Assembly: GCA_029953675.1 (NCBI GenBank) | Contig: JAMWBK010000004.1 | Location: 1,612,001 to 1,676,000, forward strand | DNA length: 64,000 nucleotides | Reading direction: 5' to 3' | From: Rhodosorus marinus CCMP1338 | Taxonomy: Eukaryota; Plantae; Rhodophyta | Part shown: one piece after another, positions 1 to 64,000 of the stretch | How the letters are laid out: the number at the start of each line of letters is the position of its first letter | Position numbering within the stretch: the stretch's first letter is position 1 | Notes under the pieces: generated by a model | Seen by the model: only the letters and a program-made list of their open reading frames with translations | Database searches by the model: none | What the model was told of the DNA's origin: nothing | Made by a program: the position numbers and the translations under genes

Positions 1-377
1 TTCACATGGTTGTAAAGTTTAATTGCATCCTTGGCTTGATCTTCCTCGTCCTTTTGTTTCAACTCTCTCCGCAATGTCCGCCGTTCACCCTCCCACTGAA
101 AGCCCCGCTCTCAAAAGCATAAGTTGTTGGCAGACAGAACGCTGGTTCTCCTTGCGGGCACCACTTGTCGCGATATTGCCACTTCGGCTTTCATGAAAAA
201 AGGTCTTAGTGCGTTTCTCCTCTAGACCCCAAAAAGATCATGTGGTTCGGTACGCCGAGCAACACCTGTTAGATAGGAGCTCCTTTCCGGATAGCGGGTC
301 CTTGGTCCGCTCGATAGAGAAATCATTGCTTTGCCCCTGTACTGAAATAGCGTAATGCTGTTTTCTGCTTTTTCAGG

Positions 378-1602
378 CTACTCTGGCTGTGCGGTAGTCT
401 GCATGCTTCGAACTTTCTCAATGCTCTTTCGAGACGGAAAGAAGCCAATGTTATCAAGCTAAGTTCGGACGCGAACGAACATGGAGACATAACTCAATAC
501 AGTGAAACGAAATTCTCGAAAATTGGGACTGTGAATCTCACCGCTTTGTTCTCCATGCCTTCAAGAACTTTCACGAGGTCAACGACATGTACGGGAGGGG
601 TTTTGGGCATGTCGGGTGTCTTTTCTCTCACGTTCTGCCAGGTCTTATCCAGATCTTCCTTAGAAAAATACAGTGGCACAACAAACTGCTTCCCAAGTCT
701 GATTGTGAGTCCCTCAGCCAGGAAAACAGGGACCTGAGGTACTTGGTCCTTCGGGATGCCGTCCCGTTTCAATATTCTCTCAGCTTCTCGGACCTACAGG
801 GATTGCAGAAGGAAAAGTTGCCGTTAAAAAAGCGTTGTCTGTCCAGATTTTTCGAACGCCTGTATGAAGCATCACAGAGGGCTAGGAGCATACCTCTCTA
901 GTATCGGCATAGAATCTGAACACGACGAGAATCTCCCGGCCACGCTTGTTCATGATCCCTGACGGCAGAGCTTTGCCCTTCGCCTTTTTGTATGCCTCGT
1001 CCATGGTCAAGACATTGATTTCGGCGTTCTTCGTCATGTCTTGGCTCTTTTTCTTCAGTTTGTCCAGGACTTGCTCCGCGTCTTCGTAAGAGAAGAAAAA
1101 CACTGAGGCCTGCTCACCTTCCTGAACGTTGTCCACCTTTTGTATGTTTGTTTCCGAGAGACACGAATTAGCGAATAATCATTCGGCCCTTGTGGAGCTG
1201 GATGTTGGTCCAGGAGCGACTCACCTCTGCCAAAAACGGCCTTCCATCACGATCTGTAATTGCAAAAACCGGAACGTTCCTCAGCTTCTCCAATACGTTA
1301 TTTTTGGTCGGAAGAGAGACCCCGGTTTCCTTAATAACAAACTGAACCTCAGAGTCCGCTGGCAAAACTTGAGCCTTCACATCCTTCACCACCTCAGGCC
1401 TGAACACCATCCCAAGAGCGAAAGCTGCAGCCCCCAACGCCGCTCTCCGTATCGAAACCTTTCCTTCCCCACCCATTCCCATCTCCAACCGGCAAACAGA
1501 AGACGGCGATAGCGAGGACGAAGGGGACGGCAACCCATTCACGAATCGCCGATGCCTCTTCGCATTCAACTTCACAACACTACTCCCAACAAAACAACTC
1601 AT
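378..1602 (-). CDS. TIC22: Tic22 family plastid intermembrane-space protein-import chaperone (multi-exon)
   Basis: Exons give LRNVPVFAITDRDGRPFL / VFFFSYEDAEQVLDKLKK...INVLTMDEAY / VPVFLAEGLTI...VVPLYFSKEDLDKTW / LDNIGFFPSRKSIEKVR*, matching Tic22 motifs. Probable start MSCFVGSS (Ser-rich transit peptide) at 1602; stop TAG at 378-380. Confidence 0.88.
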
Positions 1603-2399
1603 GCTCTCTCGTTCAATAATCGAAACCAAAATCCAACCAAAAGTACAGATCAAAACCTCAAAAACAGGATCCTCTTCAACCACAAGAGCGCACCGCCCCC
1701 GCCCCCTCCCCCCCCCAAAAAAATGCAACCCCAAAAAACCTTGCCCCGTAGTACTTCCTTCACTTCTAAACCATCCCTTTCAATACCCTCTCATCACTCC
1801 TTCTCCTCACAGCAGCTGAATTGATACCCGATACCTTTTACCTGTTGTATATCACAACCTTCACTTAGAAAACCCAGAATCCAACAAAGCACTCTCCCAT
1901 AGTCGAGTTCCCCCTCTCAGTAGGCAAATCCAGATCGCCATCTTCTAAGATTTACACATCTCAACCTCCCCCCGGCAGGTACCTCTTTAACCCGCACAAC
2001 GTCAAAAGTGTCTCCCACGGAGAATGGGAAGACGCTCTGACGAAGCGGATGGTACTGAAACGATAATACAAAGAACAGAACTGACCAGACCGCCTTGAAA
2101 AAGCATGTACACTAGAGAGCGAATCGGTGAAATCCAGGCGGTTTGTTTGTTTGTTTTCCAACAGCTAGTTGCTCACAGCAGAAGTCCAAAAAAAAAAAAG
2201 CCTTTTCCAATGTGCCTTGGGACTCACGCGCTGTGGTCTTGCGGAACACGATGTATGTCCGTTGGAAACGGTGACACGAGAAAAAAACAAAAGCCAAAAA
2301 GATCCACAGGTCGATTGAAAAAAGGCTAGAACGGATTTCGAATTGGTGATATCCACGCAGCTGCCACCAGCTGCCCAAAACACATATACATGGCCTCTC

Positions 2400-3400
2400 C
2401 CGCGTTGAGAGAGCTTTGGACTCACTGCACATTGGGAGGTTCAGATGTTGAGTTTTTTTCGAAGATGGCGACTGGACTTAAGAAAAACCTAAGCAGTTTC
2501 AAATCATCCCGTTGGTTTCTTTCAGGTCTCCAATCCCACGGAAAAAATGGCGTTGGAAGGTGCTCAGAACCTCTAGGTTTGCTTTCTTGGACGGCTTTCG
2601 ATCTCGAAAACACACATCTCAGAGTCTCATACAGCCGCCTTAGCAGCTGTCTTGAGAGCGCTGCTTTCCGTTGAAGCCTTGCAAGATCGCGAAGGGGATG
2701 GCATTGACACTATGATCAAACTGTTTGATCGCCAAAAGCCGATCGATGTTGTATGGGCAGATTATGACCTGGCTCATGCTCAGGTAGTCCCGCTTGGTTA
2801 CCCTGGAAAAGCAGTTGTGATTAGGGTATTCCACCCATGGCCAGCCTCACAGACGGGCTGGCTATTGGAACGATGACCCAACCGCTAGATCGGTCGAAGC
2901 TAGTATTGTCTGAGACAGCTCGCGACATGAGCAGCAGCTCTTCCCCTGCAAGTGTTTGGTACGCTGGTGATCGGACGCTCTCGAAGCCCGTCGCACGTAG
3001 AAGCAGGGCTGGGGCTCCTTGACACCAATGCATACGCTAGATCGCTTTGAGGTGGAAAGATAGTCTCAATCCATCGCGTCCGAGCATTTAGAGCGGCAGG
3101 TCACACCAAACTTCCTTCGGGTCCTACGGATCCATTGTTTGCCAGAGAAGTCGGCAAGAATATCTTCTCATCCGATTGTTTAGGAGCTAAGTAATGGTTT
3201 GCCTTCCAGCAAGAACAGCTAGCTCTGCGTCGCGTGGACTCCTTCAGTTGTAATGGGATGACTCAAAATTCATCGAAATCAGATCTTCTACATGAATCCT
3301 TCCGCGTTCTCCAATGCTTTGAGAACGAGAGGTTTTGAACTATTTAGTTGCTTGTTTAGTAACCTCCAGAGAATCATAAATAAATTAAAATCCATAAAAC
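2400..3400 (-). pseudogene. possible decayed PIF/Harbinger transposase relic
   Basis: Stop-riddled fragments (RGRIHVEDL, LPTSLANNGSVGPEGSL, GFNGKQR) loosely recall Harbinger transposases. They lie directly downstream of, and on the same strand as, a Myb/SANT-like ORF. No intact ORF or TIR seen. Confidence 0.22.
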
Positions 3401-3680
3401 AGTCGGGACCGAGCCAATTCAGGCTTAAGAGTCGCCAGTCCGAATAAATGGAACCCTAGCGCTGCACGCGCCAGGAGTGGAAACCGTTGAATCCTACACT
3501 AAGTCCTTCCATGACTACTGATTTCGGCCGTTGACCATGAAACAGAGTGTTCCCGTAGCACGTTTCAGGTGTGACAATGATATTACAACGCATGGGGATC
3601 CTTCGTCAACCCCGGCGGTACATCTCAGCATGTCCGGCTGAAGGGGAAGCCGCAGTAATTACCCGTCCGTGGATCGGCGC

Positions 3681-4625
3681 CTACTCATGCATTCTCTCAC
3701 CTACTGCCTTTGGGACAGTCATTTGAAGAATTCTGACCATGCTTTCCATCAGGTCCATTCTCTTTTCCTCTCCCTTTCGGATTTCAGCACGCTCAGCTGC
3801 CTCGATGTTGATACGGTCCCTCTCAAGAGTGAGCTGCTTTTCTCGTAGAAGTCGCTCCTTCTCGCGTTCTCTGCGGTCTAGCTGTCTCTCCTTCAGCTCC
3901 TCCTTTCTGCTCTGTTCCTCCCTCAGCAAGCGCTCCTTTTCCCACGCGATTCTAGTCTCCTCTAGGCGGTTCAGGTGAGCAATATACAGAGCTTCTGTGT
4001 GCTCCGAAGAACCTCTCCCGGCGCGATCCTTTTTTCTGGGACGATCCTCAAATGAATCCTCCTCTGAACCAGAGGATCTTTTCATACCCTGTCCGCGGGG
4101 GTCTTCCGCATCGGGCGTGTGCTGTCCGAATCCCCTCAAGGATGCGTCCCCCTTGCCCCGCTTCGATTCCCTTATGAGATCACAAACGGAGGCAAGAAGC
4201 TTCTCTTTGATCTCAAACTCCTCATCTGTTCCGAGTCTTCTCAAACCTTGAGGTTCTTTCCTATACATTTTCATCAAGAAGGAGTATCGATCTCGCGCAC
4301 CACGATCATCCACCAGGATCTCCGTTTCCACAAGTTTCTCGGCGATGTTCTTCCATGCTTCCCGCATCCTCCCATACTCCTTTGCGAAAGGTCGCTCCAC
4401 AAGAATCAACCTGAGGAGTACTATGTCCGCCTTCGCGTTAAATACAAACCGTCTCTTCCGCGCTGTATTTCGCTTGGCAGCTGCTCCATTGTACACTTCT
4501 ATATCTTCGTCACTTCCCCTATCACCATTCCCGCCGGTCCTTTCCCGGTTCCGATCATCCACGCTCAGTCCATTCCCAACTTCTACCGCCTCGCCGAGCT
4601 CCTCGACCTCAATCATCCTTTCCAT
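3681..4625 (-). CDS. Myb/SANT(trihelix)-like protein with C-terminal Glu/Arg coiled coil, of the type carried by PIF/Harbinger transposons
   Basis: Intronless 314-aa ORF: RRFVF..ADIVLLRLILVERPF..YGRMREAWKNIAEKL...VDDRGARDRYSFLMKMY...GTDEEFEIKEKLL, then a charged coiled coil. Confidence 0.6.
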   Translation of the reverse strand: MERMIEVEELGEAVEVGNGLSVDDRNRERTGGNGDRGSDEDIEVYNGAAAKRNTARKRRFVFNAKADIVLLRLILVERPFAKEYGRMREAWKNIAEKLVETEILVDDRGARDRYSFLMKMYRKEPQGLRRLGTDEEFEIKEKLLASVCDLIRESKRGKGDASLRGFGQHTPDAEDPRGQGMKRSSGSEEDSFEDRPRKKDRAGRGSSEHTEALYIAHLNRLEETRIAWEKERLLREEQSRKEELKERQLDRREREKERLLREKQLTLERDRINIEAAERAEIRKGEEKRMDLMESMVRILQMTVPKAVGERMHE

Positions 4626-7600
4626 TTAGAACAGGAGAGAAGAAAACTCCTCAAGCCTATACAAAAACTCCACTCAACCTCCGAGACAAGCGAGACAAGC
4701 AGGGCGAATCATCTTCCCCCACTCCAAACAGGTATCCACTCCAGGTATCCACTCAGATCGGGTAGTGATAGAAACTCTATGTGCTTCCCACGCAGTGCAG
4801 AACCAGAGCACAATAACAATAATAATAACAGTCTTCCCACTCTCAACCGGGCACTGCTCTACATCAATTCCTGATCATTTGTCAAAGTGACCAAATCAGC
4901 CTTCTTCCCGAGTCATCTTCCTCTCTCCCCCGCTCCCACCCCCCAGTCGGGTCAATGTACAACCGAGAGGTCCACACACACATACCACACACACCCCGAC
5001 ACACACACCCAGCTCCTTCTATTACATCCTCAATCCATTCCCAGACTATATAGTCACCGTCACAACCGCGCAATGACTGGAGCACACTATTTCCCCCCCT
5101 TCTCCCTTCCCAAAGCAAAAACATAACAACCCAAAACCCCAAAAAATAATAGTTTACCATTACCCCTCTCCCCCTCTGCCTACCCACCACCAGAAAACTC
5201 TGCCGCACATACATGCCTTTCTCGTTATTCCTCCCCCCTTCCTTCCGTTCAAGTTTTCCTGCTCTATCTAACGTAACCCCCTTCACATTGTAACCATTTC
5301 AATCAGCATTCATGCTATTATTTTCATATTTTCAAGATACGTCTACTTAGAAAAGATTTATATTAGGGGTAGAAGATAATCCAAGGTTGAGAAAAATGCG
5401 GTCAATTGGCGATGCTGAGTTTGCCCCATCCCCCCCCCTCCCCCTCCACTCATTATATTACCCGCCCATTTTGTCGGATTGTGAATGGTCGTGAAACGCC
5501 AAAGATTCTCAATCTAATTTCTTTTTTTTACAGGATATATTTTTTTTCTCGACCTTTTCAGTACCCCCCCCCCTCCCCCCCTTTTTCCGATCACTCCAAG
5601 TCGCGGCGGATGGATGTCGTCGTTCTAGACCCTCCAAAAATAGCTATTTTTCATATGGACAAATGGACGAATGCTTGTCTTAAAAAAAAAAAACGAATCC
5701 GGTGAAAAGTCCGTAATATTTTAAACTAGACGATTTCGAGTTCTTCTAATCTAAATTAAATTTAATAACCCCAAAATGGCGAATGTAAGGTATATACAAT
5801 AAAACTTGATGGAGGGAAAACATAGGACATCCTTTGACTAGGGGTGAGAAGGAGTTTGGGTTTATATATGTAAGTAATAAAAAAGAATAAATAGGAGAAA
5901 ACCAAGGGAAATCATGAGGGGGCTATATCTGGTTTGAAACGAGTATAGTGGAGTGATTGAAAATACACCGATTCGGTACATATATGGTTTTTACTGAACG
6001 TAGATTTTTATATTATGGATAGAAAATACTATAGGTAGCAGGCTGAATTTTTTTTGTTATTGCTTCTGTGCAGACTTGCTTCTGAACGTGTGGGCGTCGG
6101 CGAGCTTGGTCAAGTTTCAATAGGATTCTAGTAGGTGGCGTTGGACTGAAGAAGAAGTCTGTGCGGGGCTTGGCTTCGGGACAGCTTTCATTCTCGCCAT
6201 GAGACTCATTCGCGTTTCCGCTTCTCGTTGAGCTTTATCTCGGTGGCATGCTAACGCCTCTAGCGCGGTGCGGCGTCGGTTTTAGAGGCCCCCACTCTCC
6301 CGGGCTTGGCTTCTCAGGGTTTCTGTTTTTTTTTTATCCCAGAGTAAACGGTGCCGAGGAAGGAGGATTGGCAATGCGAAAGACTGGGCTTTCGTGCCAA
6401 GGCGAGCTAGAGAGCCAACAGCGGTTGATTTTTGAGAAAAACCAACGATGTCGGTTGACTTCCAATCGGAAAGGTTGAGACCATCTTGAGAGAGAGCGGT
6501 CCGAGTCCGCGATCGAGCTGAAACGGACAGCTTTTGTGTTTTCTTTGAAATCTTTTCCGTTGTGGGAAGAGGTCTGCGGAGGTTTACGTGCAGGCAGGCA
6601 CTGGCTTTTCGTCATGGTTGGCTTGGCTCGGGAAGCCTGGTCGCAGTTTTCTTTCCTCTAGCCCCAAGTGCTCTTCCAGGAGATATAGCTTTGTCACGAT
6701 CAGATTTTCCGATGTGGTCATGCTCGCCAATCCGAAAGTGCATCGGAAGGTCTGGGCTGGTGCTCGAACTCGCGGTTGAGTATAAACGCTGTTTTCGGGA
6801 AATGGCATCTTCCAAACCTCTGTTTCTGATCGATGAGATCGGAGAACCTCCTCCAGGTGCTGCAGATGGAGATCTCCTTATCGTAGTTCCGTTAAGAGAG
6901 GCCTTTGGTCGTATACTGCTAACGCAGCCTGTCCGTTAGGGCGCTAGGTGTCCGATACGGCATCACGATCATGGGTACCCTTTGGGTTTCATTCTAGATC
7001 ATGTAGTAACACGACCGGTGCTGAACTTTGACGACCTACATCGCACCTTGCTTGAGAGCACCTCAGATTAATTCTGCTCAAGTGATAGGTTGTGTTGGTT
7101 AGAGAACTTCGACCTAGCTGAAACGTTCCGCACAGTGGTCGGGATCCGGATCTTTTGGTGCGAGAACAGAGATACTGTCCAGCACGATCAATATTATTCT
7201 GTGCGGGCACGGAAAGGCACCAAGTGGGCACTCCAACCGCAACGAATTTTAATTTGGGAATCTACCCCCCAATATAACAGTAGCGGTCTTATCCCTAGGC
7301 CATCCATTTGGCTTTCCTAAACCGGGGGCTTTTGATAACACACAAACTGTCATGAACCCAAGTTCCAACCCTTTCCCGTTTCAGGTCAGTCACGGTGTCG
7401 TTATATTAGGGCAGAGCAAAGAAGCTCGGTGTATCCATCTCAACTCCGAGAGTTTCAAGAAGCCGCATTTCGTAGAAGAAACAGCCAAATCTCTCCTTTT
7501 TAAGCCCAGTGGTCGTTTGGCTGCGCAAGCGGATTCAGACATTGCGAGTTGAGGACCAGAGGAAAGAAGAACGAGGGATTCAATCCAGTGGAAAGTTGAG

Positions 7601-8072
7601 CTACGACTACAAAAACAGGACCAGTGTACGGATTCCTCAACAGGACCAAAGCATGTCAACCTCACTTTCTACAAGAGGGGGACACAAAAGTCTTCCTCGA
7701 GGAATCGCTTAATGCCCAGCATTCGCTCTGCGCGAAAGCTTGGGAGTTCACACCTCTACAAATCCTCAGCTCAGTTGAGGAATTGTCTCAGGAGTAAATC
7801 TCTTCCAAGTCCTCCGTTCGATTTGGGGTTTGTGAGAGTGCATGTTTCGTCGTCGTCATCCACCTTTTTAGCCATAGCTCTCTCCGTCAAGAACATTGAA
7901 GAACGTCGAGCGCGGTCGGGAGGGCATAGAGAAATATGGACTAAACAATGCAGTCCGTTCAAAACGCCTCTGGCTTGACATCGAGACCAATCTAAGGTCT
8001 GCTTGGTGCGGAAAGCACCTCTGGGTGGTGTTCTAAAGGGGCTTGGACCAGCTCGATCTTTCCTGAATATAG

Positions 8073-9416
8073 TTGCCAAGCGGTTCAGGACTCTCCGGCC
8101 GCTTTGACGATTTCAAGAAGGAAAACATGCAAGGCGGACCGGCTCGAGCTGTGAAGTCAGCTGCTATTCCGGGAATCAAGGTGATCGGAGCGCAAACAAC
8201 AACCAAGCTGGAGATTTTCCTCTTCTCGTTGAGGTGGTCCTCAGAAGCTCTCACCTTTAGCTAATCTGTTATCGACGGTTCCCTTTTCGACACAGCACAT
8301 CGTGGCGGTTGCCTCTGGGAAGGGCGGGGTTGGCAAATCCACGACGGCGGTGAATCTGGCCGTATCCTTGACGAAGCTCGGCAGGAAGGTAGGACTGTTG
8401 GATGCAGATATCTACGGGCCATCAGTTCCGAAGATGCTTGGCATTAGTGGTACGATTTTCACACGCTCGTAGGAATGCAAAATGCCTCCAAAATGCCCCT
8501 TCTTGTGTTGACTAGGAGTCGGATCTCCTGTTTCCATCCGAAAACCACTTCATAAGGAAAACCTTCGATGAACCCGGAGGGAAAGATCACGCCCCTTAGA
8601 AACCACGGAGTCTACGGCATGTCCATTGGGCTTCTGATCTCCAATCCAGAGAACTCGGCGATTGTCTGGAGAGGCCCGATGGTCATGAGTGCACTTCAGC
8701 AACTTTTGTACCAAGTGGATTGGGGAGAGAAAGACTTTCTCATTGTCGATATGCCCCCCGGAACGGGCGATGCACAGCTGACTCTTACTCAGAGAGTACC
8801 TCTATCCGGTAGCCTGCGTTCGATCTCGAACTATGGAACCCCGCTCGACTTTTCTGATCGTTTTTGCTTTTGGGACCAGGCGCGGTTATTGTTTCCACAC
8901 CTCAGGACATTGCTCTTATGGATGCGAGACGCGGTGTGAATATGTTCCAGAAAGTCCACGTGCCAATCCTTGGCCTTGTAGAGAACATGAGCTTCTTCCA
9001 GTGCCCAAACTGCCAGCACCGGTCCCACATCTTCGGCACTGATGGGGTTCAAGAGGCAGCGAAAGAGATCGGTGTTGATGTGATTGGGAAGGTGAGCTTA
9101 TATAGTTCAATAGGATCCTCCGATGTGAGCCAACAAGTCTCCTAACAGAATGTCCACCCTCCTCATCTTCTAAAAAGGTCCCAATCGAAATCAGTATCAG
9201 AAAGTGCTCGGACGAGGGAACACCGGTAACGGCCTCGGAACCGGATAGCTCGGAGGTAAAACCACGCGTGCTCCCATGTAACTGCAGAGCTTCCAAAGAT
9301 TGTCTGATAACGTTTGTAACTCCTGGTAGGCATCAGAATATTTAAGGATCGCCAAGGCAGTGGACCAGAAGGTCAGTGAGAAGAAAACGGCTATGCCTAG
9401 CGTGTTCATGGATTAG
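8073..9416 (+). CDS. IND1: Mrp/NBP35-family Fe-S scaffold ATPase, Ind1/NUBPL-like (mitochondrial); 5' end uncertain
   Basis: Spliced: [22 protein letters not shown] (deviant Walker A), [53 protein letters not shown] (CxxC), ending EYLRIAKAV...PSVFMD* at 9416. No HCF101 accessory domains or Nbp35 N-terminal Cys cluster seen. Confidence 0.85.
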
Positions 9417-9756
9417 TTGCCATCCGCTCCATTGTCAACCGGATCGGCAGGCATGCGCCAAGGACCGATGGGGTCTATGACATCACGCGCATCTTGTAAG
9501 ACGTCTCTGATCGACTGGATAGAAAGCTTATCTCGTCTATTCGGAGCATGCGCGGTGAGGCTCGCAGCGTCCTTTTGCCGGTACATGGGCTACGCGGTGT
9601 CGGGACACGAGCTGCTGGTCAACTTTATACAACGTTTTTACTCACCATCATCAATATACTTTGGCGTCCAGGCGTCCAAGCATCAACAAACCACGAAACC
9701 GGGCATGTTGCCATATCCTCCGCGCTGAGCTGTATGCAGCTGTACGCGGGGCGCCA

Positions 9757-10152
9757 TTAGGAGTGTTTTTGATCCACAAATGTAACTGGAGTCCATCGGT
9801 AAAGCTCCCCAACCACCGTTTGCCTATCCAACATTTCACTGTTTTTCTGAGCGTCCTCGAATAGAAACTTCAACTTGTCCTCGCTCGTCTCCTCCCTAAG
9901 CACAGAATATCAACGAAAAGAAGGCGTCGTTTCTCCTTCTCAGCAAAAAAAAAATTGTCCAAAACGAACATAAAAAAAAAAGGAACAAAACGGACAGGAT
10001 CAACGCGTGAACTGGATCTATCCTCACCGTGCTTCTCGAAACCTTTCCTTCACCCTCCTACGCGCCAACATCCGAAAGTTGTAATCCGAGAACCTGTTTC
10101 CTTTCCTCAACATAGATCGGTACAAAGCTAGTACCTGACTCTTACTCCTCAT
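9757..10152 (-). CDS. ISD11: LYR-motif protein Isd11/LYRM4 (Nfs1 cysteine desulfurase partner); 2 exons 10152-10028 and 9895-9757
   Basis: In-frame splice gives an 87-aa product: MRSKSQVLALYRSMLRKGNRFSDYNFRMLARRRVKERFREAREETSEDKLKFLFEDAQKNSEMLDRQTVVGELYRW. LYR, YNFR and RQ-V--LY motifs are diagnostic. Confidence 0.88.
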
Positions 10153-11676
10153 TGTTTCTGAAACCTGTCCCCCTGCAGAAAACGAAAGCGGAGCTCCAGA
10201 TCTTCCCCCCGATCCTATCCAGTTCACCGTACCACTACCGCCTCCGTCCCCAACTGCAAAGACAGAGAAGAAGATTAATCCTCACCTGAGGCAGCCTGAA
10301 CCTCTCTAGACAGACAAGGAGGACTGAGCCGTCTACTTCAAAAAGCAGATTACCTTGCACTTGAGCTCAGCGCTTAATCAGTTTTCACCGTCTTGCAACG
10401 CCGCCATACTCTTTTTCTGCAACGCAATGTGGCATGCGCTGATCGGCGATGAGGTCTTCCAAGTCCCTATGGCTCTTATGGCTCTAGGAGACATCACACA
10501 TGAGACCGATCTGGACTTTGTCTGGGTTGTCAGATTGAAACCTGCATGTTTGGCAGGTCGAAGATCTGGACTTGCCTTGTTTTTTATCCCTGCATCTAGT
10601 AGTTCACGAGTATTGTTGGCACCCGCCGTGAATGCATTCCATTCAGAGCGGTGGTGACTCCGGGCCATATGGCCGAGAGACGGTCGTCGTGCTATCGGAT
10701 GATCCCTCTCCACAAACGTGAGCTCGCTGTTCATTCCGCTGCTCAGTGGACCAAACGTGTTACCAGAGTGAGGAAATGATATTAGGTTAGCTTGCTATAT
10801 ACGTAGTCGAAAGCATGTCATCAAGAAATGCATTCCTAAGGAGCAACGAACGGGAGACAATCACAGCACGATCTGATCCTCGGCAAGATCTTTTTGGAGC
10901 TCTGGGGGTTCCCTCGCTCCGCCGCATCTTGAGAAACCGAAGAGGGAAGATTCTCATGCCTGAGTGAAACGACGTAGTGGTTTAGCCTGGAGTTACGTTA
11001 GGGTGTTCAGAAGCATAGCGTCAAGAAACGCGCTCGTCATTCATTTCAGAGCGTAGCCACCCACAGAAGAGTGAATGAAGTGGGTTGATGAGGCGCGTCC
11101 AACAATTGGGCAGCATTTCAAAACACGCCAGACTACCAAAGACAGCTCGGTGAGGCGGCTATCAGGACGAGCTGGGTTGCTCTGAAAGATGCCACGAGTC
11201 CAGGGGAGAAGCTGGCATTCCTGTCATCCAACTAAGTTGCCTCCATTGCCCATCACACTAGTGCAGGCAGACAGTGACCATCGCTGACGTGACGCCTCAA
11301 ACTACTTTGTAGAGTATCGGTGGTACCACCAACCAGTCACAGTGACGCTTTGCTATTGCTATCGCGCGTTTCGAGAGCTTCGAGAGTATCTGACCATAGC
11401 GCCACTGAGGAAAAGCCTCTGACATACGTGATCAGATTCTCCATCAAGAAGGCCGATCATGAAACGGATTCCACACCACTGCGCTCGTACTGTAAGGCAG
11501 AGGGATGGATCCTGCTTAGTATCGGAGCTTGTAGAGAGAGGGGGCATGCAAACGATGAAGAAGATGATCGTTCACGCTACGTACTTGAGAACGCTTGAGT
11601 TCGGACACTTTCTCCTCTTTCTGTTCATGTCTTGGTGAGAACACTTCTGTAGCTGATGAAGACGATTTGACATGCG

Positions 11677-14229
11677 ATGTCTGGATTCAGCGTAGCCCAC
11701 GATCGATCTGTGAGCCAGGATATCGGCTGTGTTCGATGGTGTAATGAGATCGATCTGGTGGCGATCGTAGTTGGGTCTGTAGAACTGCATGTGCATAGGT
11801 TGATGAGCTGGCAGCGGGTCGCGGCTCCAGAAAGATCATCATGCGAGATTAGTGCTGTGGAGTGGGGTCCAGGCGGACGGCTTCTTGCCTTTGGTGATGT
11901 TTCGGGAGCGATACGGATATTTAAGATTGAATCCGGGGATGTCGTTCTACCCAGTGTGAATATCTCCAGTGCGATTACTAGTTTGATGTGGATTATGCCA
12001 AAGTTTGCGGACTCTGAGCTTGACTGGGACTATACACAGTAAGGGAGAGCCGAAATCGCGGAGAATTTTCCATGCACAAGTCAATTTCTAACCGACCCAA
12101 ACCTTTTTATTCATACATTGACCCAGTGAACACGAGACGTCGGCTCTGAAAGCCAACGTGGAAACATTCGACGTGCTGGTTGTCGGAGATGAGACCGGAA
12201 GGTTGCAGATACGGTCGTTCAGGTACGACGACACAGAATCTAGGTTTTATACGAAGAATTAAGAACGAGAAACCGTCGTTCGGTTCTCGTAATGTGCTCC
12301 AAGTCCTTTCAACGACGCCAACGCGCACGAGTCTCTGGAAGAGAACCTTTTTCCGCTTCGCTTGTTCTTCTATACCTGAGGAAAACGGGGCTAGTGAACA
12401 TCGTTCAGTTTTACGATAGCGTAGAACCCTCAACCTTGGTCAAGCTTAGGTTTATCTCAGCTAAAGAGCAAGCCTGGCGGTTAGGCGAACTCTACGAGAA
12501 CGTATCGGATTGATTGCTCGATCAGTAGCATCTCTGCGTGGGCCTTAAGGGTTGAAAATCTTTTTACGACGGAGGGGTTTGTTAGTATTGAAATTGCTCT
12601 TTCTCGCTACCTAATTGCAGCGGACGTTTCCACTTATGGGACTTGGAGGTATTTCATGACTCCCCTGTGTCGTCCTTGAGGTACCGTCCGGACCTGACAG
12701 AGCTTGGAGTTGTCAGCGAGCAAGCCCGGATGTGTAAGACGATCGATACTCGAGTAATGGCGGACTTCCGAAACGAATTGAAGAAGATTGGGTGTGAGGC
12801 AGTGACGCTCGTCGAACTGACCAAGAAAGCGAAGAACGCGCTTGAAGGAGGCTACCGCTTCGCGAAGAGCGCGAGCGAATTGTACGAACACATCAATCCC
12901 TTGGAGAAGATACTCGAAGACTATGATGAGGTTGGTACTCCGCTCCTCCTCATACAGAGGAAACCACCCACTTTGTGTCTCACTCTCCCGGTACCACCGT
13001 GCCTCTCTCTTGTCTCCGCTAGGAGTCTTCAGCGATCGATGTGCTGAGGATAGCTGCGGCTGGCGGCATCGTTTCCCCAGCACTGAAACATTTTTTTGAG
13101 AAGGAACTATCTATAGGGGCCCTGACAAAGTTTCTGCGGACATTGAACAGCCAATTCACTGAAGCAAGCGAGAAGTTGAGAGAGGATCTGATGAATTGCG
13201 CGGAAGATATCATCTATCGAGCCTCGTATCTCACGGGCCTCGCCACCCTGAAACGATTCGAAGGATTTCTGGTCTCCGCTCTCATCAACTTGCTGCTGGA
13301 GCAAGGTTCTGAGCTTTTGAACTCTACCTACGAAGCGAATTTGCTGCTCTCCAAGTCGTGGAACCGATGCGAAAACTTCTGCCGTTTCCTAGAGAGAAGG
13401 GGCCCGCGTCCTGATGGAGAAACGCAAGACGAGCTTCATGTAGATGATGACGAAGTGTTGGGATTCCTGGACAAGGGAATCACGCAGGACGATGACTTCG
13501 ACGAGTTCCTTGGGAACAATCTGGAACCCTTGGTTGAGAGTATCTCCTCCACAATCGACCGAATCTTCGGAAAAGTTTCTTCCGTCCTCAACCGCAGCAT
13601 AGTGATGAGGGGTACAGAGCAAATGGGCGACAGTATGCAGCCGCTGCAACATAGCGCTAGCTGTAGAGAAGTAAGTTTCGTTCCTCCAAGAAGCAGACCC
13701 AGACGGAAGTTCTTGCCTCCTCATCCAGCTACTCTGCACACGTTAGGATGGGACGATAGAAGTTGCTCTGTTGGAGGGTTCGGCGATCAAGAGAATCCAT
13801 CCTAGTGTTGAACGAGGTACAGACGTGGGGCGCAACGACTGGAGCCCTTCTACTAGTGGTTTCAGAATCCAAAGCATAGCACACTACAGACAAGGGAGAC
13901 TAGTATTTCTGGGCTCGTCGGATAAGACCCTAAGTGGCAATCTGAGAGAAATAGCTCTGGCCGTTTGCGAAGAGTCTGTGGAGACAATTCCTTGGTGTTC
14001 ACGGTTAAGAGTGAAAAGTGGGACCCCAGTCTCGCTGCACGTGAGTGTAGGCCGAGGGCTCGCAAGGTAGGGAGCTGTAGTGGAGAACGATCCTGGCCCT
14101 CCAAGAAGGAGGAGGAGCCGCTTACTAATCACTCGAAATCTTGGACATTTCAGCCTCGTAATAGGGAAGCGCAGGTTTTTAACGTACGACTTGGAGGACT
14201 TGATAGAATCTGATGCCGCTTCCAGCTGA
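11677..14229 (+). CDS. APC4: anaphase-promoting complex subunit 4 (multi-exon)
   Basis: N-terminal ANAPC4 WD40 (WCNEIDLVA...LHVHRLMSWQRV...AVEWGPGGRLLAFGDVSGAI), helical middle (IAAAGGIVSPALKHFFEKEL), C-terminal VSVGRGLA..KRRFLTYDLED. Last exon inferred. Confidence 0.8.
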
Positions 14230-14499
14230 AGGAAGTATCTGCCAACTTTGACTTTTTTTTTTCAACCGGATCTATGCTGCCGTCCGGCGGATGAGCCGGA
14301 GCGAGTATTTCGTTCTATCTCTCACCCATAGGAATCAATTTTTAGATGTATTATACCTCGCGAGAGCTCTCAATTCCGACGAGATTCTCCGTAGAGATCG
14401 GTTCTGTGGTGCTGTGGCAGTGGCCTAAGTGTCAGGAAGCTAAAATACTTAGCACCAAGCTTTTAGCAGTACTGCAAATAACAGCGAATAATTATGGTG

Positions 14500-14900
14500 C
14501 GGCCCTCCATGGAAACGACGGGGAGTAAACATCGGTGCCCACTGTAGCTCTCCTCTAAAAGTTTCCATGTGGCTATCTGTGGTCGCCGCAACACGAACAA
14601 CCAACAAACACAATCGAAATACTGATATCATTCAGTAGACAGGATGAGACTCTTACCAACGCTCAGACACTCCAGTCAAGTATGGCACGTTGGTTTAGAT
14701 CTCTTCTTATGCGTGGTAGATCGCTTCATGGACTCTATAGATCCTCTTTCGCTGAGCGAGCGCCTCTTGCACCAAGTGTGAGGTCCTATCCCCTCTCCTT
14801 TGAAGTCGGATGGCTCTGCCAGTGTGCTTGAAGGGTTCAGCATAAAATGAGGATATGGAAAACATCCAGGTACTCATCCAATGCCAGGAATTGACTTTGG
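14500..14900 (-). pseudogene. possible Penelope-like retroelement fragment
   Basis: Fragments GRAIRL... and NVPYLTGVSER...ISVFR resemble the RT-to-GIY-YIG linker of Penelope-like elements (PYxxGxSE). Interrupted by stops. Confidence 0.2.
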
Positions 14901-15008
14901 TTAACTATATCTGCGAAAACCATACCTCTGCAATGTAGGCTTCAAAATTCATGTTCTGAAGAATAATTTTCATTATATATTTTTGAAAAAAATTACCTCT
15001 TGTCATGA

Positions 15009-15081
15009 GCGGTTTTAGCTCAGTGGTTAGAGCGTCTGCTTTACACGCAGAAGGTCGGGAGTTCGATCCTCCCAAACCGTA
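15009..15081 (+). tRNA. tRNA-Val (anticodon TAC), intronless
   Basis: Cloverleaf: acceptor GCGGTTT/AAACCGT, D arm GCTC-AGTGGTTA-GAGC, anticodon stem TCTGC/GCAGA with loop TTTACAC, T loop GTTCGATCC. Followed by a T6 Pol III terminator. Confidence 0.95.
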
Positions 15082-15380
15082 TTTTTTGCCGGTAGCTGAG
15101 TGGGGTGCCCTATTACGGCGACTATGAAACAGAAACGGTTTTCAAACTATTGGAGGTCTTTTTGGAGAGAGTTTTCTTCTGCAGAAGCGGTTCTGCTATT
15201 CTTCTGCACAAGCTGTTCCGCTAGAGTGAGAGATGAGAGATACAGTTGACGCAGTGCTAAGAGGACGGAACAGGACCTCAGTTCCGTTGCAAGACAGGGG
15301 GTCATATGTTCAACGTTAAATACTTTGTTTGCATCAAAAGCCTTTATCCAGTCTGCTGCAAAATCTAAACTACAACCTTA

Positions 15381-16179
15381 TCAAGGTGCGTGCGTCCGCG
15401 CCCGACCTCTTTGACCAGCTGGGTTTCTCCTTGCGTGGATTGGTTCCCGTCCACTAGACGAGGTCGGACTATGTAGTCCTTCGGCAACTATTTCCAGTGC
15501 CTTCTGGAGGAGTTCGTCAACTTTCTGGGCAGAGCTATCGTCCAAGTTTCTCGTATGCAAGTAGTGTTGAAGCTTTCGTACTTTGTAATGAACTCCTCCT
15601 TCAGGTTCCCCCTCCTCCTTCTCTACCTCAGTCGACTCTCCTCTGGACTCGTTCGGCTTTTCTGGCGCCACTTGGTTGCGCGTGAGACTCAACGAGTTGA
15701 GTGGATGCGTATGATTTAGAGAATAGACGACCTTGATCCGATTCACATCTATCACAGTATGAAAGTGAGCGTTAGCACCAGCCTGGAAATTGAGGATACT
15801 TGTTGAGAGGTCTTCTAGATCCGTACCCTTTAAGTAACATAGATAAATGAATGCTTTACATTGCGTTGTACGTATAATATCTCTCCGCCCTGGGGCAGGC
15901 CGGTTTGCATTCTTTCCACCCCTAAACGCGAATAGCAGAAAGGTCAGCCTGGTGGTCACCGTAGGCTAAACCGCGTTCTCCTTACCAATTACACGCAAAT
16001 CTCACTCTTCTCTGAACGCCGCCCTTTCGCAGAGGCGAGTAGAGGTCAACCGACCTTCTGGTGAACGAGATCCCGTCTTCGTGCTCATGTGCTTTTCTCC
16101 AACGCTCGAATTCCTCTATTGAGGAAACAAGAAACGAGTTTCTTTCCATAAATTGTATTTCATCTCTTCTCAGTGGCAT
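15381..16179 (-). CDS. FAR1/WRKY-GCM1-like (MULE-derived) zinc DNA-binding domain protein, one intron
   Basis: EFERWRKAHEHEDGISFTRR...VRFACNW|GGK...RTTQCKAFI...VVYSLNHTHPL fits the C..C..HxH FAR1-type pattern. GT donor follows CNW with in-frame acceptors. No DDE transposase domain follows. Confidence 0.55.
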
Positions 16180-18899
16180 AGCACCCCGCCCTGCACCTTC
16201 ACCACTGGGCCGAAATAGTTTCCAACATCTATATATATACATGGAGCGCAGGGATTTCTACCAATATCCGGCATATTGGGAGTTGTATTTGTGTTCCGTC
16301 GGAGCGGGACGAATGGAATTGTCCGGGACCTAAACAAGTTGATGATAAAGCAAGGGGAACTGTTCTCCAAACCCGCGAAGGGGATGGGTGATGAATTCTT
16401 TCCTCAGTTCACTGGCAACTGAGCAGCTTACAAGAGCACCAAGAATAGCTTCTTGCTCGTCGAAAAGAGCTGAAACCAGTACTCGGGCGGTCGATCTCCT
16501 TGTTGAGCATGAAGGAAAGCTAAAAACTGCTCGCTAGGTGCCTAGTCAGACCAGGTGTACGTGTTTCCACTTTAAAAGTCCTGTCAGGCGCTGCCCGTCA
16601 GTACTGGGCTGCCAAGTCCACCAGTCTAGTTGCGGAAAAGAAGCCGGTTCCAGCCCTTTGGAAACAGAAACAAGATCTCAATGAAACTCTGGACTCCTCC
16701 ACAATGTCTCTACTCTACTTCACCCCCTCCTCTGTATCCGTGCTTTCTGTCACAGCGCAGTTCACTCACATAGCCCACAACAACCCTGACCGCTCCCAAT
16801 CGAAACGTGTTTACGAAAACGCTGGTAGGCCCTCTACAAAAGAAAAAACCGTTGCAAAGAGCAAAACATACTAAAATAAAAGAAAATACCCACAAACAAA
16901 TTCCTTTGTAGGTAAGAATTATTACATTTCAAGGAAACGCATTCTCAACTACGAAGAGGGGTTATATTGCTCTAGTGTACGTTTAAAAGCTGAATTTGAG
17001 GTAATTTACTCAGAATAATACGTTTATCTATTCTCTATATAGGGGTAGACCACAGCTGTTCTTTATTGATTGGACGAAATTCACCAATCGTATCCAACCG
17101 AAATTGGGAGAACTTGCTCGATTGGTGAAAGTATTATTTTAAATAGTTTTATACACCAAGTTGTTTTCTTGAAAAGGGTTAAGTTCTGAGCAGTTGAGCG
17201 AGAACGGGACATTGGAATCGTAAGCCAAGAAAAAAAAAGAATTTAGATGGGATACGTCAGTATGTCGATTCATTGTTTTTTCCCAGTTTTTTCTGTGGTA
17301 GTTGACAGATCGTTCCATAGGTTGAAAAAGATATTTACCCCCAGGGGGGGGGAGGTGGGAATTGGGCGGTATGGTTAGAAATTGTACCGAATACGTACAC
17401 ATGATTTGGTCAGATATTTTGGTAGTTGATGGAGATGTGGGAAAGGCAACTGCTTATGAGAAAGAGCGTTGTCGAAAGGTTGTACCAGAATTTCCACAAA
17501 CGTCCGAGAAAAAGAAGGGAGGGGAGGAGCGCGGAGAGGGGGGGGAGAGGTGGATGAGCAGAGGTGTTATTGTATTTTGTTACTTTTTCAATGAAGCTGG
17601 ACCTTTTTATTTTCCATGGACAGAAGGAAGGTTTCTTCTCCACGCTGAACCTGGGGTTTTTTTCTATTTCGTGGTGTGGAAGAGAGAACCCGCCTGGGTT
17701 GTTCATGGGGCAGAGTCCATGGGGCGCTGATGTCAGCTTGCGGCGGCTCTGAGCTTTTCGTGTTACGCCCAATGAACAACGAACGCATTGTGTGTTTTAA
17801 GCGTGTTTCGTGCTCTTCAGTAGTCTCCTAGGCTCTCTGCGTAGTGGTTCTCTTGCTGTAGTGGGGTGCGATACCCACAGGTTAACATGAGTCGACTCAT
17901 GTACCAATCAAAAATTCCATTCTTCTTGAGATCGATTTTTCAACAAAGAAAAAGATTTAAATCCTCCGCGCAGAAAAAAGAAAAAAAAAAGGGGTCAAAA
18001 TCAGTCAATGTGTTTTTGGGTAATTTAAGCAGAATACTACGTTTGTCTATTCCCTAGGGCACGATAGCTTCAAATTTATTATCGAATAACTATTGTTCAC
18101 ATATTCATTTTGAAATATTTACTTCCCTCTCTCTGTCCAATCATTAAGAGCTGTAGCACGGTAGGCCTTAATATATTGAAAAACAATCTCTCATCAGACA
18201 CAATCAATGAAGAACTATACCCTCGTCCATCCCTCAACCCATTCGAGACGGAGGGTTAGTAAAATAATCTATAAAACAGAATATACGTCAGTGCGCCGTG
18301 TAAATTGAGGTTCGCAACCCTCCTGGAAAGGAATACGGAAGGAAATGGCGAGTGGATTCAAACTCCCCAGTACAATAATCACGCCTATTTTTTCTGATAC
18401 TTTCATGATAAGTATTGTTTATATATTTCGTCTATTCATTTGTGTTTGCCGAAAATTATTCTCAATGAATGAAGTTGTTTGATTGAAGCCCTTATTCTCT
18501 ATGAGAGTTGGACAAAACGAAGAGAATGGGCGTTCAGGACTCGTTCTCGTTAGAAGACTACACAGTATAAAAACTCAGTGAAGAGAGAAAAGGCGAGTGA
18601 GGCGCAATCTTCGAAGCCCAACTGCGCTTGAACTCTCAACGAACCCGAAGATCTCGAGGACAAGCGGAACAAACCCGCGAGACATCGCCAAGTGCAGAGG
18701 CGGTCGTATCCATAAGGGCTTCCTGCTACACGGGCTCATTGGGGCGGCGCATGATTCGAGAAGCAGCACTACTTCGCTCGGAATGCACGGATTTCTTTGT
18801 TCTCAAAATCGCTGGAAACTCTTACAGGCCCATTATAATTGTGGTGCTTTTTACGAAAATAGCCTTCAGCATACGCAGGGCGTAATGCGAACTAAGTCC

Positions 18900-20450
18900 C
18901 AAGAATAAAACGTTCAAGTCAAGGCGGCGGTGGCGAGCCCCGGTTAGGATACTGTTAGAATATCGCCATAGAGCGACATTGAACCGGGGTAGGTACAAGA
19001 TACTAGGCAGGACAGCTAGAAAAAACATTTGCGCGGCCACTCCAAGCTTGACTCTTCAACATGGCCGCAGCTTCCCACAAGGTACAACTGGCTCAGGCAA
19101 CAAGGCACACTGGTCAGATAGATGCTGTCTTCCTCAGACACTTAATTTCATCTGTTTAGCACCTCACAACGTTGTTAAATATACAGGAGAGGAGCGACGG
19201 AGGTGACTGGTGCGAAAGGATATCTGGCTGACCTACCAATAGGGGCTTCCCTGCTCTTCATTGGGAAGAAGATCGGAATCCTTCACATGTGTGTAGACTA
19301 CTGGGGCATAAATAAATCCCTTCGCTAACAGATCCACGATCTGCGTTTCGAATTCCCGTCGTTCTCGAGGAGACAACCGGCATGGAGCCTTGAGGACGGG
19401 CTTGGCATTGCCTATTTCGATCGCGGCATCAAAGCTCCGCTGTGGAGCCCTGGAGGCCAAGGGGCCGGCACTCGCACCTCGAGGGGTACCGCATTAAAAA
19501 ATACGTGTATAAAAAACAAAAGAACAGGAGAGCATTAAAAAGGCTGCGTCCTCCTCGTCAACAACAGAAGTTTTCTCCCGAGCATGGCGGAGTACTTCAA
19601 CCAGTTCAGCGTCTTCCGCGTCACGGTGGAAGTCTTTCCGCCCACCCAGAGCCTCCTAGATCCACTTCTTCAACATCCCATCCGCCTCGGGGTTCTTCTA
19701 CCAGAGGCATTGTATGCGATGTTGCCAGTCCGCGTGGACCCACACACTTCACGGAGACGCAAACTACTACCTCCGAAACGCTCACCTTCTTATCCAGTTG
19801 ACCAAACTGCCTCGCGTTACTTGCCGTCTCGAATGGAGAGCTTGGTGCTACTTCTCGAATCAGGTCCCATCACACGGAGCTTGCGTAGAGGGCGTTCGGA
19901 ATGTGCAGCCTCCAATCTGCGGTGTCACACCTTGTTCCGCTTCTGCTCGAGGTCTTTGGGTTGATTGAGAGTTCAGGTGCAGCATGGATTCAGGACTGTT
20001 TTCGCGATCGCGATTAGGCTCACTCGCGTTTACTTTTTTCCTTGTGTTTTATGCTGTGGCGTTCTATGGTCACCTTGGTCTTGGATGCCGTTTCTCGGTT
20101 TGGCGAAGCTTCATCCTCCGAGGGTTGTTGCCTCTGAATAATCGAAGCGCGACTTATTCGAGTAGTACGTCACTTCCGTTGCAGAATCGCAGTATTACAA
20201 GGCAAAAAGTGGAATCTTCGGGACACCTCCCTTCTGTAAGAGCAGGTCCATAGGGATGTATTCCTCGTGGATCGGACCTAAACCAACCAAGAAAGTGAAC
20301 ACACCTCCGTGTTCTTCGCGCGATGCTCCTGAACCAGTGGAGTTGCAATACGGGGGACGTTTCCGTACTATGCCTCTATTAAACCACTTCAGGTCTTTTA
20401 AATCGCGTAGAGGCTAAGCTGGAACGGTATTCCAACCTGCACCAAGTGTA
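18900..20450 (-). mobile_element. degenerate Ty3/Gypsy LTR retrotransposon relic
   Basis: 19233-19460: PQRSFDAAIEIGNAKPVLKAPCRLSPRERREFETQIVDLLAKGFI, the canonical pre-RT segment of Gypsy pol. A gag-like YIPMDL lies near 20250. Many stops; LTRs not found; limits approximate. Confidence 0.65.
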
Positions 20451-21183
20451 GGAGACTCTCGGGTCGGTTTGGTGCAAACGAGTCAAACTTAGCCGCAATA
20501 TGGGTTTTCATAGAATTCCGGGTACGAAGTTTGAGGGGATGCTCATTACATCTAACAGAAGCACTATCGTCTGTAACAAGCCAGGGCATGAACAACTAGC
20601 CCCCTACTCTGGACCCAAACCGGCAAACTAGTGTTGGATCAACAATCCATATTTTTCACAAAATTCAACAACTGAGACGCAATTATGAGTGACCACCATC
20701 CAAATATTTACCCAATACAATGTGTCCAACCCCCAAAATCAAAACAATATCCACTCCTTCATCAAACGCACATTTTCATTCGTCTTCTTGTCATCCAGCT
20801 CTCCTTTTTAATTTACTATTCAACTACAAGAATTCCAGTATTCACTTTTTTTTTGAAAATCCTGCAAAATGATTGTTTTACGATTTTCTTGACGTTTAAG
20901 AATTTACCTAGTTTTTCAGCTTCTAAGTATGAAATTGAATTTTGCTTGTTTATGGAGGCTCTAGAGAGCTCGAAATGAAGGGTTGATTGAAAGCTGGGAA
21001 TTTGGAGGTCATTTTGAGGCGATTGGATTAATGCACGATTCCGATGCGTTCGGGGAGTGTGGAGTGGGAGATGGAAGTAAGAGGAGGTTTCTGGTTGGGA
21101 ATGGATGGATTTTGAAGAAGCAGAGATGTTTGAGGTCCGCCATATAGTTATTTGATCTCTGATTTTTGATTAATCAACGAGAA

Positions 21184-23145
21184 ATGGCGGGGACTTGGCG
21201 CGCCGTTGAGTCCCTGCGAAAGGCCTTCGACGTGGCGGTGAGACGGGGCCGGCTGGACTTGCTGAGATCGGTTTGCTGCAAAGGAGAAAAGCATTTATCT
21301 GATCACGTACGTACGGCGATTCCGGAACCAAGACAAGCCGAGCATTGGCACCTTGAGGCTTTGGCCTATTACTGGACGGGAGATAGGCAGAGGCTCTTTT
21401 TCGTTTTAAAGGAGATGAGGTCTTGCGGAGTAATGCCTCCGGAGAGTGCTTATGCAAGTTTGATTGAGATCTCGCTTGAAGGACGTCAGGTGAGAGTTGC
21501 GATCAATAAGGATCTCGTTCCTTTAAATACCACCAGCTGAGCGAATATTTTCGACTTCTCTGATGGGTCATACTATAGGCTAACATGGCGCAAGCTACAC
21601 TAGTCGAAGCCCTTCGGGCCGGGTACACGATGAAAGAGGCTGCTTGCGAAGAAGTTTTCAAAATTTGTCTCCACTCGGGGAGCTACCCAGGATGTCGTGC
21701 AATATACGAAGCACTGCGAGAAAACGAAGTGTTTATCGAGAGCGTGTACAGAAAAATTGTGTGGTTGTCAGGAAAGTATGGAGATTTGAGATTAGCAAAG
21801 GATTCGTTCGCGGAATTGAACGCACGTGGGATCGACGGTGATGAAGAAATGTATATAGCTCTCATTCTCGCTTTTGCCAGGCAAAACGACTTTGTTAACG
21901 CCTTCGCAGCTTTCGATGAGATGCGGTAAGCAAATTGTAGAGTTTGGAGGAAACTGGCTTCTCGTCTTGTTTTGTACGCTGACTGAGCTCTTCGACTTTT
22001 ATGCTGCTCGCTTTCTACAGATTGAAAAGGATCGAACCCTCAGCTCGAACTTGGCATACTATGATTGAAGTCCAGTCTCGGGTTGGTAATATGGATTCGA
22101 TGACAGCTCTGTATGAGGAGGCACTTCGGAGCAAGGTAAAAAGTTTGTATTCTTTGATAGAGGTGCACAACGCATACTTGACTGGGGTTTACAGATGCAC
22201 TGCGGATACGAGGCTGATGGAGAAGGCTTTTAACGATATTTCGGAGAAGTATGGACTTGAGCCCAATAGGAGCAGCTATTCAATAATGATCAAGGCCTAT
22301 GTGCGAAGCCGGGAATATCAACAAGCTAAGGAGGTAGGATTGAACGCCGAGGACGTCTGCTTTCGAGTTGAATGGAACCCTTTCGTGCGCTTAAGCTTTA
22401 TTTTCTTTTGGCCTCAGGCGCTTTTGCGTTGCGTTGAAGCGGGTATTGAGCCAAACTATCACATGAGCACGACTTTGCTAAGCATGTACGGGCGTGCTGG
22501 AGACGTGCGTGCAGCAGAAGAGCTTTTTGCTGGACTCCGCGAAAGCAGGGTGAAGTTGAATAGCTTTCATTATTCGACGATGATCGGTCTATTGCGAAGA
22601 CATGGGGAAGTTGCCAAGGCCATGGAGCTTGTCAACAGCTTGAACCTGATGCAGATTCCTAAGGACGAAATGCTCAGCGCGTCGATCATTGACCTGCACG
22701 GAAATAATTCGAGGCTCTCCTCGGCAGTGGAGGTTTTCCAAGAGGCTCCAGTTCGCACGGTTGTCATCTACGAAGCGATTATGAGAGCTTGTATCGAGGC
22801 TGGAGACTATGAACAAGGAAGCAAATTTTTTACGGAAATGGTCAGCAAGAACATTGAGCCGAGGAAGCACACGTACCACTTGGTACGTTGAACAGTCGAT
22901 GATGCCTCTCCATCCCGTGCAAAGGTTCCTAATTCTAAAACTTGTGTTGATAATAGGGGCTCAAACTTGCTCGAGAAACTGAGGACGTGGAGTTCCGCAA
23001 CTACTTGTCGCGAGGTATTGGTGTTCTGGTTGAAGACGCAACGGCGCCAGTAAGACATGCGCAAGATGCGTCAAAGGCATCCAGGATGGTTTTTCATGAT
23101 GCCCTTGGACCCCGAACGAGCAAGATGCTGAACATTGGATCCTAG
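21184..23145 (+). CDS. pentatricopeptide repeat (PPR) protein (multi-exon)
   Basis: About 35-aa repeats: PPESAYASLI, DEEMYIALILAFAR, PSARTWHTMIEVQSR, PNRSSYSIMIKAYVR, PNYHMSTTLLSMYGRAGD, NSFHYSTMIGLLRR, TVVIYEAIMRAC. Confidence 0.88.
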
Positions 23146-23771
23146 TTAACTGAGAAAAATTGCAACTAACTCGAGGGAGGACCTCGGAAACCTGAAACCC
23201 CGCACAGAAGTGGCGATCCTTTTTATTACATCATTTCTTTATTACAATCATATATTGATTGGATCGGGCCTAGAACACATCGAATAATTGGACCAAATAG
23301 TTCTATTCCGGCCAATCATCATATACTGGATCCTATAGTTGACCAATTAAAAATTACTGAATCTATTTATTTTTGTATTTCAACCTAAAAGAAGTTTATG
23401 GACGATTAACAAGTCCGGGCTTTTTTTAGCATGTGCTGATTGGAGCTTTAGTATATATTTGTGATTAAAAAAGACCTTTTTGGTACCGAGAGTGTAAGCA
23501 ATAGGTCAACGACGGTGGTAAGTCATTTTTTGACATTGTGAGAACCAAGCGGACGAGCGGGATGGATAGCAGCAGACTCGATAGCATTGAAGAGCGTAGG
23601 CCTTTTGCTTTTATGATTTCTGTACATTAAGAAAGGACAGTGTTATCTGCTTGAAGGGATTCTGTCTGCGAAGGGTACTCATGAAATTTTTGTTGAGGGG
23701 GTAGTTTGGTTTTCGGTGCTGATGAAAGTGTAGAAGGATCGGGGGGGTTCTTTGTGCTGAGAAATCCGTCT

Positions 23772-26700
23772 ATGGCTTCGTATTCAGGCGCAGTTGAGGA
23801 TTTAAGAGGAAGTTTGCCGATCTTGAAGAGGAGTTCTGCAGGACTTCCTGATGCTCCGGAGATAGGGAAAGTGAGTACTTCTGGGAAGTACTCACTTTAG
23901 GGACGGAGCCCCATTGCCCAATGTTGTTTTTTTCCGCGGTTGTTTTTACTTATTGTGTTTGTGATTTTGGCCGCATCATCAGGAACTAGTTCCAGAATTT
24001 CTGGGGTCGGAGCATCTTGGTGGGAAGAAATGCTCTCTGGAGAGGCGGGAGCGGTTGAAGGAAGCCTTGGAGGTTGTGAGGGAATGTGTAGCTAGCAGTG
24101 GGTTCAATGATTACTCTGCCACGGCGTACATGGTAGCAACCGTGCTTACTTTGGAGGAGCTTTTGAAAAAAGCTAAGAACAGCAATGTCGGGGCGGACAA
24201 GGTCCTTGACATGGTGTCCGACATGGGACACATTCTGAGCCTCACCGTCCAGGAGGCGAGAACAACGGTGATTCGAATGAAATGGAAAGCAATTTTGTCC
24301 ATTGCCACGAGAGCACTTCATTTAGCTTCCGAGGACGAGCTATTTTGTCGTGGGTTCTGTTCAATCACGGCGTCCATCATTTCTGTTGTTGATTCCATGT
24401 CATGGAAATCTCCACAGGTATGGCTGCGGTGCAACTGCTACGACTAAACTTTGCACCGTACTGCAGCGTCCTTGTTGACCATAATGTTCGACCTTCTTTA
24501 CACTTCTTCTCGGTAGATCATTGGCGCGTATCGGCAGCTTCTTCTCTTCGGCATTGATCAACGCTCGAGAGTTCAGCACCGGGCGAAGACTGCACTTACT
24601 GCGGTTTACAATGGACCCAGAGCTGAGAATATCTCGATTCGATTATCCAGGTCGAACGCAGCCTTTCTCATTACAGCACTTACTGATTCACAGTACAATC
24701 CAATCAGCACGATCTCGCTGGCGTATGTCATCGGAATGGGGTTGAATAGAAAAGATACCTACAAAGTCGCTCTGGCTGTTATCAACCTGGCGAAGAGCAG
24801 CCAGCCAGCTGTCTCCGCAGCGCTCCTTGAATATATACCGACTCTAATACTGAACGTCGAGTTCGTTGCCGGGGAAGCGGATCAGGAGGTAACCCATGAG
24901 ATGAAAGAGTTGCGCTTCAGTGATGTTTTTCTGATTCGTCTATTTGGAAAATCGACTTTTTCGTTCACTTCGGGAGCAGGTGACGTCATCTTTGTCAGAG
25001 GAGGAAGCGCTGGAGGTTGCGAAGATGTTAACGAGTTTCCCGGTTTCGAAGGTTGAGGATGCGGAGGGGGTATCCGCATGTGTGGCGGCGTTTTCAGCAT
25101 CTGCATCAGCGCTGTATTCGGTATCGGGCTCTTCTGCAGACTACACAGCAAAATTCTGCTCACTTTCGATTGAAATGCTTAAAACACTCGCAGACCCTTC
25201 CTCTGAAATCCAACGAATAGCCTCTGCGATGGAGCAGGTAGGGGCATCCATTGCCAACAGGTTATGTGAAGGGCATTTTCCTCATTCCCGCAAGCTGAAA
25301 AGTTTGCATTTGAAAAAATTATTTCGCCCCAGCTTGTGAGCTTGCAAGCAGGTCATCGAAGCTCGGAGGTTCTTTCAGCCCTTGAGGGTCTGCTTTCATA
25401 TCAATTCCAACCCTACTGGCAGCACATTTTACAGCCGCTGGCGTTGATGTACCAGAGCCAAGTCTATCTTGATGATATTCCCTTCGACGACTTCACGAGG
25501 TGCGGAAATCGTCGGACTTGGACGGGACCATTCCGCTTGCGGCTTTTGGAGCGTAGCTAAGGCCAAGGCTCTTTGCTTTTTTAAAACCAGGTCCATATCC
25601 ATCGTTGTCGAGAAGTACGGCCAGCTGACGGACGAAGACCTTCAAGGACCATTGGAGAATTTGATCATATCCCTACTGCGAGGCGGAGGTGCCGAGATCG
25701 CTCTTACAGCTGCTCAATTCGAGTTCAATCATGACACACGCGTAAACAACAGCTGGTTGATGCCTCTCATTTGTAACCACTTGCGAGGAGGCAAAGTGAG
25801 TAGACCTGCGACTAGCCGTGAGCGAATAGCAGAATTTGAGAAGGAACTTTGCTCTGACGCTCGCCTGTTCTTCCGTTGATCGCAGTTACGGACGTTTGCA
25901 AATCGGGTCCTGCCTATCCATAAAACGCTGATGGAACGAGCGAAGTCGGAGGAACAAGAGGGTAGTCCAGTTGCCTCGAAGAATACGACGATAGTCGCCA
26001 TGCAAGTAAGGAGGCTCCTCTGATTGTGGCGCTCTGAGCAGATCCTATCAGCTCGGAGCACCTGTCTTACCGAATGCAATGGCTTTCCCCTTTGCAGGTT
26101 TGGAGTTCCCTCTGCGGTTTCTGCAACGACCCTACAGATCTGTACGAGCAAATTATGGGCGTTGGATCCCTCATTGCGCCAAACCTAAACGCTGAAGACC
26201 CAACTGTATGAAAATTGCCAAAACAAAGGATGCTTGCATTAGCTGTATTCAAGCTGTAGAGAGGAGGCATCTCACCGCAGCTTTCTGTACGTACAGATGA
26301 AGCATTTTGCTATTAAGGCGCTCCGAAATCTAGCTCAGTCAGCTGGAAACTCTCTAGCGTCAGAGAAGGACAAGAAAACGTACGCTAAATTTTTGAAGAA
26401 CATACTACCGTCCTTATTGAAAGGAACGCAAACCTCATCTGTACAAAAGCGAGAAGAACACCTGGTGTGCATCACCGCCTGTTTGGCTGCGAGCCACTCA
26501 GACGCTGCTATCGCCTCTAACTTTTTGAAGAGAGCGCTGAAGAATGTGCTTGAATACTCCTCTGGAAATGTGCATAGCAGCGGTGAGGCTTCCCTGTAGC
26601 AATGGCACTCAGAGGCAAAAATGGTAATTGAAGTCGGCATTGTTTCTTCGCATGTTCTGCTGGGGTCAGATTCTGCACGATCGTCTCTGGATATTGCCAT

Positions 26701-28898
26701 GGCTATCGTTAAGTCGTACGCACTTGAGAAGGACTCCTCCGAACTGCTCCTCTTCTACAAAACTCTTTTGCCTCATCTGAAAGATCCAAGCGATACCTCT
26801 ATTCAGAAGAAAGCCTACAAGGTAAGAAGCTACAATCTCTCAATCAACTGAACGGGTCACGGATGACACGTATTAGCACAAACTGAATCGCCGTGGCCTT
26901 ACTGTCGATCCTGCTTAGGCTCTTGCCCAGTTCCTGCAGTTGGAGCTTATTTCAGTACCTGATGACCTTGTAACGCAACTGGAGGAAGCAGCGGACTCGA
27001 CTGGGGTGGGATCTAAAGCGAGCAGATTGTTCTGCATCCAGATTCTTCTTGAGAAGCTCTTGGTGGAGAGCTTGCATGAGTCAACGTGTAGATTCATTGT
27101 GGAGATCATTCTTTACAGCAGAGATGCGTCAATGAAGGTGAGCAGAATGGACTTTTGAGGCTCGAGAGCAAGCTGGATTTCTGAGCTTTGCAATCTCTAC
27201 GTGATCTGCACGTGTTTCAGACTCGTGATCATGCGAACAAGGCGCTGTTAACTGTGGCCCGTAGATTCTACAACGTGTTTCCGGCCGCGGATTATAGTGA
27301 AGAGCAATTTGCTGGAAGCGGAATAGAAACGTTTCTCAATCTTTTATGCGCGGGTCTCGCAGGTATGTGAAGAGCATCTCTAGTCAACAAGGTTGGAGAG
27401 AAATGTATCTCTAACGCGATGCCTTCTAATACCTTCGACGCCGTTGCTAGCCCGCAACGATGCTATGATCGCTGCGACGTTAATGGTTATTGCGCGGGTC
27501 ATTTACGAGTTCAGAGCTGAGATCAGATTGGACGAGTCTCTTGGCAAGCGGGTGACTGCGCTGTTTGCCGACACTGAGAGCATGCCAATACAACCTGGAC
27601 CTGTAACCCTCCTTCTGCAGGGTGAAAGTAGAGAAGTTATCCGCGCGAGTGTCGGTGTAATCAAGGTCTGACTTCTCAGTCGAATCCCACGGTTCCCAAT
27701 GGTTTTTTAACCGAGTGCTTCAATCACGTACAGGTTGCAACGGTTGTGCTTGACGAGGAGCAACTAACCAGCATCTCCGGCAGCGTTATTCCATCGCTTA
27801 TCATCGTTGCTGATGATTCTAAGAAGGATCTCCGGCTGAGGGTTCGTGTAATCGTGGAGCGGATGTTGAGAAAATGCAGTCTGGAGGTAATGGAAAGGGC
27901 GTTCCCGGTGGAGCAGATGAAGTTCCTCAACAATATACGGAAGCAACAAGCGAGAAAGGCGAAGAGGAAGAAGAAGCCCGATTCCGGCATATCAGGATTC
28001 GATCAAGCACTTGGAGGAAGCGAAGATGAAGGCGAAGTGGCGGAGTCTGATCTCCAGACAAAAAACGATCGACAGACGATGAAGTCTCGTGCAATGACAA
28101 CAAAGACCGGTCGATCCACTACGGCGGTAGGCTGGCTTAACAGCTTTGGCAAGTACTTCCGAACAATTTGCTCAATTTTTCTCCACTTGTACTCTGTTTA
28201 GGCTTCACTTCTTTCTCGCGCTCCGACGCGATTGTCCTTTGCTACGGACTTCTTGGACGGGCGGAATCGGGAAGTCAAGGACATTGGCTCCCGACTTCGA
28301 CTGAAGGACGACGGAGATCTTCTTGCAGAAAATGCTGCATCTCTCGTTTCGAAGAAGGATCTCATGAAGAGGAAGAGGAAGAGCGATGACGTTTTGGACG
28401 GTGAACCAGACAGCGATACGGGAGGCTACATTGTTGGAGATGATGGACGACCAATCTTCCGGGAGTCAGAATCAGAATCTGAAAAGGCTGATGCGGGATC
28501 AGATGAGGATGATATGGACAGAGCAGCACCGGCTCAGTCACAGCGTACCGCAGGTGGAGGCCGGCAGAATGCGAGAAAGAGAGGGCCGAATTCTCTGAAG
28601 GTAAGGTTCACTTGCCTACATACCTTGCCTGATTCAAGGAAGGAATTCAGGTTTGCTGAAAACAGAAACCGCGGTCGCACCGAAACTCTTTTTTCAGGGA
28701 TTGAATCTCGGGGAGGAGTTCAAGTCTCGCAGAGGGCGTGGAGACGTTAAGAGAAAGTCTCGTCCAGATCCATACGCATACGTTCCACTCGCACCGGGGG
28801 CATTCGCATCGGAGGGCGGGGGCAAGCGAAACGGATCCGCCATCGCGAAAGTTCACTTGGGGACCAGGAGAATGCAAAAAAGACAGCGGAAAGCATGA
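23772..28898 (+). CDS. RRP12: RRP12-like ribosome biogenesis HEAT-repeat protein (NUC173), multi-exon
   Basis: WLMPLICNHL, QVWSSLCGFCNDPTDL, KDPSDTSIQKKAYK, LRLRVRVIVERMLRK, MKFLNNIRKQQARK, and the hallmark C-terminus GEEFKSRRGRGDVKRKSRPDPYAYVPL. Confidence 0.9.
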
Positions 28899-29628
28899 AC
28901 ACCCCCCAATGACGTGAAACTTAATCAAACACCAATTGAATTTTCAATATTTAATCGCCTAACGTTCTCTGTCAATACAGCTTGATGGAGGACGTTGAAT
29001 TGTTTATATTTTAGAAAGGATATCATATGTTGAATGACAATATAGATTTTGGAATTAAAGTTTGAAGGAGTTGTGCCGTCGGAAAGTTGTTGGACGTATG
29101 ACACTCTTTTGATAAAAAAGAGAATATGAAGTCGTAGATTGAAAATGGTTGAGAATGGGAAGATGGAGCGGGAGGAGGAGGAGAAGGAGGAGGAGGAGGA
29201 GGAGAAGAAGGAGGAGGCGGAGGGATGATAGGTTAAGACTTGCAAAGGGTTCCTAAGTAGTGATTCCTCCTTTTTTTGCCGCAGAGGGGAGGTGGATTTT
29301 GTTGATCGATTGTGTAGGAAGAATTTTGATATATTGTTTTTGGGGGAGGAGGGCGGGGAAGGGGTTTGATCTTGTTCTTCCTGTCACGAGCTCATTTTTT
29401 AGAAAAAGGCTTTGCTGTAGCGAAGGAGTTCTCTTGCTACAACTAGTCCTACACATCCCTCCAGGGCTCTGAACCTGACAGGTGTTTTTGAGGTCGGAAT
29501 GGCGATTTGAAGCTGTTGGGCTGTTCTCGGGCCTTTTGTCAGTGCATCGAAGTGGGGCCAAAGGAACTTGGGTAGCTTTCCTGTTCGTAGCAGATTTTTT
29601 CAGAGCCACTTTTTTGCTCGAGTTTGTG

Positions 29629-32600
29629 ATGAGGGAGAACGGGGACCGGAGTGTTTTGGAGGAGTTCGATCCGCGTGAGAAGCTTGTAGAGGATCCAAAC
29701 TTGGTTAGGGGAAGGTTAGAGAATGGGCTTGCTTACGCAATTTTGCCGAATGCGAGGCCTGCTAATAGAGTGGAGGCCCATCTAGTGGTCAAATGCGGCT
29801 CACTAGATGAAGAGGACCATGAGCAAGGCATCGCGCATCTTGTCGAACATGTTGTCTTCTGTGGAACGAAAAAGTTGGCCGACTCTGAAAAAGTCAAATC
29901 GGCCATGGCCTCCATCGGCATGTCGTTTGGAGCCGACGTGAACGCGTCAACAGACTTTCGGGAAACTAAGTACACGTTTCACGGTCCAATAGAGCGCCCG
30001 CAGAACTTTCCTATTGTTGATGGCGGAGAGGCAATTTCTGACGGATTCCAGGGCGTATTGGAGATTTTGTATGAAATCTGCTTTCAAGCTACAATCGAAG
30101 AGGTAAGGTGATCGCTCGAGTCCCTGGCGCGAACCAACGTATTCCCGCCTTTGGAGAGTCCAATCATGCCTTTTTTCGTTCTCTTTGCTGAAGATTTGGG
30201 GCTAAAACCCTACCCCAACCGTGCGGCAGGACTCTGTGACAACTGAAAAAGCAGCGGTGCTCTCCGAACTGCAGCTGCGGAATACTGTGGAATTCCGCTC
30301 GGACAAGGCCTTCATTGAAAAGTTCCATGGAGAAACTCCGATTCCATCGCGGTAGGTGTCAGTTACCAAAGTTGCCACCTGCTTCCTACTCACTTGGGCC
30401 AATCGATAGTGGAGGGTTAAGAGTTTGCTGACAGCTGGGATGTTCTATGCTTCCAGGTACCCAATTGGCCTTGAAGAATCGGTAAAAGGATTCACCGCAG
30501 AGGACGTTCGAAGATTCTACGACAAGTTTTACGTCCCCGGAAACATGGAATTGTATTGTGTTGGCAGCTTTGATAAGAAAGGCGCTCTGGAACTCATCAA
30601 GTCGATTTTTGAGAAAGCGGAGCGAAAAGAAGTACCAGACTGTGTTAGCCACAGACTTGAAGAATATCATCGTTATGACAGGATTGAACCGGAAAGAAAG
30701 TTTGCCACCTTCAATCACAACCTGCTGGCACAGGTACGGCGGAAGCTTGACGTTTGTCTAGGTCTGGAAACTCCCGAAGAAGCTAACGTTTTGACACTGT
30801 CGCATTTCTATGTAGACCGTAGTTTGTTTCGCCGTGAAAGTACCTTCATATAAGGTTCAAGTATTCGAACATCTGCGCATTAATCTGGTTGATTCCATTT
30901 GTGGCTCAGTTTTTGAGGAACGAATGGACGGCATTTACAAGAGCATGGGCAACCCCATCTTCACGGTGGGTAGTATGGAACATAGCGAAACGTGGTCAAA
31001 ACCGCGACACTGCCCTAAGCATTTCGCTCGTTTCCTCTATTTATGTGTAGGAGTTTGGCTGGGGATACGACGACAGCCATAGGGAAGGCTGCGCTGCGAA
31101 TGTATTGACGATAAGCTGTGAACCTGCGGACTTCAGGGAGGCTGTCGTCTTGCTCTTGCGAGAAAGCAGAAGGCTTTGTCGCTATGGGATCCTTGAAGGA
31201 GAAATGAGGCGAGCCCTGCACATGTTGTTGAAGTCCTTGCGCCAAGATGCTGAGCAGGCAGACACGAAGCAGAGCTCGTCAATCATATCCGATTTAATCA
31301 ATGAGTCTGAGCTTGGAGATGTTTATCAAAGCGCACAAGCCCAGTACGAGCTCTTTCAAAAAGCTTCCAGGACAATCGATGTCGAAACAGTGAACAAAAG
31401 AGTCCGAGCAGTCTTTTCTGGATTGGGAATAGAAAAGGAGGGGTCCTTGACGCCTGAGAGTGAGTTGCTAGGGCCCCGACAATTGAGAAGAGATTAGTGG
31501 AGGGTACCATATTTCAACTCAGACACCTGCTCGTATCCGCGCTGCGGAATTGCCTTGGCACCTCATTTGCTTAGATGGTATTGAGGGTATGGTGGGCTGT
31601 GGCGATTGTGTGGTTTTTGTGAGCGGGCCGCAGAGGAAGCTTGGGAAATTTACAGTGGATGAGATTAACGAGTTGGTGGAATTGTCAGCACAGAGCGAAA
31701 TAGAGGCTCCTGCTGACATTGACCTCCCGGAATACCTTTTCGAGGTAGGAATCGATAATCAGCACGTTTCGGAGGAAACAGGATTTTAGTCCTGATTTCA
31801 TGGAATTTTCGCAGGAGCAACCCGAGCGGGTAGATTTCGTGGAGGTTGCTAGTGCCCAGAAGCTTGGCCTTGAGGTTGTGGAGCCTGAGAAGGCCATAGA
31901 AACAGAAAGCGGAGCTTGGTTCCGTACTTTGCCGAACGGGTACACATCACGAGGAGACAGACATCTAGGAATTTCCCAGTCAGGCGTCATGCCCTAAAAC
32001 TCTTTGATTCTATCTCAATAACTCACAGGGTCAGAGGAGCTTTCCACGTCACTGAGTATGATGCGAAGCATTTTATTCTTCGTGTCAATGTCCATGGCGG
32101 TTCGGCATCAATGGCCAATGAAGTTGAGTCAGCGGCCCTGTCGATGGGGTTGCTGACCATGTTTTCCGGGGGGGCGGCTGGATATCCTTCTCATGTCCTC
32201 AGCAAGTACATGTCTACTCATAACATAGACTTGGAAGTAGCAGTGGGCTTCGAGTCCGCGAGGGTGCGGAATCAGCTCTTTCGCTGAAGATCAGCTGTAA
32301 TATTACCGTGCTGACCCGGATACATTTTTGTCACAAAAATTATTTAGCTTGATCTGTGGGCAGGTACAGCAGGGCACGGCCTAAAACGAGCGTTCGAAAC
32401 ACTCTTCGCATATTTTACTACCCCCGTTTGGGACACAAGCTCGTTTGAGCGCGCGAGAAAAGAGAGGATGCTCTTATTCGAGGAACTTCAGCACGAGATT
32501 GAGAGGAGGGTCCAGGAGGCCGCGTACCTGGTTCGACAGCATCAAGCTCGCATTTGGTAGTTTCAACCCTAGCTGACTCAAACCGTTGCCATTATGGGGT

Positions 32601-33979
32601 AATTTTACATGGTTAGAATCTTGTCGGCGGGGACAAACGATTCCCGACAAGTTCGAAAAAGTGTCTTCGACGCATAGACTTTGACGATCTGCAGCAAACG
32701 ATCATGCGGGCGTTGGATCCAGCGAAGATGGAAGTGATCCTCGTCGGCGATTTTGATCCCAAAGAGGCTGAAATGGTGAGCTGCAATGCAAAGAAGTGCT
32801 TTGCCCTTCGGCTCCATGCATCCTTGATCTTCAGGAAAGGAGCGCCTCTTTTGCAAGTCCTTGTGAAAACTGATTTGTTCCTGTTCAACCAGCATTTTGC
32901 GTCATATTTCGGAGCTATAAGAGGAGTCGGAGTCGTAGATCCTCCCCGAACTATACCTGACGTTCGACTTACTTCAAATGAGGACGTGACGAAACTGTCA
33001 GTTTATGACCAGGAAAACCGCGCGGTTGTCGGTTTCACTGGCCATCTTAGAGGTAGATGGAGCATGTCTGGTCTTGACCTGCTGACTTTACGGACGAGGT
33101 ATGTTTAGAGGGTGTGTCAATGGTGACCCACAACGCATATTCCTTCCTAATGTACTCTTTTTGGTGGAACGTGATAGTTATACGACGCCGAAGCACGCCG
33201 ATAAGGCCTTCGGATCCCGTTGTCTAACCGTTTTGTCGGAAATCATTAACAATCGCCTGTACAAGGAGATCAGAGAGGAACAGAAACTAACGTATTGGGT
33301 GTCGTTTGGGCTAAGCTACTTGGACACTCACGATTTCAGTATTGTTTCCATAAGGGTTCGTATTACCGGCCATCAGCTCAAGACCTGATTTCTTGCTCAC
33401 GAGTATGAGACTTGCTTCGCTGTGCACGTAGATGTCACCCCTCGCGGATAGGGTTGAGGAGGCAATAGGTGCAGTTAAACTGACCCTCCGCAATATCGTC
33501 GAAGGAGAAATTACGGAAGAGGAATTCAATCAAGCCGTATCGCCGATGATAGCTCAGTGCGAGAGTAATCTGAAGCTGAACTCGTACTGGGTGAGCTTGC
33601 TTTCGAATGTGACGAGCTCCAATTGTGTGAAAGACTCATCGTGCGTCGTAAAGATACGAGGTAAGATGGCTTGCAGGGCATCGCAAAACAGAAGATCAGA
33701 ACTGAGACCACTCCTTCTACTTCAACAGAGGCATATTGTTCACTAACTTTGGAGGATGTGAAGGCCTACGGATGTGGCCAACTGCGAGGATTGCCGATGC
33801 AAGTAACATTGGGAGAGACACGTTCATACAGAAACGTACAGGACATCCTTCCTGATGCCCCTTCAGTACTAGGGGACTTGCCGCTGACGACAGTCCCTAT
33901 CATAGCTACTGGCCTCGCTCTTGCCATAGCCGGGACGACCATTCTCGTTCGCAACTGGAGAAAGGTTCGCGAACACTGA
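29629..33979 (+). CDS. M16 (insulinase-family) zinc peptidase, stromal processing peptidase (SPP)-like, with a C-terminal hydrophobic tail; 5' end uncertain
   Basis: RGRLENGLAYAILPN..PANRVEAHL...GSLDEEDHEQGIAHLVEH (HxxEH), NASTDFRETKY, RYPIGLEE, FYDKFYVPGNM, ISCEPADFREAV..RRLCRYG, RLYKEIREEQKLTY. Ends VPIIATGLALAIAGTTILVRNWRKVREH*. Confidence 0.82.
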
Positions 33980-34996
33980 CTCTATTCGCGGATGAGGAGT
34001 TCTTGTAAATTTGAGTAACTTGAAACCCATGAAAGAAGAGACAGCTTCTACGTATCAGCGATCCATTCGTAGAACAGTGCCGAGGTGGATTGGAACTCAC
34101 GGACCCCGAACTGCCTGAAACGAAAAACCAAACCAATTCCCGCCCCGGTTTTTTTGGCAGCACCGTGCGGGAAAGTCGGGCCGGGGTGCGGGTGGGGCAT
34201 ACCGGTTGGTTTCCCTTCTGAAACCATCTGCTCATTCCCAGAGCTGGAGGGGATAAAATTGAACCACCTTCTGGACATTGCTCTGTCGTCCGAACACCCC
34301 AAAAACCTGTTCGCGACAATCACAGAGAAGTTACACCTCCAAAAGAAAACAAAAAACACAAGACCACCCGACCACAATCATTTAATTTTTCATATTGATT
34401 GAATAAAATCTGGGCCAGGTGCTATTAAGAAAAAAAAATCGAGTTTTTTGAAAGATCGAAAAATTCCAACTTTTTCGTTAAAAGCGCAAGTGGGAGTTTT
34501 GTATCAATCCCAGACGGGGGGCATACTGCTCTTTTTTCCGAGATGACCCATTCATGGTTCCTTTCACAGAGTTTTATATATTTTGGAAATTTATTGTCAT
34601 ATTTTTGTCTAGCAAGACATTCTTATTGTCACCTTCAGTTGATGGCTGACTCCTTTGAGGGATTTTGTTTTACATATTTTTTGCAGATATGATTTTTGTT
34701 TTTTGAAAACTTTTGATTTCAAAGTGGGAAAAGTCAGCTTGTCCATAGACGATGGGAAACACGTGTGGTGGGATTGATTGCCTTGGATATATAGCGCGCT
34801 GAGATTTGTTGTGGGGGGGGGGGGGGTCTGGATGGCGGGCATAGGAAGGGTGGGGGAAGGGCAGGAGTGCAGGGGGTTGGAAATTTTCGTTTTTGTCTTG
34901 GCGTTGTGTGTTTTATTTTCTTGTTTCAGCATATTGATTTTTGGCGTTGTGAGCTTGTCTTGTTCTGTGTGGTTACTTTTCGTATAGACGGAGGAG

Positions 34997-36396
34997 ATGA
35001 AGGGCGGAGATCTGATCGTATCATTCTCGGTGTGTGCTTTGGCGGTGATCTGCGCCGGTCTGTTCGGATATTTTCATGATGATCTCTCGTTTGGGATGGA
35101 CTCGAGGGAAAAATTGCTCCTTCACAGAGCGCTAACTAGGGACTGGATGAGTTGGGAGGACTCAACTACCCCGATTCCAATCTCCTATGCGGCGAAGCTT
35201 ACCAAGTCTATTCTTGCTGGTGAGGTCGAGAATCTTCCTGAGAAGTTGGCCAAAACCGTATCGAAGGATGGCTATCAGACAGTGCACATCAAGAGGGCCT
35301 GGGATTATATTCGCTCGGAACGTCTGGAGCAGATCAAGACGATGTGCACCGCCGACGAGGAGAAATGCAAGGCTTATGTGAACTACGCAGACAAACGATT
35401 CGGACTCACACCCTTGCATCTTTCCTATTTCAATCGGGATGAGAAATTATCAGAGTTTTTGATCGGCCTGGGAGCTGACCCATCAGCAATGGATATGGCC
35501 GGGAGAAAACCGCTAAACATGAGCTTTCCGAGTTTCGTTAACAACTCGCGGAAATGGGCGAAGCAGAGGGGCAGTGCTTGCGAGATTCCAGAGGTGATGT
35601 CGTTTTCGATCATGCACAACGCTTCTCGATGGATATGTTTGAGACTGACAAAGTGTTGGCACTGATTGCGCTCGTCTTGTCCTTCCAGGTTATTGCGGAC
35701 GATACAGGAGAATGGACGAAAGAAGCGAAGAGGCTGATCAGGGAAGGTGAACCGGTGATCATTCGAGGTGTCGTAAAGGACAACGTACCCACATTGGAGG
35801 AACTTGTGAGCAAGTTTGGAAATACAACTGTAAGAGTTGGTTCTGTCCCATATGCGGACTATTTTGGATTGAATATTGAGCACATAAAGCTCAGCGATTT
35901 CATTGCGAGAAGTGTTCGAGGTGACGACGATGGACAGCTTCCCATGTACGTGTTTGCGAAGGATGCGAAAATCAGCTCAGAGTTTTTCGAGCTCATGGCG
36001 ACCTTAGTACGCAAAGCCTTCCCTGTTCCAGACATTTTCGACGATCCAAGTAAGATCGGGCCGAGCGCGCTTCATTTTGCACTCGGACGGGAAGGTTCTG
36101 GTGCGCCAATGCACATCCATTCTGATGCTCTCAACCTAGTTCTTGCCGGCAAGAAGCGTTGGTTCGTCCTTCCCCCACAAGATGCGATCTACTCAAGGAA
36201 GCACATCTCAACATGGGTCAAGGAGGATTTGCCAACAGCTGACCCGAAACCATTGGAATGCGTGCAGAACGCTGGGGACGCAATTTATGTACCGTTCGAC
36301 TGGGCTCACGGTGTGATTAATAGTGGCGAATTCACTTTCGCGTTTGCATTGGAGCTGTTGTCTGATAGAGAGAGCCTGAAAGCATTTAAATGGTAG
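34997..36396 (+). CDS. signal/TM-anchored ankyrin-repeat + JmjC/cupin protein (JMJD8-like), one intron near 35590-35690
   Basis: Hydrophobic N-terminus LIVSFSVCALAVICAGLFGYF; ankyrin FGLTPLHLSY...LIGLGADPSAMDMAGRKP; JmjC FALGREGSGAPMHIH...LAGKKRWFVLPP...QNAGDAIYVPFDWAHGVIN. Confidence 0.8.
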
Positions 36397-36712
36397 GCTT
36401 CGTATGCTCGCGTGCAGTCTTGCTTTCTCTGTTTCCCAGGTTTACCAGCGGAACCGCTGAGAAAGTCGCCATACCCTAGCAAGACTTTCACGTGGCACCG
36501 CCCCTGCTGGAGCTACTGATGGTGACTACCCGCGGTTTGCCGTTCGCCTCGAATGGAATCAGGTGCGAAACTAGTCTAAGAAACAAGTCAGTGAAGTACC
36601 AAAGCCGGAGTCCCACGGCCTACAACCGACGACGACCTTAACCGCGTACGCTGTGCACGAGAATACTCCTCTCGACGAGCTGACGTTGAAAAGTCCGTTG
36701 GGACTGCAATGC

Positions 36713-36955
36713 AAACCAATCCCAGCCGCGTAGGAAGAAAGCCACCCAGGGCGTGAACATAAAAATGAACGGCTTTCAAAAGCCAACGGTCTTCCTCCCT
36801 GACTCTTGAATTCTTAGCCCGAACCCCCAAACGTATATCCCTATAGCTGAAATGGAAACCAATCCCAGCCAATGACGCGAGAAGAAAGTAACCCAGGGCT
36901 TGAGCGTAAAAATGTACAGCTTTCAAAAGCCATGGCTCAACCACCCTCACTCTGC
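36713..36955. repeat. two diverged ~100-bp direct repeats (period ~145 bp)
   Basis: AAACCAATCCCAGCC...GAAGAAAG...CCAGGGC.TGA.C.TAAAAATG.AC.GCTTTCAAAAGCCA occurs at ~36713 and ~36857. Confidence 0.8.
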
Positions 36956-37404
36956 CTGCTCTATCCCGACTCCCAAAGCCTACAGCTCTATAGATGAAGC
37001 TCTAAAAACAGAAAAGGGGGATACAGCGTCGGACTAGCCCAGCACCCTGGGAGGGGAAGAGCCCTAAAGGCCATCGATAATCGATATAGACTATGGACCT
37101 TGCCGTATGCGTCAGACTTCCTAGCGCCCTGCCAGGAAGGCTTCTTACCACCACTCTGCTCAACCCATTCATTCATGCAGAGCTCAACGCATTCTTACAT
37201 CCGGCTAGGTCCATAAGTACTCATCGATAGTCTCATTGATTTGGCTTCAATAAATTCTAAAAATCCATTGGAATGGATGAATTTTTGACTATTTCGGAGA
37301 ATGTCATCGAGCCGCTTCGGTGGATTTTCGGATTCGTATGCTGTGCATTTGTGTCTCTTTGCCAAGGAATACAAAGCATGCTCCCGTACACAGCGACTGT
37401 TAGA

Positions 37405-38135
37405 AAGTGGATTCTCCCGTCAAGATTTGGAGAGGAATGAATGCCCACAGGTGGAAGAACAGATTTCTCGGCTAAACGTGTGTTGAACAGTACACAGTTT
37501 TTGCCGAGCTTGCAGGCCTCCAGTCGATGCCTTGCGTTACATGTGATGATAACGCATTCCGAGCTGTGATTTTCAGGTCGAGCTGGTTGCAAGAGCCTCT
37601 CAGCGAAGCCTTTGGAATCTTTGTCATCCTTCTTTGCCGTGCGCCTCAAATTTCTCCTAAACGAGACGAGAGTCACTCCATACAGTCGCTGCCTCCCGCT
37701 CTGTCGCACCAGCTCGAGCTGGCCCTTCAGAAGCACAGTCATCGATGAGATGAAGATCTTGGATAGTGAAAATCCGTACTGAAGTTGCCTGGCCTCTGCT
37801 TTGTCTCGATTTCAAAGTGTTTAAAAAGAACTCCGCGGGGACTACAAGAATATTCCAGAACACAGCGACTGCAGAAAGTGAATTCTCTCGTCTCGATTTG
37901 GAGAGAAACGAGGACAATAGAGGAATCACAGGTTCCTAGCTTGGACGCTTTCTGAACAGCAAGCAGCTTACGAATCTCGCGGGCCTCTAGTCAACGCCTT
38001 TCCTTCATATCCGCAGAACACATCCCCAGAAGTGATTTTTTTTCAAGCCGAACTCATGCAATAGTTCTGAAGGAAGCCTTTGGAATCTTTCTCATACTCT
38101 GTTTCGTTTCCTATTGAACCTTTAATTCTGTTTGG
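37405..38135. repeat. diverged ~250-bp direct repeat pair (period ~470 bp)
   Basis: GTG(G/A)ATTCTC.CGTC..GATTTGGAGAG at ~37408 and ~37878; GAAGCCTTTGGAATCTTT.TCAT at ~37606 and ~38074; partial echo near 38208. Confidence 0.7.
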
Positions 38136-39011
38136 ACCTTCACATACCTAGCCGCGAAGCTCGCAACTACTCCGAATGTACACAAAAGCTCGGCCGCATA
38201 AACGCTGCCGCTTTTGGAATCTTCCTATGAATAAACGATGAAAATTCAATCCCTTCATCGCCAAAACTTTTTTGGGTCATCTTCTTCCCTAAAGTTGAGC
38301 TGGACGAGTTTGGGGCCTCGGCGGGCGAACCCGCACAAGTAACTGTTAACCTTTACTCGGCAGCTACCTACTACAACGCAACACTGGTTCTATCACATAT
38401 CTAAGGGGGAAACCCGTGAGCATTTGATCTGCACGATTGGAAGTTGGGTAAACAGGTGACAACTTGATCTTGGCTTGCGGGTAGGCGATGAGATCCCCAC
38501 AAAAAAAAACACACGAAACGGTTCTCTGCTTCGGAATGGTGACCTTTCAAAGTAAGGCAAGAGGTCGCATAGATACTGGAAGCTGTAACAACTGCTGACT
38601 TGCTCTCCAAGACAATGCGAAAAAAGTGCGTTGATCACTCCCGAGGGACCTCTTTGTATCTGAATTGGATTGTAATGAGGTTTTCAGACAGGGTTTTGAG
38701 TTGGGAAACGGATTTCGGGGATTGTCACGGCCGTTAATAACAACGGATTGATCTTTGCAGAAGGAATCTCTTGCTCGTGAGACCTTGCGAAACTTTTAGA
38801 CTGACTTTTCTGAAGAAGGAAAGTCTTCTGAAGCTGACATGGTTAAAGATGGACGTGTTCTGTAGATAAGTAGGTCCCCACCGAGTGATACTTTTGTTTG
38901 TAGGGTGGGTGGGAGGGTGGTGGTTGGTTGGAGCTGCCTTTTTGTTTGACAAGGCTGGAAAGGCTTTTGGTGTGTGTTTTTTTCTTGGGTTGGAAGAGAT
39001 TGGAGGGAAAG

Positions 39012-41339
39012 ATGAGCTCCACAAATGGAGTAGCGGGAGCCTTGCTGAAGCTGGCGAGGTCGAGGATGACGATTGTATCGGCCGTGACGTACCTATGTGC
39101 ATCGGTGCTTGCCCCCGTTAAGTTTCGGATCTGGGGGTATCTGGCTGGTTACTTGTTCGTCTTCGTGACGCAGCTGCAGACCCATTATCTAGGGGAGTAC
39201 TTTGATAGAGATTCAGATCGCATGAATAGGTACTCAGGTGGCTTGACAGGAGGCAGCGGAGCCCTGCGCGACAGCGTCTACGAAAAACTAGCGCTTTACG
39301 GTGGCATTTTTCTGACGTTGCTATCAGCGACCATAATCTACACGATCCTACCTGCCGAGGTTCGGCCACTGGCTCTGGTAATGCTGATATTCGCAAATCA
39401 GTACTCGAGTCCCCCGCTCATCTTGAACCACAGAGCGCTTGGGGAAATCACCGCTACGACTATCTCGAATTTCCTCCTGCCAACGTTTGCGTACATGGTT
39501 CAGATCTCCGGCCAAGAAGAATTCGACTGGTGGACCCTCTGGTACAACTACAAACTGCTTATCGTTCCCCCGGCGCTTCTAAAAGTGTGCCTGTTCCTCG
39601 TGCTGAATATGAACGATCGGAGAGCAGACTGGCAGGGACACAAGACTACCATCCCCGTCCTTTTGGACGAGGCTAACTCCGCCAAACTGCATCTTGTACT
39701 CAGCGGGTTGGCGTACCTCGCGGCTGTGGTGAGCACGGACTATCACCGGCCCCGTGAGATCATCGGTATGGTTCTGGTGGAGGCCACATTCCCCCTGAGT
39801 CTGATCATATCCAGGAAGCTACTTTTTGAGAGAGAATTCCGGCTTGCGAATATGGTCAAGCTCTCCTTTCTGCACGCGCCGCTGCCGGTTAACCTGCTGC
39901 TTCTCAACGGCTTGGTCTGGCGAGCGATCGATTGGTCTGACGCGATCTTCCCAATGATGATGACCGCCATCTACATCTACCTGCAGGCAAGTCCGCTTCT
40001 GGCGCTCGCAGTCAGCGTGGAATCGGCGAGTGAACAAAGGCCGCCAGAAGTGGAATGGATAAACGAAGATTCAAAAGTGATCCTTGTGGGCGCTGGACTA
40101 AGTGGACTGTCCATGGCCCTGTTCCTGAGTCATATGCACGTTCCGTTCGTGGTCATTGAGGAGAGGACTCCGGAGGAGGTGTTGGGTGGGGCCTGCTGTT
40201 CTCTGTGGTCGCCGGCGATTAAAGCTCTAGAGGAGGCCGGGCTGCTGCACCACTTTTGGGAAGAAAAGTCCAGAATCATCAGTGGATTGGAGATTATCGA
40301 CGACAAGAATAAGTGCTCAACGGTGAGCATTGGAGATATTGTCGGCGATTCCAACACGGAGGGCTTTGTCCTGATCTCGAGGTCTTCTCTGATCGAGGCT
40401 ATGAGGGTCCTTGTCCCTCGAGGCAGGATTCATTATGGACAGAAGCTTACTGATCTGAAGATGGAAGCAGACAGGGTCGTTTTGAAGTCATCCACGGTAG
40501 TGGAAGATGGTGAAAGCGAGATGGAGTTCACTGGGCGTGTTGTCGTTGGATGCGACGGCGCACATTCCGTAACAAGGAAGCACTTGTTTGGGGATGAGGA
40601 GCTGAGTTTCCAGTACGAGGTGGCGCATCGAGGGGAAATTGAGTGTTCTGATGAATCCAGTGCTCGTTTAAAGCAGCTCATGAGCCGTAGCTCTGAGGAT
40701 GCGGTGCTCACGATCAAACACAAGCATGGCCTTGAGTACTCAGCCGGGTTTCTGAATTCTGAAGAAAATCGAATATACTGGTTTGTTAGACAGCCGAGCC
40801 TTATTCGGGCTGAGGAGATGACGCCGTTCTCTATAGAGCAGTGCGTCTCTGCGTGGACTCCGGCCTTGAGGGAGTGCTTTGCTCAGACAGATCCCGCGCT
40901 TCGAACCGTTTATTCCATAGACGATGCAAAGAGATTGCAGCGTCTGAGCTCAGATCGAGGAGTGTTAATTGGCGATGCGGCGCACCCTGTGACGGCGAAC
41001 ATGATGGAAGGTGCGAGCCTCTCTGTAGAAGATGCGCTAACGCTGGCAGTGCTTTTGAGGGACTACGTTGCCTATGAAGACGGCCATGTCGAGGCATTCT
41101 ACAAGTTTGAGCGAAGGAGGCAGCGTTACATCCGAGCTGCTGCGGTACAGGCCAAGCGAATGATGAACAATCGAATCGGCAGCTTGTTACCAGCGACGCT
41201 TGTTAAAATACTACCGGAGATGCCCCCCTCAGAATCCTTAAAGCGTAGTCTGCGGCAGACCAAGATCGCCCAGGTGGATGATCTGATCGCCAGACTGAGT
41301 GACTATCACACCGAAAAACAGCCTCTGCTGTCACCGTAG
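39012..41339 (+). CDS. fusion protein: MenA/UBIAD1-type UbiA prenyltransferase (N-terminal, multi-TM) + class-A FAD-dependent monooxygenase (C-terminal); intronless
   Basis: Single ORF. UbiA motifs THYLGEYFDRDSD..N...TGGSGAL, YSSPPLILNHRALGE, LNMNDRRADWQGHKTTIPVLL. FMO motifs VILVGAGLSG (GxGxxG), VVGCDGAHSVTR (DG), LIGDAAHPVTANMMEGASLSVEDA (GD). Confidence 0.9.
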   Translation: MSSTNGVAGALLKLARSRMTIVSAVTYLCASVLAPVKFRIWGYLAGYLFVFVTQLQTHYLGEYFDRDSDRMNRYSGGLTGGSGALRDSVYEKLALYGGIFLTLLSATIIYTILPAEVRPLALVMLIFANQYSSPPLILNHRALGEITATTISNFLLPTFAYMVQISGQEEFDWWTLWYNYKLLIVPPALLKVCLFLVLNMNDRRADWQGHKTTIPVLLDEANSAKLHLVLSGLAYLAAVVSTDYHRPREIIGMVLVEATFPLSLIISRKLLFEREFRLANMVKLSFLHAPLPVNLLLLNGLVWRAIDWSDAIFPMMMTAIYIYLQASPLLALAVSVESASEQRPPEVEWINEDSKVILVGAGLSGLSMALFLSHMHVPFVVIEERTPEEVLGGACCSLWSPAIKALEEAGLLHHFWEEKSRIISGLEIIDDKNKCSTVSIGDIVGDSNTEGFVLISRSSLIEAMRVLVPRGRIHYGQKLTDLKMEADRVVLKSSTVVEDGESEMEFTGRVVVGCDGAHSVTRKHLFGDEELSFQYEVAHRGEIECSDESSARLKQLMSRSSEDAVLTIKHKHGLEYSAGFLNSEENRIYWFVRQPSLIRAEEMTPFSIEQCVSAWTPALRECFAQTDPALRTVYSIDDAKRLQRLSSDRGVLIGDAAHPVTANMMEGASLSVEDALTLAVLLRDYVAYEDGHVEAFYKFERRRQRYIRAAAVQAKRMMNNRIGSLLPATLVKILPEMPPSESLKRSLRQTKIAQVDDLIARLSDYHTEKQPLLSP

Positions 41340-42181
41340 CCGAGCCCTAATGCGTCGACGGTGAACGCAAGGCGCTCCGAGAAAGAGCGCTGGATGGGAA
41401 AGCAGAATGGAAGCTTGTAGTTTATGCATCAAGAGCTACAGGTGCACAGCTGCGGGTGTACTAAATAACCAAGTAGCAGCTGGGACCGAATAGAATCTCC
41501 GGAATACCGGTCACTATTGTAAGGCCGTGATTACTACTCACCGCTCACATGCGTCAATTGTTGAACAAGAATATAATCTATTTGATGAAGAAAGGAAGAT
41601 CGCCCATAAATTGTACGAAGCGAACTGGAAATGATGATTGTCCATCCAGTTTCATTTACTTTTTGAGTTGAAATCGGTGTGGAGAGGGCCTGGTGAGTAA
41701 GCTGTTGCCCGATGGACACGACAGCTGAGAGCAGGGGTTTGCAGAACCTGAACATATCGTGGCGCTTGAGTTGCATATCTTAAGCTCGCTTCCGAAGCAT
41801 CCACTTCCGTCGAATCTTTTGATAATCCGCTGGGTGAGAATCTCTGTGCTTACAGACCTCCATTTATTCCTGCTCCGAACCACAACAGGAGTAAAAGCGA
41901 AAAACGGAGCTGAACCTACCCACCGACGAAGGAGAAGAGGAAAGAACGTCGTATCAAAAGTCGTCCAGCACAGAACCAGGGCTTGCGTATACAGCGCGGA
42001 GACTCGTTCATTCAAAAACTAAGAAACGAACGAAACAAAAAGAGACCAACCTCAAAAACGCCGACCGCCCACTTCAATACAGAACAACCCGAATATACAT
42101 CATACCGCTACTCGAGAGAAAACAAACACGAGAGGGTGAACGAGTACCACTCCACGTCAGGGACAAGAAGAGCGGCTGAAC

Positions 42182-43035
42182 CTTCACCAACCCAAAGGCC
42201 TGTAAACCGAGAAGATATGGGAAGAGAGAGCCCGCGACAAACGTGCGCTTGTTCATTTGTAGAGGGCTTTTGGGTTGGCCGTCCCATCCCACGCTCCCGA
42301 TTGAAAAAAAGAATGGCTCTGATGTTTTTGTTGTAGTTTTATTCCAAAACCAAGAAACGCAGCAGCGCCACAAAAAGCCGCAACCTCGAGCAATCTAGTT
42401 TATTTGATATTTCAATACTGCCGGTATTGTGCCAGCAAATGGAGGATGAGCTATATTTAGATCATAACGAGCGTCGAGCAGGAGAGCGAGAAGTTGGTGC
42501 GATTGTTAGGGCCATAGGGCATGCCGTGTGCAGGTTTCATTAGGGCATAGTTGATAATAAACTCGTTCGTGAAGCAGTTTATAGGGCAATAGGGTTGAGT
42601 CAGCTATAGGGCATGCCCTATGTTGGTCGACAGTTTTTTTAAAATTCATGGATTTCCGTTGTTGATGTCTAAAATTAACTATTTTGAGGTACATTCGCAA
42701 CAATAAAGAGCAAATCATTTCTCTACGAAGCAAACGAATTATTCAACTGAAGTGCTCTATGAGGAGGGAGACCTGCTTTCACGACGCAAGTTAGAGGAAA
42801 AATTGAACCATATCGAAACTACAGACGGATGTGGTGCTCCAAGCACACTTTCACCGACCCAAATGGCCTGTAAACGGAGAAGATATGGGAAGAGAGACCC
42901 CGCGACAAACGTGTGCTTGTTCTTTTGTAGAGGGCAACTTTTGGGTGGCCGTCCCATCCCACCAACCCGCTGGAAATCGAGAACGGCATGATGTTTTCGT
43001 TGTAGTTTTATGCCAAAACCAAGAAACCCAGCGGC
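42182..43035. repeat. diverged ~185-bp direct repeat pair (42182-42365 and 42849-43035)
   Basis: Both copies carry TTCACC.ACCCAAA.GGCCTGTAAAC.GAGAAGATATGGGAAGAGAGA.CCCGCGACAAACGTG.GCTTGTTC...GGCCGTCCCATCCCAC...TTGTAGTTTTAT.CCAAAACCAAGAAAC. Confidence 0.9.
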
Positions 43036-43348
43036 TTTTTGACGCGGGCCGGTCGGAAAACGACGATTAGACCAGGGAATGGGGGCCACAACATATGCAC
43101 ACCTACCATAGCATAGGTTCTTGCTCGAGCAATACCACTAGAGTTCCCCACTCCCTTATCCTTCCAATAAAAGCCGGTATTACAAGCTCAAACCCCCTTA
43201 TCCCATCCGTTTGTCAACAATCCGTCAAGCTTCTCTATAAAGTTTCCCAACCAATGCACCTACCTTGGCATAGGGCATCAAAGTTTTAGATGTAAACGAG
43301 TCGCTCGGAAAACGAAGGATAAATCCAGGGAATGTGTGGTCATGACCC

Positions 43349-43418
43349 CACAACATATGCCTTAGCCGTTAGAGAAGCATCACCACAACATATGCCTTAG
43401 CCGTTAGAGAAGCATCAC
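43349..43418. repeat. perfect 35-bp tandem duplication
   Basis: CACAACATATGCCTTAGCCGTTAGAGAAGCATCAC x2 (43349-43383, 43384-43418). Confidence 0.95.
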
Positions 43419-44441
43419 CCCCATGCACTGGGGCCTGCCGTGGCGTGGCCTTTGATGTATATATGGAAGAAGTTAAAAACTGTTAACTTGAACAGTACGA
43501 ATCAGGCAAATACTGTCGATAATCTATGAAAATACATATTGTGTAAACTGAATTAGAATTAGGAAGTCCAGTAGGCTTTTTTTTTCTTACATAAAAATAG
43601 AAAGAAGCAAATAATTACGTCTTACTAGGATGTTTACTTCCCCTTTAAAACAAACCCCCCGGGGGAATAAAATTTCCCTGATGACATACTGAAAAAGAGC
43701 GTTCGTTAACCGTTGGTAACCAGAAGCTCTAGATCAAGGGGAAATACTGAAAATATGGCGTAAAATATCTCTAGATCAAAGGCAAAAAGTGAAAATATTT
43801 AAATTAATTCCCATATTTTGGGAACCTATTTCCAAAAACTAGACCTCGAAGTTTCATCACTCCCTTCGTTTGTTCAGCAAATTGTCTTTCTCATCCTTTT
43901 CCTGACATACTCTTCATTTGGGTTTGGGAGAGGCGTAGTACGACAGACATTATTTGTTTTTTTATCCAAAACTTTTCTCCCCTCTTTTCGGTTTGACGGG
44001 GGTGGCCAAGAATTTAGCTCACGTTCCCCCCCTACTTTCATTTTTCTTACATTCACCGCTTATTTCCTTTTATTTGTCAAGCGTTTCAGTTTGAAGTGCA
44101 AACAATTCGGACCAGCCCCATGTGCTTTTTTAAATAAAAAACAAGTTGATGTGTCAGATGAAAGCGATTTCAAATAAATTAAAAATAATTTTAGTTAAAG
44201 GAAAAAAGGGGGGGGGGGGGGATGAAAAATGGAGGATTTTGCATTCGAGTTGGTTGCAGAAATGGAGTGGATGCATACTGTTTGTAGCTGTGGGGATGGG
44301 GTAAGGAGGAGACGAGAGATGAGGAGGGGAATGTAGAAGGAGGCTGGAGAAGCAGACCTGGAAAACCTTCTTATCTTTTTTATCCTTATTATTTTAGCCT
44401 CTGTAGAAGGTTTTTTTTAGAGTTTGGAGTTGACCTCAAGG

Positions 44442-45884
44442 ATGTGTGTTGAGCCTGGAGGTGGGGGTGCGAAGAAGACTGTTGTCTTGAACGTGGTGGC
44501 GTTGACGAAGGACTATTTGTCGGAGGAGGACACGCCCAACATGTGGAATTTTACGAACGGAGGAGGGGACGCTGTGAATTTGATGCCCCCGCTTCCGGCT
44601 GTGACTTGCGTATCGCAGGCGACGTATCTGACTGGCGTCAACCCGTCCGAGCACGGAGTTACTGCGAATGGGTATTATGACGAGGAGCTGAAGCAGATTG
44701 TAAATTGGCACCAGAGCGCCGGGAATGTGAAAGCAGAGAGGTTGTACGCTAAACTGAAGAAGGCGGATCCCAACGCAACTGTTTTCGTTCACACGTGGTG
44801 GCATTCCATGTACGACGAGAACATTGACTACTGCGTTACAGTTCGACCGGAGTACTGCTCAAATGGGAAGAAGATTCCAAACTCTTACACAAAGCCACAC
44901 TCGATGAGAGACCAACTTCATCAGAAATTCGGAAAGTACCCACTTCATCGGTTTTGGGGACCGCTAACTAGCATCCAATCGTCCAGGTGGATCGCGAATA
45001 CTGCTATGGAAGTGGATAAAATGCATGATCCGACCCTTACGATGATCTACCTTCCGCACTTGGACTATTCCCTGCAGAAATACGGAACAGACAAGAGAAT
45101 GAAACACGTAAAAGAGGATCTTAAAATGATTGACGAAGTGGTAGGCGATCTCGTCAGCTACTACCGAGGGAAAGAAGCCGAGGTCGTGATTCTCTCCGAG
45201 TATGGTATATCGCCCGTCACTCGTGCTGTGGATATCAATCGCGTTTTACGAAAGGCCGGCTATATTTCAGTCATAAAGGAACGACAGGGTGAAACTCTGG
45301 ACTACGGAGCGAGCAGAGCCTTTGCTACTGTGGAGCATCAGGTAGCACATGTTCACGTGAACGATAAGACTGCCACTGAGGACGTTAGAAAGCTCCTTTT
45401 GGGTGTCGATGGTATTGCGAAGGTTCTTTCGGAGAGTGAGATGGACCAGACTTACCACGCAGGCAGATGCGGGGACCTCCTCTGCGTAGCTGAACCGGAT
45501 TCATGGTTTACATATTATTTCTGGGAGGAAGAGAAGATGGCACCAGATTACGCTCACTGCGTTGACATACACACGAAGCCTGGCTACGATCCAACGGAGA
45601 TGTTCCTCCGATTCGATAAGCCGGTTCAGCTGTTCGGGTTGATTCATCTCGTTTTCAAAGCCGTGCTCTCACAATTGGTGGGGATACGCACTCTCGTAGA
45701 TGCCACTCCAACTGAAAGGGCGTCAGAAATCCGCGGATCCCATGGAACACTTCCAACTGAGGAGAAATACATGCCACTTTTGTCGAATAGAACAATACGT
45801 GAACTCGTCGGTCATGATAGATCCGTGCCAGTGCCGGCAACGGACGTTTGCAGTCTATTAATGAAAGTCTTGCTTGGAAAGTGA
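44442..45884 (+). CDS. alkaline-phosphatase-superfamily nucleotide pyrophosphatase/phosphodiesterase, EboF-like (bacterial type); intronless
   Basis: KTVVLNVVALT, PLPAVTCVSQATYLTG..PSEHGVTANGYY, NWHQS, YPLHRFWGP..SIQSSRWIA, IYLPHLDYSLQKYG, ILSEYGI, SRAFA..EHQVAHVHVN, WFTYYFW...APDYAHCVDIHTKPGYDP.E, IRGSHG. This pattern matches the EboF-type family I recall from bacterial ebo clusters. Confidence 0.85.
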   Translation: MCVEPGGGGAKKTVVLNVVALTKDYLSEEDTPNMWNFTNGGGDAVNLMPPLPAVTCVSQATYLTGVNPSEHGVTANGYYDEELKQIVNWHQSAGNVKAERLYAKLKKADPNATVFVHTWWHSMYDENIDYCVTVRPEYCSNGKKIPNSYTKPHSMRDQLHQKFGKYPLHRFWGPLTSIQSSRWIANTAMEVDKMHDPTLTMIYLPHLDYSLQKYGTDKRMKHVKEDLKMIDEVVGDLVSYYRGKEAEVVILSEYGISPVTRAVDINRVLRKAGYISVIKERQGETLDYGASRAFATVEHQVAHVHVNDKTATEDVRKLLLGVDGIAKVLSESEMDQTYHAGRCGDLLCVAEPDSWFTYYFWEEEKMAPDYAHCVDIHTKPGYDPTEMFLRFDKPVQLFGLIHLVFKAVLSQLVGIRTLVDATPTERASEIRGSHGTLPTEEKYMPLLSNRTIRELVGHDRSVPVPATDVCSLLMKVLLGK

Positions 45885-46657
45885 TCGACTAAATAATTTA
45901 TTAATCATGTCCTTAATTGAATCATTCGCTGCCCGCAAATCCCGAAAGGCAATCCTGATTCCAGCGAACGCCGTTCACAGACGCACGCACGCGCGACGGG
46001 TGGCTAGCCCCTGCGTCCTTCCTCCGCTGCCCACTGATGACTAGTGCTCACCCAGTTCTCTTGCTCACGGCTTTACACCAGCAATTCTGTGGCGCAGGTT
46101 ACGCCTGTACGCGCACCATGAAGCTCTCACGACAGACCAAAGCCACCTCTGTCTCACATTGGATTTACAGAAAAGCTCGAACAGAATTCCGGGTCGATAA
46201 AGAAACGTGAAGCGCTAGAAAAACTAGTCTATCCATCGAATGCAGACTAGGAACCATTCACACATTCAGACCTCTCCCGCCCTCCCACTTCTCTCTCTGC
46301 CTCGCTCGATCTGCCCTCTTTCTCAGCACCCAGTCTCGACCGAATATACTAGAATCTGGTATTACATCAGATTACCAATTTATTTATTTATTTTCAAGAT
46401 CGAATATTGGAATCAGGTTTAGTTTACTAGAATCTGGTATTAAGGAACTTCTGTTGGGTTCGCGAAGTCCCAACGAGAGGGGATGGATTGATGCTGGTGA
46501 GGATTGATATGACTGGGACTGCATCTCTGACTGTTTTAGCTTGTTTTTGAGAACGAACGAAGAGGCTAACGATCCAAAGTTATGTGAATAGCTGCGTTGC
46601 CTGAGCTTGTCATTGTTTTGTTTCTTTTGTTTTTGTGGGCTTGAGGTCGGCCGAAGG

Positions 46658-49600
46658 ATGGCTGTTTTCAAGCGATTGGTTTGGTCATTTTTGCTGCTGG
46701 TTGTCTGGATCGAAGGTTGTTTCGCGAAGATCGATGTGGTCGGTAGGAGCGTTGAATCATCTGAATGGAGTACGCTCGGGATCGGTGCGCCAAGCTCGGT
46801 GTTTTTCTCCCCATCCCGGACTGGGCCCCTGTACTTGGGTACGGATATAGGGGTCGTAGCGGCGTTGTCACGTGATAAGGGCCGTATTCGTAAGTGGATG
46901 CTGGAAATTTTGTTGCCACCTACCCCAAGACTCAAGTTCCTTTGTCAAGGGTTACACCGCTCACCCCACTCCTCCGTTCATTCAGTGTGGAGGTACCTAC
47001 CTCCAGAATTCTCGGAATCGGTGTCGAAAATCATCCTCAACGAGCACGATAGATATCTCGCAGCCGAGAGCATTCAGAAGTCCGGAATGATCTCTATAAG
47101 AGTGTTCTCTAGCTCTGATGGTACCCTTCTGTGGCAGCGCGAAGTTTGCAAACTATCCGGGAAGGCAAAAGTCCACGTGAGATTCGAGCCCAAAAGGATA
47201 CAGCCCCTCGCATGAGATGCATTCTAATCTTCCAAGGCCAAATCCACAGGTGGAGATTGTAGGTGATGAGCAACTGGGCATCCTCTGTTGCGACAACGAG
47301 ATCTCCCTTAGAAGCCTTCGCGATGGCAGCATCATTGCCGAGATGACGTCCTGCGAAGCATCGGATTTGGTTCAAGGCATTGGATCTTGGAAAGATGAAT
47401 CTGGGGACACTGTTGCATCTGTGATCGGTTTCAACGAGCTGAGCAAAAAGACTTTCATCGCAGATGTAAGCTCCAAAGCTCCCTTCCAGAAGCGATTCAG
47501 TTGCCTTACTCCCCTACCACCCTTTGCATCTTGACACAGTTGCAGAGCACGCAGATGAGCACCGAGCAAGGCATGCTGACGTTCACAAGGAGAAAAGAGT
47601 TTGAAGACATAAGTTCTTGTGACAGGGATGGATTCGTGCAAATCAATCGATACATGTTCGCATGCTCAGCTGAGAACGCTCTCTACTTGTTCGATCTTCG
47701 TGCTCAATCATCTCACACTGTACATGATTCACAGCCTTACAAGGTACGAAAACGAAGCAGCTGCTGTGAAGTTTCTGAGCGACGTCTACTCATCGAGAAA
47801 GGCTCATGCCGCACTGATCTTTCTGATACAGATCGACAGCTCGTACCCGATAAGTTCCGATACGATGCAGTACCGGGACGCGTTCGGAGAGGTTCGAGTT
47901 GTGAACTTGGAAAGCTTCGAAACGTTCGCTCTAAGTGATGTTTCAATTGCACACAATGAGCTCTGCGCCAGCGGAGATATCATCGCAACGTCTAAGGTAC
48001 AAGCTTGCCATCCGTACAAGAGCCTTGTTTGCTGAGATGCATCTCAAGTTTGGATGGGTTTCTGTTCCTTAACCTGAGCCACGCTTTTGGCGTTCTGTTT
48101 CCAACTTTGCACGTTCTTAGATCCAAAGTGAGGGCAAAGAGTTGACGATTAGCATGTACAGGGCTAGTGAGTCGTCCACTTTCATAGACGCTCCAGATGA
48201 AAAAGTTGCTGGGAGTGTACGAAGATGTTACCTATCGTCTTTTACGAGCGAGATCGTCTCCGTCACTTCTGGTGGGGATGTCGTCATGAGTAGCTTCGAC
48301 AAGAACAAGCAGGTAAGAAGAGTGACAGTAAAAACGCTGGACGAAAGTCGATGTCTGGGTCTGGCTTAGCTGTGCTCGGATTATTTTTTTTTGGATTTTG
48401 GTGGCAGAGCATCAAATGGATTAGAGAAGAAGCAATTGCTTACGTTACTGATGCAATGTTTGGATCGAGCTTACCCAATGAAGAGGGTGAGTTTGTGGAG
48501 ACATCCCTTTTGCTCTGCTCGGAAAATCATGACAATTCTTAGGACTGCGTTGTCTTACACTTCTTCACGGGTTTGAAAATTCTCTCACAGGGGATGACGG
48601 CGATTGGACATCCACTAGCTTCGCACAGCACTGGTACGATTGGATTAGGTCGAAACTCTTCGAGCATGTTAGCACAGAGGAGCACCGCGCTGTGGTTCTG
48701 CTTTCCAGCAAAGGAAAGATGTTCGGTCTGTCAACCAAGGACGGCAAGAAACTGTGGTCGCGTGAGATCGCGTCTTCCGAAGTTTCGTGGAACTCGAGGC
48801 TTTTTAAACTCGATGACAGTAGAGTCGCCGCGGTGTCGTCCGCCACATGGACGAGCATCGCGGAGTTTCTTAACACGACAAGCGGCGAAGAATACGCAAA
48901 ACCGTTTTCGGAGCGGTTCGCGTTTGTCAACAGCATTCCTTTGAACTCATCCCTCGTCATCCTTGGGTCCAACGGCGAGAATATTGCGGCACCTGATTCT
49001 AAGAAAGGTATGGTCAACCCGCCTTGTGACGCTCTTGATGAAGTACTGACTGAATGCCCTCCCTTCGCACCGAACCGCAGAAGAAAACTTGCGTGATGTC
49101 TACTGGGTAAACTCAAACCGGGACGGCAAATCAATTCAAGGCTATCGTGCTGGAGAAGTCATCTCCGGCGGTTGGCAGGTTGCACCACCTCCAGGAGAGC
49201 GTTTTGCACTCCTTAAGAGCATCCCTGAAGAAGGTACTTTCCTCAAAGTCGGATGCATACGTGCACAGCGACCCCAGCATTGATGACAGCGTTGTCGGCG
49301 CTGACTGTTTTCCCTTTTATCCCTCTCCTCGTTCTGCAGGAGAGTTCATTGCCTCGGCGACCAGGCCAACGGGGAATCGCAGAGTTCTCCACAAGTATAT
49401 TAACAGAATGGCTGTTGCGGCAATCACATCTCCAGAGGAAGGCGATCAAGGTGTAACAGTCTACCTGATTGATGCGGTCAGAGGGAAGGTCTTGGACACG
49501 GCGCATCATGTGAATGGGACAGGGCCAGTATCACTGGTTCGGTGTGAGAACTGGATTGTTTATAGGTAGGCTGACTGGATGCTGCATAGCGTCTTGGGGG

Positions 49601-50834
49601 AAGAGAGAGCGTGTTTCGCTGACTTTTGAAAGATGTCTTTTTGGCCCCGTCTCGTAGTTTTTGGGACGTTGCCAGGAAATCGGATCAGATCTACGTGATT
49701 GACTACTTCGAACCGAGGCAGGACTGGTTTCCGAAAGAAATCGGTCCAGCCGTGCTCAAGGCAGTGACAGGTGGAGAAATTGAGAAAGGTTTGAGAGAGC
49801 TTTTGTGCCTGTGAACTCCAAAATTACGTGCAGACCACTAAACGGAAAGTCGCTTTCTCCTCGGTACAGAGTTGCCAACAACTCCGCACGCGATTCCGAA
49901 TCCAGTTGCAGCTCGTATCGGCTTTGAAGGTAAGTGAACGACGGGAGTTTTGTCGTGCTAGGCACTCCCGAGTGTGTGCAGGGAAGCCTGATAGTTGAGC
50001 GTGTTCTGTGTACGTAGTGGATGGACGAATTACTGGCCTGGATGTGACGACGACCGAACGGGCGATCACCATGCGGAGCATTGTCGTCCATCTAGTACGG
50101 GCTTTCTCGGCTACATGCTCTTTTAAGTACTGTATGGTAGTTGTCGCATTGTTTGTATTGAACGAGTTCCTTGTTTTCTCTCCGAAAAGGATAAGTCACG
50201 CATAGTGGTGCTGCCGAAGGAAGTATTGGACCCTCGTCGACCCGTTGGAGTTCCTACAGAAGAACATAGGGTGCGAAGAACAGAGCTGTAGTGTTGGTTT
50301 CACACAATTTTGTACAAGCGAATTTTTGGACTAATCATCCATCTCTTGATCTTAGTAGGCTGAGATGTTGATGCCTTACAATCCGTTTATCAGTCTCCTG
50401 GTCGGATCCGTATACGCGAGCAAGGACCTGTTAATTCCGGGCTTGAGGAACAGTTTCACCGCGCCCGTGAGGGGGAGGGAAAGTAGCTCACATGTTCTCG
50501 CGGTGAGTAGTACTCTTTACTGGCAAAACGCGATGGACCTGAAGCTCACCGAGATCTATTCCACTGCTCTAGTCTGGGATTGATATCTTCCACACTGTAC
50601 TTGCGCCAGCCGGTAAATTTGACGCGCTCACGGTAAGTTTACAGGAACCGAAAATGAGGAAGCGACGGCTGCATTGAGAAGGCTGGACTTATTGATTACT
50701 ACTACGTGCGAATCCAGGATGAGTTTATGTACACCACAGTTCAAATAGCGCTCGTCATAATGATCATGAGCACACTTGTGCTAAGAATCCTGTCTTCCAA
50801 ACTCATGAGAAGCCGCGCGTGGCTGCAGGGCTAG
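46658..50834 (+). CDS. EMC1: ER membrane protein complex subunit 1 (multi-exon)
   Basis: Signal peptide, beta-propeller repeats, then GNRRVLHKYIN, VYLIDAVRGKVL, GPVSLVRCENWIVY, TERAITMRSIV, LPKEVLDPRRP, LMPYNP, RESSSHVLAV, APAGKFDALT and a C-terminal TM helix. Confidence 0.9.
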
Positions 50835-52076
50835 GCCCCGAGTTGCAGACCGTGCAACGTTTATCATGACAAAGTCAAGCGCCTGACTTCTCTGGAGGTA
50901 CGGAGGAGTGCGAAAAGAGGAAGAGTGCCGTCGAGAGTCTTTTTCTGCATATTCCCCTGCGTGAAGATAGTGGTCAATGGAGGCAGGCAGAAATTCCGGG
51001 AGATGAGCCATGTCCGTCTGTAACCCATGACGGCCCAGGATGACGCCAAACTATCACGTACACAAGTGACGAGTTTCCAGAGCGCAGACTGTGGGTAGCC
51101 CTGCGCGGGCACCACCCCTGCAAGTTCTCAATCAAGCTTCCTAACTAACATCGGAGTGAAGCTATCGACAATAAGTCTCCGCAACTGTTCATTAATAAAA
51201 TAGATTGACCATGAAACCCACACTACGAAACTTGCCCCCCTTGATTTGCTCGCCAGCTCCCGCCGTGCAGATTAATCACAGTCAACAATTTGCTTTGAAG
51301 GCTGAAATTCTATTCTGAGTTCTAAACTGCTTTTGGTTCCGAAACAAAACCGCGCGGAAAGTGCGCAGACCACGAGGTTTCGATCCTGCTTCTGCCCACC
51401 TTGACGGCGTCTCGCTTCACTCGGAGTCGATGGAGGGCCACAGCGGACATGTCAGATGAGCCCTCCAACGCTAGGCGGAGGCCAATCTATCTGGTCGTCA
51501 ACGGGTCAAAATGTGAATTTGGGAACAAGCCTTCGATGACGCGATTCGCAATGCGTCTGTCGATGAGATTGAAGGCATTCTCCAAGTCGAGCTTTAGGAC
51601 CACGTCCTCGGGGCGTGCTGCGAGGCGAGCTTCGAGCCGCCACTGACAGAGATGCCGAGCTGGTCAGGGAGTAGAAAGGGAGTACGGGGCTTAGGGTTCT
51701 TAGCGCATTGCCTTATCACCACTCCTAGGATTTCTTGCGACCAGCCTGTCAGCTGCGAAGAGCCCTGAATTGTTTTCGGCACCGCATAGGCGTGCGCTTA
51801 CCAAGCGCGCTGGATTCACGCACATTGGTATTGCCTGCCCTCAATATAGCCTGTGTTTCTAGCACATTCATTCTGGCATCGGTCTTGCAATCCGTGACAA
51901 CTACCCCGCTGTCGTTTTCACAATAAGCGAGATGAAGCGGCATGGCTCGATGAGCTTGGATGCTGGCGGGAGCGCTAGAGAATGATTCTATTCCCCGATC
52001 TTTAGCGTTCTCGAACTTGTAGTTGGTCAATCTCAGGCAGCGGACAGTCTGCAACTGTCCTCTGACAGTGCTGAAC

Positions 52077-52295
52077 TGTTAGAACTTGCCCTGACAGCTG
52101 TGTAATCTGTGTAAGACACTCCCTACTTTTGTGTAAGATCCCTACTTTAGTGTAATACGCTAGTGTGCTAGTATTTCTACTTTACTGTCAGGCACGTCTT
52201 AGTTTACAGTAACCAAGACTATATAAGACCTAGCATTGCTAGATCTTGAGACCTAGAATGGAGTAAAGGACAAGTTGGTGAGAAGAGTTCTAACA
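52077..52295 (+). repeat. 5' LTR
   Basis: TG...CA; 5 mismatches to the 3' LTR by manual comparison; internal GTGTAAGA..TCCCTACTT subrepeats; TATATAA near 52220. Confidence 0.95.
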
Positions 52296-52384
52296 GTGGT
52301 CTCATCGCTCAAAGGTTTAAGAGGATACGAACGGAGGGAGGGGCGATCTAGCGGAAGCAGGAGGACTCGAGTAGCCAACTTCAA

Positions 52385-53113
52385 ATGACTACGTTTACCA
52401 TACCCCCGCCCGAGGCTTACGACGGCAAGCGGGATGTCGTCAAAATTCAGACGTTCGTAGCCTCACTGCGCTACTTGAACTTCCATCACGTAGCAGACTC
52501 CGGCCGCCAGTCAGTCCAGTACGCGGGGCTGTTTTTGAGAGCCCAGGCCCAGGTCTGGTACCAGGGTCTTCGACAAGCGGCGGATGGCATCCCGGAGGCA
52601 CTGGACTCTCTCGAAGACTTCGAACAGGCCCTGCGAGGACAGTTCGAGCCTCACGACCATATCGAGCGAGTCCGGGCCAAACTGCGCAGCGCTCGACAAC
52701 GCGGCCCTGATGTCACCCGTTATGTCGAGTATCTGGATGAACTTTTCCTGCAATTGGGCGAGTTCATCAGCGACTCTGAAAGGCTGGAGCGCTTTAAGGC
52801 GGGCTTGACTGGTCGTGAGCGAGACTTCGTCTACTATGGTCGACCCAAGACCTATGAAGAAGCGAAAGCCATCGCATTGAGCCTGGCGGGTGCCCACGAG
52901 ATGCCGAAGGAAGCGACGAAGGGATCCTCGGATCCACCAAGAAGCAAACCCCGCACAACGTCACCGCGCCGGCCCCACACGCGCAGCATGGGGTCACCGC
53001 CAACCTGCTACAAGTGTCAAGAGGTAGGACACTTTAAACGAGATTGCCCCCGGCGACTGGCGTATTTGCAGGCGGAGGTGACACGCTTGTCGAGCCTACA
53101 GGAGGAAAACTAA
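52385..53113 (+). CDS. retrotransposon Gag with CCHC zinc knuckle
   Basis: PPPEAYDGKRD...AQVWY...FEQALRGQF...VTRYVEYLDELF...ERFKAGL...PKTYEEAKAIA...CYKCQEVGHFKRDC. Confidence 0.9.
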   Translation: MTTFTIPPPEAYDGKRDVVKIQTFVASLRYLNFHHVADSGRQSVQYAGLFLRAQAQVWYQGLRQAADGIPEALDSLEDFEQALRGQFEPHDHIERVRAKLRSARQRGPDVTRYVEYLDELFLQLGEFISDSERLERFKAGLTGRERDFVYYGRPKTYEEAKAIALSLAGAHEMPKEATKGSSDPPRSKPRTTSPRRPHTRSMGSPPTCYKCQEVGHFKRDCPRRLAYLQAEVTRLSSLQEEN

Positions 53114-53763
53114 CGGACTCCGGACGAGGGATGCCGTCCGAGAGTCCAACGACCAGCATCCCAACCGTTGGGTTACAGCAACGGGGTAATGCAGGCCTAA
53201 CTGCAATAGGCGTGGTGGCGGCGGAACCGGTGGAATGTCTCATCGACACCGGTGCGGTGACGGCAATTAGAGAGGACGTTGCGAAAGCCGCCAACCTACC
53301 GAGGTACGACGAGCCACGGACATACAGGTTGGCTGTCGGTGAGGAGACTGTGATCAGCCCCGGAGTGACGGAGACAACGATCACACTCCAGGGACGACAA
53401 TTCAATACGAAGCTGCGAATATTCAAGCATCTAAGCCACGATGTATACTTAGGTCTCGATTTCTTGAGGCAACATCGGATAACTGTCGATTGTAGCGCGG
53501 AACCCCCACAGCTGGTACTGGGAGCGGAAGACACCAGCATGCGGGGGATAACAAGTATGGAGACGGAGGAAGAAATAGGGGAGAGGTCTGGCGCGGTCAT
53601 CCGGGAAGGGAAAGGCCTAGAGAAAGGCGGAAAGGACCAGGTTGCCGACCCAGGAGAGAAGTTTTCCCGGCTCACGGCACCAAACTCACGGCACCAAACT
53701 TCTCTCCTGGGTCGGCAACCTGGTCCTTTCCGCCTTTCTCTAGGCCTTTCCCTTCCCGGATGA
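53104..53763 (+). CDS. retroviral-type aspartic protease in the -1 frame to gag, running into the hairpin and terminating there
   Basis: VECLIDTGAVT (DTG), YRLAVG, HDVYLGLDFLRQHRITVDC. G GAA AAC TAA at the end of gag. Confidence 0.85.
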   Translation, partial: GKLTDSGRGMPSESPTTSIPTVGLQQRGNAGLTAIGVVAAEPVECLIDTGAVTAIREDVAKAANLPRYDEPRTYRLAVGEETVISPGVTETTITLQGRQFNTKLRIFKHLSHDVYLGLDFLRQHRITVDCSAEPPQLVLGAEDTSMRGITSMETEEEIGERSGAVIREGKGLEKGGKDQVADPGEKFSRLTAPNSRHQTSLLGRQPGPFRLSLGLSLPG

Positions 53764-53868
53764 CCGCGCCAGACCTCTCCCCTATTTCTTCCTCCGTCTC
53801 CATACTTGTTATCCCCCGCATGCTGGTGTCTTCCGCTCCCAGTACCAGCTGTGGGGGTTCCGCGCTAC
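53492..53868. repeat. 173-bp inverted repeat (53492-53664 / 53696-53868), 31-bp spacer
   Basis: The right arm reads as the exact reverse complement of the left arm by eye. The spacer region holds a 14-bp direct repeat, CTCACGGCACCAAA x2. Confidence 0.95.
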
Positions 53869-53909
53869 CTTCAACTTCTTGAGTTTGTCCCCAAACTCGG
53901 CGGGAGGAA

Positions 53910-54128
53910 TGTTAGAACTTGCCCTGACAGCTGTGTAATCTGTGTAAGACACTCCCTACTTCAGCGTAAGATCCCTACTTTAGTGTAAGACGCTAGTGTG
54001 CTAGTATTTCTACTTTACTGTCAGGCACGTCTTAGTTTACAGTAACCAAGACTATATAAGACCTAGCATTGCTAGATCTTGAGATCTAGAATGGAGTAAA
54101 GGACAAGTTGGTGAGAAGAGTTCTAACA
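53910..54128 (+). repeat. 3' LTR
   Basis: Direct repeat of 52077-52295; preceded by the PPT and followed by TSD TGAAC. Confidence 0.95.
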
Positions 54129-55847
54129 TGAACTTGGCTCACCACTCTTGCTCGTCTGCTACGGATGGGTTTGGACTTAGCAAGAAGTCCAGGGCGACAG
54201 GTAGAGTATTTCCAGTTCCAGTCAACAAATCGAGCAAAAGATTTGGGACAAGCCCGAACAAATTCTGACCTGCGGCAGTTCAGGTCATTGAGGTCACCCA
54301 TTGAACTAAGGGTATGGACTCCCCTTCGTGTTGCTTGTCTCTTGTGACGGTTGTGATCCTATCGCTCAAGATCTGTCCGGTACGAGTCTCGAAAACGGTA
54401 TGCATGTCTCGACTACGTCTGCCCTCCTACCACTGCCCCAAAAAGACAGCGACACAAAGACGACATCAAGGAGAACTAAAAAAGTACATCCAACAAACCG
54501 TCGATATCGGGTTGTGGCCCCAAGAACAGAAAAGAGCGCAAAAGTTTTCCAAACCCTCTCCTTCCCGTTGAGTGTTCGTGGCAAGGAAAGCGTCTTACCG
54601 CTTTTTACATATGGCACAAACCAGAGAGGTTGTGAGACCAACAGATGGAAAAACAACGTATTTCCTAGATTCTTAGGAAAGAAAAGAAACCGTACTCTCC
54701 TTAACACTTCCCCCCCATCTCCGCAACCCCAGAGGTGGAATATCAGGAAATTGAACAGGATATTAAAAAACGGAAAAATCGACCAATACCTCCAACCCCC
54801 CTCCAACCCCCCCGGAAACCCTTCCAACGTCCTCCTCGTCATTGCGTCCCAATTAAGGATTGCGCCATTCGTCGACTCTTCAGGACATGAGGAATTTCAG
54901 AATTCGCGTTGTCCATTACTCCACTCGCGCTAGAGGGAGCGTCAGTCGATCCTCCCAATTTCAACGCTCATCCCTTTAAAAACAAAATATTTCAAAATTT
55001 TCGTCTACTGTCAATATTTTCCTTTTTTCAATTCCATATCTCCATTTATTTTTATTTTTCCAAGCATAATATCCCATGTCCCCTTCTTCTTGAAACTTCG
55101 CCCTGCCCCTCTTTTCGGCCTCCCAACCGTAGCCGTCAAAGAATTTCAACAACACCCCCCTTGAAAACCTCTCTCATATATTGTAATATTATTGAATATC
55201 CATAAAAGCTATGCAGGGGTTATTAAATATCACGGGCATTTGTCACTGCTCCCAACCACAGGGGGGGGGAGGGAAATGTGTTTGTACTAGCGGCAAACTG
55301 CTAAACATCAATTTTAAATATAAAAGAGAAATTCTTAAATATTCGACTATACATTACTCTATCTCCAATCATGTGCTGTTCAGTATTTTACAGGAACAAA
55401 TTCTAAGATAAATCAAGAGACGACGGTTGGGCCGGATCGATGGCCAAACTCGCCTGATGTGACTCTATTGTCATCCCCGTCCCCCTCCTTTCACTGTATC
55501 TCCTTACCCTAAAACACAACTATTCCAGAAACTATTTACACTATTGGTTTAAAATATGGAATTCGATATCTAACCCCTAATCTTCCCCCGGAAATATCAC
55601 GGCAGGAGAGCCTGTCTGAAACCAAAAAAAAAGAAAAAAAAGATATACAAAAGTCTTTTTTTTGGTGAAACAATAAACAAAACTCCGAATGATATGAGAG
55701 AACAATTTTGTTTTGTATATAAATTTTATCCAGTTTGATAAAAGTATTTAGGTTTTTAGGAATAGTCGGGTTAAGCCTTTGGGGATGAAAGGCTTTCGTG
55801 ATGAGTTATCCAGAAACGAGGGTTTTGCGATGGAGGAGGTTTAAGGA

Positions 55848-55848
<1 letters not shown>

Positions 55849-55878
<30 letters not shown>
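55849..55878. repeat. (TG)15 microsatellite
   Basis: Direct reading. Confidence 0.95.
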
Positions 55879-55881
<3 letters not shown>

Positions 55882-56294
55882 TTTTATTAATGAAGGAGTT
55901 TTAGTATTGATGGAGAGTTCTGGTTTTAGTTAAAGGGTTAAGAACAGGCGGACAGGTAAGGCAGGTGGTTTAGGTTGTGGATGAATACGGGCGGGAGCAG
56001 AATGTCTGGTTTGGATTTTTTGCGAGGTTGATCTTGATCTCGTGTGGTTGTCCAGAGGGCGGGTGCTGGGGAGGGTGGGAGTGTGTGTTTGCTGTTGAAG
56101 GCTTGGGGATGACTGAGGATGAGAATGGATAGAGTATTGTGGAAGGGGATGTGTTGAGAAGGCATGGTTTTTGAGACACCGAACTGACGACGGCTTTGGT
56201 TCTGGTCTTGGTGCGCTTGGTTTCGGGTGTGGTTTGAGTGTTTTGAGGGTTCTGCGGGGGGGGTGAAGGTCTGGCGGTGAGCAAGGTTTCCCTT

Positions 56295-57356
56295 ATGTCT
56301 GAGGGCGACACTGTAGAGGTGTCGCGCGACTTCGGTCGGCTTGAAAGCCCGGCCAGGAAGGTTTGTGCTTTTTTGCGTTTCTTCGGCTTCTACTTTCGTC
56401 TGTTTTTTCCCGATGTTGCTTAAATATGACGGCTGTGTTTTGGTTTGTTTAGAACTGGCACAAAGACCACTCGAAGAAGTATCGAGCGAATGTGGGTGAA
56501 AAGTTTAAGCAGTTGAGTTCAGTCTTGGAGACAATTGGAGGAAAAGATGAGGCTTCGATCAAGTACAAGTCACAAATCCTCGAAAACGCCGTCGATCTGG
56601 TGAAAGTTTTGAGAGAGGATGTCAGCGTCCTCGAGGTTGAGGTATTGAGACTGAAAACGACTCCTATGGAAGTTGGTCATCCCCTCTTGGTTGCTTGGGC
56701 TGACGAATGTGAATTCTTCACTGCAGGTCGCGATGAGCTCCAGAAAGTTCCTGATGGACTGGATTGAGAGGAGCGTCATAGCGGCAGACAAACCATCCAA
56801 TGCTTTGCAACCGTTGGTGGAAATTGTCTGCAGAAAATGCTCTTGGAAATACGTTGAAGTCTGGGAGCCTATTGAGTCGGAAGCTGACGTACTGGAAATA
56901 GGTTTGGTCTCGTCGTTTGTTCGAGTAAAGAGCCCTGTAGCGAGGGATTTAGAGACCTTTGGCAAGAGGTAGGATTGCGATGTTCAGGACGAGGGAAAGA
57001 AGATTTCATCGTCACAGGTCTAACGCCATCTCTCCCTTGCCTGCAGGTCTTCCTCTGTGTTATTTAATCCAGGACTGGGTCTCGTCGGTCGGGTATGGAC
57101 GAGTATGAGAGGTGAATTGGTCAGTGATGTGTGTGAACCGTCAATGTTTCTCAGAGCAAATCTGGCAATGTGCAAAGGAATATCTTCATCGATTGCCATT
57201 CCGATTGTCGTGCTGGGTCGAACCTCGACTGTCGTCATTTTCTACGACACGGACTCGAGATTTGACAATCATAGTCTGAGACTAGCCGAGTCCATTGCGG
57301 CGAGCATAGGAACCATGTGTGGTGCAAAAATGAACAGAGAAGGGTTGAGGAAGTAG
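56295..57356 (+). CDS. bHLH + C-terminal GAF/MYC_N-like transcription factor, copy A (3 introns inferred; 5' end uncertain)
   Basis: Spliced: PARK|NWHKDHSKKYRANVGEKFKQLSSVL...KSQILENAVDLVKVL...VEVE|VAMSSRKFLMDWIE...WKYVEVWEP...|...FNPGLGLVGRVW...FLRANLA..KGISSSIAIPIVV. Confidence 0.78.
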
Positions 57357-57960
57357 GTCTGCTTTGCTCCCTTGTTGTATACTCTATAGTCTATACTTAC
57401 ATGCTCATGTATATATTTTACCGGTGCGACGGAAGGTTGCGATCGCATTTTTGTTTTCACCACGTCGTCTTCGATGTCGTGCCGCAAGAGCGTGCTCGCG
57501 TGCTTTGCATTTACAGCTTGAGCTTTTGGACATCAGTACTCCATTTCCAAGAAACGAATTAACTTTAAAATTTCCAGAGCCCAAGCTGGGTACGCAGTAC
57601 AGTTCGCAGAACTAGGTTCACTCCAGTGCGTATATGATGAAATATGTCATGCCCACGACGACCATTGGATCCTTGTTCTGGGCTTGGTACGAAACAGATG
57701 GTGTGAACACGAAGTCTGCAACACTCTCATAGATGTACGTCATGCTAGCATTGAGCATTTGAGATATCGGAAGGGGTGTCGAGGCCAAGCTTGATCGATG
57801 TCGGTCCTCGACTCTTGTTTGGAAGGTCTGCGTAGCAGTCAACGGTGCGTGCTTTGTGGAGTTGCTTTCCGAACTGGGGGAGGGGTTTTCGAATATATAG
57901 GAACATTTTAAATAGAGTACACTTGTGTAAAAAGAGCAAGCATAGGAACAGATACTCTTA

Positions 57961-59187
57961 TCAATTACTTTTCTCCACGTTCTCCATCTTCGTGGTATTT
58001 CTCGCTTCCTTCACTACCTTCGCGCCGTACGCGCTCCCAATGTAGTTTGCAACGTTATTAGCCAGATTAATGCTTTCAATGTCACCCATTCTCTCCTCTG
58101 TGTCGAAAAAGCCAACGACTGCTCTACACCTTCCATTCACAACAACCGGTACCGCAAAACAAGAGTTCACTCCATGTCGAAGCGCAATCTCCTTCCTCAA
58201 AAATCCATGCGATCCGGACGGGTCCTGAACCGACTCCGCTCTCAGGGTATCGTATACTCGGCCAATAAGGCCCTGACCAGGCTGGAAGGTAAACTGGTTG
58301 CTCTTCGATCGGAATCGTTCCAAGCATTGTCCCAAACTATTATCTGTCGCACTAAGCAAACCTCCCTTCAGCTGCAATGTCGTATTAATGCGATCTCCTG
58401 TGGGCATCCACACCTCGGCATACTTCCATGACTTCTTCATGCAGAGCAAGTTCATTAACGAGTACACCGCATCGTACAGATTGGACGATTTCTCCACAAC
58501 CCCGTCAACCCATTCAAGCAGGTTCTTCCGTGAGCTCATAGCCAAATCCACACTGAGGGAGGACACGTGCTTCTTATATTCCTTCACAAGGTTAATCGAG
58601 TGCTCAAGAACCTGCGACTTGGACAGAGTTCCTCCTTCTTCGGCCTCATCGAGCTCTGAAACAAGATCAGAAAGCTCGCGGAACTTATTCCCAACGTTAT
58701 GTCTATACTTTTTCGAATGCTCCTTGTGGGCGGACTTTCTCCTCTTCGGATTCGGTGCCCCGTTGGAATTCGTCCTGGGTGAGACGAGGGACATCATAGA
58801 AGAGCTTGCGGGCATCGCTACTGTTCCACTCTGGAGAGCGTCCTGGGACACGCTCGAGGAGAGTTCGAAGGGTTCCGGGTCGCTCCACGTGTTGCTCCAG
58901 GATGGGTGCGGGGACTCCGTTGATTCCTTCCCGTCATAGTTCTCCTCACTGATAACCTCCTCAAAATTGGGTGGAGAAAGCCATTGCAAGTCAAAGTCAA
59001 ACTGGTTCTTCACAATCAGCGAATTGTCCATCTCCCCATCCACATTATTCGTCACTGAAAAGAAAACATCCTGCTCGCTGGGGTCCACACCTGCCCCAAC
59101 CTCCTCCCGCAAGTGGTTCTCCAACAGAAAATCGGTACTCGCAACACTCCACGAACCCATATTTTTCTCGAAATTAGCACTCATCAT
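57961..59187 (-). CDS. bHLH + C-terminal GAF/MYC_N-like transcription factor, copy B (intronless)
   Basis: KRRKSAHKEHSKKYRHNVGNKFRELSDLV...SKSQVLEHSINLVKEY (bHLH); SWKYAEVWMP...FQPGQGLIGRVY...FLRKEIALRHGVNSCFAVPVVVNGRCRAVVGFF (GAF). Confidence 0.85.
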   Translation of the reverse strand: MMSANFEKNMGSWSVASTDFLLENHLREEVGAGVDPSEQDVFFSVTNNVDGEMDNSLIVKNQFDFDLQWLSPPNFEEVISEENYDGKESTESPHPSWSNTWSDPEPFELSSSVSQDALQSGTVAMPASSSMMSLVSPRTNSNGAPNPKRRKSAHKEHSKKYRHNVGNKFRELSDLVSELDEAEEGGTLSKSQVLEHSINLVKEYKKHVSSLSVDLAMSSRKNLLEWVDGVVEKSSNLYDAVYSLMNLLCMKKSWKYAEVWMPTGDRINTTLQLKGGLLSATDNSLGQCLERFRSKSNQFTFQPGQGLIGRVYDTLRAESVQDPSGSHGFLRKEIALRHGVNSCFAVPVVVNGRCRAVVGFFDTEERMGDIESINLANNVANYIGSAYGAKVVKEARNTTKMENVEKSN

Positions 59188-62100
59188 CTTGCCCAACCCT
59201 AACAGACAGACCAAAGTCTCACAACCCAGATACTCGTTTATATTCCGAGGACACGCCAACAACTGTCTCCACGTGCCAGCGACAGAGAACTCCAGCTAAC
59301 CCTCAAACCTTTTGACTCATAAAGTTTCGGTTAGATGGAGCACGAACCATATCTTTCCCCAGAAAATCGAACGCATAAAATCGAACGCAAGCAGAAGAAA
59401 AACCTCCACAAAACGAAGCACGTGCTGGATATTTACCCTATGCCTCACCTCCCCAACCTTGTTCCGAATTAAAACAAAATGACACCTTTTATGTCCACCC
59501 TTCTCATTAACGGGTAAGGCTCCTCTCCCCTATCTTCCCTATGGCAGCCCTTTAGAAGACTTTGCGACGGTTTTCCGGTGAGCTCACATGTAGTCAAGCC
59601 ATCATCGGAGAAATCCTCGAGAGCGATGCAGTGCCAAACCCAAACTCCTCAAAGAAATTTTCGAAATACTCTTTTAGTTGGCAAAATGCCCAGTTTCCGC
59701 TTCCCAAGGCCCGTCTAGGCCTAACCAAAAAAAAAAGAAAGCGCTGCCGGCATTTTCTTCACGGGGGTTACCAGCAGGACTACATTCCATTTATTGGAAT
59801 AAGTGAAATAAATAGACTATCTTTTTAGTTTTCCCTTTTCCACAGCAATCATTCCGGAAGTTCGGAATTGAAATGAGTAGGGAGGGGGGGGAGAGGGAGG
59901 GTGAGTTTGGATGAGACCATTAATTGAAATTGAATGGTCCCGAATACTCTTATTGGAATCATGAAAGGGGGGAACTCTTATTTGTTAAAGACTTGAGAAA
60001 GTTTAGTAATACTTTCATATTATTATAGAAGATCGATTTAGATACTTTTTAAAGGGGGGGGGGTAAGCCATGTATACACCTCGTGATTAATAGAAATCCT
60101 CATTGCAAGCGTGCTTTTTGTCCCCAGCATACGTGTTTTTGTTTTTTTAAATTTCTAGTCTGTTTTTGTCCTACTCTCGCGATCCGCTTGTGGCAAACTG
60201 GGCACATAGCGCTACCCGATAATCATCATGTGAAGACGCGAATATATGTATTGAAGTACAATTTGGTCGCTCTCTACCCAGAAACGTGCTTTTTGATTGC
60301 TCATGGATACCCAAAAAAAAATTTACGTCTATATATCCTTTGCTTGATTCTGAGGGGTTGTAACCCGTTCCGTTCATATCCTTTTTTGCCGGTGGCTGGG
60401 TCACAATATCCAATTTGTTCGTAATAATTCCGTTTTCGATCAGGATACAAGGTAATTGATAACAAGCCCTGGTCAGTTTGCAGTATTTTACACCAATCAG
60501 CTTGCTTATCGTACTCTATCGTTGTAATAGTTTCTTCAAAATTTGAACTAGTTTGTTTTTGCGTGTGCCGGTTCGTTTATGAAATAGTGTAAAAAGCGTC
60601 TCATTTTGACTTCTTTCCAATTCCTAGGAAATCATCATGGTGGCTCTTCAGGTGCGTCCTGCGTTCTGGACGTAAAATCTCGTTCGTTCGGGAATGTCTC
60701 AAGATGTTTATATTTGAATAATAAATAAAATTGCAACAGTTCGTGTCGGTAGGGGACTGGCGGAGACTACGATCAATGTAAGTTTTTAAAAGTTGTATAG
60801 GAAAAAAATACCCGGAAACAAATTTATGTCAGCGCCAAAGGGTTGGGAGGGGAGTCGTGGATGCCGATAACGAAAAATAAAAATATAATTTGATTCTTTC
60901 TGGGGGAGTTCCGAGTTCAGAAGTTTTGCCCTACCCCCCAAACGGTCCTTTTGGTCCGAAAGAAACTAATCACCTGCAGCCTAAAGGCGAATTTTGAAGG
61001 CGTTCTAAGGACGGGTTTCGTAGCCATTATACCTCCCTTGGGAAGAAACACCTTGCGCCAAACTCTACCTCGGAAGCCGTGGAATTGGCAGCCGACTCCC
61101 CTAATGGACGCCACGCGAGGTAGTACCCCCTTTTTCGTAGAGAGACACCGTGCGAAGGAGACATACGAATGTGTCTACCGCGCAGCCTACTGTTCAAAAA
61201 AACAAACAACGTCAAGCACAGAAGCGAAACGCTCTTCTTATCCCCTTCTCCTCGTGGCGAAGAGGGACGGGTGGGAGGTGGGGGGGGTGGTTGTGTGTCA
61301 AACCCATGTGTTTTCGTTCTCTTATGAACGCAGAGGATCCAAAATTCCTTGAGAAAATAGATACCACATAACCAGGACGCTTACGAGCCTGGCTTTCCGT
61401 CAATGGAGCTGGAAATAGAGTCTGGCTTTCAACGATTTTCAGTGGGGTTGCCGAGCCGCGGAAAACGCAGAACGCCAGAAAAGAAATTCAGAAGAAAACT
61501 GTTGTGCGGCCACGGCCAACCTCAGTGTTTCCAAAATCAGAAATAATTTCAAGGAATATCGCTTATTGACTGGTGATAACGGGAAACGTTGGAGAACGGT
61601 TGCAATTTCTCATTTTTTTGGATTCCAACAGTGTGGTTCAACCTATTGAAAATATATATATGCTCAAAAACACGCTTTGGAGTATCGGAGGTTTCCCAAT
61701 CAGGATATATTTTGGATATGTGAAGAAAACTATATTTACTGGAAAACAATTTACCGGTACAACACGGACAGTCTGTCTTAAAAAATTTCTAGTTTATTGG
61801 AAGGGGATTCGATACATTGTTGGCGGTCGGTATTTATAAATTTTAATTACAATTATATGTTCATTTCGGATTTTGCTGTTGTGCAGGGGGGGATGTAGAC
61901 TGTACAAGAGAAAACTTCGGTATTTCGAGTAACTCGCTCTGCTGGTGAGGTGAGGGTGCGAATGGGGACCAGTTGAATTTCTATTTGGAGAGGGCTGAGC
62001 TAGTAATTCGAGTCTATTGTTTAGCAGGTTTGGTGTTAATTTACAAGCCTGCTGGCCAGGAAAATCGACATGCTAGATTTCTTGTGTCTGTTCAGTCAAA

Positions 62101-62359
62101 ACGGGCTTTGGGTTCTGCGGACATGTTTGGGCTTATCCGCCTTTTACCGACTAGATGGGAAGATATGGCTCGAATTAGACGTACAGGATCTCAGCCTCGG
62201 TTTAGCGCACAAATTCACTATTGAGAAAATTTTTACGATTGACCTAGCGGGGCTATAAAACAATCACTGAAGGGGGCAGTGGATCGTTCGGGTCAGAATT
62301 CGGCTGATCCGTCAACTAGCTTAATTTGGTTTTGGTAGCACACTGGTGATGTTAGGTCA

Positions 62360-63050
62360 TGTTCAGCTGCTGCCTGCTGGTGTCGAACTGGGCTCATACG
62401 TGCTTGCGGGGCTGGCCTTTTTCACACACTGAAGAGTACCGCGAGAAGGGAAATTTCTAATGGGCCAAGCTTGTGAACGGCAGGGCGGACGTATGTTGGA
62501 GAGCAACTCATATTGCAAGGAGAAGCTGTGTCCTTCTCTGGAGCGAGAGTTTAGATTGGGATAGGATGATAATTGGGTTGCATCCTCATGGAGCTTTCCC
62601 AGCAGCAGAAGAACAAGCTCGATGTTAAACAGGCTTCGTCTTGCTAGCAGACTTCTCGCCAGCAGATGCTGTAGTTTACAGTGCATGATAGGGCTCATTA
62701 TCATGCCTCTCGTTCACCGTGTTGGTGGAAAACGAAACTGTCAAGCGTCGACAATTGCTATCACCGCGGAAGGGGTACCAAGGTCAGACTTTTCCTTCCA
62801 GTGGCATCGGGATATCTCCGTAGTATTGATCGGTTGCTTCGTGATACACCATATAGCCTGTTGCAGCTATTCTCGTAATGACAGTACGTTTCACCGGACA
62901 TCCAGCCGTGGTGTGGCCTCCAAGTGAGCACATACTGATGTATTCACACCCACTATCGGCAATCCAGACGCTTTGTTGAAGCATAGTTTCAGTGTCCGTC
63001 GGTCTGAACACGTTTTCATTGTAATTATCGGCTCGAAAGTGTTAAAACCC
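62360..63050 (-). pseudogene. possible Ty1/Copia pol relic
   Basis: QSVWIADSGCEYISM resembles the copia protease motif W(I/L)xDSGxSxHM. Surroundings are stop-interrupted. Confidence 0.35.
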
Positions 63051-64000
63051 CAGGGCTGCAGAGAGGAAGAAGCGGCCGAACTATTTGTTTCGGTCGGATG
63101 TTGACATAAGGCAGACAAGGATTTCTAGTTGAAGTAGTAAGGGCAGCATCTGGCATGGCACTATAATCTAGCAAAGGTCGCTAATCGATGTCCAGTTGAT
63201 ATCTTCAGTATAGGTCGTGCTGGCTAGTCCGAACGTATCAAATGCATAACAATAGTGGAGTTGTGGTCTGTTAGGTTCTTCCGTCGAAGTGGAAGGTTGA
63301 AGGGGTTCGAATTTATGAATTCCAGGAGCAGTGCACTTCGAAAAGAGCAGCTGAACTGCTCGTACGAACGAATTGCGTTCTGATCCACCTGATCTTACCG
63401 TCAACCCCATCTCGTGCATAGGTCATGAGAACGAGAGTCTGACGCGATCCCACACAAACGTATGGTTCGCAGCAACAAAATTGCAAAGGGGAGCGGAGTC
63501 TAGAACTTGCGCATCCCATCAAGCTGTCAGTTGGAAACCACTCGCTTCAAGTAGTTTGTCGTGTATTGTGCCGGGTAAATGTCAGCGCCGGGACACACTA
63601 AGACGCGTCGGTGTTGAGAGAATCCTGCCGCCCCAAACAGCGCTAACACGATGGGAAATAGACCTCCAGGACCTTGCGTAGCCGCTTCCTTTGAGACTGA
63701 ACGGCTTGTAGGACGAACTACTCTGACCTAACAAGAGCAGATCAAGAAACTGGCATGTAGACTATGGAGTGGACACCGCAAACAGGTGCGGGGAAGATTG
63801 TAAAAAGAAGAGCATGGCTTCTGAGCAGACTCAACCACTAAACCCTATTCGCGAGGGTGGCTGGTTCTCTGATGACGGCTCATTCAACTCCATCGCAAAA
63901 TCTTATATGTGTTCTTGTCCTTGGGTTTGAAGCCGTCAACCGTCAGTCAGTTGCAAACGACACCGAAGTTGTGTAGTACGAAGAACATAGAAATCTCGAT

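Follow-up and report, generated by a model that had tools for sequence, protein, structure and literature searches.

A eukaryotic fusion of a UbiA-superfamily prenyltransferase with a class A flavoprotein monooxygenase, encoded beside an EboF gene in Rhodosorus marinus

Among redox lipids and signals, prenylated quinones and meroterpenoids hold a central place. The gene considered here, from the red alga Rhodosorus marinus, couples a UbiA-superfamily membrane domain to a class A flavoprotein monooxygenase (FMO), and each of the closest described systems matches it in part. First, discrete pairs of a UbiA prenyltransferase and a VibMO1-type FMO yield prenylhydroquinone in fungi (PMC12720273). 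These pairs (VibMO1 and its prenyltransferase, PanE/PanI, AtyB/AtyG and BisJ/BisD) comprise the same two enzyme classes as the fusion: one enzyme prenylates a p-hydroxy aromatic acid or a hydroquinone, and the other hydroxylates the ring in an FAD-dependent (decarboxylative) reaction (PMC12720273). However, they are separate proteins of dikaryan gene clusters, whereas the fusion is a single polypeptide with an extra transmembrane (TM) helix and a UbiA domain of a different subfamily. Second, UBIAD1 and MenA have the second-motif pattern N-x-x-D-x-x-x-D-x-x-x-G-K-x-T in common with the fusion, but the first motif of the latter reads G/N-E-x-x-D-x-x-x-D and precedes a (T/S)GGS(R)xL loop peculiar to the family, 10 rather than 9 helices are predicted, and an FMO is attached. 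Third, a bacterial 'GGS-motif' UbiA family has the same invariant residues, but its members are stand-alone proteins that retain the canonical Asn in motif 1 and are encoded beside genes for HPPD (4-hydroxyphenylpyruvate dioxygenase), methyltransferases, polyprenyl synthases and cyclases. Finally, in the ebo operon (eboA-F), connected in earlier work with the export of scytonemin precursors and in a 2026 preprint with the biosynthesis of thallusin, the UbiA-like EboC works with EboF. There, as at the Rhodosorus locus, a UbiA-superfamily gene adjoins an EboF gene; at the latter, however, the UbiA domain is not EboC and an FMO is present instead.

Within the window (the whole stretch of 64,000 nucleotides analyzed), the gene occupies an uninterrupted forward-strand frame from 38928 to 41339, the first ATG of which opens a product of 775 aa (Table 1), in line with the single ORF reported in the preliminary description. 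A 3863-nt transcript from a different R. marinus strain aligns with the window as a single collinear block from 38704 to 42169; hence, the gene is intronless, as had been claimed, and its transcription runs unsplit across the domain junction. This transcript, together with the recurrence of the same architecture in more than 20 independent genomes, rules out a chimeric assembly at the junction and leaves a negligible chance that the fusion is any other artefact of assembly or gene modelling. It is thus a genuine gene for a single polypeptide joining a UbiA-superfamily prenyltransferase to a class A FMO. The dN/dS values are 0.21 (UbiA half), 0.17 (FMO half) and 0.51 (linker), and both halves are under purifying selection. 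The contrast previously drawn with heavily spliced neighbors was overstated: it stands for the Peptidase_M16 and EMC1 genes (about 1.1 and 1.4 kb of introns, respectively), but the Cupin_8 gene has only about 95 bp of intron sequence and the next gene downstream is likewise intronless. No Rfam families were found around the fusion gene.

Table 1. Features of the fusion gene and its EboF neighbor, in window coordinates
Feature	Position	Strand	Evidence and remarks
Complete intronless CDS of the UbiA-FMO fusion, 775 aa plus stop	39012..41339	+	ORF listing, Pfam, transcript
5' UTR, at least 308 nt	38704..39011	+	Transcript L002 positions 188-489 collinear upstream of the ATG
UbiA-superfamily membrane domain, aa 1-340, about 10 predicted TM helices	39012..40031	+	Pfam; profile vs UBIAD1; AF2 helices, hydropathy
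First Asp-rich motif HYLGEYFDRDSD, aa 58-69	39183..39218	+	G61, D65 and D69 invariant in the fusion clade
Second Asp-rich motif NMNDRRADWQGHKTT, aa 199-213	39606..39650	+	N199, D202, D206, K211 and T213 invariant
Tenth TM helix (aa about 312-338) and short linker (aa about 339-353) between the domains	39945..40070	+	AF2 secondary structure, pLDDT; dN/dS
Class A FMO domain, aa 354-720	40071..41171	+	Pfam, NCBIfam, profile and structure comparisons
GxGxxG dinucleotide-binding motif, G360/G362/G365	40089..40106	+	Invariant (22 full-length orthologs)
DG motif GCDGAHS	40548..40568	+	D515 and G516 invariant (22 full-length orthologs)
GD motif GDAAHP	40971..40988	+	G654, D655 and H658 invariant (22 full-length orthologs)
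C-terminal helices, aa 728-775	41193..41336	+	R731, P739 and L747 conserved in the family; alignment, AF2
3' UTR, about 0.83 kb, possibly to about 42416	41340..42169	+	Transcript
EboF ortholog, intronless, 480 aa (PF01663, alkaline-phosphatase superfamily), candidate pathway partner	44442..45884	+	Pfam, sequence identity, Table S3 of PMC5133447

The Pfam UbiA model (PF01040) matches aa 25-255 of the Rhodosorus protein just under its cut-off (E=1.7e-7; 31.2 bits vs 34.2). The assignment to the superfamily is secured by the relatives, 47 of 49 of which match PF01040 (best E=2e-28), and by the family profile, which finds UBIAD1 as the nearest solved structure (8djk, E=2e-20) and also matches those of chlorophyll synthase and DGGGP synthase. 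Both of the sequences quoted for this domain in the preliminary description are present; they are its Asp-rich motifs, with D65, D69, D202, D206, K211 and T213 invariant across 22 fusions and 25 relatives. The bacterial relatives show N-E-Y-x-D-x-x-x-D as motif 1; in the fusion clade, Gly takes the place of the canonical leading Asn. The two putative Mg2+/diphosphate-binding motifs, the family match and the modelled polytopic helical fold are those expected of a UbiA-superfamily member. The MenA label given to this domain is not sustained: the best-scoring model, NF004753, gives it 33 bits against a cut-off of 555, other MenA models give 26-28 bits against 264-289, and TIGR00751 has no match to the protein. 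EboC was likewise considered; two EboC proteins reach 14.1 and -5.4 bits with the HMM of the fusion clade, and no significant similarity is detected by BLASTP. Ubi-297 (PMC9235831), examined as a possible characterized relative, is itself EboC, that is, of a different subfamily. The domain is not MenA, UbiA/Coq2 or EboC and belongs to a subfamily without a curated model, other members of which are fused to an NAD(P)H:quinone-reductase-like domain or to a UbiE-like methyltransferase.

We scanned bacterial genomes with 8 closer sequences of this subfamily and compared 80 loci. The nearest stand-alone homologs are the bacterial GGS-motif proteins of 300-360 aa from myxobacteria, cyanobacteria, actinomycetes and Bacteroidota, which find no match among the NCBIfam models. 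A bona fide HPPD gene occurs within 6 kb of the UbiA gene at 30 of the 80 loci, mostly adjacent to it and on the same strand, and such loci make up half (10/20) of those scoring best against the fusion profile; the HPPD-linked family receives 119-187 bits from that profile. Some of the relatives are part of meroterpenoid-type clusters with polyprenyl synthase, terpene cyclase and methyltransferase genes. A Nostoc locus has the order DAHP synthase-UbiA-HPPD-OMT-UbiE-like methyltransferase-prephenate dehydrogenase, and the actinomycete loci have the order HPPD-acyltransferase-UbiA-polyprenyl synthase-SHC-like cyclase-FMO. Together with UBIAD1 as the nearest structure and the quinone-reductase-like and UbiE-like fusions, these contexts point to a quinol or phenolic acid as the aromatic acceptor of the prenyl group. 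As the bacterial proteins are only 25-30% identical to the fusion, and 50 of the 80 loci show no HPPD and no conserved or informative neighbors, homogentisate can be put forward as the acceptor by analogy only. The fusion and its HPPD-linked bacterial relatives nevertheless define a UbiA subfamily outside the curated models.

In the C-terminal half, Pfam FAD_binding_3 (PF01494) matches aa 354-684 above its cut-off (E=9e-20). All three motifs of a complete class A FMO that had been proposed (GxGxxG, DG and GD) lie within this one domain, as in the single-component, PHBH-fold enzymes of that class; on structural comparison its fold matches NicC, HpxO, PhzS and PHBH with TM-scores of 0.7-0.8 on the target. 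The closest solved relatives (NicC, TrlE, HpxO, salicylate hydroxylase, PhzS, VibMO1 and vanillate 1-hydroxylase) are aromatic hydroxylases, of which several, including VibMO1, are decarboxylative. The VibMO1 structure (8gsm) is matched by the family profile with E=3e-32 and also recurs among the Foldseek matches, with NicC, TrlE and HpxO scoring better. These relatives, along with the fungal pairs making prenylhydroquinone, suggest ring hydroxylation as the activity of this domain. The protein scores 96.8 bits with the HpxO model NF033623 (cut-off 500) and 50.3 bits with the UbiH/UbiF/Coq6 model TIGR01988 (cut-off 224.65), far too low in both cases for an assignment to either family. The catalytic His47 of NicC is replaced by Ala in the family consensus and by Ser in Rhodosorus, whose FMO also departs from the consensus in having GACCSLWSP for GADLALWP and, just downstream of the GD motif, ANMMEG for PNMGQG.

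These comparisons bear on two other readings of the enzyme. The idea of a genuine phylloquinone or ubiquinone enzyme (MenA, or one of the Coq2-Coq6 type) that was fused by chance draws on the MenA models being the best, if weak, NCBIfam matches and on the proximity of UBIAD1; it is highly improbable in the face of the MenA and UbiH/Coq6 scores, of an N-terminus in which no targeting peptide or organellar extension was found, and of the presence of the protein in plastid-less heterotrophs and its absence from most eukaryotes. The FMO could instead epoxidize a double bond of the prenyl chain, priming cyclization to a chromanol or a cyclic meroterpenoid in the manner of XimD, PaxM and Pyr5-type steps. 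The actinomycete UbiA relatives clustered with a squalene-epoxidase (SE)-like FMO and an SHC-like cyclase, as well as the indole epoxidases PhqK, CtdE and FqzB among the solved fold relatives, would fit such a step. However, the SE-like FMO is not an ortholog of the fused one (phmmer: none at 1e-5), the best sequence relatives are ring hydroxylases, and the eukaryotic fusion loci examined have no cyclase gene in the vicinity, making epoxidation unlikely.

We therefore favor, with a probability of about 0.55, a bifunctional membrane enzyme that first attaches a prenyl group to a phenolic acid or quinol and next hydroxylates the product. The prenylate-then-oxidize scheme for a (hydro)quinone or meroterpenoid was already that of the preliminary description, and it agrees with the bacterial HPPD, polyprenyl synthase, cyclase and methyltransferase contexts and with the known discrete UbiA/VibMO1-type pairs. 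Here, the UbiA-fold domain would bind Mg2+ and a prenyl diphosphate via the two Asp-rich loops and alkylate an acceptor for which homogentisate, 4-hydroxybenzoate and a hydroquinone are, by analogy with the relatives, the most plausible candidates. The AF2 model shows two confidently predicted domains (pTM 0.82) with about 10 TM helices, joined by a low-confidence, fast-evolving linker. From the helix number and the two-domain model, the tenth helix would bring the chain back to the active-site (cytosolic) face, where the short linker would tether the FAD/NAD(P)H-dependent FMO; the C-terminal helices may additionally associate with the membrane. The FMO would then add a hydroxyl to the ring of this lipid-soluble product, perhaps removing a carboxyl group at the same time, to give a prenylated hydroquinone or quinone-type compound. 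Counted against the proposal are the low identity and often uninformative neighbors of the bacterial relatives, the squalene-epoxidase-like FMO of the actinomycete clusters, which is not an ortholog of the fused one, the non-conserved NicC His, the consensus departures of the Rhodosorus FMO, Gly for Asn in motif 1, the epoxidase fold relatives and the limited adjacency to EboF detailed below.

The two reactions might also run in reverse, with the FMO making the acceptor first: 4-hydroxybenzoate or another hydroxybenzoate could, for instance, be turned into a hydroquinone by decarboxylative hydroxylation, and the UbiA domain would prenylate this quinol. In panepoxydone biosynthesis, the VibMO1 homolog PanI indeed uses free 4-hydroxybenzoate and PanE prenylates hydroquinone (PMC12720273); UBIAD1 and MenA-type enzymes take reduced quinols, and the quinone-reductase-like fusion in the same UbiA subfamily is of a piece with this. 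Still, a soluble FMO would gain most from being tethered to a membrane enzyme if its substrate were membrane-bound, and the HPPD-linked relatives imply an acceptor supplied ready-made. Accordingly, we consider this order improbable relative to prenylation followed by hydroxylation. An enzyme of this kind, with prenyltransferase and monooxygenase covalently joined, would serve as a compact and transferable catalyst for making prenylated hydroquinones.

The fusion is not confined to Rhodosorus. A word-index search with the full protein or a 22-sequence alignment returned the query alone, and the relatives were collected by an exhaustive HMMER scan. The identical N-to-C architecture is seen in at least 30 sequence clusters (50% identity) from zoosporic fungi, an amoebozoan, Plasmodiophora and PX-clade ochrophytes besides Rhodosorus. 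This is a conserved family with a scattered distribution across several eukaryotic supergroups. It is widespread, but no characterized member was found, in keeping with the preliminary description: every named member is annotated as hypothetical, and literature searches by locus tag, by accession and for meroterpenoid clusters with HPPD and UbiA brought up no account of it. No product has been assigned to it in any organism, and its carriers include early-diverging fungi, red and brown algae and Plasmodiophora, a pathogen of crops. The possible horizontal origin suggested earlier needs modifying. A recent bacterial transfer into Rhodosorus alone is unlikely, since orthologs are widespread in eukaryotes and carry introns in other lineages; it is plausible that the gene came from bacteria long ago and was then inherited patchily or passed between eukaryotes.

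Immediately downstream, 3.1 kb from the fusion gene, begins a gene whose product matches PF01663 (E=6e-52) and shares 39-42% identity with the EboF proteins encoded in the ebo operons of Aureibacter and Deinococcus (E about 1e-123), indicating an ortholog of the terminal ebo-operon gene. Its Plasmodiophora ortholog (CEO97977) and a Rhodosorus transcript are given as EboF in Table S3 of PMC5133447. In Plasmodiophora, too, the fusion gene is adjacent to this orthologous EboF gene. Such adjacency is seen at two of the seven fusion loci with flanking sequence; EboF was not found beside the fusion in Planoprotostelium, Blastocladiella, Paraphysoderma, Choristocarpus and one further contig, the single locus checked from the EboF side (Tribonema) has no fusion gene within 10 kb, and none of the bacterial GGS-motif UbiA loci has an EboF neighbor. 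Nevertheless, adjacency in two distant eukaryotes suggests a previously undescribed pathway for a prenylated aromatic compound, in which the EboF-type phosphoesterase would probably act on a phosphorylated donor, acceptor or product.

The EboF partnership also lends itself to a non-aromatic reading, wherein the UbiA domain prenylates a phosphorylated non-aromatic acceptor from which EboF removes the phosphate, or is a UbiA-type terpene cyclase, and the FMO oxidizes the resulting terpenoid. It recalls the ebo operon, in which sugar-phosphate chemistry gives rise to the acceptor; there are UbiA-type cyclases, to which an ebo-related preprint refers, and motif 1 is atypical (G-E-x-x-D). This is even less probable than epoxidation or the reversed order, as the fusion profile scores EboC far below the HPPD-linked family (14 and -5 vs 119-187 bits) and the remaining genes of the HPPD-linked clusters indicate aromatic quinol chemistry.

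'Orphan' eukaryotic eboF genes were noted in 2016, and eboA, eboB, eboD and eboE are reported absent from the eukaryotes bearing them; the published 'orphan' taxa overlap those carrying the fusion. The linkage to the fusion offers a first genomic partner for a eukaryotic EboF clade earlier thought to act alone. Tentatively, and well short of an even chance, we posit that the two form a eukaryotic two-gene module, with at least the EboF half bacterial in origin, which has either spread among red algae, PX-clade ochrophytes, Plasmodiophora and zoosporic fungi or been kept by them in patches, and which would make a prenylated aromatic compound that is new, be it a prenylquinone or a signalling meroterpenoid akin to thallusin; in that event EboF would generally serve UbiA-type prenyltransferases. 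If so, this would explain the 'orphan' eukaryotic eboF genes and offer a handle on EboF biochemistry. The linkage in any case ties the eukaryotic EboF clade to the ebo/thallusin field and makes the question of which reaction EboF catalyzes testable with only two genes. The EboF ortholog, which the preliminary description had not mentioned, is in our judgement the most informative context of the fusion gene.

In the single-celled red alga Rhodosorus marinus (class Stylonematophyceae; assembly GCA_029953675.1), the gene joining an N-terminal UbiA-superfamily prenyltransferase to a C-terminal class A flavoprotein monooxygenase (FMO) is best classed as a known two-enzyme logic made covalent, with a new UbiA subfamily; the fusion family is uncharacterised. 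The frame is as the preliminary description had it: from its first ATG at 39012 it encodes a single 775-aa product, in which Pfam finds UbiA at aa 25-255 (E=1.7e-7, slightly below the gathering score) and FAD_binding_3 at aa 354-684 (E=9e-20). Every motif named there is present, with key residues invariant among 22 aligned full-length orthologues: G61, D65, D69, N199, D202, D206, K211 and T213 in the UbiA half, and G360, G362, G365, D515-G516 and G654-D655 in the FMO half. A 3863-nt transcript from another R. marinus strain encodes a 775-aa protein with 90% identity and no gaps, and matches the genome as a single collinear block (window 38704-42169). The gene is therefore intronless, as had been claimed, and the mRNA crosses the domain junction, where a transcript check had been suggested; a chimeric assembly at this point is excluded. 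Between the two strains, the UbiA and FMO halves have dN/dS values (Nei-Gojobori) of 0.21 and 0.17, respectively, while the 13-residue linker evolves faster (0.51). The same transcript carries a 3' UTR of unusual length (~0.8-1.0 kb, window 41340-42416), collinear with the genome, in which neither an ORF nor an Rfam family was found.

Features and gene clusters discussed in the text
Feature	Location	Strand	Content
Uninterrupted open frame (ORF listing)	window 38928-41339	+	
FMO domain	window 40071-41171		
EboF orthologue	window 44442-45884	+	intronless PF01663 gene, 480 aa, 3.1 kb downstream of the fusion
Nostoc cluster (Nostoc sp. WHI)	L011 4607-12335		DAHP synthase-UbiA-HPPD-O-methyltransferase-UbiE-like methyltransferase-prephenate dehydrogenase
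Actinomycete cluster (Streptomyces sp. NRRL F-6131)	L059 3335-11521		HPPD-acyltransferase_3-UbiA-polyprenyl synthase-squalene-hopene cyclase-like-FAD_binding_3/squalene epoxidase-like FMO

The implied uniqueness of the fusion does not hold. An exhaustive HMMER scan of 1.84 billion representative proteins with aa 1-350 gave 581 matches, the best ~30 of which are proteins of 730-960 aa with the same UbiA-FMO layout (excepting a few shorter entries that appear truncated); the FMO halves of the top-ranking fusions match that of Rhodosorus at 1e-25 to 1e-50. The named carriers are Hyaloraphidium curvatum, Paraphysoderma sedebokerense, Blastocladiella emersonii, Catenaria anguillulae and Sorochytrium milnesiophthora, as well as Plasmodiophora brassicae, Planoprotostelium fungivorum, Choristocarpus tenellus and Phaeothamnion confervicola, all labelled hypothetical or just 'FAD-binding domain-containing'. 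Literature searches by accession and concept yielded no characterised member, in line with the preliminary description. Since the orthologues of Choristocarpus, Planoprotostelium, Blastocladiella and Paraphysoderma contain introns, the fusion is a gene of long standing in eukaryotes, patchily distributed among them, and its private acquisition by Rhodosorus is unlikely. The supposed contrast with heavily spliced neighbors is only partial: Peptidase_M16 and EMC1 are clearly spliced, but Cupin_8 has about one short intron and the gene immediately downstream none. A word-index protein search returned the query alone even with a 22-sequence profile, as against 581 relatives by HMMER, and a verdict of 'no homologues' from it would have been misleading. 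The original interpretation is broadly borne out, with corrections to uniqueness, to the intron contrast and to the name 'MenA'.

That name is not justified: the MenA, ChlG and further NCBIfam models score at most 33 bits against the UbiA half, with cut-offs of 264-555, and none of 91 stand-alone relatives has an NCBIfam match at 1e-25. The solved structure nearest to the family profile is human UBIAD1 (E=2e-20), followed by chlorophyll synthase and DGGGP synthase. Within the superfamily the domain falls on the MenA/UBIAD1 side, in a separate subfamily that none of these models covers, with the signature (N/G)-E-x-x-D-x-x-x-D, a (T/S)GGS(R)xL loop and N-x-x-D-x-x-x-D-x-x-x-G-K-x-T. A true MenA or Coq function is a very unlikely rival, with the nearness to UBIAD1 on its side and the model scores against it. 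Additional N-terminal domains occur in the subfamily members P0089, P0095 and P0120; partners in the subfamily are a UbiE-like methyltransferase, an ICMT-like methyltransferase domain or a quinone-reductase-like Flavodoxin_2/FMN_red domain.

Scanning GTDB species genomes recovered 80 loci with relatives of this domain, spread over myxobacteria, cyanobacteria, actinomycetes, Bacteroidota and others. A gene for 4-hydroxyphenylpyruvate dioxygenase (HPPD) lies within 6 kb in 30 of them, mostly adjoining and in the same direction; no conserved neighbors were found in the remaining 50. The linkage holds for half of the 20 loci scoring highest with the fusion-clade profile (19 of the 80 plus the metagenome contig L003, where the adjacent HPPD reaches 355 bits with the 4HPPD equivalog model, cut-off 277). 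The Nostoc cluster would be a self-contained shikimate-to-prenylquinol unit with a candidate non-canonical homogentisate prenyltransferase; HPPD also adjoins UbiA in the cyanobacterial loci L009, L010, L012 and L015, where this neighbor alone was compared. The actinomycete cluster, with similar ones in L018, L026, L036-L038, L048, L057, L064, L066, L067, L069 and L084, gives the impression of an undescribed pathway to meroterpenoids derived from homogentisate, and we found no paper on such an HPPD-UbiA-cyclase-FMO arrangement. On the metagenome contig L005 (1-3615), an ABC1/UbiB-like kinase and a CrtC/AsqO-like lipocalin-fold protein are encoded upstream of a stand-alone relative, another prenyl-lipid context for the subfamily. 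Taken together, the bacterial contexts and domain partners suggest that acceptors of the homogentisate or quinol type are prenylated, yielding meroterpenoids or prenylquinones. By analogy, at 25-30% identity, this may extend to the eukaryotic fusion; a non-aromatic acceptor, or action of UbiA as a cyclase, is a less probable rival, with these contexts against it.

The closest solved relatives of the FMO by sequence, profile and fold are NicC, tropone 2-monooxygenase TrlE, HpxO, PhqK and salicylate hydroxylase, then PhzS, VibMO1, TropB, AfoD and vanillate 1-hydroxylase. The list includes several ring hydroxylases of the decarboxylative kind; the catalytic His47 of NicC is not conserved, and all equivalog scores are far below threshold. 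An AlphaFold2 model from the 22-sequence alignment (mean pLDDT 82, pTM 0.82, confident) comprises ~10 membrane helices, consistent with hydropathy, a low-confidence linker of ~15-20 residues, the FMO fold and C-terminal helices. Given the even helix count and standard UbiA topology, the FMO would share one membrane side with the Asp-rich loops. The absence of an N-terminal extension relative to bacterial proteins argues against organellar targeting. We posit that ionisation of a prenyl diphosphate by the membrane UbiA domain leads to alkylation of a phenolic acid or quinol. While this product is still membrane-bound, the tethered FMO would hydroxylate its ring at the expense of NAD(P)H and O2, and might also decarboxylate it. 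The nearest functional analogue is the pairing of a UbiA prenyltransferase with a VibMO1-type FMO in fungal prenylhydroquinone pathways, where the proteins are separate and act in either order (PMC12720273); the reverse order is accordingly a less probable rival here too, as is epoxidation of the prenyl chain by the FMO, which has the ring-hydroxylase relatives against it. The FMO of Rhodosorus and its closest relative P0004 departs from conserved stretches at aa 393-399, 536-541 and 661-667 (GADLALWP to GACCSLWSP, GEVCYRG to YEVAHRG, PNMGQGA to ANMMEGA); these are kept in both Rhodosorus strains under purifying selection, and cofactor or substrate handling is possibly altered.

Pairing with EboF, the terminal-gene protein of bacterial ebo operons, offers a new, unexpected and testable link for the family. 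In P. brassicae, the gene directly upstream of the fusion orthologue likewise encodes a 480-aa PF01663 protein (L088 7918-9532; 43% identity to that of Rhodosorus, E=5e-108), the accessions being consecutive (CEO97976, fusion; CEO97977, EboF). Yurchenko et al. 2016 list CEO97977 and one R. marinus transcript as EboF, assign the two to a 'main eukaryotic EboF clade' of Stylonematophyceae, PX-clade ochrophytes and Plasmodiophora, and conclude that in eukaryotes EboF works independently of the remaining Ebo proteins (PMC5133447). As EboF is not beside the fusion in five other fusion loci, nor a fusion gene at the Tribonema EboF locus, the linkage is suggestive rather than universal. In the proposed pathway of the fusion, EboF would act on a phosphate ester or anhydride. 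Thallusin is connected with the ebo operon in a 2026 preprint, which shows EboC, the UbiA-like protein of the operon, farnesylating hydroxyquinolines and leaves the EboF reaction open; identity of the fusion UbiA with EboC was rejected (14 and -5 bits, where the HPPD-linked family reaches 119-187 bits). Bacterial homologues 39-42% identical to Rhodosorus EboF are terminal genes of canonical ebo operons on Aureibacter and Deinococcus plasmids. EboF and the fusion share Rhodosorus, brown algae, Phaeothamnion and Plasmodiophora among their taxa, and Hyaloraphidium curvatum also has both genes.

Follow-up and report, generated by a model that had tools for sequence, protein, structure and literature searches.

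How a bacterial-type gene of the eboF family came to lie in the genome of a red alga, and whether its product acts there alone, is the question raised by a 64,000-nucleotide stretch of DNA from Rhodosorus marinus CCMP1338 (hereafter, the window). Nuclear eboF genes of eukaryotes, including transcripts of R. marinus and Bangiopsis, were listed and HGT was discussed by Yurchenko et al. 2016 (PMC5133447, section 3.5, table S3); a nuclear EboF gene in Rhodosorus, as put forward by a first-pass annotation of the window made from the sequence alone, is therefore already known since 2016. The same study did not find other ebo genes in these eukaryotes, described eukaryotic EboF as having no targeting peptide, and inferred that it acts independently of partners.

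The eboF gene and its product

In the ORF listing of the window, a single ORF at 44424..45884 on the plus strand encodes 486 aa from a TTG codon; the ATG at 44442 gives 480 aa, and the stop codon TGA is at 45882-45884. The eboF-like CDS (44442..45884, +; 480 aa plus stop) encodes a Thr-nucleophile enzyme of the alkaline phosphatase superfamily and belongs to the eukaryotic EboF clade. The database gene model is identical to the ORF, i.e. intronless, in agreement with the first-pass description of an intact, intronless ORF of about 480 aa, and every motif named in that description is present. PAVTC (aa 52-56; 44595..44609, +) contains Thr55, which is aligned to the nucleophile Thr90 of Xanthomonas NPP and to the Thr of PhnA. 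It is followed by HLDYSLQ (45057..45077, +; HLDY is aa 206-209), SEYG (aa 252-255; 45195..45206, +), WFTYYFW (aa 355-361), APDYAHCVDIH (aa 367-377), KPGYDP (aa 379-384) and GSHG (aa 432-435; 45735..45746, +). The conserved core runs from residue 12 on (KKTVVLNVV) and therefore leaves no space for a signal or transit peptide, which bears out the earlier remark that a signal peptide is absent; Rhodosorus EboF is presumably a cytosolic protein without a targeting extension. The gene is expressed in a close relative of the strain, in which the MMETSP transcript product P0121 is 85% identical and has the same start Met.

The protein matches Pfam PF01663 (E 5.6e-52) and has thousands of full-length homologues, with E values down to 1e-223. 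Its structure predicted by AF2 is globular over the 480 aa, with a pLDDT of 92.4, and the best Foldseek matches of the model are PhnA, ENPP6, ENPP5 and Xac NPP.

Nuclear location of the gene

The gene lies between eukaryotic genes in the middle of the 3.19-Mb long-read contig JAMWBK010000004.1 (R. marinus CCMP1338, GCA_029953675.1), and is thereby placed on a chromosome-scale nuclear contig, which goes beyond the report of Yurchenko et al. 2016. It is flanked by EMC1 (46658..50834, +), which contains introns, and PPR, APC4 and Ty3-like genes are located elsewhere in the window. The same eboF-EMC1 junction was found in L003, an independent, stylonematophyte-like assembly of another species, a 67%-identical relative. 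In addition, eboF resembles the neighbouring genes in GC3 and RSCU, so that its codon usage is native. Genes of this genome have about three introns on average, and eboF has none.

Bacterial contamination or a chimeric assembly would be in line with the bacterial affinity of the EboF family, and with nothing further. However, the position amid a 3.19-Mb long-read contig with eukaryotic genes on either side, the native composition of the gene, the repetition of its junction with EMC1 in the assembly of another species and the expression in a related strain reduce the probability of such an artifact to a negligible level. The locus is genuinely nuclear, and the long-read contig, the intron-bearing flank and the codon usage sustain the first-pass view that the gene is now nuclear. 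Moreover, eboF is old enough in Rhodosorus to have a native composition and a conserved local synteny.

Relationship to bacterial EboF proteins

Rhodosorus EboF shows 44-48% identity over the full length to its closest bacterial proteins, which come from Bacteroidota, Cyanobacteria and others. At the 81 closest bacterial loci (E 1e-117 to 1e-133, 40-48% identity to EboF), ebo genes are present in 79 cases and all five of them in 52; the homologue of Saonia flava, for example, lies within an eboA-B-C-D-E-F operon. The full-length bacterial relatives and their position beside ebo genes at 79 of the 81 loci identify the Rhodosorus protein as EboF-type, as the first-pass annotation had read from the motif signature. 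In the BLASTp search that it had suggested, the best matches are EboF proteins, and ENPPs appear only at E ~1e-5. All of the 80 columns that are invariant among 57 sequences are kept in Rhodosorus EboF, including T55, N76, H206-x-D208-Y209-x-x-Q212, S252-E-Y-G255, D369, H377, K379-P-G-Y-D-P384 and G432-S-H-G435. A vertically inherited enzyme of the PIG-N/O/G type or an ENPP was considered as well and rejected, since the best matches are EboF and the 480-aa protein is globular, with no large multi-pass membrane domain.

EboF of the bacterial and eustigmatophyte-plastid ebo operon belongs to the same PF01663 subfamily (Yurchenko et al. 2016; Klicki et al. 2018; thallusin preprint 2026), and bacterial EboF shares with the Rhodosorus protein all the family-invariant residues, including the non-canonical V/Q/E/Y set of the active site. 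The first-pass statements that the ebo cluster includes EboC, a UbiA protein, and is tied to scytonemin in Nostoc agree with the literature. The genetic evidence on eboF comes from two bacteria: its deletion abolishes scytonemin in Nostoc, where the ebo pathway is linked to scytonemin export, and thallusin in Stieleria (thallusin preprint 2026). In contrast to the operon gene, Rhodosorus eboF is nuclear, monocistronic and eukaryotic, and it has no eboA-E nearby: tblastn with Saonia EboA-E gave no match better than E 0.2 in the window, and no eboA-E gene was found by tblastn with the same queries at three further eukaryotic loci (L003, L005 and L006).

An altered metal site

In the numbering of Xac NPP, the canonical bimetallo site consists of Asp54, Asp257 and His258, and of Asp210, His214 and His363. 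Four of these six ligands are replaced throughout the EboF family: Asp54 by Val19, His214 by Gln212 of HLDYSLQ, and Asp257 and His258 by Glu253 and Tyr254 of SEYG, both motifs being family-invariant. Kept from the NPP site are the Thr nucleophile, Asn76, Asp208 (corresponding to NPP Asp210) and His434 of GSHG (corresponding to NPP His363). The closest solved structures, namely those of Xanthomonas NPP, mammalian ENPPs and the phosphonoacetate hydrolase PhnA (2gsn, 5egh, 1ei6), have the same fold as the EboF model (Foldseek E 1e-17 to 1e-16, TM 0.55-0.72) and have in common with it the Thr nucleophile, the Asn, and one Asp and one His of the metal site; EboF differs from them in about 90 extra residues, in being intracellular and in the four replaced ligands, with an identity of 13-16%.

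The PF01663 match, the NPP-type fold and the four conserved residues might be taken to mean that EboF is a canonical NPP/ENPP-like nucleotide pyrophosphatase/phosphodiesterase, as the Pfam name implies. However, the replacement of four metal ligands in every family member, the low identity to any solved NPP, the lack of a secretion signal or N-terminal extension, and a bacterial genetic context that is a meroterpenoid pathway make this very improbable. The term nucleotide pyrophosphatase used in the first-pass annotation is a Pfam label, and the canonical NPP metal site behind it is not conserved. With an oxygen-rich altered metal site (Val19, Gln212, Glu253, Tyr254), EboF would not be a classical two-zinc nucleotide pyrophosphatase.

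Origin of the eukaryotic EboF clade

The EboF trees, all constructed by the NJ method, unite Rhodosorus with Bangiopsis, PX-clade and Plasmodiophora sequences in a clade that excludes bacteria. This clade consists of 22 sequences, all from eukaryotes (red algae, brown and yellow-green algae, Plasmodiophora, fungi, amoebozoans and a choanoflagellate), and its bootstrap support is 100% with 11 sequences, 100% with 22 and 99% when 72 extra representatives are included. Its members have in common 11 signature residues and four insertions, which distinguish them from bacterial EboF. The clade is the same as the 'main eukaryotic EboF clade' of Yurchenko et al. 2016 (Fig. 8: Stylonematophyceae, PX-clade ochrophytes, Plasmodiophora), to which fungi (Hyaloraphidium, Blastocladiella, Catenaria), amoebozoans (Protostelium, Soliformovum) and a choanoflagellate transcriptome are added here. 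The tree with the 72 extra representatives was midpoint-rooted, because other PF01663 members are too divergent to serve as an outgroup, and the backbone that sets the eukaryotic clade inside bacteria has a bootstrap value of <0.1 in it. The ultimate origin of EboF is considered bacterial because the family is overwhelmingly bacterial and operon-linked.

The first-pass annotation had proposed a bacterium-to-alga transfer. The bacterial type of the family agrees with this proposal, but a direct transfer does not emerge from the tree, in which the gene falls into an exclusively eukaryotic clade spanning several supergroups and no bacterial donor can be recognised. Transfer of eboF by itself in one direct step, from a bacterium such as a member of Bacteroidota with an ebo operon into the nucleus of Rhodosorus or a stylonematophyte, would fit with the 136 of the 150 best 50%-cluster representatives that are closer to bacteria, with the intronless state of the gene, and with Flavobacteriaceae as the source of the top-scoring bacterial matches. 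However, the identity of Rhodosorus EboF to each of the sampled bacterial phyla lies at 43-47%, with the whole eukaryotic clade equally distant from all of them, against 51-67% among the phyla themselves; in the trees the protein clusters with 21 further eukaryotic sequences (99-100% bootstrap), which also have the four insertions; and the neighbouring UbiA-FMO fusion gene (see below) is likewise common to other eukaryotes. Direct single transfer is already disfavoured on this evidence, and its probability appears to be small. Rhodosorus eboF was not acquired directly and alone from a bacterium, and it goes back to a eukaryote-only ancestor shared with other lineages, which would be common to stylonematophytes, PX-clade ochrophytes, Plasmodiophora, fungi, amoebozoans and the choanoflagellate. 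The first-pass annotation had named a broad ancestral eukaryotic distribution as evidence against transfer; the gene does occur in several supergroups, yet its distribution is patchy and the clade lies within a mostly bacterial family. Ancestry of the gene or cluster near LECA, followed by loss from most lineages and not by spread between eukaryotes, is consistent with a single well-supported clade over Archaeplastida, Stramenopiles, Rhizaria, Opisthokonta and Amoebozoa on a long stem, and with intron gains in several lineages, spliceosomal introns being present in the eboF homologues of Hyaloraphidium, Tribonema, Ectocarpus and Pylaiella. We nevertheless regard it as rather unlikely, since the gene is very scattered within each supergroup, the gene tree departs from the organismal tree (the choanoflagellate groups with ochrophytes at 0.95-0.96, and the fungi stand apart from the choanoflagellate), and a cluster kept for >1 billion years would be unusual. 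Viral contigs were also scanned for eboF, with a giant-virus carrier in mind, and none of them carried it.

A recurring gene neighbourhood in eukaryotes

Adjacent to eboF on the upstream side in Rhodosorus is an intronless gene of 775 aa (39012..41339, +) encoding a fusion of a MenA-like UbiA prenyltransferase domain, with both Asp-rich motifs intact, and a group-A FAD monooxygenase (FAD_binding_3). Its orthologues are the fusion genes that adjoin eboF in Plasmodiophora, Ectocarpus and Pylaiella; the Plasmodiophora fusion is 32% identical to that of Rhodosorus over the full length (E 6e-97). The new observation is that eboF adjoins this UbiA-FMO fusion in these four eukaryotes and an unfused UbiA gene in one protist (locus L093, E 1e-18), and no published description of a eukaryotic eboF-fusion cluster was found in the literature. 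In at least four independent lineages eboF adjoins this particular MenA-like UbiA prenyltransferase, which is fused to a group-A flavin monooxygenase in three of them. When the fusion protein was used as the query in a word-indexed search of 5.8 billion proteins, only the protein itself was returned at E<=1e-5; its relatives were found solely via the neighbourhoods of eboF homologues, and a metagenome scan with the fusion alignment yielded one short and uninformative contig (L092).

The linkage of eboF to a UbiA-superfamily prenyltransferase is common to the ebo operon and the eukaryotic loci. In contrast to the operon, however, the partner in Rhodosorus is not EboC but a MenA-like domain joined to a flavin monooxygenase: this domain has no BLASTP similarity to Saonia EboC and does not match NCBIfam NF035940 even at E 1, while Saonia EboC scored 364 bits as a control. 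Its best model matches are MenA models, far under their cut-offs. Therefore, the resemblance to the bacterial operon concerns function and not common descent. The UbiA-family gene beside eboF had been overlooked in the first-pass annotation.

A specific SDR or JmjC/cupin oxygenase gene also recurs at some eukaryotic eboF loci. The Rhodosorus locus contains cupin, fusion and eboF; its Cupin_8/JmjC-type oxygenase gene (34997..36396, +) is a 434-aa model, of which the ORF at 35554-36396 is the C-terminal part, and is 41-46% identical to an Ank+Cupin_8 gene directly downstream of eboF in the protist locus L090, where SDR, eboF and cupin are found. Fusion, SDR and eboF are found in both Ectocarpus and Pylaiella, SDR and eboF in Tribonema, and eboF and fusion in Plasmodiophora; all four genes occur together at no single locus. 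A cluster-type SDR is absent from the window, two intergenic spacers included, and the 3.9 kb that precede eboF in L003 contain no fusion gene. In the fungi Hyaloraphidium, Blastocladiella and Catenaria, a cluster is absent from the 10 kb around eboF. A DprE1-like analogy, based on a FAD_binding_4 gene beside Catenaria eboF, was dropped, since Blastocladiella has an unrelated PAPA-1 gene in that place.

A possible pathway for eukaryotic EboF

The recurrence of the UbiA-type neighbour in brown algae, a rhizarian and protists suggests that EboF of eukaryotes takes part in a shared pathway and does not act alone, and the conserved neighbours contradict the independence inferred by Yurchenko et al. 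2016. Taken as a whole, the data are probably best explained by an EboF of bacterial origin that belongs to a eukaryotic clade and acts in one pathway with its recurring UbiA-FMO, SDR and cupin neighbours. If EboF were instead a stand-alone cytosolic hydrolase, as those authors inferred, the recurring neighbours would be hitch-hikers or coincidence; the lack of eboA-E homologues in the window and the other tested eukaryotic loci, the fungal loci without a cluster and the outcome of the 2016 survey for other ebo genes are compatible with this. However, homologous fusions lie one or two genes from eboF in Rhodophyta, Phaeophyceae and Rhizaria without other common synteny, homologous SDR and cupin genes recur as well, and the chance adjacency of a given gene in genomes of at least about 8,000 genes would be ~1e-3 or less per lineage, so that we consider a stand-alone role unlikely. 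The published inference of a functionally independent eukaryotic EboF is revised accordingly.

In the shared pathway that we favour, the eboF, fusion, SDR and cupin genes would have travelled or been retained together, and EboF may be a soluble partner that carries out phosphoryl transfer for the membrane prenyltransferase, much as EboF goes together with EboC in bacteria. Judged from its superfamily alone, Thr55 might attack a diphosphate or a phosphate mono- or diester, which could belong to the prenyl donor or else to a phosphorylated acceptor or product, and the pathway would lead to a prenylated, hydroxylated (hetero)aromatic metabolite. Sets of a UbiA-type prenyltransferase, a flavin monooxygenase and an SDR are exemplified by aurachin AuaA/AuaG/AuaH, fungal Pyr6/Pyr5 and CoQ Coq2/Coq6. 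Such fungal and bacterial meroterpenoid or prenylquinone sets resemble the eukaryotic cluster by enzyme class alone (membrane aromatic prenyltransferase, group-A FMO, SDR); unlike in those sets, the prenyltransferase and the FMO are here in one polypeptide and EboF is alongside.

More tentatively, eboF, UbiA-FMO, SDR and JmjC/cupin could form a compact biosynthetic cluster that is kept in or passed between red, brown and yellow-green algae, plasmodiophorids and amoebozoan-like protists and makes a prenylated hydroxylated (hetero)aromatic comparable to saccharoquinoline, thallusin and other ebo products of bacteria, a possibility that we put forward with considerable doubt. If this is true, some algae and protists would make their own ebo-like signal, and EboF together with a UbiA prenyltransferase would be what the ebo system has conserved as its functional core in bacteria and eukaryotes alike; the cluster may also add to the metabolic gene clusters that different eukaryotic supergroups have in common. 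The occurrence of EboF with a UbiA-type prenyltransferase in eukaryotes without EboA, B, D and E points to prenylation, not cyclitol formation, as the EboF step, and provides a minimal two- to four-gene set for expression and assay. As to membrane docking, no 19-mer of the eukaryotic EboF protein is more hydrophobic than the helix at residues 396-413, but the aligned bacterial segment is basic.

EboF-type gene in the window

The eboF gene lies in an ORF at 44424..45884 (+) of the window, in which the ATG at 44442 opens a protein of 480 aa and the stop codon TGA occupies 45882-45884. This agrees with the position given in the first-pass annotation, and all motifs quoted there were found at the expected residues of EboF, namely PAVTC (aa 52-56), HLDY (206-209), SEYG (252-255), WFTYYFW (355-361), APDYAHCVDIH (367-377), KPGYDP (379-384) and GSHG (432-435). 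The ORF is identical to the public gene model of the contig and is thus intronless, as had been noted. The conserved core runs from residue 12 onward, and P0121, an MMETSP transcript product from a related strain (85% identical to the window EboF), has the same start Met; therefore, EboF carries no targeting extension, consistent with the signal peptide having been called absent.

The sole Pfam assignment of EboF is PF01663 (E 5.6e-52). Among 5.8 billion proteins, the eukaryotic matches are followed by hundreds of full-length Bacteroidota proteins with 44-47% identity. In the Saonia flava operon, the gene order is EboA, TatD-like, UbiA, DHQ-synthase-like, an unannotated gene in the EboE position and, as the final gene, the EboF homologue, a PF01663 (Phosphodiest) protein. 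Together with this locus, 80 named loci from Bacteroidota, Cyanobacteria, Chloroflexota, Gemmatimonadota, Planctomycetota, Verrucomicrobiota and Pseudomonadota were sampled. The homologue is adjoined by ebo genes in 79 of the 81 loci and by all of eboA-E in 52, the partial sets being mostly explained by short contigs. Furthermore, the window protein retains all 80 invariant columns of a 57-sequence alignment. Judged by its sequence, the protein is of the EboF type, as first proposed.

Nuclear location

By exact-sequence match, EboF is encoded on JAMWBK010000004.1 (3,191,941 bp) of GCA_029953675.1. According to Lee et al. (2023, PMC10250338), this assembly represents the nuclear genome of R. 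marinus CCMP1338, a stylonematophycean red alga, built from long reads to pseudo-chromosomal level; it comprises 8,392 genes with 24,821 introns. Downstream of eboF are an intron-containing EMC1 gene and a Ty3-type capsid gene, and elsewhere in the window are ORFs of the PPR, APC4 and bHLH-GAF types and one tRNA. The GC, GC3 and relative codon usage of eboF are indistinguishable from those of neighbouring genes. In L003, a contig from an independent short-read assembly (Logan SRR22824290), an intronless eboF homologue (67% identical) is likewise followed by EMC1. The eukaryotic flanks, the native composition and the repeated eboF-EMC1 order therefore exclude contamination and chimerism, uphold the nuclear assignment, and show eboF to be an old resident of the genome.

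The ebo operon was named by Yurchenko et al. (2016, PMC5133447), who reported nuclear eboF genes in Chondrus, Pyropia, Ectocarpus and Plasmodiophora, and Stylonematophyceae transcripts from Rhodosorus marinus UTEX LB 2760 and Bangiopsis sp. CCMP1999 (their table S3), and described the eukaryotic EboF proteins as lacking targeting peptides. Nuclear eukaryotic eboF was thus already known before this analysis, which has rediscovered it; the advance made by the window is to prove a nuclear location for the stylonematophyte copy.

Some other features of the window were recorded. Downstream of EMC1, where GC rises locally to 0.548 (52-54 kb), the Ty3/PEG10-type capsid (gag-like) gene (52385-53495, +) is probably what remains of a retrotransposon. 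In the 433-aa ORF at 57961-59262 (-), a helix-loop-helix DNA-binding domain and a GAF domain occur together, an unusual pairing, and the lone tRNA gene lies at 15009-15081 (+) (Rfam RF00005, 72.8 bits).

Origin of eukaryotic eboF

Trees were constructed by Neighbor-Joining (NJ) from MAFFT alignments (425-450 trimmed columns, gamma-Poisson distances, 200-300 bootstraps). The eukaryotic EboF sequences, 11 and then 22, formed one clade against 81 bacterial sequences with 100% bootstrap, and support was 99% after adding 72 full-length 50%-cluster representatives; four stylonematophyte-type sequences formed a subclade at 100%. Evidence not based on distances comes from 11 signature residues and four insertions of one residue each, which unite the clade and which at least 90% of the bacteria lack. 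With a profile of eukaryotic sequences, members scored 662-828 bits and bacteria at most 623 bits, and this search added Ectocarpus, Pylaiella and Scytosiphon to the clade. Blastocladiella (614 bits) and Plasmodiophora (608 bits) have bacteria-like scores and are placed inside the clade by the tree. Catenaria also belongs to it, as do Hyaloraphidium, Protostelium, Soliformovum and Diaphanoeca. Spliceosomal introns occur in several members.

The first-pass annotation suggested a bacterium-to-alga transfer. The eukaryotic clade is 43-47% identical to each sampled bacterial phylum, and the phyla are 51-67% identical among themselves. Midpoint rooting nests the clade in bacterial diversity on an unsupported backbone. 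At E<=1e-30, 265 50%-clusters match; of the 150 best representatives, just 14 lie nearer the eukaryotic clade than bacteria. An ultimate bacterial origin is therefore likely, whereas a direct step from a bacterium to Rhodosorus is not what these results indicate, and the proposal is too simple in view of a eukaryote-only clade at 99-100% bootstrap. Rather, Rhodosorus eboF comes from a eukaryote-only ancestor, through either ancient acquisition with many losses or eukaryote-to-eukaryote spread. Yurchenko et al. (2016, PMC5133447) likewise described a 'main' eukaryotic EboF clade of disparate composition whose donor was not identifiable.

Fold and active site

The AlphaFold2 model of EboF is confident (pLDDT 92.4, pTM 0.92) and has no close structure among solved folds, the nearest being phosphonoacetate hydrolase, ENPP6, ENPP5 and Xanthomonas (Xac) NPP at just 13-16% identity. 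Catalytic positions were assigned by aligning EboF with Xac NPP, PhnA and ENPP4, both as a single sequence and as a profile, with consistent results. EboF shares with Xac NPP the fold, the nucleophile Thr90 (Thr55 in EboF), Asn111 (Asn76) and the metal ligands Asp210 (Asp208) and His363 (His434); however, the ligands Asp54, His214, Asp257 and His258 are replaced by Val19, Gln212, Glu253 and Tyr254, and these replacements are invariant or nearly so across all bacterial and eukaryotic members. The earlier label of nucleotide pyrophosphatase, which merely restates the Pfam family name, is too simple for a family in which four NPP metal ligands are replaced. By these alignments, the EboF family is a distinct branch with a putatively remodelled, oxygen-rich metal site.

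UbiA-FMO fusion gene

Directly upstream of eboF, on the same strand, is an intronless gene of 775 aa (39012-41339, +). The protein starts with a UbiA-superfamily prenyltransferase (N-terminal half), in which both Asp-rich motifs are present, and continues with a group-A flavin monooxygenase (C-terminal half; FMO, FAD_binding_3). Identity of the UbiA half with EboC was rejected, as it is not similar to Saonia EboC and does not match the NCBIfam EboC model; its best matches are sub-threshold MenA models. The FMO half is nearest HpxO, 6-hydroxynicotinate monooxygenase and salicylate hydroxylase, which hydroxylate N-heteroaromatic or phenolic acids. A word-indexed search of 5.8 billion proteins with the fusion protein returned no relatives at E<=1e-5. 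The Plasmodiophora fusion aligns with that of Rhodosorus end to end (32% identity, E 6e-97), and brown-algal exons match both halves. The fusion is a fast-evolving family missed by standard searches, with full-length orthologues in Plasmodiophora and brown algae. The 3.1-kb spacer between fusion and eboF is repeat-like and low in GC (0.435), without detected coding similarity; a run of ~13 G lies within it (44210-44225).

Recurring neighbourhood of eukaryotic eboF

Genomic loci of other eukaryotic eboF genes were looked up. The order is cupin, fusion, eboF in Rhodosorus; fusion (+), SDR (-), eboF (+) in Ectocarpus and Pylaiella; and eboF (+) followed after ~470 bp by a 766-aa fusion in Plasmodiophora brassicae. 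An SDR gene adjoins eboF in Tribonema. At L090, a locus whose EboF groups with amoebozoans, SDR (-), eboF (+) and an Ank+Cupin_8/JmjC gene (+) follow one another. Of the L090 neighbours, the SDR has homologues in the eboF-adjacent SDRs of brown algae and Tribonema (E 1e-50 to Ectocarpus), and the cupin matches, at 41-46% identity (E 3e-57), the Cupin_8 gene found a short way upstream of the fusion in the window (34997-36396).

At L093 (Logan ERR14949488), EboF (1927-3366) is a deep sister of the clade, with all four insertions and just one of the 11 signature residues. It is followed by an uncharacterised gene and an unfused UbiA gene (5325-6260), homologous to the UbiA half of the fusion (E 1e-18) and of the same subfamily. 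L093 may represent an intermediate stage or a donor relative. An LRR-type gene is also present at this locus.

Neighbours of the fusion, SDR or cupin type were not found at three fungal eboF loci and on the short L003 contig. In Catenaria anguillulae (L095), a FAD_binding_4 flavoprotein gene (7435-9511) is directly upstream of the eboF homologue; this adjacency is not kept in Blastocladiella and is probably a coincidence.

The lineages with these linkages have no other synteny in common, and we infer that chance adjacency of one given gene would be ~1e-3 or less per genome; therefore, the recurring linkage of eboF is real. No paper describing a eukaryotic eboF cluster was found, which, with incomplete literature coverage, is absence of evidence only. 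The linkage with the UbiA-FMO fusion, SDR and JmjC/cupin genes seems not to have been described before and merits further study.

Possible role of EboF

By sequence and predicted fold, EboF belongs to the AlkP superfamily and is an intact enzyme with a Thr nucleophile. In bacteria and eukaryotes alike, its gene is linked with a membrane prenyltransferase of the UbiA type, EboC in the bacterial operon and a MenA-like UbiA fused to FMO in eukaryotes. Thallusin and scytonemin each need bacterial eboF. EboF might perform a phosphoryl transfer or hydrolysis serving prenylation, its target being either the prenyl diphosphate that donates the prenyl group or an acceptor or product that carries phosphate. 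Such a role is one of two considered by Yurchenko et al. (2016, PMC5133447), and the eukaryotic linkage favours it because EboD is absent there. The fusion would then prenylate and hydroxylate an aromatic head group, which the SDR and JmjC enzymes could tailor.

Eukaryotic EboF proteins have a hydrophobic helix, LFGLIHLVFKAVLSQLVGI (residues 396-415 of the window protein), at the position where bacterial EboF has the basic segment KIIWKLLKKKLGFR. The helix contains the most hydrophobic 19-mer of the protein, its pLDDT is lower, and it may be a membrane-docking element.
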